A stretch of 64,000 nucleotides of DNA, taken from positions 55,180,001 to 55,244,000 of the forward strand of contig OZ024742.1 of the NCBI GenBank assembly GCA_964016885.1, read 5' to 3'. Shown here piece by piece: positions 1 through 64,000 of the stretch. Each line of letters starts with the position of its first letter. The first letter of the stretch is position 1. The notes under the pieces are model-generated. The model saw only the letters and a list, made by a program, of their open reading frames with translations. It made no database searches and had not been told where the DNA came from. The position numbers and the translations under genes were made by a program. Source of the stretch: Eledone cirrhosa. Taxonomy: Eukaryota.

Positions 1-342
1 CAATTCCAAATAAATGTTTTTCTCTATATGTTAAGAATTATTTCAAGAGTAACTTACTACTTTGAAAATTTGGAGTGTGAACAACAATTATAATTGAGTG
101 GCTGCTAGTTGCAGTATAGCAATATAAGGTTGCACTTACCAATGCAATGGTCGTAAATACCTGGATAAAATCCTTCTCTTAATGCTTACCTGTGTTTTCT
201 CTTTTATACTTTATACTCCAAGATTGAACGGAATTCTTACAAACTTGTGGAGTTACCCCTAACCGTACGTTGAAACCATCCATGAAACTGGCTTTTTTAA
301 CCAAAAACTGGATCACAATAAGCGATTTTTGGCTTCTCTAAC
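1..342 (+). mobile_element. 3' end (pLTR + ~130 nt tail) of a Penelope-like element, family B; runs into (TA)n
   Basis: 1-210 is a close copy of 38773-38985 (PLE 3' UTR); degenerate hammerhead (TTGAAAA...GCAAT instead of GAAAC); continues ~130 nt past the point where the 38985 copy ends. Confidence 0.75.
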
Positions 343-912
<570 letters not shown>

Positions 913-929
913 CGTCTGTGAATCTGTCT

Positions 930-1477
930 GTTGACACCTGGAATATAGCTTAAGAGAAACTTGAAGATAATAGTATGATAGGCACTCAATATTTTGAACT
1001 GGTCTATAGAATTCCCTAGACCTTTGTCATTCTAACTAGAACTTTAAAGAATTAGCTTTTCTTTAAATCCATCAACCATGACCGACCCCCAAAAATCTCA
1101 TAGAAACCTGAAATATAGGCATTGTTAGCTTAAGAGAAACTTAAAAATAAGGAGTGGCACTCCATTCTGAACTTGTTTATAGAATTCTTTCTGCCTTTGT
1201 TACTCTAAATATGAATAATAGCTTTAAAGAATTAGCCTTTAATGAATTCCATTTTCTATCAACCAATGACCTCTACCCATCCCACTCCCCACCCTCTCCT
1301 GCTACCGGAAGAGACCTATAAATACCATATTTATTTTTTGATACCCAGATTCCTGATGATTTCTAAAGAATGAAACAGTTCTAGTCCTGTAGAATCTCAT
1401 CTATATTAAAACTTTTATACTCTGCTATGTACCTTACTTACTGTGGTTACCTCCGATTCAACCCGGAATAACGTACG
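930..1477 (+). mobile_element. Non-coding PLE 3' remnant with ~175 bp tandem duplication and hammerhead
   Basis: 935-1105 repeated at about 1105-1270; hammerhead at 1347-1397; ends in (TA)n. Confidence 0.6.
1347..1397 (+). ncRNA. Type I hammerhead ribozyme
   Basis: AGATTC-CTGATGA-tTTCtaaaGAAt-GAAAC AG..CT GTA-GAATCT: stem I AGATTC/GAATCT, stem III ACAG/CTGT, GUA cleavage triplet. Confidence 0.8.
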
Positions 1478-1478
1478 T

Positions 1479-2493
<1,015 letters not shown>

Positions 2494-2526
2494 ATTGAAC
2501 CTTGTTTAACCTTTAAATACACACAC

Positions 2527-2667
<141 letters not shown>

Positions 2668-3017
2668 TCATATATGTGTATATTTGAAGTTTAAACAAGG
2701 TTCAATGAATAAATCAAGGAATAAAGTTTTACAATAAAGTTTTTCATGTCTCAATCTTACATTACTGCTTCAGCTGTCGCATACCACTAACATTGTGTGA
2801 TGTACATAAAGTTATTCTGTATAAATACGCCTCTGCAATGCCTATCTATTCATGGTAGACTTCAAAATATTATTACTATCGTGATGTTGATTATATTTAA
2901 TTTTGACTGTACATGACCTTCAAATATAATTACATTTCAATCGTGCTTCTCCGATATCATCCAGCGTAAACATGCGGAGATTACAAACACATACACACAC
3001 ACACACACTCGTGTATA

Positions 3018-3048
<31 letters not shown>

Positions 3049-3466
3049 ATGTACATGCATATACATATATATATATATATTTATATATGTACATGTATAT
3101 ATATATATATATATATATACATGCTTTCAGGCACTTTTCAGCTATTATATTTTGACATCGAAAAATAGTTTTCAATGAATATGGAAGAACGATTTCAACA
3201 GCAACAGACACATTATTTCACAGTTTCCGGACCTGCTGCACAGTAACTTGGACATAGAAACGTCACGTTATTCGGCAAATTTGAAAATGAGTATTGTTGC
3301 AGAGATTCCTTAATAAAACAAACCACTCGATATGTAACGCAAAACGGAAACTATCAAAGGACAAAAAAAAAAAATGAAACATAAAGAAATGAGAAAATGA
3401 AAATGATGTGAGAAGTAAGTAACAACTTGCAAAACATGAGTTAATAAAAATAAAAGTTCTGTTTTG

Positions 3467-3568
<102 letters not shown>

Positions 3569-3649
3569 TATATTAAATACATATATAGAAAGAGAAGGAG
3601 AGAGATAGAGGTAGAGTAAAACAGAAGTTTCGACGCCAATAATACACTA

Positions 3650-4529
3650 GTACTTTATCGTTCACGGAATACGAAAAGCACAATTTCTAACCAACAATCC
3701 CGTGAAGCATTTCCTTGGCCTTATTGGCTCTATTTCTTTTCTATTTAAAAACTATGATAGAGGAAACCCCACGTATACTTAAGTAGAAATAGATTTTTTT
3801 CTTTTTTCTTCATTAGTTACACACTCTAATTACATTTAGGTTGATCTTTGCATACCTACACTTATAATCAGTTTCTATTCTTCCTTAGGTTAATCCAGCA
3901 TATGTTCATACTTGTTAAATATTCATAGATCCAGCCGAACAGATAGCCATGGGTATTTTTCATTATGAAAGAAAATACTAGTGAATTACTGTATTGAGGC
4001 GCCGTTCCAGTGCATTAAAGTAACTGATAACTAAATTTTATTTATTAGGAATTTAATTAATATTAATATCTATAAGCTTTGCTATTTAGCTATAAACTTG
4101 GCATACTTACTTTCACTCTAACGACCCTTCTTGATTCTGATTTACTTTCCTACCCCCATTAGAGAGGGTTGTAAAGATTTATCTCTTAACGCCTGGGCGG
4201 TTGGCACCCACAGGTCAGAATGTCAGCTTACTCCCTGCCCGTTGTTCTATAGGCAAGTTCAGACTCCCCCTGCTGCTATGAAGGAATCTAACCATGTACA
4301 TGACATCCCCAAATCATTGACCGCCTCCTGTGACGGACAAGAAAAACCAACAAAATTTAGGATTGTTTTTGTTACTTCTGCTTTTTTTGTTTTGACTGCA
4401 TGCTCATATATGGACTGTATCTCTTGATAAGTTCAGGTAGGTCCTTGCTATCCTAATACTGCTGGGTTAGTTCGGATCTTGCTGTCGAAACGACCGGAGC
4501 TCAGCCGTCGGGGTCCCGATTCTTTTCCT
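3650..4529 (+). mobile_element. Diverged PLE 3' UTR/pLTR, related to family A
   Basis: 3' part resembles 10200-10446 and 39058-39330; same hammerhead layout; ends TTCC|(TA)n. Confidence 0.7.
4419..4514 (+). ncRNA. Hammerhead ribozyme, U3-A8 variant
   Basis: ATCTC-TTGATAA-long stem II (AGGTCC/GGATCT)-GAAAC...GAGCTC...GTC-GGGGT. Confidence 0.65.
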
Positions 4530-4935
4530 ATATATATATATATATATATTTTTTTTTTTATATTGTATATATATATATATACAGTTTCGTGCTGTAGAAA
4601 CAGGACCGTCCTTATTAGGTTTAGACTGAATGCTCTATACAAATGTTCTACACAAAAGTTCCACTGCATCAATACATAACACTTTACAAAGAAGATATGA
4701 ATAATGGTAGAACAGTAAAATTGTATAATAGATGAACGTGTTTATTCATATTGCAGCGTAAAAGTACAATTAAAAACAAACAATCCAGCCACCTCGAACG
4801 TGGGAATATGTATAATGAAAGACATGACACACGACGTAACTGCCGAACAAGTTGTGGATGTCAGGATACAAGCAATCACATTCTCCAGTGCTTATCTGTC
4901 ATAGAAGGAAATACTATATATATATATATATATAA

Positions 4936-5051
<116 letters not shown>

Positions 5052-5269
5052 GCCTGTATGAGAGAGAGAAAGAAAGAATATGTGAGTTTGATGTGTGTGT
5101 TATGTCTATTAGCGTCTGTGTATTCGGGGCATGGTAGACTTATTGCCTTCATACACCGGAAATTTATGAACGATTTAGAAAATACGGTGATCCGCCTGAC
5201 AATGCGAACTATCGTCTGAAATATATGACATCAAATAATTGTTTATATTTTTAGGCACGAGGCCAGCAA

Positions 5270-5415
5270 TTACCCAGTACATTACTGGTACTTTATTTTA
5301 TAGACCCCATTAAGGATGAAAGGCAAAGTTAACCTCCGCGGGATTTGAACTCACATCATAAAGGGACGTATGATCTGAGTTCAAATCCCGCCGAAGTTAA
5401 CTTTGCCTTTCAATG
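5270..5415. mobile_element. Two opposed fragments of a tRNA-derived SINE core
   Basis: GAGTTCAAATCCCGCCGAAGTTAACTTTGCCTTTCA (B-box + core) at 5377-5412 and its reverse complement at 5317-5352; similar to 19866-19945. Confidence 0.65.
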
Positions 5416-7228
5416 ACATCAAATAATGTAACCTGAAATATATATGAACTTGAACGTCTTTGATCATAGATATGATCTTTGATATCAATGAATACGGCCA
5501 GTAAAGTAGATCAATTATATCTCGCGGCAACGAATTGACATAATTACACATTAAAAAAAAAAAAATGTATGAAGGCAACGTGAAATAGGTTAATTCATAC
5601 TGACAAGGAAATGAGGGCGAATGTTTTTGCTGTTGACTTCAACGGACAATAGGAAATTTAATATACGGCTGTTGATGTATCAAAAGACACCAAGAAAATA
5701 AACTTGTTTCTATGTTTTCATTATTTTCCAACAGATGGTTAATTATTTTCAAACCATATGGCAGAAATATCCTTGTACAATGTTGAAATTAAGTTACTAA
5801 CAACCACGTCATCCATGCAGTCAAATACATAATGGTCACTAATTAATATTTAAATGTGTAAAACAATATAGTGTAAAGATGTGAAATTACGTCAAACTTA
5901 TTACGTAGAAAATGCACACGGAAAGAATACATTTTCACGAGACCAATGTACATATACATCAGTTTGTGTTACGAATGAACAATAGATATTGAACTAGTGA
6001 AATAAATTGAATAATAATTAATTTATAATTTAGTTTTGTTATTAAGATTATTACTATTTTTAATAATAATGGTAAATTTTGCATAGAGGAAACTGATGAG
6101 CACAGAAATATTAACTACATTATAAATACCATTAACAATACTATTTATTATATAGAAACCATATATTTTATTCATTTTTGGTTGTAAATTGAGATCATCG
6201 CAGAATATTATTGACTAGAGCATCAATAAGCTCCTTCAGATGACAGTTATTGGAATAAAATTACACCTGTAATATTCGACTAAATTATAAGGTGAATTTC
6301 TGCAGCTGCACATATTACCATATACATAATCAGAAATTAATGTCGATTCTAATGAGTGCGTTTTACCAATAGACATGTTCTAGTGATAAGTATAAAATTA
6401 TAATTATTCATCATAAAACATTTGGAGTGAATATGCCAATGAAAATTAATATATTGAGAAATGTGAAAAATTACATCTTTACAAAAGCCAGCATCAAAAA
6501 ATTCCGAAAAATGTACTTGCCAGCCTCTAATAATTTTCTAATTACATATATGAAAGTGTTCCAGTATCTAAATCACTTTTTTGTTAACAAATATTACTAC
6601 AACATATATACAATTAATTTCCATTAAACGTGTATAACAATCGATCTTACATTGTTCAATATTTTCATTAGATTTATATTACAATTGTACATAATTATAT
6701 CCAATTTTGATTAACCAAAATATATACAAACAAAGATAAATATAATTCTGCAAATACACTGAAGTGTTATTATACAAAGTGTCAATCTAGACAAATGAAA
6801 TTTCGTATCAGTATTACCATGAAGAGCAGATTGAAAATCACTGCAACACAAGTGCCATTTATTCGTCGTCCATCATTTGAAAATCTGAAATAGATAAACA
6901 TTACATTATAATAACTAAAAAAATGAAGTAAATACGATGTCGGCTATGATAGAAAATTATTTATTTAAACGTGTTTATGAGAATATAAGAAATGGACTTA
7001 TAATGAGACACACACACACAAACACACACATATCTATCTATCTATATACTACTAAAACTCTGTGTTTGCTCGCTTGTTTGTTTGTCTGTAATGTAATACA
7101 GCGAAAGGGATGCGTAATGGGAAAATACTTTGAAACGAAGTTGACTTTGAAATGGGGATACAAATGGAATAAATCAAGATTCACGTAAATCGGATATAGG
7201 TTTTTTCCGGGTACCTTCATAAATAGAG

Positions 7229-7308
<80 letters not shown>

Positions 7309-7367
7309 TTGTGAGAGAGTAGATTGAAAGAGAGACATAGAAAGAAGTAGGGGAGGCAGAAAAGAAT

Positions 7368-7405
<38 letters not shown>

Positions 7406-7433
7406 CAGAGAGAGAGAGAGATGGTGGTGTCGT

Positions 7434-7471
<38 letters not shown>

Positions 7472-7722
7472 AGTGTGTGTATATATATGTGTGTGTGTCA
7501 ATGATCAGTGTATATAGATCACAGACACCCACATACACACACACACACATTTATATATATACATACACATACGTATATATATGGGCCTTCCAGTTTCATT
7601 TCACATTATATACATGTCTGTCTATATCTTAATTATTTAAAAATTATTTTTAAGTGAACATGATTTTAAAAAAATATTTTGAACTGAACTTGACCCAACG
7701 GGACATGAGTGGTCTAGTATAT

Positions 7723-7772
<50 letters not shown>

Positions 7773-7863
7773 CGAAGGAAATGTGGTAAGGAACCAGGTG
7801 GACCATAACGCACCAAAGTACTCAATACTTGAGGTAGTAGAGTGGGTAATAGGAACCAGTAAG

Positions 7864-7957
7864 ACCCCGACAGCTGAGCTCAAGCCGTTTCGACGGCTAA
7901 TTCTGGACTAAATGAAAATTTATCCTGGTATTTAAATAGCCGATCTTCTCAAGGGGT
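7864..7957 (-). ncRNA. Hammerhead ribozyme, U3-A8 variant (mirror of 10339-10432)
   Basis: Reverse complement of the 10339-10432 motif. Confidence 0.8.
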
Positions 7958-8989
7958 AATTCCATATATGGTCAAAGTGATTGTCAAAAATCAGTAGTAA
8001 TTCTGTGGTTGCAAATTAGTAGGGGAGATGGTGGCTAAACCTGCCAGTAGGAGAAAGAGGGGAGGGGGTGGAGTAGACCCAATCAAGCGTTGGTAGTGCC
8101 AGCTACAGCTGGGCATGAGGTCAAAGAAGATACAGGGGAGGGGGAGGGGGAGGAAGTCGGAACGGTAGGTAGAACAATGGGGGGTAGAAATAGGAAAGAA
8201 AAAAAAAAAAAAAAATACTGAGAGTGAAGAAAGGCAAATAAGTGTAAAGAAAAGTAAAGTAAATTAAATTCTACGACCTAGGTGTCAGGCTATTGTTAGG
8301 CGAGAATAAAATAAAGAAAGAAAGAAAGAAGTAAAAAAATAAATAAATGAATAAATAAGGAAATAAGTAAGAGAACTAGGTGGGACGAATTAGGCAAGGA
8401 CCCTTTTAAGAGGTATAAGTACGTAAATGATACGGTGACGGGTCAACAAAAGGGGCCAAAATACTAAAGAGACTACCACGAAATAAACAATAAAGGTTTC
8501 CATCCCGGGCCAGCAACGACCCAGTGCAGCAAAGTGAACTTGTACGAGATAATAATTCTGAGTCCCGAGAAAAATATATACTAATGCTAACTCTAAAAGA
8601 TCTAAAACAAGCTACATGAAAGTTCGTACGAAATAAAGGTAGAATACGGAGAAATAAATTCAGAATCCACCCCGCCCAGAAGAAAAGCGAAGCAAGAAAT
8701 ACTGAAACGAAAAAATAAGGCATGTGCCACTAAGAAATATAGAGGGCACAGAGAATAGTGGGAGCGGTCGGAAAAAGGGGGAAAGTATCCGGGGTCTAAG
8801 CCAGCTACTATAAAGGGCGGAGTCCGCCAAATCTATCAAAGACTAGGGGAGGGGGGGTGGGGGTACTAAGGCTACATGGGGCCAAAGGGCAGCCTCGGGT
8901 GGGCGAGAAAAGACGCCGACAAAGGAGAAGAGCTGGGGTAGAAGGACAAAGGGGAGAGGGGGGAAGGAAATAAAGGAAGCGATAAAAGA

Positions 8990-9226
8990 ATATGGGACCT
9001 CAAGGACAACAACATCACCTATGATCTCACTTGGAGATTACTGTCCAGAGCCAATTCTTACACGGGAGGACGCCGTCCGTGCAATTTATGCTCGGAGGAA
9101 ACTTTACAAATGCTGTTTTCGACGGACCAACTCCTAAACAAGAAAGATGAACTGGTTACTGCATGTAAACATAGATTGCGTAGGAAATACCTCGCCCTCA
9201 AACCCCATAATGACCCGGGGGGGTAG
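8990..9226 (+). pseudogene. C-terminal fragment of PLE GIY-YIG endonuclease (not in ORF track)
   Basis: Manual translation IWDLKDNNITYDLTWRLLSRANSYTGGRRPCNLCSEETLQMLFSTDQLLNKKDELVTACKHRLRRKYLALKPHNDPGG*; W.LL..A..Y...C.LC..E...LN...E....C.H pattern. Confidence 0.85.
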
Positions 9227-10338
9227 ACTAGGGCTATAACACCCCAGTTGCCGATTTTGCAATAGGTAACCCCTGCTTGCCAAGGAAGACGTAAGATCTT
9301 CTTTGTATTCTTTTATCGCTTCCTTTATTTCCTTCCCCCCTCTCCCCTTTGTCCTTCTACCCCAGCTCTTCTCCTTTGTCGGCGTCTTTTCTCGCCCACC
9401 CGAGGCTGCCCTTTGGCCCCATGTAGCCTTAGTACCCCCACCCCCCCTCCCCTAGTCTTTGATAGATTTGGCGGACTCCGCCCTTTATAGCAGCTGGCTT
9501 AGACCCCGGATACTTTCCCCCTTTTTCCGACCGCTCCCACTATTCTCTGTGCCCTCTATATTTCTTAGTGGCACATGCCTTATTTTTTCGTTTCAGTATT
9601 TCTTGCTTCGCTTTTCTTCTGGGCGGGGTGGATTCTGAATTTATTTCTCCGTATTCTACCTTTATTTCGTACGAACTTTCATGTAGCTTGTTTTAGATCT
9701 TTTAGAGTTAGCATTAGTATATATTTTTCTCGGGACTCAGAATTATTATCTCGTACAAGTTCACTTTGCTGCACTGGGTCGTTGCTGGCCCGGGATGGAA
9801 ACCTTTATTGTTTATTTCGTGGTAGTCTCTTTAGTATTTTGGCCCCTTTTGTTGACCCGTCACCGTATCATTTACGTACTTATACCTCTTAAAAGGGTCC
9901 TTGCCTAATTCGTCCCACCTAGTTCTCTTACTTATTTCCTTATTTATTCATTTATTTATTTTTTTACTTCTTTCTTTCTTTCTTTATTTTATTCTCGCCT
10001 AACAATAGCCTGACACCTAGGTCGTAGAATTTAATTTACTTTACTTTTCTTTACACTTATTTGCCTTTCTTCACTCTCAGTATTTTTTTTTTTTTTTCTT
10101 TCCTATTTCTACCCCCCATTGTTCTACCTACCGTTCCGACTTCCTCCCCCTCCCCCTCCCCTGTATCTTCTTTGACCTCATGCCCAGCTGTAGCTGGCAC
10201 TACCAACGCTTGATTGGGTCTACTCCACCCCCACCCCTCTTTCTCCTACTGGCAGGTTTAGCCACCATCTCCCCTACTAATTTGCAACCACAGAATTACT
10301 ACTGATTTTTGACAATCACTTTGACCATATATGGAATT

Positions 10339-10432
10339 ACCCCTTGAGAAGATCGGCTATTTAAATACCAGGATAAATTTTCATTTAGTCCAGAATTAGC
10401 CGTCGAAACGGCTTGAGCTCAGCTGTCGGGGT
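10339..10432 (+). ncRNA. Hammerhead ribozyme, U3-A8 variant with extended stem II
   Basis: ACCCC-TTGAGAA-GATCGGCTA...TAGCCGTC-GAAAC GGC tTGAGCTCA GCT GTC-GGGGT. Confidence 0.82.
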
Positions 10433-10442
10433 CTTACTGGTT

Positions 10443-10531
<89 letters not shown>

Positions 10532-10584
10532 ATTAATAAAAACAATGGAATAAAAACAAAGAACAGGTTCCTTATATTGAAACA

Positions 10585-10725
10585 TTCATCATTTACGATC
10601 GTTTCTGGGATATATATGTGTGTTGGTATGTATATCATATTAAAGATCTATGTAACAAAAATTACAAATTATCAAAGGAGATATACATACCTTCACCTAT
10701 ACATGCCATCTTCAGAAATGATGAA
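10585..10725 (-). ncRNA. Hammerhead ribozyme (mirror of 11792-11936)
   Basis: TTCATCATTT-CTGAAGA...GAAACGATCGTA-AATGATGAA on minus strand. Confidence 0.72.
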
Positions 10726-11791
10726 GTATGTTTATTGAAAGAAACAAAGTATTAATATAAAAGGTCTGTAGTGGCTACGTCTAACCAATTCAAAGTAAGA
10801 TGTAATACCCACAAACATAGTTTTTAAAATGCCGCATTAGCTAATACAACCTCCTTGGTTGATGCAATTAATAATTATAGAAATAGGGATATTGATTACA
10901 ACCAGACATGGAGCGTGCTCAAAAGGGCCACCCTTTATCAAAATAGCAGATATGAGTGTAGATTATGCTCCCTAGAACTATTTGAAATCATGAAATCTAA
11001 TGATATCCTTAATTATATCATGCAATCATAGAATTAGAAAAAGCTTCAAATATTATAAACATAATTAGTATATACCTCACTTTTATATTTTACAAATCAT
11101 TATGATTAAGTAAAACATGTTTTTTTAATTTAGTTAACCTATAATTAGAAATATACTACAGAGAATTTCATAATTTTATTTCCCTCTTACAGCCCACTTT
11201 ACCTAAAGTCATCTTTAACCTCACTACTTCTTTTAACTGCACCCCCTATATATCACATTTAATACCTAGGATTATTAAATATAATTAATATCTTTAAAAC
11301 TGCTTTTTATAAAATGTTATCTATTTCAGTTTTTCTATATATATTTTTTATTTTTTTATTTTTTTACTTCTTTATTTATCACATCAGAATTAATATAATT
11401 TTAACTCTGTAAGTATACCTAACAATTAATTTAATTTCCTTTTATGTAACTAGGTTCCTTGAAATTTAAATAGGATTAGTATTTAGCACTAACACTCTCA
11501 TCCCACAAATTTCTTTCCCTTCGCTTTTAACAGTATGTTTTAATAACATCAAATTTTTGGGGGAGTCCTTCACTATCTTCTGGATTTGACCTCATTTTAA
11601 CCCCTATCTGTCTGTTCCCCATTCTATTCTTTTCATTCAAAGCATAAATGTACACTCCTCCCCTCCTAACATAAAATTCTACTACCGTAATTCTATCAAC
11701 TTGACCTCTAACTCTTTTCTATTGGTCAATTCAAAACCTGTTCCCAAACAGGCTTTTTATATTACTACTTTGTTTCTTTCAATAAACATAC

Positions 11792-11936
11792 TTCATCATT
11801 TCTGAAGACGGCATGTATAGGTGAAGGTATGTATATATATATCCTCTGATAATTTGTAATTTTTTTACATAGATCTTTAACATGATATACATCCCAACAC
11901 ACATATATATCCCTGAAACGATCGTAAAATGATGAA
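11792..11936 (+). ncRNA. Hammerhead ribozyme with ~105 nt domain II
   Basis: Stem I TTCATCATTT/AAATGATGAA (10 bp), CTGAAGA, GAAAC GATC GTA (palindromic ACGATCGT). Confidence 0.78.
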
Positions 11937-12128
11937 TTTTTCAATATAAGGAACCTGTTCTTTGTTTTTATTTCATTGTTTTTATTAATTTATCTTGACT
12001 CTGTTTTCCTATCATTTTTATCGTTAATTTTTTAAAGCATTTTCTCTTTTCATGATATCTTCTATATTTGGATTACATTGAGTTCTTCATACGGATTGGA
12101 CGCTACCGTTTATTTTGGAAGATTTATA

Positions 12129-12179
<51 letters not shown>

Positions 12180-12387
12180 TTGCGTATAATGGTAGCTATG
12201 GTGCTTCCATAGGCGGTATGCCAAAATTAGCACTCAATATTCATACAGAGTAGAGTGTGGATAGTATAAAAAAACGAAAAATCAGTGATACATCTGGACT
12301 CAGTTTATTGCGTGTTACAATTGTTTCACCGGCAGGTAGCTCGATATATATATATACATAGTATATATATAATATATATAATATATA

Positions 12388-12591
12388 TAAACAACTATCT
12401 GGTTGTGGAACCAACCAACCAACCAGAAATTTATAAATTTGTAAATTTATAAATATTTAATAAATTAAATTGAAGTGAAAGCAACTGGTGCGTGTGTTTC
12501 TTATTGGCAACATGACCCTCCCAAAGTATAACAATATCGGTTTCAACACACGATTTCAGATAAAGAATCTTGCTAAACAAATTCAGAAACG

Positions 12592-12594
<3 letters not shown>
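12388..12594 (+). mobile_element. Family D PLE terminal fragment + 57 nt tail
   Basis: 12388-12537 is the reverse complement of about 1585-1715; extends 12538-12594 then (TA)n. Confidence 0.85.
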
Positions 12595-12679
<85 letters not shown>

Positions 12680-12963
12680 ATATATATATGTATATATATG
12701 TGTGTGTGTGTGTATATATACAAATATAAATTAGCGAGAATCGTATTTCGGCTATTGGAAATTAGCGAAAAACAACTTCCATTTTGTGTGGTAAGTGCTC
12801 AATGAATTCTAACGAACCAGAGCTACAACATACGTTAAAGGGCCAAACACACTGAGACGATGGTTAAACCATTATCCGCACAGCCATAGAAACGACCAAG
12901 TAATTCGTGTCAAACAAATAAGAAAATGTGATTATATATATAGAGATATGTATATGTATATAT

Positions 12964-13045
<82 letters not shown>

Positions 13046-13074
13046 ATGTATATATATATATATATATATACATG

Positions 13075-13157
<83 letters not shown>

Positions 13158-13174
13158 CTATATATATACATATC

Positions 13175-13949
<775 letters not shown>

Positions 13950-13998
13950 TTTTATTTATATGTATATAAATAAATAAATATATATATATATATATATA

Positions 13999-14045
13999 TT
14001 TCGTTTCTGAATTATTGGCAACATGACCGTCCCAAAGTATAACAA
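13999..14045. mobile_element. 47 bp two-ended family D mini-insertion
   Basis: TTTCGTTTCTGAATT (reverse complement of tail tip 12580-12594) joined to ATTGGCAACATGACCGTCCCAAAGTATAACAA (terminus, cf. 12503-12534), TA on both sides. Confidence 0.85.
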
Positions 14046-14059
14046 TATATATATATATA

Positions 14060-14605
<546 letters not shown>

Positions 14606-14826
14606 AATATGAGATAATTATTTCATTTACCAAAGGTCTCACGAAGACAGACGACACCCTGACACAGACGTCTGACTTCGGTCGTCAGAAACTCGAAGTT
14701 AGCCGTCTGTGTCAAGCTCGTAATGAAATACTTATCTTATGTTGTTTATCACAAAACTAAAAAGCTCTCTAGCCTACATAGAGCACTCTCTTTTCCTTTA
14801 CCTTTCCTACGGAAACACTTCATATG

Positions 14827-14892
<66 letters not shown>

Positions 14893-14995
14893 GTGTTTCC
14901 GTAGGAAAGGTAAAGGGAGAGAGAGAGAGAGGTAGAACACTGGAAGGTAATATCCGTAGTGGTAGAGCACTCAGTCCATGGGACGAGTTAGGCAG

Positions 14996-15088
<93 letters not shown>

Positions 15089-15095
15089 CATATAC

Positions 15096-15251
15096 AGGGG
15101 CTGGCTTATTAAGAACTTTCAATGTTTATTTTAGGTTTTGTCGCCTGAGGAACTCGGGCTATCTTAACTAATAGTCGTCAGTGAAATATGTATAACGGAA
15201 TATTATATAAAGCTGACCTAACTGAATATGGCCTCCGATCTTTTCTTAATA
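15096..15251 (+). mobile_element. ~155 bp hammerhead-bearing mini-element in (TA)n
   Basis: CTGAGGA-ACTcgGGCTAT..ATAGTCgtcAGT-GAAATATGTATA at 15145-15194; TATTAAGAA (15107) inverts terminal TTCTTAATA (15243). Confidence 0.65.
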
Positions 15252-16399
15252 TATACATATATATATATGTATGTGTGAGTGTGTGTGCGTGTGTGTGTGT
15301 ATAACGCTTGATATAGTAGGGAAATGTCTTTACATTTCGAACACTATTCCTTTATGAGAAGATCGAATGAGATGTATTAGATGAAATAGAGAGTAAAAGG
15401 AAGGAACAGAAATAAATTATTTGGAGAAAAAACGCGTGCGTGTTTGTATGTGTGTATGTGTGTGTACGTGTGTGCGTGTGTGTGTATTTGTGTGTGTATG
15501 TGTATTTGGGTGTGTGTGTGCGTGTGTGTATATGTGTGTGTGTGTGAGTGTGTGTGTGTGTGGGGGGGGGGGGTGCATGTCCTATTCACAGAAAGTGTAC
15601 ATATACATATATTTGCTTTTATCTGTAAGCAACGTATAGAAAATAGCATTGATCTGAGAGGTTTAGACGGACAGACATATGAATAAATAGACATAATATT
15701 GTGAGTTTACTAGAAATACGAGATCGATATTTACAAAATGAGACGATTGGGCGTGATTCATATTATATAATTAATTATCTATATCATTATACAACACAGC
15801 AATTCATTCATTAGTATGTATGTTGGGTTATCCAATGAAAACATCGCAGCCGCCTTAGGCTCGTTGCAATCTTAAACAGCAACAGCGTCGGTTGGTGTCG
15901 AAGTTGTGTACGTCCTTCACAACAGACAATGAACACGAAGTGTTGTGCTTCAAGCCATTATGATTTCATCCGCAGAAAGTCTCAGTAGGAACAGTCCAAG
16001 TGTCCAAAGTTAAGATATAGGAGAAATTTGTAGTTAAGCTAGAAATTGACCAGATGAGCCAAAAATATATTCTATCTACTATGTGTATCTATGAGTGTGT
16101 GTGTGTGTGTATGTGTCTGTATATTGTATGTCTCTGTGTGTGTATGTGTGTCTATGTCTGTGTGTGTCTGTATGTGTCTTTGTATGTCTGTGTCTGTGTA
16201 AAATATATTATATCTAAACATCAGATTAATTTGTAATGAGAAATCACCATACACGCCAGCTATCAGGAATGCGCCTGAGAGGTGCATATTGCGAGGTAGT
16301 GAGAATAATTTGCTGAGGTACACGAGGTGTATCAGAAAGCGAGAGATTACCTATCGGAGGTTTAGATCACCAGAACAATTAGAGCGCTCAAATATGGCA

Positions 16400-16990
16400 G
16401 GATATCTGGGGAGAAAGAAATTCACCCCGAGATTTTAAAAGAGATAAATAAAGCGTTGCATCGTCTGTCTCGTGTATGCCGGGTGGACTCCTGAAATATA
16501 CTTAAGCAATATAAAATCGCGAGTAATGATCCCAATAATCAAAAAGCGGGACGAGAAAAAGTGATCCAATTTTAGTGGGACATTCTTCTTAAGTTTCCAC
16601 GATTATCTCTATGATAAGAGTCTGACAGAAGGATGTGGGTGTATTGTTGATTCCAAGCTAGCTGAGTAACATTTTGGTTTTCAGCATTTACACATCAGAA
16701 TAAAGGAGGTAAGTTTAAAAGCCAAACTCTCTTTCTTCTGCTGGGTATTCGTGCCAACCCTTACCTATGGTCATGGATAATGACCGAAAAAATTCAATCG
16801 AAGGAACTTTGATTTATCGTTACTCGATTGCGTGCATGGCTCGGAGATCAGGCTCTCGTTCCAGATAATGCTGCTATGCCTCTGAATTGAAAGATAACAG
16901 CTTCGATACTATGGACATTCATTCAGAATGCATAAGGAAAGAATTGTTGGACTAAATGTGTTGATAACATTCATGGGCTCGGCTGATGTT
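16400..16990 (+). mobile_element. Degraded RTE-like LINE fragment
   Basis: Remnants VFVPTLTYGH and QLRYYGH...RM..ER; followed by (GAA)n. Confidence 0.6.
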
Positions 16991-17035
16991 TTGAGAAGAA
17001 GAAGAAGAAGAAGAAGAAGAAGAAGAAGAAGAAGA

Positions 17036-17176
17036 TTCTCCACCCCAAATAATGATTTGAACATTAACTTTATTAATACTCCTGATGAGGCGATGAGTAG
17101 TTAATTGAGTAATCGGAATTATCGATTATCGACTACGCCTCGTTACTGAAACATTTGTAGAAAAATAAAAAATAAA
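17036..17176 (+). mobile_element. Hammerhead mini-element between (GAA)n and (TTC)n
   Basis: TC-CTGATGA(17082)-GGCGATGAG...CTCGTTACT-GAAAC ATTT GTA-GA; flanked by (GAA)n 16995-17035 and (TTC)n 17177-17249. Confidence 0.75.
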
Positions 17177-17335
17177 TCTTCTTCTTCTTCTTCTTCTTCT
17201 TCTTCTTCTTCTTCTTCTTCTTCTTCTTCTTCTTCTTCTTCTTCTTCTTTATGTTCATACAGTGAACAAAGGCGCTACCCAAGGTTTCAATGTACAAATA
17301 TGACCATACCTCCAGAAACAATAGGCATCAATATA

Positions 17336-17450
<115 letters not shown>

Positions 17451-18134
17451 AGAGAGAGAGAAATAAATATAGAGGAAAAGAGAGGGATGTGTTTAGGTTT
17501 GTTAGCTCTCAGTAGTAGAATCTGCTCGACGGTGAAAATATAATATTTTTTTTATATTAATCCTTTACTTCTCTTGTGCTACAGTATTGGAGTGAGGGCG
17601 GTTACATGCACTTTAACATATTAATTAAAAACTTGTTTCTCTATTTCAAACTAGTATTATTACTAAATTTATATTTGAAATATGTACACAACTAAAAAAC
17701 ATCATTAGATGAGAGAAGGAAGCATATACAATCATTTACTTCACAACAAAGACAATTAAACCCACTCTCCTATAACTTTTGATCGTTTTCCTCCACAATG
17801 ATATAATATTCATGTTGTTAATTGAATTTTGAATAATTTAATCACATAGATATATAACAACATAGATGGTCCACTATAATTTAATATTTTATTCAAACAA
17901 GTTATTTCAACATTCATGCATATAGCACCCATATACATAGCCTTGATCACTTATACTAGTATTTATGTGTGTGTATGGGTTCTTACTTTATCATTGCAAT
18001 TGATCTAAGAAAGTTTACGTTAATTAATCAAATTATATAGATGTAAATTTGTATCAAGCGCCGCCTTCTTGATCTAGAAAGCTGATTTTTTGTAAATTTG
18101 CAGAACCCAATTATGTATTCCCATCTTATTATGT

Positions 18135-19015
<881 letters not shown>

Positions 19016-19859
19016 TATTCATGTATATGTGTGTGTCCGCATGTATCTGTGTGTTTCTCTATATATTGTATATATATATATATATTTTGTGTGTATTTAA
19101 AACTGTGATTCTCCTCTTATATCTATATACTTACAACTGTATTTAAATTTAAATTAATTGGTGACCGAACTGAATTGCAAGAATGAATCAATATTACCAA
19201 CGCAACCTTTTCATCTTTCATGCGCTGAAATATAATCTTAATTATATGTCGATAACCGAGGGTCACATTTCAAGGTTTTAGTGTTTCGAGCTTGAGGATA
19301 ATCACCAAGAAATTCTCAGTTCTATGTTGATGCCTCATTAAAGGGAAAATCAATAATTGTTTCTACTTTAGGCACAAGGCCAGTATTTCAGCTATTGGGA
19401 AGCATATCCGTCACATTAAGAAACTACATATCGTTTCCATATACATCTCTTCATTTGAATTTGAAATTATTAATTGTTGATTTCCACTGACAAGCGTGTG
19501 TATTTTATAGAAATATTGAAAGACTGTAGCGATTTATTCACACTGTTTGCAATATTATAATCGAAATGTGTAAACAGACGTTACAAATACATGCACTAAA
19601 TAAATTATAGTCCAAAATATATTAGGGTTAAACTACTATTGCCCTGAGATTTGTAGATATTGAGCTTTAATAGAAATTGTTTTGGAATTTTAGGTAAAAT
19701 CTATGGGTCACTCAGCAAATAGTATTTCGACACGACGGCGTCGATAGCACATGAACATTGCATTTTATATTACTGCTTTAGTATTTAATGTATTTGGTGG
19801 ATGGGCAGTATTGATAGATGGTCGAACACCATGCTTTGCAGCATAGAACTATGGACCTT

Positions 19860-19960
19860 TACGTTCTGAGTTAAAATCCTGCCGAGTTTAACTTTGCCTT
19901 TCATCCGTTCGGCGTCGATAAAAAGTGTACCAGTAATGCACTGGAACAAGTGCTGGCCTT
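19860..19960 (+). mobile_element. SINE core fragment
   Basis: GAGTTAAAATCCTGCCGAGTTTAACTTTGCCTTTCATCCGTTCGGCGTCGATAAAA..TACCAGT; same family as 5270-5415. Confidence 0.65.
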
Positions 19961-20904
19961 GTGCGAAAAGTAGAAATAATTATTTAATGTATTTTCTTGA
20001 GGATTTTTTAAATGTTTATACTCGTAAATGTATCAATGTTTCCAGAAAGCTTCAGTTGTACAAATCGAAATATCAGCAAAAAAAGGAATCTTTTATTCGA
20101 TTCACTAGACACTACAGGAAAATCTCATTCAAACATATATATTGTAAAATGAAAAGATAAATTGGAGTGGTGCTAGAATGAAATAGATGGATGACATCAT
20201 TTAAATGTCTATGCAATTATGTGAAACGCTGGTTGATACCTCTATTTGATCAATGAAATCTAACGTAATTAAATAAGAAAATCAATAGATACACACACAC
20301 ATATATATACCGGAAAGGTTACGCCTCTTATTGTTGCCATTTTACAGCATTGCTTTTTAATACCTCATGTGAATTGCTTCACATGCTACATAACTTAAGT
20401 ACACTTCCAAAGTCGAAGAATATATCCACAAGTTCGATACAAATGTGATAGTGCCAACCAAGAATCTGAGCACCAAAGTACGTCTCATTATGCGATTTTA
20501 TTGCAGGTTTTAACTCACCAGTCTTACCCGAAAACTTAGTCTTCTTTTGAAATGTGACATAGCCTCTTGAAATAACTTTTAACTATTGCTTAAAATCACT
20601 TTCATTACATTTACTGAATTTATTTCTTACATATTTGTGCATTTAGACATGCTAGTTCTCATTTGGAATGGTGTTATTTGTCGATAATATCCATACGTTT
20701 CTTGTGTGTAATCACTTTACGCTGTTCTAAATTGACTGGAGGAATGATCTGATTAAAATTCCTGATACATAAAACAGGAACAATGGTCTTACTTTGTTGA
20801 AATATCTGACACGAATAAATTCTAATACCAAATGCCAGGTAAACATCACAATTAAGATACTACAGGTTATCATTACACACAAAACAAACGCTTCACTGTT
20901 TAAA

Positions 20905-22460
20905 TTAAATCTGAACCGGGACAAGTCGATCGGTCTGCAACTCGGCACGTGGAGGGGCAGATCGATGCCCTCCGATGGCGTCGACGGGCGCTGAACGGAG
21001 GGCCCGGTGAAGTTGCTCGGGGTCTGGTTCGGACCAGACCTCCAGGTGGAGAAGAACTGGGGTGAGGTAACGAACAGGGTGTTTGCACTGACCCAGAAGT
21101 GGGCCGAGTGCAAACTGTCCCGGAAAGGTCGGGCGGAGGTGGCGAACACTTATGTAGCGTCCGTCATCTACTACCGCCTGACCGTTGTGCCTTGCCCAGG
21201 GGAAACGCTCGCCAAAATGGAGCGCGCACTCTTCCAATTCCTTTGGAAGAAGCGGGCTCCTATGGTGAGGAGATCCATCTGCTGTCAACACCCTTCGAAA
21301 GGAGGGCTGGGGATGCCGTGGCTAATGATACGTAAACACGCATTAAGGCTACGGCACCTTCAGTTATTCCTCTCCGGTCAACCGGTGTGGGTCCCGTTTG
21401 TGAGGCGAGCCTTTCCCAGACTCGTCTCACTCACCGAGCTGCAATCCTGGGTCAAGCAAAGACCGAGAAAACTGGGCGCCTGGCAAACCGAGTGTGCCCA
21501 GGCGCTCACGGCTCTCTGGCAGGCGGACCCGGCTGTCAGTGGAGAATCCACCTCGTCATTCTATAGAGGGCTGGTGGTTAGCAGGTGCGACGACGCCCTC
21601 GGAGAAGCCCTAGGCATGGAGGAAGACGAACTGGCCAACCTGTTCGGTAGAACATTCAGCCCGGGACCCATGGATAACTTCCAGAGGTACCTGGCCTGGC
21701 AATGCTACAGAAGGGCTCTGCCCGTTCGAGAAAGGCTCTACAGACACGGGCGCCCGGGTAGGGACCCATCGAAAAAGATCTGTCCCAGATGCGTGTGCGA
21801 CGAGGAAACCGTTGCACACGCATTGGTACACTGCTCGGGCATTGCTGATCTGTGGGGCTATGTCGAACAACTGCTGTCAAGGGTGGGACCGATCCGGTTA
21901 ACCACTGAGTCTATTGTAACGATCAAGCCGCCTCCCCTCTTCAAAAACGAAGAAGAGGCGGTGTTTCTGTGCGTAATAGCCATGGCGAAAGAGGTTGTAT
22001 GGTGGGCACGTTTGAAAGGACTGAGGTCAGACACCTTTCTCTCTGGCCAACAACTGGTCCGTTTCTTCCGATATAATTTCGGAAGAAGGATCAGGATGGA
22101 GAGAGAGGTGCTGCACCCCAGTCGTTTTTATGAAAGATGGGTGAAAGTGGCGAGAATGGCCCGTGTGAATGGGCCTTCACTCTACATCAGACTATAGGTG
22201 AGGAAGTTGAAAGACCAAGGGAGCACCCCTTCTCTGTGCTCCTGAGGAGAAGATTTGCACACTTTTTTCCAGGAGTGTGTGCGACCCCCCAAGGCGCCTC
22301 CTCTCTATTGAGGACTTTGTTATAAATTTTATTTTTTGTTATATTTTATTTTATTTTTATATATTGTTATTGCCTCCTCCTTATTGAAGACGCCTTGTTT
22401 TGTAAACTGCCCCCATTGTACTTGTCCCACTTTTGATGCCCTGGTGGCAAATAAAAGAAA
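20905..22460 (+). mobile_element. 5'-truncated Tx1/L1-clade LINE (RT C-terminus, CCHC knuckle, 3' UTR)
   Basis: ORF 21007-22197: KLLGVWF, LSRKGR, GGLGMP, CPRC..EETVAHALVHC; in-frame TGA near 20992; GC-rich island; AATAAA + A-rich end at ~22450. Confidence 0.9.
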
Positions 22461-23242
22461 CATAAAAATGAAAATAATGATGTTTGATTTCAATAGTTAA
22501 TTGAATCTTCCAATGAGTTTTCTTCTGCAATATACCTATTACTTTGTAAAGAGATGTGACGAAATATTATTTTAAAACAAATTATTGCACACTATATTCG
22601 AATACCGGAAAAGAGGTGTACGACATTTGATATAACAATTTTGGATATATGTGTATAATTTGGAAACTGGCCATTCACCAGATCTGCAAAACAGCAGAAA
22701 CACAATTTACTCTCGGTTATTATCTATTATACATCTAGATAAATTGCGTGTAATATTGAGTGCTAATAGAAAAAGTAGGCAGTTCCTTATCGATAATGTA
22801 AACCTCAGCACTAATTAATCCAAAGTCAGTGTGAAAACATTGATTATATTATATCTAAAACACCATTATCTTAAAATAATGTGTCCTTGTTGATATTCTG
22901 ACTTATCTTCCGTTGTTGTTTGTTGTTGAGTAAACAAAATGTTTTAATCGTTGTGAGATAATAATTAATTATTCATTATTCTATGTATGAAAGGCCTTTC
23001 ATTTTTCAGATTAACTATTACTAAGTATGCAGTAGTATTTTTATTGTTCTAATGTACGAAATTCAACGTGATTGGCTGTTTATTAGTTCGAATGCCATTA
23101 TTTGAAGTAGCATATCACAACCGTTTGATATGGTTTAGCGTACAAGTACTTAGTGAAAAGTTTATTCACAGGATGATAATATGTATGTGCATATGTATGT
23201 ATTTGTGTGTGCTGGGTGCTTGCCAGTATATTTACACACACA

Positions 23243-23339
<97 letters not shown>

Positions 23340-23389
23340 ACACACACACATACTCACCCTCACACTCACATACAAATACACACATATAC

Positions 23390-23424
<35 letters not shown>

Positions 23425-24384
23425 TCATAGTTGCATGCACATATACATGTATACTTGCATGGAGACACACGCTTGCATACATGCATATATGCTTACATGC
23501 ATGAATAATCACCTTTCCTTTCCCTAGGGTCAAAGATTACAAGAAGGGTCTTTTTATATTGTACATCAATTATTTTCTATTATGTATCGAACAAGTGTTG
23601 CTGCCGATTATGTCAGTAACAGGCATCTTATATCGTACCACATTATACCAACGAGTAAACCAATAACTAGCTCTACGGAACAGTGTGCTTATTGCAATTG
23701 CCAATGCGTCACAAAAACATGCAAGCCTTTTGATGATTAGTATTAGAGGCAAACCCATTAATACAAAAAATAATCCGTACCATATGTTGATATGGGAATA
23801 AATGTAGTATATATATACTGTTATGGATTGTTCATGGTTTGACTCATATTGATTATCGGGATTAATAATAACTAATTTAATGATTAGGAATGGCACACGG
23901 CGCATGAATGCAAATTATAGGCACACTTAAACACACATACACATACACCACTCATGCATTCATACAAGCAAACAAACAAGCATATATATATAGATGATGG
24001 CAATACACTAGACTTGGACATCGTTTCGGAATTACGTGATTCCGAGTTCAATCGCACAGATTATATTGTCGTTTATTTGTTTCATAACCTCGGCTTCCTG
24101 CCAGATTTGGGAGAGGAATATGTAAATCCTATGACGGTGTCATTCGTTAAAAATACAAGGTTTTGCAATAATCAGGTAATTGGTAGGTACAATATTGAGT
24201 AGGTATTACAACCTCCAACGCTTTCTTTTGTGGTTTTGGTTATGTCAGGGTTGTAGCCGTACTCACCATGCTTGGCCAATTGCGGGTTGGTTAGGCTATT
24301 ACCCATAGCTGGGTAAGCACATTTCCACAGCCGAGTGAACATAAACAACGTGTTCAAGAACACAACGCAAAGCCCGTTCAGAAA

Positions 24385-24557
<173 letters not shown>

Positions 24558-25289
24558 GTTAAACGGAATCAAAATCTGCCGCTATTCCCAGCGAAACAGA
24601 TTATGTCTGCAGTGTGATTGTCATTTCACCCATCATCCGAGGACTGTCGCACAAATAAAAATAAATATAGAAATCCTAACCAATATAAACCTCAGAATTA
24701 CAGTCACTTACAGTTCCCTAAACATGAAACCTATTTTTTAGCCATAATGAATCTGGCAAAAGAACTACAAAAAAAAAAACACATTCTATCCATCACGCAG
24801 CACCAGCCTCCACGACTACCTCACTTCACAAACTCCCATTGCTGCCATTAACAAACAAACCCCCCAAAAGAGTTAAAATCAACCACCACTCTACCATCAA
24901 CATATGTGCTTAATGCTAAAGGCATTGGGTTGATGACCATCCTAACCACAAGTGGAGGGGATTGGAATGGGTTACGGTGAAGACGAAGAAAGGATTCTTC
25001 GTCTTCACCGTAACCCATCCCAATCCCCTCCACTTGGAAGCCGAGGTGAAAAGGAAGAATTTCAAAGCTCTCTGTGCAGCTTGCACTGGTAAAAGAAAGG
25101 GTAGGACTGACATTTTTGCACATGATTCTTTTTCGACAGGGACTAAGAACATATTTTCCAGTGGGTACTGTGAAGCAGTCGCTGTGTACAATAAAACCAA
25201 CAACTCTATAGGCCACACCAAACGCCTCTACCATGCTTCAAGGAATGCCTCAACAAGATAATGTGTTTCATCTAATAGTGTCACCCTGG

Positions 25290-26423
25290 AATCATCTTAA
25301 AGATGGGGGATTTTAATATCCCCGGTGTTGAATGGTTCACAAACAGCTTGATACCAGGCTTTTCAACCTCAGCCCCTCACAAAGGAGCAGTAGAATCGCT
25401 TTTTCACTTCATGGATGAGTTTTTTCCTATCCCAACTAGTTCTCGAACCAACAAGGTGTCACAAAAACGTATTGGACCTTTTATGTTCAGTAACCACACT
25501 GACACTATCCACAATATTGCAGTGGAAAAAAGCCTACCCCCTGACCATGACATGGTTTTCTGTGATCTGAGATTCCACCGTCCAAAAAGGAAACCCAAAT
25601 AGAATAACACTTATCAGAAAATTAAAAGATTTTTTTTAAATATCAACCAACTGAAATAGTGCCAGCAGCAACAAACAAATTGACTGCTATTGATTAACGA
25701 GAATCGAAAAAAACATAACCTCCAAAACAGCACGATGACCGTCATCAACAATCAAAGAACAGCTGAAGAGGCCTGGGCCATTGAGAAAATCAAACTCAAT
25801 CCCAAAGTGTTCTTTTCATTTGCCAAAAAACAAAGTCACAGACTCCACTCTTGACCCTCTAATTGATGAAAATGGCACTCTCCAAGATAAAGCTAAAACC
25901 ATGGGGGAGATACTACAGAAATAATACTGCAATATTTTCAACAATGCTGATCTGGGCTGTATCAGTGATATTAATCCTCAACACACTACATCGGACATAA
26001 CGTTTGGCGCCCCTGACGTCTTAGCGGCAATAAGATAAACTAAACTAAATTCAGCAGTAGGCCCCGATAGGTTCCCTGCTTTTGACCTGAAGGTTTGTCG
26101 ACACCAACTTGCATCTGCTCTGGTTAATTTTTGGAGGAACTCACTGGATGCTGAATATATACCAGAAAACTTACTGTCCCAGTTTTCAAAAACGGAAACA
26201 ATCCCTTGTCCTAAATTACTATCCGATCTCAGTCACCTCTCATATCATCAAAGTATTTGAGAAGGTGGTGAGATCAGGAATAACTCACTTTCTTGAAAGG
26301 AACAATGTGCAGAACTCCAACCAACATGGGTTTCGTAATGGAAAGGATTTAACACAGCTACTGCATCACTCTGATAACATTTTGAGAGCTTTGGAGGAGG
26401 GCTCCAACAAAGATGTCAATTGA
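25290..26423 (+). mobile_element. Degraded CR1/Jockey-group LINE (APE endonuclease end to RT start)
   Basis: MGDFNIP, DHDMV, SAVGPDRFP, YPISVTSHIIKVFEK, NQHGFR motifs across frameshifts. Confidence 0.8.
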
Positions 26424-26451
26424 AAGTCTCTGCAGTGGATCAAGTGTTGTG

Positions 26452-26531
<80 letters not shown>

Positions 26532-27187
26532 TGTGTATTTGTGCATGGGACAATGAAAAAAAGACAGAATTTGTGTGTAGGTAGTTAGTTCAGTGCTTAT
26601 ATATATACATATATATATAAATATGAGAAAAATGGAGAGCTGCGTGGTTGCACATGGGTTACATATGAATAAAATTAGTCCTTCATCAGTGATCTCCCAA
26701 CTTTCATTGGTATTTCATCGCTTTAAAAATCATATACCTCTAGTTGGTGCGAGCAATAACTCAATAAAGTTATTGGGACAAGTAAAATAGGGTGAAACGC
26801 GCGAGACATGTAAACAAACAACGATGGTATTGCAACGGAAAGCTAGGAAGAAACAAGAACATAATATCTGTAAGCTTAAGCTTGGTGAATTCATGGACGA
26901 GAGATACAGACCATCCGACATGGGTGAGATGTGAGCGAGAAAAGGATTTCACACAGGTCAAACGGGAGGAAGTGAGAAAGGGGGAGAAGCATAGAGTGAG
27001 TGAGTGTAAATGTGAGGAAGAGACCAGCCGAGAGAGAGTGTGACTGGTAGAGGGGGTAAAAAGAAGGTGAGAGATACAGAGAGAGGGGAAGCAGTAAGAA
27101 AGAAACAGACAATCGCAGCTGAGGAAAAATATAAATATGAGAAAAATGGAGTGCTGCGTGGTTGCACAAGGGTTACATATATATATA

Positions 27188-27533
27188 CAGTTGTCCCCCG
27201 ATATTCGCGGGGATTACATTCCTTGAGCAACCGCGAAATGGGAAAAAAACCGCGAATATTGGATAGGGTCCATAAAAATGTCTAAAAACCTCAACACATA
27301 ACGTAAAATATAGGCTGGCAAATACGGTATATTGTTATTAATAATTTAGCGTTAAAAAGCGTGAAAAAATGTATATTGTCACGAAAAAAGCCATAAAAAA
27401 CATCGCGCAAGATATTTACAATCCTGCGAATGTGCAGTAGTTTCTACGAACACTTATTCATTAGGTTCTAAAGAATCTTACGCGAATAACCGGGACTGCG
27501 ATTTTCGGGGCCGCGAATGCCAGGGGTACACTG
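27188..27533. mobile_element. Tc1/pogo-type MITE
   Basis: Imperfect 23 bp TIRs CAGTTGTCCCCCGATATTCGCGG / CCGCGAATGCCAGGGGTACACTG, TA on both sides, internal CGCGAATA repeats. Confidence 0.75.
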
Positions 27534-27859
27534 TATATGCATTTTAGCTCCGGCATAGGAGTATATATACATGTACGTGTATTTCGTTTGTCTAATGATA
27601 TACGGTATGTTTAATAAATATACATTTTGAAAGCCATCCAGCCATGAATATTGATAGGTTGACGGTTGGCGCCGTCTATAGCGGATTCCAGCAGGAGCAG
27701 CTGGGAATTACTGTCAAGGTACATTTTAGACTATGGCCATCATCAGGACGGTGTTTCACCTGCTTTCTATATAGTTATTAGCGCCTATATAGAAGAACTG
27801 AGTAGCCTCGTTTGCGTATAGAACTGTGTAAGCTTTAGATCCGACATAGCTGTATACAT

Positions 27860-27976
<117 letters not shown>

Positions 27977-28340
27977 TGTGCGTGTGTCTGTGCGTGTGTG
28001 TATTTATGTTTGTGTATGAAAATGAAAACTGCGTATGTGTAGAAAAAACATACAAAGCAAGTGGGTTACATGTCGGAATGAAGCGAGAGATATGAGGTAG
28101 GAAGCAAAAACTAGCAAGCTTTCACTCATACAATCTTCTTTTTCCTTTAGTAATTTTAATCCACTTACATTGAACTGCTTGCTTTCTGAACATACACACC
28201 TTTCTCTCACGCGCGCGCGCGCACACACGCACACACGTATATATATAAATATATATATGTGTGTACGTGTGTGTGTGTGTGTTAGTATGAGTGTGTGTTT
28301 GTGTTTGAGTGCTCGTCTGTATGGTGAACGTGCATGGTTG

Positions 28341-28383
<43 letters not shown>

Positions 28384-29194
28384 CATTATCTATAAAAGGC
28401 TGATTTTTGTGTCTGTATGTATGTTTCAATTTTATACATTTACACAATTCCAAAAATATTGAATGAATAATTAAGCAGAATGTTTACAAATATTCTAACT
28501 TGGGTCATGGGCGAACTTATTGGTTTAAAAATTGCCACAATTACGGAAAAATCGATTTATTTCAACAATCGATGATTTCTCCTATCTCATATGATATACG
28601 TTTCCTATATCTACTCCCTTCATCACCTCCCTTAAAATTGCTACCTTCTCTTATAAGTGTTTGTGAAAAAGAGAAACATTGAAAAAAAACATATACACAC
28701 ATATATGTAGGTGCATACACACACATATATGTTGGTATGGTTGCGATTGACGTCATAGAAACAGGAACGCGGGAATTTCAATCAATCAACGCATACACAG
28801 TTTATTTTAAAAATAACAATAGCATATAATGATAAAGAGGGATATAATGATAAAGAGGAAGAGAGAGAAACAAACAGACACACTAAAAGACGGATATATG
28901 TGTGTGTGTTTGTATTAGCGCGTTCAAACTCCATTTCGAAGCTGACTTTCATTTACTAAACTGTAAGTTTTTCAATCGGCCTTACACTTTCAAACTATAT
29001 TTTTCTGTATAAGTAACTTTAACCCTTTATTTTCGACATAAAAATACACACATACATACAAAGACCTGTAAAGTATTTTTTGGGCCTTTCTTATCAATCT
29101 TTTTACATTCAATTATCAGCCTTATACTTTCAAAGTCAATTTTTATGTTGAAGTAACTTTCAACCTTTAATACATACATACATACATACATACG

Positions 29195-29226
<32 letters not shown>

Positions 29227-29647
29227 CACACATACATACCTGTCACTTAATTTACACACAGATCGGCCTTACACTTTCATACACACATACATACAAATAC
29301 CTGTCACTTAATTTACACACACATCGGCCTTACACTTTCAAACTAAATTTGTATGTAGAAGTAACTTTAACCCTTTCTTTTCAACATAAAAATACACACA
29401 TACATACAAATACCTGTAAATTTGTTTTTAGGGCCTTTCTTATCAATCTTTTTACATTCAATTATCAGCCTTATACTTTCAAAGTCAATTTTTATGTTGG
29501 AGTAACTTTCACCCTTTATTTGTCGATACGCATTTACTTACTAACATTTGTATCACAACAACAATAACAATATTCATAAACAGACAGTAGACTTTCAAAG
29601 TCAATTTTTCTGTAGAAGTAACTCTCACCCTTTCTTTTGGACATAAA

Positions 29648-30390
29648 ATGCCACCTAAAAAGAGAAGTCGCCTCAGTCGACATACCGCGTCAGCAGTGGC
29701 GCAAAAGGCTACTATAGCAAACGAGTCCTCTGAGGAAAATGATTCAAGACTTTCACAGACAGCCTTACGTTCAGCAGAATGTCGAGCCGCTGAAAGTTTC
29801 CAACAGCGCACCGCACGCCTAGCCAAATTGGCTTCATACCAGGCTTCTTCCAGGGCTTCAGAGAGCCGTGAACAAAGGTCGACGCGCCTGGCTAGAAACG
29901 ATGCGACTAATACTGCTTCCAGGTCTTTGGAACGTTTAAAACAACGGACGGCTCACCTTCCTACGAACGCTGCGGCTATGACTACTTCCATGGCTTCTGA
30001 AGATGCAGACGGGCGGTCCATTAGCATTGCAAATGTTGCTTCTGCTATTGCTGCCAGACCTTCCCACCAACCACACGACCAATGTTCTACGTTCAAGCGT
30101 AACAGTCGACGGCGAGAAGCTGCACGCGGTGTGACGAGCCCCAACAGCCCTTACTGGCACCTACGGGTTTTCAAGTATGAGCAAAACGTTAGTTACTCGA
30201 TGCGCTCTGACATAAATATAGGCGAGATGCGCTTCAATTGCCAATTCTGCAATGCTACAAAGTGGGCTACGGAGCCACCTGCAATGTGCTGCTTAAACGG
30301 TAAGGTCACCTTGCCCCCTCTTACGGAACCGCCAGAGCCTTTGAAGGAATTACTGACTGGTTATACCTCAAGGTCAAAAACAAAAAAAAC
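29648..30390 (+). pseudogene. Helitron RepHel N-terminus (helical repeats + Zn finger)
   Basis: MPPKKRSRL, R..RLA repeats, IGEM..CQFCNATKW..EP..MCCLNGKVTLPPL..PPEPLKELL. Confidence 0.85.
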
Positions 30391-30419
30391 CTTATCCCCC
30401 CCCCCCCCCCCCCCCAATA

Positions 30420-31670
30420 AAAAACGCTCCTGGGGGTACCGGAAAAATGTTGTAACGAATTTGATTCTCGCTAAGATTCGTCAGGAGAAAAAAAGTTGCG
30501 TTGTCCGTTGCATCGTCCGGGATCGCTGCTACTTTGCTGCCGGGAGGCAGGACAGCACATTCAACCTTTAAACTCCCCTTGGATTTAGTAAAAACTGAGA
30601 CACCAACATGCAATATCAGCAAGAGTTCACACAAATCTCTGGTTCTCAAAAGATGTTGCCTCATTGTTTCGGATGAGTGCACAATGGCACACAAGGGTGC
30701 CCTTGAGGCATTGGACAGGTCCCTAAAGACATTAGGGATTCTACGGCTCCTATGGGTGGCGTAACACTTCTGCTATCAGGGGATTTTCGGAAAACGCTGC
30801 CTGTCATCCCCAAAGGGACAAGAACTGATGAAGTGCGTGCCTGTCTTAAGTCGTCCATGTTGTAGCTCCGGGTGAATAGTTTGTACCTGAGCACAAATAT
30901 GCGTGCTCATTTGCATGGTGACAACATGTCTGCAGCACAGAACATTTTACCACTTGGTGAGGGCAAGATCCCTGCGGATGACAAGGGCGGCATAGCAATC
31001 GACACCCTGTGCAACATTGTGAGCAGCCCTTCTGACCTTTGGGAAGCAGTTTTTCCTAATGTCTCATCTAACTTTAAAAACCTCGATTGGCTCAGCGAAA
31101 GAGCCATCCCTGCTCCGAAAAATACCATGGTTAATTTTATTAACGAGCAGCTGATTGAGAAGATTCCCGGTAAAGAGCACATCTTCAAATCAGACCCCGA
31201 CGATATCGTTAATTATCCGGTTGAGTTATTAAATCTCCTTGAGCCCCCAGGGCTCCCACCTCACATTATTAAGCTTAGGGTTGGCTGTCCCATTATGCTA
31301 ATAAGGCACTTGCGTCCACCAAAGCAGTGCAACGGTACTCGCATGGTCGTCAAGTCACTGACACCCACTTGATTGAGGCCACCATTGTAACGGGGTGCGG
31401 AAGAGGGGAGAATGTTTTCATTCCAAGGCGTCAGATATCCCGTTCGATTTCCGGCGATCCCACTTCCCGGTGAGACCATGTTTTGCCATGTTTTGCCATG
31501 ACAAGTCACAAGAGCAAACATTGTCGGTGGCGGGCATCCATTTGAGGGAGTCATGCTTCTCCCATGGCCAACTTTATGTTGCCTGTTCCCGCGCAGGGAG
31601 CAGGAATGGACTTGTTGCTTACTCTCCTCAAGGGATGACACGCAATATCGTCTACAAAGAGGTGCTATAG
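30420..31670 (+). pseudogene. Helitron PIF1-like SF1 helicase, frameshifted
   Basis: APGGTGK, VASSGIAATLLPGGRTAHSTFKLP, DECTM, GDFR, LPPH.LKLRVG..IML.R.L...CNGTR, CFSHGQLYVACSR. Confidence 0.9.
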
Positions 31671-32384
31671 ATGTTGGTGCAGGTGCTGGAGCTATGCCGT
31701 CTGGAACACTATTTCCTGGTAGGGTATCCCATGGTGGACAGATCTGACACCCAGCGGCATCAGGACCACCATCTTGCAACTTTGGTCTACTAAATTCGCT
31801 ATTGGAAGATTATTAACCCATCATTGATTGACCAAAATGCTAATTGGTTCGTAACTTTTAATAACCGGTTCAACTGCTTTATGCACTTAATTGGTAAGCT
31901 TATTCGCTTTCAAACCACGTTTACCTGTATGTAACTTTTCATAGCAATTGAACAAACCCGAGCAAGGCCGGGCTAAACTGCTACTTGTTTTCACGTTGTA
32001 CTAGAAGAAGACCGAACAAAATAGCACTGAGACCAGTTTTAATGTAGATAAAAGAGGATATCTAATATTACAAACGCCTATTATACGAAGAAACTTAATT
32101 ATTCGTGACCAGAATTAATGTTTACGTTGTACTACATTTTTTTTTACAAATGATAAATGGTAATTATTGACACCCTCAGAAATGATGGAGATGCAGATAC
32201 ACAAACAAAGAAAAGAAATCAATTTGATGCATAATATAAATTCGGATATTGAAAATTAACGTGCAATAATACGAATTTTTTTAATTATCTTAGAAGGAAG
32301 CTAAGTCATGAAAATTCCATAATTGATAGATTTTATGGCAGTAAAACATAATTAAACGTGCCATGCATTCATGACTTAGTTATA

Positions 32385-32427
<43 letters not shown>

Positions 32428-32431
<4 letters not shown>

Positions 32432-32840
32432 GGAAAAAAAAGAAACGAAATTTCATTTTCCACTCTTAGTACGGCTGTTACTTAAATATAAGTATGTACA
32501 CATACATATATGTATACAGACGTACAGTAGTATGTATATATATATACACACATGCACACATATATATATATATATGTACGTATGGATTTACCGAACATTT
32601 ATTATAATGCTCGGTGTGTTTGTAAACAAACACCCCGTATTACCTTTGTCAGTGTTGAACCAACGAGCAACGATGGTTGCTAGACACTACGGCTTAATAT
32701 GGGATGTTTGTTTACAAACACACCGAGCATTATAATAAATGTTCGGTGAATCCATACGTACATATATATATGTGTGCATGTACGTATATATATACATACT
32801 ACTGTACGTCTGTATACATATAGGTATGTATGTGTACATA

Positions 32841-32845
<5 letters not shown>
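32428..32845. mobile_element. Fold-back element in (TA)n, ~150 bp arms, ~60 nt tail
   Basis: 32490-32642 inverts 32695-32843; extra 32428-32489; TA both sides. Confidence 0.7.
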
Positions 32846-32884
<39 letters not shown>

Positions 32885-32887
<3 letters not shown>

Positions 32888-35706
32888 TAAAATAACAGAT
32901 TAAAGTTTAAGCAAAGAATCGTTGCTTTCACCCTTAACGGGATCTTCTGAAACTAACAAAGTCCATCTGTAAACGCAGAACTGGATATTTCAAAAAACGT
33001 TGCAACCGGAGGAAGACAGGAAGACTATACTTTGGTTCGTGGAAACGCTCGCTGGCAAAGAACGGGAAAAAACGAATAATACGTCATTAATAGGAGCGAG
33101 GAAAAACAATTACGCACAAAGACAGAACCACGTTTATGGTATAAAAGAGGTCGTAGACTAATGTTCTCTTAGGTGGTGCATAGAGACGTTCTCTGGCAAT
33201 GAACGAAAAACGAAGATAATACGTCATATGTGGAGCGAGGGGAACAATAGCACGCCAAGACAAAACCACGTAAATGGTATAGCAGAAGTCGTAGACTAAA
33301 ATTCTAACCAGGAGACCAAATGAATCTCCGCTACAGAGTTAAGAACAAAGTAAATAAATACAATACAGAAGTAATAGAAATAAATAAATAAATACACGCA
33401 AACAAATACGTACATACACAAGCATACGCAAAACCTTACCATAGGTATACAAAACCACGTACAAATAAATATGTGTGTGTGTGTATGCGTGTATACAAAT
33501 AAATAAATAATTATATAAATGTATAAGAATAAATAAATACGTATATAACAAGCGCACACACACCTACATATAAATACACGAATGTTCGGAGACGTAAGCC
33601 AACCAAAACAAGAAGTACACATATACACACACCCACCATACGTACGAACCTGCATACTCACACAGACGCAAAACTCCCGTATACACATAGCCAAACCCTA
33701 TGTACCAGAAATATAAAATTATACGCCATAACAATCAAATATACGTACGAGAAGGTATACGTACCTTCACAAAACATACGGGTAATATATACTCACCTAT
33801 GCAAATAAACAAAACATATACTTAGCTCCCACATCAAGACGTAAAATATTCACGTATAGATCGTACTATCCGTTAGGGTATAACGTGGGGCTGTAATACA
33901 GGAAAGTTTTGTGCAATATATGTTTACAAGCCGAAATTGCCTCAGATTTTTTGTTTAAGATGTGGTCTGTGGCGTAGAGTATTTCCAGGGCCCCAGCGGC
34001 GCAGAGGTCACATGGTCTTTTATTTCCGTTATACGATCTAGCCCTAGCTAGGATCTCCCAGTGTAACTTATATTGGGTGTGGTTGTCTTTTAGACTTCAG
34101 ATATAAGCTGAAAGTGACGTCATATTGCTTCTTAGAGGGTAACGAAAAGAATGGGTATGCATGTAGAGACGCTGCTTGAAACTATTGGCGGTTAACCCTA
34201 TGTAGGCCCTATGGGACGTGGGTGTTACAATCTTACATTTGTAGACAATGTTACTAGAGAGGCATTTCCCGGATAGGGGGCAATCAGCCCTGTTCCTAGA
34301 ATTACAATTAGTACTAACTACAGGGTTGCACGTGTTCCTACGGCTACGTAGTTTAGCTAAATTTGAAGCTGTGACGTTATGTGCAAGGTTAGGAGTCTAG
34401 AGTAAGAAATTTTAATAGTATTTCTATTAAAAATGTTACTATATTTATGTGTAAGGGGAAAATGCTTCGTAATAACGGAAAGAAAGATCTTAGCTAATGG
34501 TGTGGCCACCTCCATATTATATGGTGGGTTATACCAACAAATGCGACGGGATCTATTTCTTCTAGGTCTATTTTCGTGCTCTGTATATGCTACCTTATCG
34601 ATAAATCCACTTCGAGCAAGAGCTTCATTGTAATAAGTGGAATGGTCGTTGAAAATACGCTCGTTGGTGGAAAGACGGGAAATCCTCAATGAAACGTTTC
34701 TTACCAGGTTCTTGGTTATGCTGGCAGGATGGTTGGAATGCTTACTTATTTAATTAAGCGTATCATTCGGCTTTCTATACGGGTAATACAACCTATTCAA
34801 TAAATTGAGGGTAACGTCGAGGTAATTAACGATCGAGTGATTGACCTCAACCTGTATAGAGAGGTTGAAGCCTTTAAAGAAGGCTGTGAGTTATTTTCTG
34901 AACCTGTCGCAAGCACGAGGTCCGCACTTAGTCATGGTCAAAAGACCATCGTCACGGTACAAACCACCGCCCGCGTTGGGGAATTCGTCCTTGATAGGGA
35001 AAAGAAGGAAAAGGCCAATAAGATCAGTAACCTCCGCAGAGTCACATGCGCCCATACTCACGTCGAATGGGGTACTATTGGATTTTTTAATCCAAATAGA
35101 GTCGTCGAAATTAATCACCGACTTTCGGGCATTGAGGATGACATCAACTTCGAAATCCTTAACCACTGTGAGTGTTTTAGCGAAATTGATAGCTCTAATG
35201 AGAAGTGGTGAAGTGATGGAGGAGTAGTAATTGTTGATGTCGAATTGGATAAAACGGCAATTTTCCTTGTTACATATGCCGTTGAACCAATCAATCACCG
35301 CGAAAGAATTGTTCCACAGTGCAAGAGGGGCCAAACTTCTATTTTCAGGTATAATTCTATCAAGAATCGTTTTACTAAGTCTACCTAAATCGGACTTCGT
35401 AGGGTTAATAAGCCGAATAAAGGGGTTGTTCGGAAAATTGGATTTGTGATCCTTCAGGGTAAAGTGGGGAGAAATAGGGTCCAGAGGTTCGGTCCGGTCC
35501 AGGATGTTGAGATCAGATGAAATTTTAAACCCAGCATCGTTGATTTCATTGATGACGCACCGATTAGTTTTACGGTAATCCTTAGTTACAGCATTATGTA
35601 GTAGTTGATGGTAAGTACTGCGCTCCACTTGATATTGGTTGCCAGTTTTGTCGGAATGGACGTGCACGGCGTTAGAATCCTTAATAGAACGAATTCTATT
35701 CCTCAG
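32885..35706 (-). mobile_element. 5'-truncated Penelope-like element (RT + GIY-YIG + 3' UTR), frameshifted
   Basis: DKTGN, IRLINP, FIQFDINNYY, MGACDSAE, LYRDDGL, SNHP, WYNPPY, NCR..CPLSGKCL..IVY, YIGLT..FKQR, WEILARA, CDLC, LNKKSE..CKH. Confidence 0.92.
33045..33306. repeat. ~145 bp imperfect tandem duplication in PLE 3' UTR
   Basis: ATAATACGTCAT..GGAGCGAGG..AACCACGT..GTCGTAGACTAA occurs twice. Confidence 0.8.
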
Positions 35707-35710
35707 ATAT

Positions 35711-36773
35711 ATAGTTTTGCGAGGTTTTTTATATGAAATCGTGTGTCGAAACAAATATTGTTATACTTGAGGAGGGTCATATTTGTGTAATAATATTGCC
35801 AGAATTAATAACAGAACACACTCACTGTGAGGTTGGTTTTCGCTTCTGTGTCTTATATATCGGTTAATTTAATTTATTCGGTCCTCAATGTTACCATTGA
35901 CTGACCAACGGTCAAAAACACAGATACAATATAGACACAAACACATATATATGGTCTAACAAAGTTCTTTCGTTACATATCTCCATCATCGTCAGTAGTG
36001 CTATTATGTTTCCCCCCCGTTGCATTGTATGCCTACGCCATCTTTATTTAGTCTGTTTATTTATTTATTTATTTGTTTATTTTTTTGTCTTCTCTGCGCA
36101 TGCATTTGCGTGTGTGTATAGTGTTTTGTTTGATGTGTGTTCGTGTTTGGGTGACTGTGTATTGGTTATTGTATTCTATCTTAGTTTACTTGTGTGTGTT
36201 TATATGTGTGTGCATGTATTTATTTATTTATTTATTTATTTATATTGAATAACAACAACACCCAAACAAACAATACTGATCTAAGAGAAGTATAAATAAA
36301 TAAATAAATAAATACATACACAAGCACAATAACAACAAACACATATAAACACACACTAGTAAACTAAGATAGAATACAATAACCAATACACAGTCACCCA
36401 ATCACGAACACACATCAAACAAAACATGCGCAGAGAAGACAAAAAAATAAACAAATAAATAAATAAATAAACAGACTAAATAAAGATGGCGGAGGCATAC
36501 AATGCAACGGGAGGAAACATAATAGCACCACTGACGATGTTGTTGCAGATGTGCAACGAAAGAACTTTGTTAGACTATATATATGTGTTTGCGTCTATAT
36601 TGTATCTGTATTTTTGACCGTTGGTCAGTCAATGGTAACATTGAGGACCGAATAAATTAAATTAACCGATATAAAAGACACAGAAGCGAAAACCAACCAA
36701 ACAATGAGTGTGTTCTGTTATTAATTCTGGCAATATTATTACAAAAATATGACCCTCCTCAAATATAACAATA
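35711..36773. mobile_element. Fold-back PLE remnant, family D' (~480 bp arms, 44 nt tail)
   Basis: 35755-~36250 inverts ~36290-36773; terminus ATGACCCTC...TATAACAA as family D; hammerhead-like CTGACGA..GAAAGAACTT at 36531-36567 (+) and 35956-35999 (-). Confidence 0.85.
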
Positions 36774-38487
36774 GGGGAGAAGAGTTAGGAAATAGAGTGA
36801 CAAACTGAGATGGAGGGAGGGGTAGACGTGGAAGGATTCCTTGATCAGTTTTGATATGTAGACTTCATGTCGTGGAATGTAGTGAGGTAAATAGAATTAA
36901 ATTGATCATAGTGGGAGGGATAGAGAGAGAGAGAGAGGGGGGATATATAAAGAGATAAATATATATATAAAAAATAAAGATAAAGATAATAATGACAAAA
37001 ATAAAAGCAAAGAAGGGGAGAGAAAGAAGAAAAGAAAAGATGGCCAAAAAGGGGAGGGAAGGAAGAAAACGAAGAAATAGAAGAGGAATGAAGGAGAAGG
37101 GAGTGATATAGGTATTGGTTTTTGTGGGTAATTAAAAGGGTTTAGATACAATAAGAGGGTATAAAGTCTAAGTATATGCAGTTTGTCAGTTGGTAGTAAG
37201 AGGTTAAGGGTTCGATTTGCACTTGTAGTGCGAAAACGTTTCTAGTGGGTGGTTTGAGTTACAGTTGACGTATGCTAAGTTTTCATTAATGTTGTGAAAA
37301 GGTCTTATAAGTCCCGTATTTAGGCTAAGCGTCGCGTCTAGAAAGTTAACTGTTTTAGTGCTATACTCATACGTTATGCTAAGGCCTAGTTTCCTGAGAG
37401 TCTTTCTAATATTCTTACTGAGTCTTTCTATGCTCTAGTTATTTAGGTTCTTACCTAGGAGAAGGGCGTTGTCTCTGTAGATTCCACCGTAAAGGCCGCT
37501 AAACACTCTGTAAACTATGGGCTATGTAAATACCTACTACATCTGTGACTTGAGCCGAGTCGTTAGCCCCCATCGTGATGTCAAAGCTATTTAATCTATC
37601 CTTACGTTCCCAATAGGCGTTTTCAAATTTAATTATTGTTTTCCTAGCAGCTAATATGATTTTTATCTCGTCGTCTGTTAGGTCAGAATTGGCTTTGGCG
37701 AATGCTAAGGCTTTATCCAAGGTGTTGGGGGATATAGAGGAGTAATAGTCGTTAATGTCAACTTGTATAAATTTACATTCTTTTTTGTTAGCTATATTGT
37801 TAAACCACTTAATTGTTTCGGTAGCGTTACCCCATAGTTTAATCACTAGTTTCTTCTTCATTTGTGCTATCACTCTGTCTAATATATGTTTACTAATTTT
37901 CCCGATGTCCGATTTGGACTGGCATATAAGTCTAATTGTGGGGTTGTAATCAAAATTTACCTTGTGGTCCTTGAGATTAAATGTGGGGGTACATGGCTAA
38001 GCGGCTCCGTTCTGTCGTCTATTCCTAGGTGTTTGACTATATTGTGTGCCTCGTTGTTGATGTTTATCAGTGCCGGCTCATTAGTTTTTATGTATTTCCT
38101 ATGTAAGTCTTTCCGTATGAAGTTATTGCATGTATTAATATCCATCGTATACACATTTGAGGTTTTGTCCGCTTGACAAAGAAACGTTTTCGCACTACAA
38201 GTGCAAATCGAACCCTTAACCTCTTACTACCAACTGACAAACTGCATATACTTAAACTTTATACCCTCTTATTCTATCTAAACCCTTTTAATTACCCACA
38301 CAAACCAATATCTATATCCCTCCCTTCTCCTTCATTCCTCTTCTATTTCTTCGTTTTTATCCTTCCTTCCCTCTCCTTTTTTGCCATCTTTTCTTTTCTT
38401 CTTTCTCCCCCTTCTTTGCTTTTATTTTTGTCATTATTATCTTTATCTTTATTTTATATATATATATTTATCTCTTTATATCTCCCT

Positions 38488-38542
<55 letters not shown>

Positions 38543-38981
38543 ATCCACCCCTCCCACTATGATCAATTTAATTCTCTTTAACTCACTACATTCCACGACA
38601 TGAAGTCTACATATCAAAACTGATCAAGGAATCCTTCCACCTCTACCCCTCCCTCCATCTCAGTTTGTCACTCTACTTCCTAACTCTTCTCCCCTTTCCT
38701 CTTTCTCTCTCTATACTATTCCGCCTGTCCCCTCACCTAATTCCTCTCCCTCTCTCTCTATACTAGTAAATACAATTTCAAAAAAATGTTTTTCTCTATA
38801 TATTAAGAACTATTTCAAGAGTAACTTACTCACTATTTTGAAAATTTGGACGTGAACAACAATTATAATTGAGTGGCTGCTATTTGCAGTATAGCAATAT
38901 AAGGTTGCACTTACCAATGAAACGGTCGTAAATACCTGGATAAAATCCTTCTCTTAATGCTAACCTGGGTTTTCTCTTTTA

Positions 38982-38985
<4 letters not shown>
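36774..38985. mobile_element. Inverted PLE, family B: RT fragment + UTR on minus (36774-38175), 3' UTR/pLTR on plus (38176-38985)
   Basis: FIQVDINDYY, MGANDSAQ, NFLDATL, SNHP on minus; 36774-37242 inverts about 38180-38695; ends in (TA)n. Confidence 0.88.
38834..38934 (+). ncRNA. Hammerhead ribozyme, U3-A8 variant
   Basis: TATT-TTGAAAA-tTTGG...CCAAt-GAAAC GGTC GTA-AATA. Confidence 0.7.
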
Positions 38986-39057
<72 letters not shown>

Positions 39058-39058
<1 letters not shown>

Positions 39059-40122
39059 GGAGAAAGTATGACCCCGACGGCAGAGCTCAAGCCGTTTCGA
39101 CGGCTATTTCTGGACTAAAGTAAGACTTTTTTTAGTCTGGTAAATAAATAGCCGAACATTTCAAGTGTACTTGCTTATATGGAAATATTGTAGTTGTCAA
39201 GGGGATTGGTCAAAATTTGTAGCGGACACAGAAAAGTCTATTATGGCAGTGGGTGTGGGGTGTGGATGGCTGAACTTGCCTGTAGAACAATAGGGGAGTG
39301 GGTAGAGCCGGTCAAGCGTAGAAGGTGAAATCTACACTTCAAATTCAAAGGAATGTGCATGAAAATGTCAGAGGCGCTTGGCGAAAAATGGTATCTTTAG
39401 AAAGTGGAGGCGGGACGTTATAGAAATAGTAAATCAAATACGATTAGGGGACAAATTAAAAATAAAAAAAGAATATAATAAAAAAAATGAGAGAAATATG
39501 TAACAGAAAGTAAGATTGGAAAGTGAGAAGTAAAATAAGGAGTCTAACACAGCTGCTATATTTCGGCCAAAGCCACAGAATGAGTTGCTAGAAGAGAATA
39601 ATTGAAACATTTAGAATTAAATATTTAGTATTAAATATTAATACCACATATCTAGGGTCTAACACAGCAGCTATGAACAGTTAGTATAGGGTAATCGGCG
39701 AATGCTATCTGTAAGTTACTGGGGTAGGGGTACAGAGGCTAAAAAGGCCCGATGGGCTGCCTCGGAGTAGGCGAAAGTGGAAAGAAAACAAAGAAACGAA
39801 CGAGGAAGAAGTTCGGTGGTGGAAAGAAGTGATAGGGGGGAGACAAAAGGAAGAAGAATACATGTAGGAAAAGAAAAGAGGTACATCTACCTATATAAGT
39901 AGGGGTTTATCCTATCTCATTCGGCAAGTGGGGTGTTTCAGCCCTAGTCTACCCACCCGGATCGTTAGGGGGTTTGAGGGCGAGGTAAGTCTTCCGTAAT
40001 ATGTGTTTGCATGCAGTTACCAGTTCGTCTTTTTTGCTTAGGTGTTGATCCTTCGTAAACAGCATTTGTAATGTTTCCTCCGAGCATAAGTTATCCGGAT
40101 GGCGTCCTCCCGTGTAAGAGTT

Positions 40123-40126
<4 letters not shown>
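39058..40126 (-). mobile_element. 5'-truncated PLE, sister subfamily of family A
   Basis: 39950-40126 matches 9045-9235 (RANSYTGGR...LCSEETLQMLF...TACKH); decayed hammerhead 39071-39169; ends CC|(TA)n. Confidence 0.88.
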
Positions 40127-40220
<94 letters not shown>

Positions 40221-43200
40221 TGAGCGATTGAGAGAGATGTGGGTGTATGTTATATATAATACTTATATAGATATAATGCATGTTTGTGTCTCTTTATATC
40301 CATTTATCAACCAAATCTAACCCTATTCAATGCTTAAAAATTCTATGAGTCTAAAGAGTAATTTCTGTGAATAACATGCCTACAGCCTTAATAACCAGTA
40401 CCACTGAAACAGCTTAGTGGGACCTGAGGCGTATATGAACCCATATATTTATGTATAGATCTGGCATTGAATTATATGGATATGTATATATTTCACAGGA
40501 ATTATAGATTAAGCGTTAAAATTCATGCTTAAAATCTCTAGTAATTAATTAGAATACTGTGTATACCAATAGAAATAGGGTTATAAAATAAGGTAATCTA
40601 TACTTCAGTATAGATTTCCCAGGAATACTGCCAACAAATGTAGAATATTTTGTAAATTTCTGACTATAAATACCGAGGTTATTGTCACATTATATTTCAA
40701 CAACGCATTCTCTGGTCACATGTATTTGATTCTCATTTAGTTAATGTTTACAATATTTAATGTCGTCAATAGTTACAACACATACTGAAATATATATTGT
40801 TGATTCGTTATAATGATCCAGCCTTCGCCGTCCTTTCATTCTCCCATTTAACGAAACAAGAGAATTGGTAATGATTTTGCATGTTGAAATAAGGTCAACA
40901 CTATTGAAATTAGGAACAAGCGCAAGTCGATAATTCCGAACCCAGCATTCGATTGTTATTTTATTTTATCAAATCATGAAGGATGAAAGGAGATTTCACA
41001 TTTCTAGTCCTCCGCATTAGTGGACACTAATAATAAAAATAAACAGCATCTGACTTATTGTTTAGACTATACCACAAGTATCGAAAAGGGATTTCACGTT
41101 ATGTCTCCAAATCATATCTGCTTCTTATTCTTAATCAAATAGTCGATTATGACACTTCCACGTGTTCCGTATTCTGCAGGTTTCATCTTCTTATCGATAA
41201 CGACAAAAGTATTTACCAATCATCCCATCTACAACTCTATGAATGTAGATATTATGTGTATCTTGAATAATTTGTTTTCATCGATGCGAATTCTGTTAGA
41301 AATATTTTGTGTAATTTGCGAACATTTGTTATCTTTGTATAAGAAACTTTACTATTAAACTAAATGTACTCCATGAAATATGTATACCAAACTAATATCG
41401 CCGTAGTTTCAATTTTATTTGAGTTTTAGCGTACTTCCAGGCCCTGTCGCTTCTGTGTATTATAGACGCTTTCCTTATAGCATACACATTTCAAATAGAT
41501 GTACATTAGAACTAATGAAGTTACTTCTCATTACATTTAATGATTCATTATTTTCGGCAGCCTTTACTAAGTTAAATGATGCTCTTGCTGAACGGCCTTG
41601 GGGATATATTCTAAGTCTGTTTGATATATTATTCTAACGCGTGACACATCAGCATCGCACTCTAACATAGACACATGTATATATGTTTATTTTGTGATCT
41701 ATGTAATCGGCTATTAAATGATATATACGCAGTATTTCTTGTGTAATGGAAGATATCGGTGTGATTGTGATATTTCAAACAAAATTGTCCGCTTTGTATT
41801 ATGTACATTATTTATTGTTAAACTTTTACCTCAAATTATGTCTCTGTTTATTTTCTTTTTCCATTGGACTCCGAAAATTGGAGGAAACCAAACTTGGGTA
41901 AATTATTTATTTACTGTGCTATGAATGAAAAGAATATTACAACAAAGCTGCTCTCATGTACATCCAGTTCAGTTCTATCAGAGAAGTTTTGATTGAGACA
42001 CAGTCGGTTCTGATGAGGCTTTCCATCAAATAAACTCCCTGAGCGTAAAATGAACGAACAAGACACTGGGTATTCTTTAGATACGTGCGCCCGTAGTATA
42101 GTTAGCAAAGAGATTTAGCGTGACACATTGTGGAACAGAGCTTTCCCTTAGAATTACAGTTACAACTCATTTTTACCTGATGAGTGAGATTAACCAACTT
42201 ACAATGAAGTTTTTCTCAAGGAAATAATGCACTCCAACATCTACGAAGGAATAAATAAATTTATCTATCATATCTTATTTATATGTAGCGTATCTAGGAC
42301 TGCAATATTCAATGACGTCCTCTTTGGAGACACAGCTAGTAGTTATTACTAGAAGATCAGCATGATATCTACCGGCACATGCTCATTGAGTAAAAGATCA
42401 AATGCAAATTCGGAGTAAATGAACGTAATCCGATCAGAACAAAATTTATTTTGTTTTGCTGCAGCATAATCATTTCGTAGAGCTTTAATACTAAAATAGA
42501 AAATGCAGCGATTATCTGCGGTATTAGAGTTACATGAACGAGATAATTCACAAAAACAGATACCCTACTGAAATTCACAGGAAAGCGATTTCCAGGTACG
42601 ATTTTGGATTCTGTTCAGAAAAATACAAGGACCTGACAATTTAAATGAAATGCAAATGTTTCACAATGTCACTCATTACCTGAGTATTCCGCAAAGAGGA
42701 AATTGATTGTACATAATAATTAAAGAATGGGTGCATATTTCAATACTCTCAAATAAAAGTCTTGGAACATGCATTATCTAATGTTTCTGATAAAATTCCA
42801 TCCTCGTTAAAAAACGTGTTTGACACTCCTGCATAAAGAACAGCGGGAACAGGGATTTTATGAGGGGATAACGTTAATATAATGAACGGTGTGCTCATGG
42901 ATGGGGATGCTACAAAATAGGCTACGAAATCGGGTGAAGACAATTAAAGTCGGAAAAAGAAGGTGCCAGGCCGATAAAATCTCCGTGCATGAGCACAACA
43001 TTGTTTATAGAAACTTATATTATTATGAGATTTAAACAACTGAAACTATTATTAAAATGTGAAAACGGAATCGCGGTTCAGAAGAGAGAGAAATATTGTA
43101 AGTTTGAAACTCCGTAGAATATTTCCCCATTTCATGGCATAAGACATACATATGAATAATATATAATATATAAGTCAATTTATGCGGCTTTCCTTATGCA

Positions 43201-43343
43201 TGAAGTTATTTTGATATGAAATCCATGTGTACCACTACTCTATTGCACACCCTATTTGCATGAGTTTAGGTTTTATTACTCTTCCGGAAAATATATTCAT
43301 ATACTTATATATATGTGTATGTATTATATACATATATATACAC

Positions 43344-43430
<87 letters not shown>

Positions 43431-43466
43431 GTATATATACATATAAATATATACATATATATATAC

Positions 43467-43564
<98 letters not shown>

Positions 43565-44928
43565 ATATATTTATATATACATATTTACATATACATATAT
43601 ATATATATATATATAGGGAAATAAATAAAAGGAAAGTAAAAAACAAAAAATGGTGCAAACGTGTGTGTGTCAGAGAGAGAGAGAGGGAAAGAGAGAGTGA
43701 GAGAGAATGCGTAATGAGGGAAGAAACTTGGACGAATTTAAGTGATGGTGATTCAAATAGAAATTGGGAAAGGGTGAAGGAATATAGTAAAGATATATGG
43801 GAAGAATACGTAAATAGATGAACATTTGAAACAGAATTTTAACTGCACTCATTGAAGATAAAAGCAATATAATGGAAAAACATAATATAAAGAAACATCA
43901 GTAAGGAAATACAAGAGTATAAGGGAATTAAATGAATTAGAAGAGGAAAACGAACAAGAAGGAAGTAGAAATAAAGAAAGGTATGAAACATTTCAATTAA
44001 TACTTGTTCTATCTAGTTTGCTTTTGAAACAAAAAACCGATTGCTAAGCAGAAAATATGGAAATCCGAAACAAATCAAGAAAACAAACATATTTGTTTGT
44101 AACATTTTTTCCTTTTATTTGAATTTTCAGATTGTATTTCGTCTTATTTGCTTCAATCATACACTGTTGTTGTTCTATTTGTTCCCATTATACATTGTTG
44201 TTTTTCGATTTGTCTTTACGTGTGTTTTCTTTTATTTTTTTTATTCTAGATCGCAGTCAGAAGTTACAAGTACAATTTTCGGCATAAATAAACAACATAA
44301 ACAAATGACAAATAAAGTTTCACTGTTACACAGTGTTACTGACAAACATTGAAACATGGTATGCTCGCATATATACGACGTATACCTCTGTAAATCCTAT
44401 ATATATGGACGTGTTAAATCTTTGATATTCTTCAATAATTTGTGAAGTAAATTAACTAATATTCCGAATATTTATAATTGATACGTTTTATTACATAAGT
44501 AAAATACTACTGAGAACAAATCATTCATGAAAAAATATGAAGTTGGAAAGGAGACGGTAACGTCTACTCCACGGTTTAAGGGTTCTATCTCAGCTCAGCC
44601 CCACGGACAAGATTGCAGAAGCATTGTCGCAGATACCATCCACTGCATCGGCCATTTCCCACCACTGGCCCCCCTCCACTCAAGCGAAAATTATTTCTCA
44701 TTTTCCAGAAGAAAACCGCATCGGGAGACCGACGACAAAAGAGGTCAGGACATCGACCGGTACGAAAATGAAGCTGTGCAAAATCATGGAATTGGAATAT
44801 CTTTCTATTTTCTGCGTTCCGAGTGGAAGTGCCTTGGCTTTAGAAAAGCATTTTTTATACTCCGAATTTTGGAAACATTTAAACAAGTAACACCAACTAA
44901 GTAATATTCAAATTAAAAGTAAAGTGAA

Positions 44929-46140
44929 TCTTCTTCTTCGCCCACTTATTCCTGAGAAGGTCGTGCGAACAGAGTCTTCAAGGACGCTTTCCAGCGAGTC
45001 CTGTTAGACGTAACCGTTTCCAATTGATTCGGCTGGATCCCCGTGCCAAACAGTCGCGCTCACGGATGTTATCCAACCATTTTTCTAGGGGGTCTAACCT
45101 CGGGTCCCCTGCCGGTTGATTTATCACGTAAGATCTGTCCAGTGATCTCTTCGTTAGACATTCTAACTACATAATCCGGAGTAACGGAACTGTGATCTTT
45201 CTACTCCGAGAAGTAGCGGCTCTACCTTGAATGACTTACTGACAACCAGACTACGCATTATCATGGAAGGTTATTCTAAAGAGTATTTAGAGGGACCCCA
45301 TTTGGCTTATTGTATTTCCGATCGTATTCTTCCACTCATTACCCATGAATCATGAGCAGGCTCTTGCGAATCTTGCACTTAATTCAGCTTCCTGTTTTCC
45401 CTCATTGGTGAACATGTTCACGAGCTATTGAACCATTCCACCTATTTCAGTGGAACTCACCTCACACGCAGAGTGCCTTGCACAGGCTTCCTTAAGATAA
45501 CAAGTATCTCAGTCTTCACAGCACATACTTTCATTCCTGTCGTGCAGCACTCCACAGTAGATCTATCAAGTGAATGCCGGCGATCAACTGCTGACGAGTT
45601 AGATACTACAATGAAAACCATAAACTCCAACCGATTGATCCAACACTCGCCAGACTTGAGACCCCTTCCATGTCGGCTGCGCATTTCAATCCTGTCCATG
45701 ACAAAATGAACAGGAGAAGTGAAAGCATGCTTCCTTGGCAGAGTCCGTCACTCATATTGAATGGTTTCAAACACAAATATTAAGGAATTAATTTAGAGAT
45801 ATCAGAGGAATGAGAAACTGTTACTCGATGCCATACTCCTGTAGAACCTTTCGCTATAAATCCCATGGAACGCGCTCATAGGTCGTTTTGAAGTGTACGA
45901 AAAGGGCATACACCTCTTGGCAATACTTCCATGATTAAAATCATGTCAGACTGTCAATACTTTGACGGCTCAGTTTCGTCCATGGCCAAAGCCACACCGT
46001 TCGAGAGCTAGCTTAGACTCGATAATATACCTACATCTCTTTGCCAGATACTTAACATTGACTTAACCGGGGAAGCTTAACGAAAAGATCCCTGCATTAT
46101 TAAAGTATCGCTTTAAGACATTAAACATGCTGACTGATTA
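44929..46140 (-). mobile_element. Degraded RTE-like LINE with short (GAA)n tail
   Basis: GMKV...KTEILV region, R.RGRP..W.DNI C-terminal remnant, TCTTCTTCTTC at 44929. Confidence 0.75.
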
Positions 46141-47499
46141 TTTTCTACAATAGATCTCTAAAGTGTTTGGGGGTTTGTTAGTAATATTCTATAATTTGTT
46201 ATTAAGTTCTTGAAAATTCGTAATGTAAGCTACATAGAGCTTTATGCGATAGCATTCGCGTCATGTGATTTTAATAAAATATATATTTTGCCTTCGATTG
46301 TGCTTTTAAAACTGTAAAGTTTTAAAATTTTATAAGTGCGGTCACCTTGCAAATCCAACTAAAAATTGTAATTGCTCTTAATGTAATTGAGACAAAGAAA
46401 ATAAATCTCTGTATATTATTACAAACAACATATTTGGCTATTAATTAGATCAGTATAAATGTATACTTACTTGTCAACACACCTACGCACGCTTACACAT
46501 ATAAATACGCATAAATATATATTTATAGACATACAGAGATAAAAATACATATGTGTATGTGTGGGTTTCTCATTATTCTATGTACACATACATCACAATT
46601 CTAAAGGGACCTTTCTTAGAAATATTTGCTGTTTTAATATTTTTACATAGATCGTATATATGGCTTTTGGAAATGCATAAAGCTAACAATGTCATATGTT
46701 ATCTAAACCAATACATTTCTAGGGATGTTTTTAAAATATATGTTGTTGCAAGTTAAACTTGGGATAAATTCTATAACATCCCATCAACATATTTTAATAG
46801 AAGCCAGATAAAGCTGTTAACATTATGAAGACATTTACCAATATTACGTATCATATATCTACATTGATGAATAATGTGTGTCTAATGAAATGGTTCCCAC
46901 GAGTCTCTATCAGAATTAATTCTCAGTAAACTACAGTCTATTGAGTTAAGAAGTATTTCACACAACTCGATTAATGTGCCGTGAAAGAAAGTCAGTAATA
47001 CAGTTGAGATTGATGTATATAATATTATGTGATTTTGTTAAGGTATCGTCAGAGTAAACATTGGCAAAATGCAAATAGCAGACATTCGGTTTTGTATGTT
47101 TAAAGGTTAAGCCACTACTCTGTTTTCTCTCATTGTTTATGCTACAATATTCATATTACCACATTTAAATTCGTATGCTGTATTTCCATTTTCTAAAATA
47201 AAGACTTTCCTATTCACATACCACACACACACACACACACACATCCCCCCCACACACACATACATACACACGCACATACATACACACACACATACACAGA
47301 ATCACACACATTATATATGCACACACAGATATATTATATAACTCCAGATGTGTATATATCTGGGTTTTATTTAAATTGATAATTTAAATTTTTTATGTTT
47401 CCCTTTGCATCATTTGATGTAGCAGTTGTAAATTATCTTACAATGAAGGTGATCTTATGAATTCTTAATAAGAAAGAACGAGGATTCAAATATATATAT

Positions 47500-47571
<72 letters not shown>

Positions 47572-47958
47572 GGGGGGGATGTATACACGACTGGCCCTGC
47601 TAACAGATAAAAATACGTTTTCCTAACGAACGAAATAAACCGAGACAATCATGTTTGTTCTTTTCATATCTTTCCTCATTAGACGGAGATCACGAATTGG
47701 GTTTAATTAAGATATTTCTCTAGGAGCCAGATTTTTCAGATGTAACTACTGAGGAAATGGAAGTGTGTTTATTGAAAACTATCTATGTAGTGATTTAGAT
47801 GTATATAGAGAAAGTTATTTTTTCGCATATCTGCTGTTTGAACGATCTTCAAAGTGAATAATTTCAACTATTCCTTTAATCCAATATCTTATTTTCTTCC
47901 CACCTGCTTCTATTTTATTACATATATATATATCCATTATCTGTCTCTGACCTCCCCT

Positions 47959-48050
<92 letters not shown>

Positions 48051-48676
48051 AAATGAAAGATCTCAACGCAATAATAGCTGTTAAGCAGCCAAATTCTGTC
48101 AATAACAGCGTTAGATAAAAATAACTCAGAAGAAAGAAATCATTGACTAGAGGTCGACACAGATAGCTGACGAAGTGGGTGACGGTCACATGAAAAATAG
48201 AAACAATAGAGAGAGGAGGAGGACAAACGGAAATGTGTTGGTGCATAGATGTGACTGGAAGAAGGAAATAAAGAATGGCGATGTACAAAAGAAATTCACA
48301 CACAAATCCTCACCATCATCAGTTCTCAAAATAGTAAAATTATTTCGCACAATCTAATTGAAAGTACGGTTTTAAAAATACTGGATCGTGCAACAGAAAA
48401 ACATACATTTCTGTTCGTATGATATGTGTGTGATAAGATAAACAGAATAGCTAGATATACAGACAGATCAGAGAGCGCATTGTAGTGCGTCCTATCCAAG
48501 TGAAGCTGCCGCTATGAAGTAAAGCAAAACTGACAGAAAAGATTAGATATGCGGACAGAAGAAAAGATGAGAAAGCGACACCAGGGCGCCGCTGGTAAAT
48601 ACAGCAAAATCATTTGTGCGGCGGAGGCGGCATTGCGCGAAAGTGCAGCAATGTTTATTCATATATATATATATAA

Positions 48677-49824
48677 GCTTAAAATTAAGAAGAAAGCAAG
48701 AACGGGGGGTGAATGGGGGGGGGGGGGGGGGTTCCTCATCAGTTGTCTACTGGGTGTCTCGGATATTTCAACGTTTTAAAGACAATAAATATATCTACTC
48801 CAGAGCGTTCAATAACTTGGTAAGTTATTAGGAAAACGGAGGAGAGGGGGAAGGAAAATAGAAAGGAAAAGGGAAGAAAGGGGAGAAAAGAGAAAAACAG
48901 CGAGAAAAAACAACAAACCGAAGAATGTGCGAGCAACTTCAAGAGAAAATATCCAAGTCCACATCGATGGCTGAACGTAAGTTCTAGAGCGTGTGGACGA
49001 ATGAAAAACCCGTCTGATCCCAGCGAGTGTAAGTGAGAAAAGAACTGCTAGGGGTCAGGCGAGGGAAACAATGAGGTGGCTGGCAGAGAGTGAGGGAGTG
49101 AAAGTGAGAGGGAAAAAGGGAGAGAAAGAAAGAGGAGAAAGAGTAGAGCAGAGAAATAGGTAGATAGAAGGAGAGAAGACGGGTCATAGCGAAACATGAT
49201 AAAATGAATGGAGAATAGGAAGGCTGTGTAGTTGCTATTTAAGGTAGGCTTAAAATTAAGAAAGCAAGAACGGGGGTGGGGAGTTTTCCTCATAACTTGT
49301 ATACAGGGAGTCTCGGATATTTCAACACTTTAAAGATAATATATCTACCCCAAATATCTGAGACCACCAGTAGACAACCGATAAGGAAAATCACCCTCTC
49401 CCCGTTCTTGCTTTGTTTCACAATGAGCTGGTTGGCACCTCATTGTTTCCCTCGCCTGACCCTCTAGCAGTTCTTTTCTCACTTACACCCTCGGAGATCA
49501 GACGGGCTATTTCAAAGATCCACACGCTCTTGAACTTACGATCAGCACCGATGTGGACTTGGATTTTCTTTCTTTTGTTTGTTGTTTTTTTTCGCTGTTT
49601 TTCTCTTTTCTTCCCTCTTTTCCCTTTTCCTTTCTATTTTCCTACCCCCTCTCCTCCGTTTTCCCAATAACTCACCTAGTTATTGAACGCTCTGGGGGTA
49701 GATATTTTGTCTTTAAAGCGTTGAAATATCCGAGACCACCAGTAGACAACTGATGAGAACCCCCCCCCATTCTTGCTTTCTTAACCCTACCTTAACTAGC
49801 AACTACACATACTTCCTATTCTCC

Positions 49825-49828
<4 letters not shown>
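48677..49828. mobile_element. Non-coding partial-tandem plus inverted element in (TA)n (probable PLE derivative)
   Basis: 48677-48800 repeats at 49247-49340 (~570 bp period); 49425-49828 and 49350-49415 are inverted copies. Confidence 0.65.
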
Positions 49829-49867
<39 letters not shown>

Positions 49868-49888
49868 TGTGTGTGTGTCTGTGTATGT

Positions 49889-49929
<41 letters not shown>

Positions 49930-50737
49930 TGCGTGCGCGTGTGTGCGGTGTGTGTGTACGTACATATTTGTAGGTTAAGTTATATCTTTATTTTAATATG
50001 TTGTTTTTGCTCACAATGCTATTTTAAAAATACTGTAATTTTTACACCTGAATACAATTTAGGAAAAACGAAGCTCTATAAATTACCCTATATAGTATTT
50101 GCGCTATTTATGGTGCAGTATGACTGAAATAGTTTTATTCCAGTCTATTCTTATATTATTGGTACTCGCTTTAATTAATTAAATTAATCTTGGCTGTGTT
50201 GCCTTTTTGTTGTGAGATGGTTTTATAACAACACAAATTATATCAATCGAATATTCTTGTAAAAGCCATAAGGTATATTTTTAAGACTATTGTTTAGTGA
50301 TGATTTCTGGCGTATTAATTTATTGTTTAATTATCTTAATATCTATGTATTTGCCAGAATGAAACCGTGCTATAAGCACTAATTTGTAGGTGAAATATAT
50401 ATATATTGTTTTCAATGCAGATTTTGCTTGCTATGCTTACATTTAATATACTATAAATTTGATACCGAAATATAATTTCGGAAGAATGAAGTTCCACAAA
50501 TTATAATTTTCAGTTGATTTCTTTACATCATGCCGTTATGAAAATTTCAAAGGCACCAAATGTCATTATTCAACATCCATTCATTACGTTTCATCATAAA
50601 TATAAATAAACGTAAGGTTTGTTTTTATTGTCGATGTGATCCCCACTGAAGAGGTGTTTACATCCATGACGTTCAGTACTTCCACTCGATTACAACATTG
50701 CTGGTAGGTTGCATGGATCAACCAAAACTGATTATCG

Positions 50738-50892
<155 letters not shown>

Positions 50893-51162
50893 AAAATTTG
50901 GGCATCGACATAGCTATATGCATATATGTGTGTGGATTTCCTATACCTAAAGATATAATGCTATTATATATTCGCGTCTGTATTCTAGTTCCAGCAGAAA
51001 GCAGCATGCACATATTGTCCAGATGAGAGACATTAGCTTGAAATGTTTGTACCATGTACGTCAATACTCATCTTTTTCCATTTCACTGAGGGTTCTAAAC
51101 CCCACTATCAGGCTAAAAATGTCTTCAGTAAAATATACGCTGAAAGCTTATATTTCTAATTT

Positions 51163-51225
<63 letters not shown>

Positions 51226-51518
51226 AAATTTCTTTCGGTCTCTGTCTTACCAGTTGGCGTCTAAACCATAGATTTGATCCTGATGAAACTTTACACACAT
51301 ATTAAGCTAATATTCAGGAACAGGACTGGCTAATTCGATAGCCTGGCGACATTAAACCCTCCTTGCCACTACTCTTCTTTCTCCTCCCACAACTCAGTCC
51401 TCCAAAACGAAGCAACAAATTATTTAATTTTTATGTTCAAAGACAGAGGGGATAAGAGAGTGGAGATAAGAGAGAAAGATAGGCGATGACAGAGAGAGGG
51501 TAAGTGAGAGATGGGGGT

Positions 51519-51589
<71 letters not shown>

Positions 51590-51907
51590 AAAGAAAAGGA
51601 AGGCGGAGGGATTAGGGAAGAGAGAGAAAGAATACTGTACAAATTATTACTTAGTTCGATAACTAACTTTTTATTTATTAGGTTTTGAAACGCTTCTTAA
51701 CTAACTCCTTTCTTAACGTTACTTCTCTTTCTCTACCTCTTTCACAAAAGTCGTAATGAGACTCTGTGTGTATGTGAGCGTGTGTGTGTGCACGAGCGCG
51801 CGTGTGTGTCTCGGCGTTCTTAAATCAGAGACAAGTGAGTATCTGTGTGTATGTGTGTGTTCATCTTAAGTTAGAGACATATATAACCCAGACTACTGTC
51901 TCATGTA

Positions 51908-51943
<36 letters not shown>

Positions 51944-52169
51944 GCAAAAAGGAAAGATTTTATGCGACACCTCTATCTACCAGAAATATTAGCAAAATCC
52001 ATTTCAAATGACAGTGAACAGTCTTACACACACAAACAAATACGCATGCATATATCCACTATACATGCTGGTGTACCTATAAGAAATAGAAAACAAATCT
52101 CCCTCAAACAAGATCCTATTGCCATAGAAGTAAAAGTTGGTGAAAGCTGCAGTATAAAAATTTTAATTA

Positions 52170-52345
52170 ACCCAGGCTCTGCCGCACTGTGGACCAAGGC
52201 GCGTAAACTCTCCAAATATCGGTCGCTCTCCGACATGTTTGTTAGCGACCCGTAGGGGTGAGTCTCGCAACTCGGAATGGATTTTACAGCGCGTCTCCCT
52301 CACTATCCTCTACTCTGACCGCCGGGGCTGCTGAGCGGCAGAGTA
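52170..52345 (+). mobile_element. Internally deleted 3' fragment of the CRE-like LINE at 57050-57850
   Basis: PGSAA....RKLSKYRSLSD matches reverse complement of 57270-57340; end matches 57080-57125. Confidence 0.7.
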
Positions 52346-52891
52346 CGTGGGCTCCCATTTGCTCATAATAGTGAGTGATGGGGAGATCGGGAGAGGGAGG
52401 CAGTGACAGTGGGAGTTTGGTTTCTGGCGTATATGTATATATTTACCACACTTATACACATTTTAATAAACTTTCCTGAATTACAGAAATGAATAACTAA
52501 ATTCTTTATTTATTCATAAACCAATAATAAATTTATTTTTTAAAATAGCCTTCACATTTTGTTTGAATTTCAGAGGTTCTGATTGTGCAAAAAAAAAAAG
52601 GATAAATACAATCCAAATTTATTTTTTTGTCATGCTCTTTTTACTGACAACATACCTAATGATTCTTCCAAGTGCGAAGAATTATGTATGCTGACTGTAA
52701 TAGGGAGCAGTATTAAAAAAATCACCACTGGACAAAACTAATAATATTTTTATCTACATGATTTGCTTTATAAAACGACAATACATATTCTGCTATAATT
52801 CCTACTTTAGTTAAAATTCAGCAATCATATTTCAATGGTCAAATATTGTAACTTTAATAAAATATCCGGGTAGCTCAGATATATATATATA

Positions 52892-53414
52892 TAAGAGAGT
52901 ATTGAAGTTTGCTTGAAGCATTGTGGAACAATAAGTAAATATCTTTAAGTCGTTTGGAAGCCTCGACAATGCAAATGGGTAAATCTCCGACTAACAAGGT
53001 CCGGTGGTGGAGAGAGAGATGTAAGTGGGTGTACGTTGAGATGCGTGGTGTGTATAACATGTGTGAGATGTGTAGAATGAAGGGAAGAGTATAAAGAATA
53101 AAAATAAAAATAACAACACAAGAGAGAGTTACCTTGGGAGAGATTTAATAGTCCCTATATATTTCGGATTCACATCCATCAACTGGGGTTTTTTTTCGGG
53201 GTGGGGGAAAAGGTTGTCTGTCGGACAACTCGGAACACGTCTTTCGCTGTTTGTTGATTTGAATATCTGAGGTATTCGGCCGAGCGCCATGTTATACACA
53301 CCACGCATCTCAACGTACACCCACTTACATCTCTCTCTCCACCACCGGACCTTGTTACCCGGAGATTTACCCATTTGCATTGTCGAGGCTTCCAAACGAC
53401 TTAAAGATATTTAC
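52892..53414. mobile_element. Fold-back element in (TA)n, 127 bp arms, 43 nt tail
   Basis: 52935-53061 inverts 53288-53414. Confidence 0.72.
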
Positions 53415-53430
53415 ATATATATATATATAT

Positions 53431-53795
53431 ATTAGAAAGTGAGGTTTTTTTTACATAATGAAAAATAACCGAGGTGTCCTACCCGAGTGAAAGTATAAAG
53501 AAAAAGAGATGAAATCGAAAATGCAACTGGTGTCTTATTTTTTTTTTCTTAAATATATATATTTATTTGGTTCCTTTACCGGTTTCGCAGTTCTTCTGCT
53601 TTTCAAAAGGTGAGTTGAGATGGAGGGTCTGTGGTTTTTCTCACATCTGATGTGAGAAAAACCACAGACCCTCCATCTCAACTCACCTTTTGAAAAGCAG
53701 AAGAACTGCGAAACCGGTAAAGGAACCAAATAAATATATATATTTAAGAAAAAAAAAATAAGACTCCAGTTGCATTTTCGATTTCATCGCTTTTT

Positions 53796-53802
<7 letters not shown>
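53431..53802. mobile_element. Near-perfect 309 bp palindrome + ~63 nt tail, derived from the 3' end of the PLE at 60757-64000
   Basis: Palindrome 53494-53802 centred on 53648; 53431-53649 nearly identical to 60757-60971. Confidence 0.9.
53686..53723 (+). ncRNA. Minimal hammerhead, U3-A8 variant (mirror at 53573-53610 minus)
   Basis: CCTT-TTGAAAA-GCAG aagaa CTGC-GAAAC CG GTA-AAGG; palindromic ACCGGT. Confidence 0.82.
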
Positions 53803-53866
<64 letters not shown>

Positions 53867-53911
53867 CGTGTGTGAATATATATATATATATTCACACAGA
53901 CATACACACAC

Positions 53912-53952
<41 letters not shown>

Positions 53953-54473
53953 TATCTGAGCTGCCCGGATATGTTGTGCTATTTATGCTTTTTTTTGCAT
54001 GATCTACACCAACTGAATTACTTTGCCAAAATCTGGGGTTATTCCCCTTGTGATTTCCACACGTGGTTTAACTTACCACCGTGTCATTCAAGTACAGAGC
54101 GAAATACCTGTTGATAACGTGATATTCCTTGTTCGATCGTTATACACAAAGCTTATATTTTTAAGCAGACTGTATTTTGATTTAGGTGTTACAGAAACTC
54201 TACATCGGATTTTAACAGCAATTCCGGGAGTCCAGGTCTGGTTATCATTTATTTTTTTTCATTTATTTTGTTTTGACCTGTTTAAGTTGATTTGGTTTTT
54301 GGCTTGGATGGTTAATGCTTTCTTGACCACCTTTTCAGTTTTGTATGGCTTCTTCATACATTGTTTAGCTCCGGTTTTTAACTATTGAGCACTTGCCAGT
54401 ATCATTTCGGATTTTTACGTTTCGCTTCGCTTTTCCTGCCCGCCGAAAATGCGATTCTCGCTGAATCTTTATT

Positions 54474-54521
<48 letters not shown>

Positions 54522-54594
54522 AACACACATACATATATACATACATACATATATACATACATATATTTGTACGTATGTGTATGCACTTAATTTG

Positions 54595-55362
54595 TGGTTC
54601 GCCCTGAAAAGGGCAATTAAAGTAGAGTCGATTAGGTTTAGCAAAGGAGTAGTGATAGAGGAAAATAGAGTAGAGGGAGAGCTAGTCAGAATGCTAGAAG
54701 AGGCGTTTAGGACAGGCATCGCAACCGACGTGCTTGCGGCGAGATTGGCACTCGACCAATTCTTCAACGCAAAACATGAAGGCTGCGTTGTCAGAGCTAG
54801 AACGCGTGCTCTGAAACACGAGGGGACAAAAGCCGTCCAATGGGCCCGGGTGGCAGAGGCGCGACGTGGCAATAAAGCCACAATTCGGTCTTTGTCTGAC
54901 CAAAACGGGTGCGTGATGCTCGAACCCGAGCGGATGTGTGGAGCTTTTCAGCAGCACGTTGCTGAACTGTTCGGGAGCGGCGGCGGCCCGGATCGGGGCA
55001 TGGACTTCAGTGCATACCTTGACGGACTGCCTCGGCTCTCGACGACCGCAGCTCAGTATTGCGAAAAGCCAATAACAGCCGGTGACATACGGGAAGCGAT
55101 GGCTAACTGCACAAGAGGTAAATCGCCAGGTATAGATGGTCTGCCCTACGAGCTTTATGCATTTATGCCAGACTTGTTCGGTGACCTCTTGGCAGATGTA
55201 TACTGAAACTGGCAGCTGAACGGGAGCATTCCCAGTTTTGTGAGCCGGGGAGCAGTGGCGCTGCTGAGAAAAGACCCGAACAAGGGGGATGTTATTGATA
55301 ATTTCAGGCCCATAACCCTGCTAAACGCAGAGTTCAAGATTTTGGCCAAGGTGTTAGCAACG
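54595..55362 (+). mobile_element. Internal Tx1/L1-clade ORF2 fragment (pre-RT and RT start)
   Basis: GCVVRAR, KSPGIDGLPYELY, then stop, LLRK...NFRPITLLNAEFKILAKVLA. Confidence 0.88.
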
Positions 55363-55936
55363 AGTTAGCAAGGTGTTAGCAACTCGTTGAAAACGGACAG
55401 TTCGATATATATTATCATGTCAACATTTCATTAATAATTGTTATATTCGTATGAAACTTTTAAAATCAAGACTTTGTAACAACAATCGTGTTGCTTCTGT
55501 TAATAAATCAGTTAGAAGAAAGAAAAAAGTAATTTGCTACATTCAAAAATTAATTTCGAAATCTAAAGCATTCTATCAATTCCGAAATGTCAAAGTAATC
55601 GATATTTTCAATATATGAAGGGAAATATCTTTGAAATATTTCTATTTAGAAAGTTCTCGTTCATCTCATTTTCCTCGTTGTGCAAGTTACAATTCATTGC
55701 CTTTGATTCCTTTTTTGTTTTACTAACTTAAATTTTGACATATATTTTCAATGCATACAATCAAAATGTATAATATTCGTAAAGAAATATATGCCCGTTA
55801 ACGTTGTAAATCCGTATAACAATATATATAATTATGTAATGACATAAACATGTCTTAAATGCTGCTCGTGTATACATACACACATGCACACACACACACA
55901 CACGCACACACACAGGCACACACACACGCACACACC

Positions 55937-56013
<77 letters not shown>

Positions 56014-56149
56014 AATATTATATATATATACATATATACATACATTTAAATACAAATATGCTTATATGTATGTATAAAAATATACATAGGACACTAGTCG
56101 AAATGGCCAATCTGGCGTAGAACCTTTCTTTTCACTTATATATATATAT

Positions 56150-56286
56150 AACGAAGGAAGTGTGGTAAGAAACCAGATGGACCATAACGCACCAGAGTAC
56201 TTGATACTTAGGGTAGTATTATACTGAGTCCAGAAATAACCGTCGAAACGGCTTGAACTCTGCCGTCGGGGTCTTGAACATTTTCC
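56150..56286. mobile_element. 137 bp two-ended family A mini-insertion
   Basis: 56150-56218 matches tail 7771-7840; 56228-56286 matches hammerhead 3' half and terminus 10387-10445; TA both sides. Confidence 0.85.
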
Positions 56287-56342
56287 TATATATATATATG
56301 TATGCCTGTATTTATATATCTATATATATATATATCTATATC

Positions 56343-56376
<34 letters not shown>

Positions 56377-57049
56377 CAGACATATAAAAATGCGAAAACT
56401 CACGCTAGAAAGGAGATAAGGGATTTCAATCTGTGGTATCTGTCCTGAATTGAAAGCCAATGACAACCATGATAAATTTAAATGGAAAAAATGGATTACT
56501 TTTCTTTGCTTTCTTTCGTCCTACAATATGTGCTGTTTATTTCATCACACACACACATCATTCCAGTATCAAGAATTACTTTTCTGTTGCACGATGCTGC
56601 ATTTTAAAATGGCACTGCCAATTAAATCATGTGAAATTATTTAGCTGGCTTCAGAGCTGATGAGGGTCAGGATATTGTTTGTGTGTGTAAATTTGCCTAG
56701 TACATCGCCTTTCTTTATCTCTTTCTTACAGTTACATTTGTGTGTCGACAATCTTCTCCTTGTCCTCATCCACTTTAAAGCGTTTCTACATTACATCTAC
56801 CTGCCACCCACCTTATGGATTATCTCTCTGCTGACCACTGGCCGCGGCTGTCTGTTCTCTGAGTCAATGTTGCCCATCGCTGTCTTTGACAAGATTTAGT
56901 TGTTTTAACGGCTGTTCGCTCGCGTTATATTTTTACCAATAACCTCTCTAATTTATTTACATTATTCTTAACTCTGAAGCCGATAATCATTCGGTTTCCT
57001 AAATAGAATTTTAGTCTACAACTTCAGTTATACCATCTGTATATAACAA

Positions 57050-57850
57050 CTACAGCGGTACACGATGGGGACCACCCACAGCCCCGGCGGACAGAATGGA
57101 GAAGGCGTTTCCTCGGAGGACGGCAAGGGAGACTCGCTGGAAAAGCCACTCCAACTTGTGGGTCTCACACCTGCGGCTGGCCAGCTCAGCGCCTATCGTG
57201 GTGAGTAAGGAGGTAGCCCTGGGGACGAGGACACCAGAAGTCTCCACTGCCAGGGGTACGACCGCAAACCTGTCGGAGAGCGACCGGTATTTGAGGAGTT
57301 AGGCTCCCTCAGCCCGACGTGCAGCAGAACCTGGGTCAGTCGCAGACTGCACCAGGTTGCGGCTACAGAAAGTGTCGGTGCAAGTGGCATTCCAGACGAG
57401 ACGATTGCCACCGCGGAACGGGAAGATTGTCATGCCATCTGGCCTTTTGCCGTCCCCTCGATCCAGCCCCACCGGCTCGAGCTGGGAAGGGAAGCCTGCA
57501 GCGTCCAAGCCATGCTTAATGACTTCGTTGAGAGCAGCATGGCGTGGAATGAGGCCGGCACTGTGGAGAGAGGAAAGCGGGTGGAGGCCGAATGAGTCCA
57601 CGGTGGAACCGCAGCGACAATGGTGTGGCTGGCAGATCCGAAGGCCGAGACTCAGGGAAACGCCGATGCGCAGGCTATGGTTGTCTAGCTGCATGCCAGT
57701 GGAGAAGAGGGCAGGACATGGAGCGAGGCACCACTGTGGAGTTTGGAGGCCGCACGAAAGCAAGCAAGGTGGTGCTGGTCGAGCTGGCGCGTGAGCCTGT
57801 CTGAGGCCACGCTGCACTGGATGACATCCCACGTGCGCTGGGGGGACTTG
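57050..57850 (-). mobile_element. 3' fragment of an RLE-type (CRE-like) non-LTR retrotransposon
   Basis: LRIGVSL.LGL, C.CG...D..GLH.LS (CCHC, last C lost), RHAALN, EP.GL.R.DGKRPDG, LVW.ATC.DTF, AVETSG, LFQRVSLAVLRGNA. Confidence 0.85.
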
Positions 57851-58948
57851 ACGTCAACAGGCTGTTCTAACGATGAGGTTTCGAATTTTTATAAGTATTC
57901 AAATACACTCTCGCTTCGTTTCGATCAGTGATCACTTTGCTTTTTCATATATATATATATATATATATATAGTGCGCGTGTACATGTGTGTAATCATATT
58001 TACCACTTATTTTAATATAATTTTATCATGTGACATTTTCTGACATATTTCTTCCCTTTTCGTAGTTTTGTAATGTATTTATTAAGTGTTAGGATTAATA
58101 GTTGTTGCCGCCAAAATAAGACTTTTACTGAGTCAAGCAGAAATTTGCTCATTGTTTTATTCAATCATTACCTTCCACTTCAGGTTTTAGTAACATCTTT
58201 CTGTATAGACCCGTAAATGTGAAACCTACTACGGTTTCTTGCCATCGACTTATTAGCATATCTCTATATGCGACTCCAGCCAAATGAATTCATCCGAGGC
58301 ATGCAAGCGGTCTAATTCATTGTAATACGCACATCACTGGCAGCTTTATAAGATGTTATTTCCAGTATTTACATAAAATACAGAAGTGTCAATCCCCTGT
58401 GGCATCTGCAAATAATGATATTTGAAACTGTTTATTGTCTCTCGTCAGAATGTATGAGCATTAACCCGGAAAACGCAGCTTATACGGTTAACGTCGAAGC
58501 ACTGGAAAGAGCAATTTACACGTATATATTCGTATCTAATTATTAATTCTCCGTCCTGCTTAGCCGTTCAACTATTAAGACTTCAATACACCATACAAAT
58601 TATGTAATTTCTATCTGTAGGTCTGCACCGCATCAGATGATTATTATTAAATTTCTAATATCTGAATTCACTTACACGAATATCTGTTAAATCTAAGCGT
58701 TCACTTATCATGAAGTCAATAAGAAAATATAACACCAGAGACCAATACAATACAATGATGGTATATTAGATTAACGCTTGATAGAGATGGAAAACATTTG
58801 TAACGCTTTGAGTGCTAGTCGTTCACAGGAAGATTCAATGAGGAAGAGGTTAGGATAGTTTTGAGAAGGCAAAGAAAAATAAAGAAACAAAAATAGAAAA
58901 GTTTGAAAAGATACACAACACAGTATATATATATATAGAGAGAGAGAA

Positions 58949-59009
<61 letters not shown>

Positions 59010-59174
59010 GAGAGAGAGATAATACATATATAAATATGTGTGTTTTAGTGGTAGTATGCATGTGTGTATGTATGCCTGTATATATGTACGTATGTAAGCG
59101 TGCATACACACCATGTGAGAGAAAAAAGCGTCTGGAATTGAATCGCCAACACACACATTATATATATATATATA

Positions 59175-59379
59175 TTGTTATACTTGGGGAGGGTCATATT
59201 CGTGTAATAATATTGCCAGAATTAATAACAGAACACACTCACTGTTTGGTTGGTTTTCGCTTCTGTGTCTTTGTAAAGGTTAATTTAATTTATTCGGTCC
59301 TTAATTTTACCAAGTATAACAATATTTGTTTCGACACACGATTTCATATCAAAAACCTCGGAAAACTAATTCATCGCCG

Positions 59380-59381
<2 letters not shown>
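59175..59381. mobile_element. 207 bp two-ended family D' mini-insertion
   Basis: 59175-59310 matches 35758-35896; 59310-59325 inverts the terminus; tail 59326-59381 matches reverse complement of 35711-35754. Confidence 0.88.
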
Positions 59382-59414
<33 letters not shown>

Positions 59415-59444
59415 GTGTGTGTTGGCGATTCAATTCCAGACGCT

Positions 59445-59480
<36 letters not shown>

Positions 59481-60363
59481 TATATATATATGTGTGTGTA
59501 AATAGAACATCAATTGATTTATCGATCCTTCGTGTTTCATTCGTCTCACCTACATTTATCATCTTGTGAATTCTCGCATTTGTAGACTTAATTTTCCTAT
59601 AAAAGTTTCTCAATAGAATTTCTGTCGAAATCCTGCTGTGTAAACACACACACTGTTATTAAGGAGCGTAAACAGGGGAACTGTCAACAGGACTCCAGTG
59701 TGCAGACCAACATCTTTACAAATATGAAAGTCCACTGAATAATGTCAAATTGCAAAGACCCTAATGATCGCAAACTCAGCAGTACAAATTAATTATTCAT
59801 GAATACTCTGAGTGAAATATTGATTAAATGGACGATATACAAGACCAGCAACAAATGAGAATCTGTGCATCCACTTGTCCTAGTACAATTTATAGTAGTG
59901 GAAATATATATAATTATTTGCATACATATATAATCATAAATGAATTGTAATTTCGTAAATATATATATCTAAACTAATTGACAGATATTTGAATATATTC
60001 GTTGAGATGAATTATATACAGTAAAATATTAATCCATTACACAAACTAAATATATATATGTATATATATATGATTAAAATAATTATTTGATGTTTAGTAT
60101 GAACTGTTTAATTATTGTTTTTGTTAAACTGACTATAGTTTTCATTTCTATTTGATATATTCTTTCATTTGTTTGCACATTATCTCCTGTGTATTGTTTG
60201 ATATATAGTTATATATGTCATTTGCTTTTTAATTTATATATATATATGTTCGAAGTTACAAGGCCAGAACAATGCAGGTTTGGATATAGAATATAAATAG
60301 ATACACCTTTATATCAAAACATTTATTTATAAAGTGGGTATATATATATATATATATATATAT

Positions 60364-60651
60364 GCAAAAGTTCAATTTAAATTGTTGGGATACAACAAGT
60401 AAATATTATTATAACTGATATAAAGCACTCGACAAATATTTGGAGTAGATATACAGTATTAATAAATGGAAACTATATTTATAAAACCATATTTATTTCA
60501 TTATATATATTTCAAGGATACCAAGTTAAATCATGGTATGCCTTCATCAGATTTTGTCTGATGAAGGCATACCATGATTTAACTTGGTATCCTTGAAATA
60601 TATATAATGAAATAAATATGGTTTTATAAATATAGTTTCCATTTATTAATA

Positions 60652-60659
<8 letters not shown>
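60364..60659. mobile_element. 211 bp perfect hairpin (5 nt loop) + 85 nt tail in (TA)n
   Basis: 60449-60551 inverts 60557-60659; contains a hammerhead. Confidence 0.85.
60551..60613 (+). ncRNA. Type I hammerhead ribozyme
   Basis: ATTTTGT-CTGATGA-AGGcATACCA..TGGTATCCTt-GAAA TATATA TA-ATGAAAT. Confidence 0.78.
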
Positions 60660-60706
<47 letters not shown>

Positions 60707-60894
60707 TGTGGGTATATAGATATGTGTATATATACATGTATATATATATATATATATTAGAAAGTGAGGTTTTTTTTACAAAATGAAAAATAACCGAGGT
60801 GTCCTACACGAGTGAAAGTATAAAGAAAAAGAGATGGAATCGAAAATGCAACTGAAGTCTTATTTTTTTTTTAAATATATATATTTATTTGGTT

Positions 60895-60932
60895 CCTTTA
60901 CCGGTTTCGCAGTTCTTCTCCTTTTCAAAAGG
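60895..60932 (-). ncRNA. Minimal hammerhead, U3-A8 variant (one stem II mismatch)
   Basis: CCTT-TTGAAAA-GGAGaagaaCTGC-GAAACCGGTA-AAGG on minus strand. Confidence 0.75.
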
Positions 60933-61965
60933 TGAGTTGAGATGGAGGGTCTGTGGTTTTTCTCACATCTGGTTGGTCTCTGAATGTTACTTGTTTTATA
61001 TGGAAAAAGTGGCTCGAAATTCCAGGTTTTTCGAGAAGTAATTTGATTGGTTTGTCAATAATTATAATAAATTTCGCACCAGTTCGCGTTACAATAGTTC
61101 TTCAAATAAGAGAGGGGGTGGGGGGTTGTTACAGGTTGTTTTTTCATATATGAGTGTTTGAATTTTTTTTACTTGAAAAAAGGAGGCTCACGAAGGCTTT
61201 TTTGGGGTTGGTTATAAATGAAATTTGGCTGTCACGTGAACAAGTTTTTATTACATTTTTGCGCCCTTATTTGGAAAACTATTCTGTAGTCTTTATAGTG
61301 AATGTTATGACAATTGAGAGATAGTGGTCAAGAGAAAAGGGATTGGGAGAAATGTTCCGGTTCAGTGAATATGGCCAGCTCGCCGGGGTGTCAGAGTTCA
61401 GATTTTCTATTGAGACTGAAGATATGTATGTTTATTTGTGTGCTTGTGTGTGTGTATGTGTGTGTGTGTGTGTATGTGTGTATTGGAAGATGATTATATT
61501 AGTAGAGATGGGGGAGGGAGTTGTGTGTGTGTGTATATGGGTGTTATGTGTGTGTGTGCGAGTATGTTAAGATGGAGAGAATATATATTTTGTGTGTGTG
61601 TATATATATATGTGTGTAGGAAAGTGGTTCTATTAGTAGAAATGGGGAGGGAGTTGTAGGTGTGGGGGTTGTTATGTGTGTGTATGGGTGTTATGTGTGT
61701 GGGAGTAAGGTTAGCATGTTAAGATGAAGAGAATATATATATATATATATATATTGTGTGTGTGTGTATGTGTGTGTGTAGGAAAGTGATTCCTTTAGTA
61801 GGAATATTTTTGAATGAACATATTTTCCTTACTTTTTCGTGTTTGCTGTTGTATTGCCAGTGCAAACGTATGTTAAGTTTCATTTAGTTCGGGTTTTTAT
61901 TTTCTAAAGTAGAAGGTGTTATGTGTGTGTGTGTATGTCATATTGTGGTATTGACATAATGTATA

Positions 61966-63870
61966 TTAAACCTTATTTAATGTTGGTCTATATTTTTGAA
62001 TAAACATATTTTCCTTATTTATTCGTATTTGTTCTGTTGTATTGTTAGCGCAAAGGTAAAATGGGAAGACTTGGAATTTGGGTGTCTTATTACTTGCGCA
62101 AATGTCTAGATGTGCACTTAGTGGTATCTGTCTCGTGGTTGGATCTCGTAAATGTTGGCGATGAACTGTCATTCTGTTTCTGAGTGTGAGTTTAGTTTGT
62201 CCTATATAATCTTCATTGCATCCTTTACATTTAATGGCATAAACTAGATTTTTTGATGAGCAAGTGAAGTGATTTTTTACAGTAAAATTTTGTCCTGATT
62301 TAAATGTATACGTGTTGCCTTCAATGAGGTGAGTGCAGGTTCCACAATTAGAGCGACCACATTTTTTGATACTTGGTTGTGGGTTTGTGGTAGGTAATTT
62401 GGCATTGGTGAGTAATGTTTTCAGTGACTTTGGTTGTCTTTTGCTTTTGATTATTTTGTGTGTTTCAAGGGCTTTTTTCATTCTTGGGTTTTGTTTTAGT
62501 AGAGGGATGTTCTTGTGAATAGTGTTGTAAGCTTCCGCATTTCTTGGGTTGTGTGTTGAGATATATGATAGAATATTGGACGTACCTTGAATTTGTTTCT
62601 GTTTCCGGAATTCATCAATGCCTATTGCTTTAGCCCTTTCTATTCCATTATTTATTAGTAATAGTGGGTACTCTCTCTCAAGTAGAATTTCATTTAATTC
62701 TTGATGTCTTTTATTTCGCGTTTCATAATTGGAGACAATTGTGCAGATTCTTCTTGCTAGGTTAAAAGGAATGTTCGTCTTCGTGTGCTTTGGATGGTTG
62801 GAGGTGAATAGCAGATATTGTTTGGAATCTGTTGGTTTGTAGTGTATGTCAGTTTCGATATTTGTGTCTTTTTTTGTGATTAAGATGTCCAGAAATGGGA
62901 GTTGACCTTGGCTGTATTCCATTGTGAATTGGATGTGGTTATTGATGCCATTTATTAAGTTTTTGAAATCCTTCAGTTGGTCGAGTGTGTGGGACCAAAG
63001 AATGAGGCAATCATCCAAGTAGCGTTTCCAATTCTCTGATAAATATTTGTGGAAGTTCTATCCGTATTTTGATTTGGACTGTTCATATATCTGGACTTCT
63101 AAGTACGCCATGACTAAGTTGGCATAAGTTGGAGCGGCTTTTGTGCCCATCGCAGTCCCCGATATTTGCTTGTAAGTATTGCCATCGAAATCAAAAAAGT
63201 TGTTCTGTAGGATGAATTTTAATCCCTCGGTGATGAAGCTTTTTTCTATTCTGTCAGGTATCTCATTGGGATATTTCTCTAGCCAGAATCCTATTGCTTC
63301 TAGTCCGTATTGGTGTGGGATCGTTGTGTAGAGATTCACTACATCGAAAGACACAATAATAGTGTCGTTGTTGACATGTTTGGGGAGGTGGTTTAAGAGG
63401 TCCAGATCGTCTCTTACAAGGCTTGGTATGTGTTTCAGTATTGGTTTCAGTAGTATGTCTATAAAGTTGCTCAATCTGTGTGTTTCACATTGTGGGGCCG
63501 CTACAATTGGTCTTAATTTAAGGTCTGTGGGGTATTGTGTGTTCACGCAGGCTGAGGTGGATTGTTTACAGGCATCGTTGATTATTTTACATTTGTGGAG
63601 CTTCGGAAGTCCGTAAAGGTTGCTGGTTTTGTATTCAAAATTTGTTAAATAATCGCGTTCCTTTTTAGTTAAGTCTTCCTGGTATCGATAAATCAGTGTG
63701 TTTAATTTGGTCATTATTTTTGATTGCTGGTAGTTTTTTACTCTTTCATAGTAATTAGTATTTTGTAAGAGAGAGAACATAGAATTTTTATATTTTTCAG
63801 CCTCCATAATAACAACAGTACTTCCCTTGTCCGCTTCCTTAATTACAATGTCCGTATTGTTTTTAGTTCA
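61966..63870 (-). pseudogene. PLE reverse transcriptase-GIY-YIG polyprotein, frameshifted near 63058
   Basis: ADKGS, LYGLPKLHK, LRPIVA, SFDVVNLYTTIP, GTAMGT..AP.YANL, RYLDD, LPFLD, SNHP, CGRSNCGTC, LVYAIKC..C..YIGQT...R...H. Confidence 0.93.
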
Positions 63871-64000
63871 TGGATAATCTCCCATTCCCTTCGACTTGTG
63901 TTGGGTTTGCGTTTAGGTTGCGGTAGTTCATGGTATGGGAAGGTAGCTATGTGGTCACAAAATTTGTCCAGAACTCTGTTTCTACCTTTTGTTGGGTTGT

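What the first reader, a model, noticed from the sequence alone, without database searches (positions are those of the whole stretch)
12512..12594. The 3' 'tail' is the start of the element's own ORF
The family D terminus plus tail reads AACATGACC... = [28 protein letters not shown]. Sister family D' reads MTLLKYNNICFDTRFHIKNLAKL (35781-35712, minus) and KYNNICFDTRFHIKNLGKLIHRRN (59312-59383). Differences include synonymous changes (AAT CTT GCT vs AAC CTC GCA), so this looks protein-coding although it lies downstream of the GIY-YIG stop and 3' UTR. This points to a head-to-tail tandem or circular template and recovers the N-terminus of an element whose 5' end is absent here.
Basis: partly seen in the sequence, partly recalled or inferred. 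Interest (0 to 1): 0.7.

Follow-up and report, generated by a model that had tools for sequence, protein, structure and literature searches.

The report
Penelope retrotransposon tail copies gene start
The short protein-coding stretch at the far end of this broken jumping-gene copy is likely the beginning of the element's own gene, probably carried along because such Penelope-type elements are copied from head-to-tail repeats, a layout already published for this kind of element.

Summary
12512-12595 reads [28 protein letters not shown], and the sister family D' keeps the frame (dN/dS 0.15-0.17). The reading is very likely right but already published: in Penelope-like elements (PLEs) the 3' repeat plus tail holds the first codons of the ORF (PMC3846280), and reverse transcription starts inside the ORF start (PMC11167929). 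No full-length family D copy was reachable (no genome held). Instead, three full-length RT+GIY-YIG relatives of D's endonuclease begin with a similar motif. One relative (L001) shows stop, UTR, hammerhead, ATG and the same peptide that opens its ORF; another (L005) ends after 24 such codons in an AT run. Against these starts the D peptide ranks first of 817 ATG frames in the window in two tests. All 4 tail-less arms stop at ATG+24-26; 3 of 4 tailed arms stop at about +84. Earlier notes of this scan reported this two-end rule for other PLEs of the same genome. Tandem versus circular template is not resolved; tandem is better supported. Side lead: the relatives carry a ~70-residue insertion in the RT fingers together with a C-terminal endonuclease, possibly an undescribed PLE lineage.

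The parts
12383..12511 (+). 5'-truncated 3' UTR / pseudo-LTR of a family D copy
   Evidence: 83% identical over 148 bases to 1713-1585
12512..12537 (+). ATG and first 8 codons; ends at the inner fixed end shared by tail-less arms
   Evidence: 145 contigs of run X1 leave the stretch here with an AT-repeat consensus
12538..12597 (+). tail: codons 9-28 of the likely ORF start, ending at the outer end CGA AAT before (TA)n
1968..2522 (-). C-terminal GIY-YIG endonuclease fragment of family D (CX4CXXC linker, CCHH-type Cys/His), with its stop
   Evidence: translation; Pfam GIY-YIG E 0.0008, 20.2 bits, below the 22.6 cut-off; 1832 relatives at E<=0.001
1611..1967 (-). family D 3' UTR / pseudo-LTR; 358 bases from stop to ATG
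1722..1766 (-). predicted minimal type I hammerhead ribozyme (core CTGAAGAG at 1760, 7-bp stem II), 150 bases before the ATG
   Evidence: own descriptor: 1 hit in the window, 0 in 30 shuffles; no Rfam hammerhead match; cleavage untested
1585..1610 (-). ATG head without tail, ending AAC AAT into (TA)n
13997..14048 (.). 52-base family D mini-insertion: arm spanning ATG-11 to +26 on the plus strand joined to the last 17 bases of the tail (+69 to +85) on the minus strand, between (TA)n runs
35712..36250 (-). family D' arm with UTR, degenerate hammerhead-like core (35995), ATG 35780 and shortened tail (23 codons)
36251..36773 (+). inverted family D' arm with hammerhead-like core (36531), ATG 36749, no tail
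59172..59312 (-). inverted family D' arm, ATG 59197, no tail
59310..59385 (+). direct family D' arm: codons 5-28 with full tail, ending CGT AAT into (TA)n

Best explanation
12512-12595 is likely the first 28 codons of the single RT-endonuclease ORF of a Penelope-like element, left at the 3' end of a truncated copy because the element is probably transcribed from a head-to-tail (partial) tandem and reverse transcription probably starts inside the next unit's ORF start. Shown: the frame, its conservation between D and D', its place behind GIY-YIG stop, UTR and a hammerhead-like motif, and two recurring end points (ATG+24-26 and about +84). Shown in relatives only: the same kind of peptide opens the ORF and is repeated after the stop. 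Inferred: the RNP cuts (TA)n and primes at two fixed sites on the RNA; the outer site gives the arm with the tail, the inner site the arm without it, and the two cDNAs are often joined back to back to give the inverted insertions. The selection signal was acquired in full-length parent elements; the genomic tail is not itself a gene.
For: dN/dS 0.15-0.17, only frame open in all three copies. In runs X1/X5 the 9 listed variant positions inside the ORF fall 6 on third, 3 on first and 0 on second codon positions, none making a stop (read by hand, table 3). Full-length relatives found through D's endonuclease (P0074) and then through P0074's N-terminal 330 residues (P0158 cluster, P0159 cluster) start MALKPINYGYNTRSII, MAITRGLSFNTRDTI and MVLPNINLNYETRNTI. 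Met-anchored score against these three: D tail 78, first of 817 ATG-started 22-codon frames in the window (next 48), 2 of 10000 shuffles; D' 45, seventh, 241 of 10000. Repeat with the starts of L001 and L005, found afterwards by RT motifs: D first (52), D' second (49), third 46; 14 and 31 of 10000 shuffles. L001: stop 3131, hammerhead core 3237, ATG 3310, MVKTKLPCFGLSFNTRDKI; the contig's last 123 bases equal its first 123, which run in frame to the YVDD motif with one stop at codon 231. L005 stops after 24 such codons in an AT run; L002 and L004 stop after 7-8 codons in (TA)n; L003 repeats 936 bases of its ORF start after the stop at 97.8%. Literature: pLTR holds the first 12 aa and with the tail 22 aa (PMC3846280); RT starts 111-118 nt into the ORF and the tail lies between two start sites (PMC11167929).
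Against: No family D or D' copy was seen running from the peptide into an RT: no genome is held, and in runs X2/X4 the 10 loose ends shown of 39 gave no ORF continuation past 12597. The only database protein holding the peptide itself (P0005, 136 aa, Octopus bimaculoides gene model) continues into unrelated sequence. Likeness to relatives is short and weak without the start anchor: against P0074 alone p about 0.03, and 15 of 2346 control windows score as high; an unanchored profile ranks the D frame sixth of 3070 segments at E about 3-4. The anchored test was designed after the motif had been noticed. L003 and P0156 begin without the motif. The endonuclease tree does not resolve D's place among the relatives.
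Confidence: 0.9

Rival explanations
1. Same peptide identity, but the template is a monomeric circular RNA made by hammerhead cleavage and ligation; the RT starts in the ORF start and runs round the circle.
For: A hammerhead-like motif lies in the UTR. Circles were proposed for PLEs as a tentative model (PMC4209133). L001's 123-base terminal repeat fits a circle as well as a tandem.
Against: L003's repeated ORF start differs by about 2%, as two genomic copies in tandem would. In vitro, uncleaved RNA was the dominant template and hammerhead mutants did not change insertion (PMC11167929). PLE minimal hammerheads cleave poorly as monomers (PMC4209133). No circle was looked for here; no RNA holder was listed.
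Confidence: 0.15
2. The tail is conserved as a non-coding RNA signal (a hairpin or protein-binding site for RT initiation) and the open frame is incidental.
For: The anole element needs the first 172 nt of its ORF as RNA and starts in an AC-rich stem-loop; the tail here is AC-rich. Earlier notes describe conserved hairpins behind the ends of Hydra-clade elements (unchecked).
Against: None of 5 tails or ORF starts folds better than shuffles (z -0.41 to +1.21). Changes fall mostly on third positions. The likeness to distant relatives is at the peptide level. An RNA role on top of coding is not excluded.
Confidence: 0.05
3. The peptide is the start of the RT that directly follows the D' copy at 35711-34000, or belongs to a host exon captured by the element.
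For: The D' tail abuts an RT fragment. One Octopus gene model starts with the peptide.
Against: The D' frame stops three codons after the tail and the RT is in another frame. That RT has the DKT motif and CxCX5C linker of the Hydra clade, lacks about the first 90 residues by eye against Hydra-1_Obim, and has no significant likeness to P0074 (best E 0.94). The repeat is very abundant (8245 contigs laid in X1), so a gene model starting in it is most simply a prediction artefact.
Confidence: 0.03

Closest known systems
Pen2a_Av and other EN+ Penelope elements of Adineta vaga (Arkhipova et al. 2013, PMC3846280; passages read)
   Same: pLTR contains the first ORF codons, the tail extends them (12 to 22 aa); inverted pLTR beside a direct one; tail on one side only.
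   Different: Here 8 codons to the inner end and 28 with the tail (tail about 60 bases against 31); targets are (TA)n, so target-site duplications cannot be read.
Poseidon_Ac / PAc internal RT initiation (Frangieh et al. 2024, PMC11167929; parts 1-2 of 4 read)
   Same: Tandem organisation; two start sites inside the ORF start bound the tail; AT-rich target; hammerhead in the pLTR.
   Different: PAc starts 111-118 nt into the ORF in a stem-loop with its hammerhead overlapping the ATG. Here ends lie at +24-26 and about +84, the hammerhead is 150-218 bases upstream, no stable hairpin is predicted, and both ends fall on AAT next to AT repeats.
Nematis clade of C-terminal EN+ PLEs (Craig et al. 2021, PMC8557442; passages, sections 11 and 12, supplement parts 57-58 of 59)
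   Same: Short CX2-5CXXC linker directly before the GIY-YIG, CCHH-type residues, a V/IVE(K/R)PG stretch before the linker (by eye).
   Different: The relatives of D have DKS and LRKDHK where the three Nematis rows show DKG/DKR and YKTHK, and about 70 extra residues between RT motifs A and B'; N-terminal region about 480 residues before motif A. No tree with the reference sequences could be built.
Naiad/Chlamys PLEs with insertion in fingers (PMC8557442)
   Same: Extra sequence between RT motifs A and B'; (TA)n targets; tandem/inverted insertions with tail.
   Different: Their endonuclease is N-terminal, the insertion is about 20-40 aa and canonical hammerheads are mostly lacking; D and its relatives have a C-terminal endonuclease, a hammerhead-like motif and (relatives only) about 70 aa.

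Membership tests
EN+ Penelope-like elements | GIY-YIG endonuclease at the ORF's C-terminus with CCHH-type residues | tested here: met
   P0002 ends in a stop before the UTR; Pfam GIY-YIG E 0.0008 but under the cut-off; the relative L002's domain aligns to I-TevI, Z 11.1, rmsd 2.0 over 88 residues
EN+ Penelope-like elements | Telomerase-like RT in the same ORF | tested here: inconclusive
   Family D's RT is not in the window. For relative L002 (model pLDDT 83) the best structural matches are telomerases (Foldseek E 1e-7; Z 17.2, rmsd 3.8, 263 residues)
EN+ Penelope-like elements | pLTR that includes the ORF start, with an optional one-sided tail | tested here: met
   4 tail-less and 4 tailed arms in the window; start identity by likeness to relatives, not by a family D full-length copy
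EN+ Penelope-like elements | 5' truncation and inverted 5'-truncated copy | tested here: met
   3 inverted insertions (13997-14048, 35712-36773, 59172-59385) and 2 single truncated arms among the 5 D/D' insertions
EN+ Penelope-like elements | Hammerhead ribozyme motif in the pLTR | tested here: met
   Descriptor hit at 1760 minus, 0 in 30 shuffles; also L001 and L004 (2 of 9 loci); the two D' cores fail the strict descriptor; Rfam found none; cleavage untested
EN+ Penelope-like elements | Partial tandem copies in the genome | tested here: inconclusive
   None for D in the window; L003 (97.8% repeat of 936 bases) and L001 (123-base terminal repeat) in relatives
Nematis clade | Short CX2-5CXXC linker plus CCHH before/in a C-terminal EN | tested here: met
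   PCIDKKCVIC...NCKTRNVVHSIRC in P0002 compared by eye with the Nematis rows
Nematis clade | RT groups with Nematis in a phylogeny; no insertion in fingers | tested here: inconclusive
   D's RT absent; 15 of 16 relatives have motif A to B' distance 130-133 against 60-62 in the window's two other PLE RTs, which argues against plain Nematis; reference RTs were not available as sequences for a tree
Hydra clade | No CCHH, CxCX5C linker, DKT motif | tested here: not met
   D has a CX4CXXC linker and CCHH-type residues; relatives have DKS; definition
Naiad / Chlamys | N-terminal endonuclease | tested here: not met
   EN is followed by stop and UTR in D and lies at residues 870-1038 of 1047 in P0074

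The most novel reading that the evidence does not exclude
Family D is the octopus member of an undescribed lineage of Penelope-like elements of marine animals: about 1000-1200-residue ORF opening with an M-x-[FY][NDE]TRxxI motif, a folded ~70-residue insertion at the position of telomerase's insertion-in-fingers domain, a Nematis-like C-terminal GIY-YIG and a hammerhead, with two RT start sites after codons 7-8 and 24-28 that need no stable hairpin and may pair with the cut (TA)n through AT. It would be the first C-terminal-endonuclease PLE group with a fingers insertion, longer than any reported for Naiad or Chlamys.
Probability: 0.35. Interest if true: 0.55.

Novelty: new member of a known kind. 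Interest (0 to 1): 0.3.

Why it matters
The feature itself confirms a published rule of PLE anatomy in another family, so it is ordinary. It is useful in practice: the tail gives a probe for the missing 5' end of a very abundant family and marks the two likely RT start sites, which can be tested in the existing in vitro PLE assay. The side lead would matter more: a PLE lineage with a long fingers insertion bears on how telomerase and PLE reverse transcriptases are related.

Tried and rejected
Own-genome search for a full-length copy: not possible, no genome held. Read mapping past the tail end: copies run into (TA)n; 29 of 39 loose ends were not shown and contigs drop rare forms, so this is no proof of absence. 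No RNA holder listed. Longer proteins holding the peptide: 1 of 115 candidates, P0005, judged a likely gene-model artefact. Longer relatives of the EN by word index: 2 of 159, neither with the motif. Tail pattern in viral contigs: 0. Rfam on 1500-2100: no hammerhead, only a (TA)n-driven chance match. Supplement of PMC8557442 (cut when stored) has no KYNNI, PKYNN, LRKDHK or RPVCG; line breaks and alignment gaps could hide a match. Stable hairpin in the tail: none in 5 of 5. RT next to the D' tail as the continuation: rejected. Endonuclease tree: 12 of 23 inner branches open, and the L002 row was cut from the wrong region and must be ignored; not used for placement. PDB sequence search with A4: nothing below E 0.003. 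Whether the 70-residue insertion is homologous to telomerase's IFD was not tested; the fold searches give only whole-chain ranges. ESM Atlas on P0074 1-330 returned eukaryotic clusters with DUF8422 on 34-52% of members, a lead only. Earlier findings: nothing near this place or by sequence.

Full report
Setting. The window is AT-rich animal DNA full of (TA)n and (CA)n runs and short inverted repeats. The two named database matches to family D are from Octopus bimaculoides (P0005; P0006, 52% to the endonuclease), so the source is likely an octopus (inference). No whole genome is held.

Observation. 12512-12595 (+) encodes [28 protein letters not shown] and then enters (TA)n. D' copies give MTLLKYNNICFDTRFHIKNLAKL (ATG 35780, minus) and KYNNICFDTRFHIKNLGKLIHRRN (59312-59383). 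D against the two D' copies: differences by codon position 2/2/7 and 3/3/10, dN/dS 0.149 and 0.174, Fisher p 0.006 and 0.002; the other five frames hold stops in at least one copy, and only the antisense frame that shares third positions has a similar ratio (0.24-0.25). In public contigs the 9 listed variant positions within the ORF are 6 third, 3 first, 0 second position, 5 synonymous, none a stop (by hand).

Anatomy in the window. Five insertions belong to D or D'. (1) 1585-2522 minus: GIY-YIG C-terminus, stop, 358 bases of UTR with a hammerhead-like motif 150 bases before the ATG, then ATG...AAC AAT and (TA)n, no tail. (2) 12383-12597 plus: UTR remnant, ATG, full tail. (3) 13997-14048: an arm from ATG-11 to +26 joined in opposite direction to tail bases +69 to +85. 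(4) 35712-36773: two arms of about 500 bases back to back, tail on one only. (5) 59172-59385: an inverted arm from -115 to +26 and a direct arm from about +11 to +86. All 4 tail-less arms end after AAC AAT (+24 to +26); 3 of 4 tailed arms end after CGA/CGT AAT (+84 to +86), the fourth at about +69. In run X1, 145 contigs leave the stretch at 12537 with an AT-repeat consensus, the largest listed loose end on that side. Arms overlap by 0, about 16 and about 500 bases, so the inner end is a fixed family site rather than the meeting point of simple twin priming (inference).

Does the peptide start the ORF? For family D itself this was not shown: no genome, no continuation among the loose ends shown (10 of 39), and the single protein hit continues into unrelated sequence. 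The RT that follows the D' tail at 35711 is in another frame, has Hydra-clade motifs and does not resemble D's relatives. The evidence comes from relatives. A phmmer search with D's endonuclease gave 1832 proteins, of which the best 150 were listed. P0074 (1047 aa, 32% over the EN) begins MALKPINYGYNTRSII. A search with its first 330 residues added two clusters beginning MAITRGLSF(D/N)TRDTI and MVLPNINLNYETRNTI. The pattern [FY][ND]TRxxI, written after seeing these, occurs 12 times in the 181 proteins held (67,939 residues): in the tail peptide, in P0005, and 10 times at residue 9-10 of two relative families; P0174 has E at that place and is missed. Unanchored tests are weak: p about 0.03 against P0074 alone, 15 of 2346 control windows as good; a profile of four N-termini ranks the D frame sixth of 3070 segments, 9 of 5000 shuffles. 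Anchored at the Met, D is first of 817 frames (78 against 48; 2 of 10000 shuffles) and D' seventh (241 of 10000). A scan of metagenome contigs with RT motifs gave 9 loci from 107 pattern matches. All 9 were examined and 6 with a readable stop and UTR. L001 has stop, UTR, hammerhead, ATG and MVKTKLPCFGLSFNTRDKI at its 3' end; the same bases open the contig and run in frame to YVDD with one stop and, later, a frameshift before the EN. L005 has a like peptide for 24 codons, ending AGT AAT before a short AT run and unrelated sequence. L002 and L004 end after 7-8 codons (MVLATINY, MVLPLIN) in (TA)n. L003 repeats 936 bases of its ORF start after the stop at 97.8% but lacks the motif; L008 showed no such end; L006, L007 and L009 were not informative. 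With the L001 and L005 starts as references D and D' rank first and second of 817 (52, 49, third 46; 14 and 31 of 10000 shuffles). L001 and L005 are kin to each other, and their ENs are 39% and 43% identical to D's.

Mechanism. Shown: layout, selection, two end points, and in relatives the repeat of the ORF start after the stop. Taken from the literature: PLEs sit in partial tandems; RT starts at internal sites in the ORF start, and the tail is the stretch between two sites (PMC11167929). Inferred for D: a read-through RNA from a tandem carries UTR and next ATG; the RNP cuts (TA)n and primes at about +84 or +26; most cDNAs stop within a few hundred bases; two cDNAs joined back to back give the inverted forms with a one-sided tail. 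Both ends fall on AAT beside AT repeats, so 2-4 bases of pairing with the target are possible, unlike the non-homologous start reported for the anole element, but AT-rich sequence makes this weak. No tail folds better than shuffles, so the hairpin signal that earlier notes describe for Hydra-clade elements of this genome (unchecked) is not seen in D. A circular template was proposed for PLEs (PMC4209133) and is not excluded; L003's diverged repeat and the in vitro result that hammerhead cleavage is dispensable favour a tandem.

Comparison with what is known. Arkhipova et al. [quoted passage not shown] Craig et al. 2021 describe partial tandems, inverted copies and a one-sided 30-40-base tail as general. 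The finding is therefore a known feature in a family that I did not find described. D's linker and EN look Nematis-like by eye; it is not Hydra, Naiad or Chlamys by the features tested.

Side lead. Of 16 relatives measured, 15 have 130-133 residues between RT motifs A and B' (one had no B' match), against 62 and 60 in the window's two other PLE RTs. In a model of L002 (pLDDT 83; 83-96 over the insertion, which holds four short helices) the best matches are telomerases. Craig et al. give about 20 residues for Naiad and 20-40 for Chlamys insertions, none for canonical C-terminal EN+ elements, and sporadic ones in Coprina. Three literature searches returned only that paper and the 2013 one; Repbase, Dfam and the 2006 clade paper (recalled, not seen) could not be searched, and the supplement was cut when stored, so the lineage may already be named. 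D's own RT is absent, so its membership is inferred from EN identity (30-43% to these relatives) and the start motif.

Papers seen: PMC11167929 parts 1-2 of 4; PMC8557442 passages, sections 11 and 12, supplement searches and parts 57-58 of 59; PMC3846280 passages; PMC4209133 passages; bioRxiv 10.64898/2026.07.22.740005 passages, with no occurrence of tail, ORF or octopus.

Verdict. Observation confirmed; interpretation supported (0.9) but known; novelty: new member of a known kind; interest 0.3. Most novel reading not excluded: an undescribed PLE lineage with a long fingers insertion (probability 0.35, interest 0.55).

Noticed in passing
P0074, P0164, P0174, P0157, P0038, P0156, L001:694-2697, L002:204-2462, L003, L006: Relatives of family D's endonuclease carry about 70 extra residues between RT motifs A and B' with a C-terminal GIY-YIG; possibly an undescribed PLE lineage.
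   Followed up: partly
window 34000-35711 (-) and 37237-38180 (-): Two decayed Hydra-clade PLE ORF fragments (DKT motif, CxCX5C linker in the first); the D' inverted pair sits between one of them and an inverted copy of the other's 3' region (36773-37243 vs 38695-38180, 88%).
   Followed up: partly
window 61966-63867 (-): A PLE with RT (DKG motif) and GIY-YIG with long CX4CXXC linker, Neptune-like, interrupted by one in-frame stop at 63058-63060; runs off the window end region.
   Followed up: no
window 7849-8992 and 9306-10447: Young inverted pair of 1144 bases (99.7% identical) flanking a short Hydra-type endonuclease remnant; its end (10325-10447) recurs at 39005-39182, 4467-4581 and 56227-56275 and contains a GCCGTCGAAACGGC hairpin; an ATG frame there (MELPLEKIGYLNTRINF) scored second but not in the top six.
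   Followed up: no
window 10528-11993, 13389-13899, 18346-18908, 32483-32850, 52931-53802, 60446-60662: Further short back-to-back inverted insertions between (TA)n runs, the usual PLE footprint; 10528-11030 holds a decayed Hydra-type endonuclease.
   Followed up: no
window 20995-22197 (-) and 54382-55206 (-): Fragments of a LINE-like (L1/Tx1-type by recalled motifs) ORF2.
   Followed up: no
window 29591-31372 (+): Helitron-like fragments (Rep N-terminal zinc region and PIF1-type helicase motifs, recalled), preceded by a short dispersed repeat at 28975-29648.
   Followed up: no
P0005: An Octopus bimaculoides gene model starts with the D-type tail peptide and continues into unrelated sequence; probably an annotation artefact, though exonisation of the tail ATG is possible.
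   Followed up: partly
L003:466-2421: The ORF of this relative holds a long in-frame low-complexity (Thr/Ala/Asn/Ser-rich) tandem insertion in its N-terminal region, 1632 codons open in all.
   Followed up: no

What the first reader, a model, noticed from the sequence alone, without database searches (positions are those of the whole stretch)
16995..17249. Hammerhead element flanked by inverted trinucleotide tracts (GAA)n...(TTC)n
(TA)n hides polarity, but here the repeat is asymmetric and the two flanks are reverse complements, so they cannot be a simple split or duplicated target. Either (TTC)n is attached to each outward-facing 3' end, or one tract is an inverted copy of the upstream RTE (GAA)n tail. 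The first option is speculative: repeat addition by a PLE RT, which is an established relative of telomerase RT. Either way, retro-insertion would be creating new microsatellite.
Basis: partly seen in the sequence, partly recalled or inferred. Interest (0 to 1): 0.7.

Follow-up and report, generated by a model that had tools for sequence, protein, structure and literature searches.

The report
Penelope-element end with nested GAA tails
The two mirror-image GAA/TTC repeats and the hammerhead motif between them are real, but they likely do not bracket a new element: the left repeat is likely the tail of a LINE retrotransposon, and the right one likely sits inside an ordinary Penelope-like element end as an inverted copy of that tail, so I see no sign of telomerase-like repeat addition.

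Summary
(AGA)14 at 16994-17035 and (TCT)24 at 17177-17249 are perfect, are the window's only trinucleotide tracts of 5 or more units, and enclose a Penelope-type (PLE) minimal hammerhead.

The reading of them as flanks of a 141-nt element is not supported. Diverged relatives in public runs of a species that holds this stretch continue into non-repeat sequence on both sides. The left edge is a sense-strand 5' break. The 89 nt right of the TTC tract look like the rest of the same PLE end (ATG, terminus, then (AT)39), as in other PLE ends in this window.

The left tract follows a Rex3/RTE-type LINE. A second such LINE in the window also ends in (GAA)n, with the same GAAGA|TT junction as both tracts.

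Best model: a PLE end inserted in (TA)n, an RTE tail joined to its 5' side, and an internal inverted copy of that tail, most likely from fold-back template switching plus slippage. A second, tail-only RTE insertion is the close rival. Repeat addition by a PLE reverse transcriptase is about 5%. No whole genome was available, so this is a single locus. Interest is low.

The parts
16333..16990 (+). Degenerate Rex3/RTE-type LINE fragment with internal deletions; homology stops about 100 nt before the normal ORF end
   Evidence: 93 of 94 phmmer relatives align by tblastn in 16505-16990, 10 reach 16333; C-terminal HMM E 8e-10; 149 of 227 aligned letters identical to the second copy at 44927-45300, minus strand. 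The family label is recalled from the C-terminal motif and fits the Rex3 3' end described in PMC6274825; Pfam gave 0 families for it.
16994..17035 (+). (GAA)14 tract, likely the RTE 3' tail, ending GAAGA|TT
   Evidence: the second RTE copy ends in stop, 6 nt, (GAA)3GA|TT.
17034..17176 (+). 5' part of a PLE pseudo-LTR fragment, broken at its 5' side; 2-3 nt (GA/GAT) shared with the end of the GAA tract
   Evidence: Relatives align over 17055-17099 and 17110-17176 at about 80-91%; in-register similarity reaches 17034.
17074..17167 (+). Minimal type I hammerhead: core 17082-17088 and 17148-17151, cleavage site after 17159, 59-nt stem II region, short near-palindromic stem III, weakened stem I
   Evidence: relatives read T at 17163, which restores one stem I pair. 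Activity not tested.
17177..17249 (-). (GAA)24 on the minus strand, (TTC)24 on plus; likely internal to the PLE end; ends GAAGA|TT on minus; no target-site duplication of 4 nt or more found
17250..17338 (+). Likely 3' part of the same PLE end: ATG at 17300 (MTIPPETIGIN), then the terminus
   Evidence: 26 of 32 letters match the PLE end at 35756-35786 (blastn E 0.079; 11 of 3000 background windows); one of 7 window hits of a shared ATG-terminus motif; weak continuity with 1 of 3 relatives.
17339..17417 (.). (AT)39 microsatellite, likely the PLE target, followed by (AG)22 to 17461
   Evidence: 4 of the 6 other motif hits also meet (TA)n within 82 nt of the ATG; (TA)n targeting is reported for Hydra and Naiad PLEs in PMC8557442.

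Best explanation
This is likely a nested pile-up of two known retroelement ends: a hammerhead-bearing Penelope-like element end (17034-17338) that likely inserted into (TA)n, a Rex3/RTE LINE whose likely (GAA)n tail is joined to its 5' side, and a (TTC)24 tract that is likely internal to that end and probably arose as an inverted copy of the neighbouring tail by fold-back template switching. Steps: (1) PLE target-primed reverse transcription left a 5'-broken pseudo-LTR ending at (AT)39 (inferred from architecture). (2) The RTE tail and the PLE fragment were joined at a GA/GAT microhomology; the order of the two insertions is unknown (inferred). (3) A nascent top strand ending AAT at 17175-17177 folded back on ATT at 17035-17037, copied the GAA tract as CTT repeats, then returned to its template (inferred, not shown). 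(4) Slippage set the present lengths of 14 and 24 (inferred). The anatomy (steps 1-2, tract internal) I put at about 0.7; the fold-back origin of the right tract is the weakest step.
For: Relatives continue in non-repeat sequence on both sides and none runs into a tract: 6 contig pieces (5 distinct) and 26 + 29 RAD reads of one further-sampled copy, all partial. Left continuity 158 of 20000. The right flank resembles the window's other PLE ends. Of the 6 other such ends, 2 were flagged with a hammerhead 125 and 191 nt before the ATG and a third shows it by eye; here the distance is 152 nt, or 79 without the tract. RTE homology stops 8 nt before the left tract and the second RTE copy has a (GAA)n tail. 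All three tails end GAAGA|TT. The arms pair 2 nt into the core, giving the 3-nt primer. No RTE body and no target duplication at the right tract. Intramolecular template switching between inverted arms is an established mechanism (PMC8604942, passages).
Against: Continuity across the TTC tract is weak: 26 of 1500 anchored (293 of 5000 unanchored) for one relative and no support from the other two (671 and 268 of 1500). The left RTE lacks its last ~100 nt, so its tail must have been joined by a deletion. No upstream half of the PLE and no target duplication was found near the RTE 5' end. A 3-nt primer with a 137-nt loop is longer-range than the yeast cases read (spacers up to 70). Nothing beyond the GAA tract was copied, so there is no unique-sequence proof of an inverted copy. 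Of 8 nearby same-class dinucleotide tract pairs in the window only 1 is inverted. The ATG-terminus motif was chosen after seeing the match. No record at 95% or more covers the locus.
Confidence: 0.45

Rival explanations
1. Same anatomy, but the right tract is a second, tail-only RTE insertion on the opposite strand: both DNA 3' ends of the 141-bp core primed reverse transcription on (GAA)n-tailed RTE RNA, in one coupled event or two close ones.
For: Same GAAGA|TT junction as the genuine RTE tail at 44929-44939. RTE insertions create microsatellites (PMC2887409, abstract and Discussion). Priming of both strands on a tail is proposed for L1 (PMC2837659, part 1 of 6).
Against: No target-site duplication, where 6-12 bp is usual for RTE. 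No RTE body. L1 twin and dual priming give tails pointing outwards inside a duplication; here they point inwards at a single-copy core.
Confidence: 0.25
2. The right tract grew independently by replication slippage from a short T-rich proto-repeat in the PLE pseudo-LTR; the inverted pairing is coincidence.
For: The genome is very microsatellite-rich. Two of three relatives are T-rich right after the AATAAA.
Against: Only 2 AAG-class tracts in 64 kb, about 0.5% chance of this proximity; shared junction phase.
Confidence: 0.12
3. The right flank is the 3' end of an unrelated minus-strand LINE or SINE whose tail is the (GAA)24; two tails converge on the hammerhead fragment.
For: Junction phase fits a tail. 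Other RTE subgroups and RTE-tailed SINEs could not be searched.
Against: A Rex3-type C-terminal HMM from 57 segments gives best E of about 3 in all six frames; no DNA match to the second RTE's 3' end (257 and 290 of 300 shuffles score as well). The flank fits a plus-strand PLE end better.
Confidence: 0.07
4. A PLE reverse transcriptase added or stuttered the trinucleotide repeat, telomerase-style.
For: PLE RTs are the sister group of telomerase RTs (PMC8557442). In strand geometry each 3' end of the core is followed by (TTC)n.
Against: The left edge is a 5' break next to an RTE with a GAA tail. The element's real 3' end meets (TA)n. 0 of 3 relatives carry TTC at this place. No GAAGA template in the core. 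The one PLE studied in vitro showed internal initiation, with no repeat addition in the parts I read (PMC11167929, parts 1-2 of 4).
Confidence: 0.05
5. Assembly artefact: one or both junctions are chimeric joins across GAA repeats.
For: No read or contig confirmed either junction; the holders have only 0.53-0.60 of the stretch's words.
Against: Both sides of the TTC tract fit one PLE end in the expected order.
Confidence: 0.04

Closest known systems
Minimal type I hammerheads in pseudo-LTRs of metazoan Penelope-like elements (Cervera and De la Pena 2014, PMC4209133)
   Same: Intact core, long stem II, short stem I, small near-palindromic stem III, found as a solitary motif in a truncated copy
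   Different: Stem II region is 59 nt; stem III has a central T-T mismatch; stem I is weakened; the pseudo-LTR is interrupted by (TTC)24
Hydra-clade and other (TA)n-targeting PLEs (Craig et al. 2021, PMC8557442)
   Same: Hammerhead, then ATG, then terminus at (TA)n; the most similar terminus in the window precedes an ORF with the DKT motif
   Different: No ORF beyond 13 codons here, so no clade assignment; similarity to that terminus is only 26 of 32 letters
Rex3/RTE LINEs with microsatellite tails (PMC6274825; Tay et al. 2010, PMC2887409)
   Same: Stop codon, a few bases, then GAA repeats; each insertion adds microsatellite
   Different: Left copy lacks the last ~100 nt before the tail; a second, inverted tract lies 141 nt downstream without a body
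L1 inverted poly(T) tails from twin or dual priming (Meyer et al. 2010, PMC2837659)
   Same: An inverted copy of a LINE tail near a LINE insertion
   Different: There the tails point outwards and lie inside a target duplication at the 5' end; here they point inwards, downstream of the tail, with no duplication
Polymerase template switching at inverted repeats (PMC8604942)
   Same: Short microhomology, fold-back copy, return to the template, giving perfect inverted arms
   Different: Longer loop (137 nt) and a microsatellite as the copied arm

Membership tests
PLE minimal hammerhead | Core CUGANGA, GAAA and UH cleavage site in type I order | tested here: met
PLE minimal hammerhead | Stem II of 6-8 bp or more with a G-C pair at its base | tested here: met
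   8 of 9 pairs, G-U then G-C at the base
PLE minimal hammerhead | Short stem III with palindromic loop | tested here: inconclusive
   3 pairs around TT; one letter off a perfect palindrome
PLE minimal hammerhead | Stem I of 4-5 bp | tested here: not met
   2 contiguous pairs then 2 mismatches in this copy; relatives restore one pair. Read as a decayed copy
PLE minimal hammerhead | Self-cleavage, usually as a dimer | not testable with these tools
   Hammerhead fold -9.3 against -22.2 kcal/mol for the best fold; the hammerhead at 60558 shows a similar gap, so this does not discriminate
Penelope-like element | Linked PLE RT and GIY-YIG ORF | not testable with these tools
   No ORF at this locus and no genome held; PLE ORFs occur elsewhere in the window
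Penelope-like element | Pseudo-LTR with hammerhead upstream of the ORF start, terminus shortly inside the ORF | tested here: met
   described for PAc in PMC11167929. Rests on weak similarity of the right flank
Penelope-like element | Dispersed family of diverged copies | tested here: met
   5 distinct partial pieces at about 80-91%; single copy in the window
Non-LTR retrozyme | Tandem units each with a type I hammerhead | tested here: not met
   One motif, no tandem unit; definition from bioRxiv 10.64898/2026.07.22.740005, part 1
Rex3/RTE LINE (left flank) | RT C-terminal domain homology | tested here: met
   the hit library has no names, the label is recalled
Rex3/RTE LINE (left flank) | GAA tail a few bases after the stop codon | tested here: inconclusive
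   Met in the copy at 44929-44948; in this copy ~100 nt including the stop are missing
Rex3/RTE LINE (left flank) | 6-12 bp target-site duplication | tested here: not met
   Best match 5 nt in 15900-16400; the copy is old and its 5' end uncertain
Telomerase-like repeat addition | Internal RNA template of more than one repeat unit, and repeats at the primed 3' end of most copies | tested here: not met
   No GAAGA in the core (direct reading); 0 of 3 relatives with TTC; 3' end meets (TA)n

The most novel reading that the evidence does not exclude
The PLE reverse transcriptase, a relative of telomerase, stuttered on a short UCUU stretch just after the hammerhead in its own RNA and wrote (GAA)n into the cDNA, so PLE insertion itself would create new trinucleotide microsatellites by reiterative synthesis. 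Copies carrying such tracts could be hidden from my read search by its filter.
Probability: 0.05. Interest if true: 0.7.

Novelty: new member of a known kind. Interest (0 to 1): 0.2.

Why it matters
As read here it is a small example of how LINE tails seed microsatellites and how a nearby inverted copy can appear, making a 44-bp inverted repeat around a decayed ribozyme. It would matter more if inverted orphan tails proved to be a regular by-product of RTE insertion (a new integration signature), and much more if a PLE reverse transcriptase were shown to add repeats, which would link PLEs and telomerase functionally. The evidence here does not point to the latter.

Tried and rejected
The core has no second copy in the window. 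A 26-letter core pattern found 0 matches in metagenome contigs. Only 4 of 23 listed runs were laid (X18, X19, X21, X22), on 17021-17191 only, so empty alleles and tract lengths were not tested. Rfam microRNA matches come from the GAA/TTC arms and are far below gathering score. A 14-of-16 likeness between the sequences downstream of the two RTE tails is background (135 of 3000). A guessed RTE C-terminus in the minus-strand right flank was not supported. Two other (GAA)3 runs in the window (39850, 37851) do not end GAAGA|TT. A strict hammerhead scan missed known sites and was dropped. Supplement 1 of PMC9115989 was a variant table with no element sequence; its other supplements (two too large) and that of PMC13282606 were not read and might hold RTE or PLE consensus ends that would settle the right flank. 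Look-ups of earlier findings by place and sequence were empty. Paper searches listed no report of repeat addition by an endonuclease-bearing PLE or of inverted RTE tails; the library covers open-licence PMC and bioRxiv only.

Full report
Observation. The window is from an animal genome crowded with microsatellites and retroelement ends. A repeat at 5228-5412 reminds me of an octopod SINE; that label is recalled and untested. The two tracts are as described: AGA x14 at 16994-17035 and TCT x24.3 at 17177-17249, both pure. They are the only trinucleotide tracts of 5 or more units, and random placement would put them this close about 0.5% of the time. Between them lies a type I hammerhead: core at 17082-17088 and 17148-17151, cleavage after 17159. 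Stem II has 8 of 9 basal pairs, stem III 3 pairs, stem I only 2 contiguous pairs. A descriptor with these features finds 4 sites in the window and 0.01 on average in 100 shuffles. Rfam does not score it. It fits the minimal hammerheads of metazoan PLEs (PMC4209133, parts 1-2 of 4 read) and looks decayed. Activity was not tested.

Other copies. No genome is held and the core is single-copy in the window. Three runs of one sample hold 0.53-0.60 of the words of 16200-17338, and three RAD runs share its species label. I laid 4 of the 23 listed runs on 17021-17191 at 80% likeness. Six contig pieces (5 distinct) and 26 + 29 reads aligned, all partially, none at 95% or more, and none ran into either tract. 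The reads repeat one of the contig pieces. All 3 distinct pieces that reach 17169-17176 continue with 58-205 letters of non-repeat sequence. The piece starting at 17056 continues upstream with non-repeat sequence; 4 loose ends were not shown. The tool drops human-like records, so copies with GAA tracts, this locus included, may be invisible.

The left edge is a 5' break. The relative's upstream letters match 17034-17048 in register at 11 of 15, all four differences C/T; 158 of 20000 background windows score as well in register (666 of 5000 without the register constraint). So the left part is sense-strand element, not an inverted tail, and it shares GA(T) with the end of the tract.

The left tract is likely a LINE tail. 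The upstream frame, read with X at stops, found 94 relatives; 93 align in 16505-16990. Their C-termini are of the Rex3/RTE type (label recalled; Pfam gave none). A second copy on the minus strand keeps its ORF end: stop at 44948-44946, 6 nt, then (GAA)3GA|TT, as described for Rex3 (PMC6274825, passages). RTE tails are known to create microsatellites (PMC2887409, abstract and Discussion). Against: the left copy stops 8 nt before its tract where the second copy has 111 nt, and no target duplication was found. Of five (GAA)3+ runs in the window, three end GAAGA|TT: the RTE tail and both tracts of the finding.

The right tract is likely internal. The flank 17250-17338 is not a Rex3-type end on either strand. 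It matches the PLE end at 35756-35786 at 26 of 32 (E 0.079; 11 of 3000 background). An ATG-terminus motif drawn from that match occurs 7 times in the window; 4 of the other 6 meet (TA)n within 82 nt, and this one meets (AT)39 after 39 nt. Two of the six were flagged with a hammerhead 125 and 191 nt before the ATG, a third shows it by eye, and three are cut short; here the distance is 79 nt without the tract. This order, hammerhead then ATG then terminus, is what PMC11167929 (parts 1-2 of 4) describes, and (TA)n targeting is reported in PMC8557442 (passages and section 11). Direct continuity across the tract is weak: one relative scores 26 of 1500 anchored, the other two 671 and 268 of 1500.

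Mechanism. The tracts are probably linked, and the left one has a source. The inverted arms pair 2 nt into the core, so a nascent top strand ending AAT at 17177 could fold back on ATT at 17035-17037, copy the tract as CTT repeats and return. That predicts the shared junction, no RTE body and no duplication, all as seen. Such switching is established (PMC8604942, passages), though for shorter loops. No unique sequence was copied, so it is not proven (0.45 for the whole model). A tail-only second RTE insertion predicts the same junction but usually a duplication (0.25); the L1 precedent has the opposite geometry (PMC2837659, part 1 of 6). Independent slippage (0.12), an unrelated minus-strand element (0.07), PLE repeat addition (0.05) and misassembly (0.04) follow.

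Repeat addition. But the element's 3' end is at (TA)n, the left tract has a LINE source, 0 of 3 relatives carry TTC, and the core has no GAAGA template. Searches of open-licence PMC and bioRxiv listed no report of repeat addition by an endonuclease-bearing PLE.

Other papers seen: PMC9115989 (passages, supplement list, part 1 of one supplement), PMC13282606 (part 1 of 3, supplement list), PMC3124438 (passages), bioRxiv 10.64898/2026.07.22.740005 (part 1 of 5). Unread supplements may hold consensus ends that bear on the right flank.

Verdict. Real feature, known parts, one unexplained local inversion at a single locus. New member of a known kind; interest 0.2.

Noticed in passing
window 7849-10447: Inverted repeat of about 1.14 kb at 99.6% identity with a 313-nt spacer, between (AT)20 and (TA)42; looks like a young PLE with inverted ends; related ends at 39056-39182 and 56150-56298.
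   Followed up: no
window 60454-60654: Near-perfect 201-nt palindrome with two head-to-head hammerheads; only the right arm ends directly in (TA)24.
   Followed up: partly
window 34357-36773: PLE with the DKT motif described for the Hydra clade and inverted pseudo-LTRs (35756-36212 / 36336-36773) holding a hammerhead about 190 nt before the ATG.
   Followed up: partly
window 10531-10769 and 11748-11990: Inverted pair of PLE-type ends with hammerheads whose stem II region is about 105 nt; one arm ends in (TA)42.
   Followed up: partly
window 44927-46113, minus strand: Second degenerate Rex3/RTE LINE with its ORF end and a short GAA tail.
   Followed up: yes
window 61966-63867, minus strand: PLE ORF in two pieces with RT and GIY-YIG domains and a DKG motif.
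   Followed up: no
window 53498-53798, 24949-25036, 32490-32843, 5317-5412: Further palindromes or fold-back structures; fold-back copying seems common in this region.
   Followed up: no
window 40125-40237: Compound (CT)18 (AT)19 (AG)n tract, the only inverted dinucleotide pair among 8 nearby pairs.
   Followed up: partly
window 29591-31372: Open frames that resemble Helitron Rep/helicase pieces (recalled resemblance).
   Followed up: no
window 20995-22197 and 54382-55380: LINE fragments of another type; the first has a zf-RVT domain.
   Followed up: no
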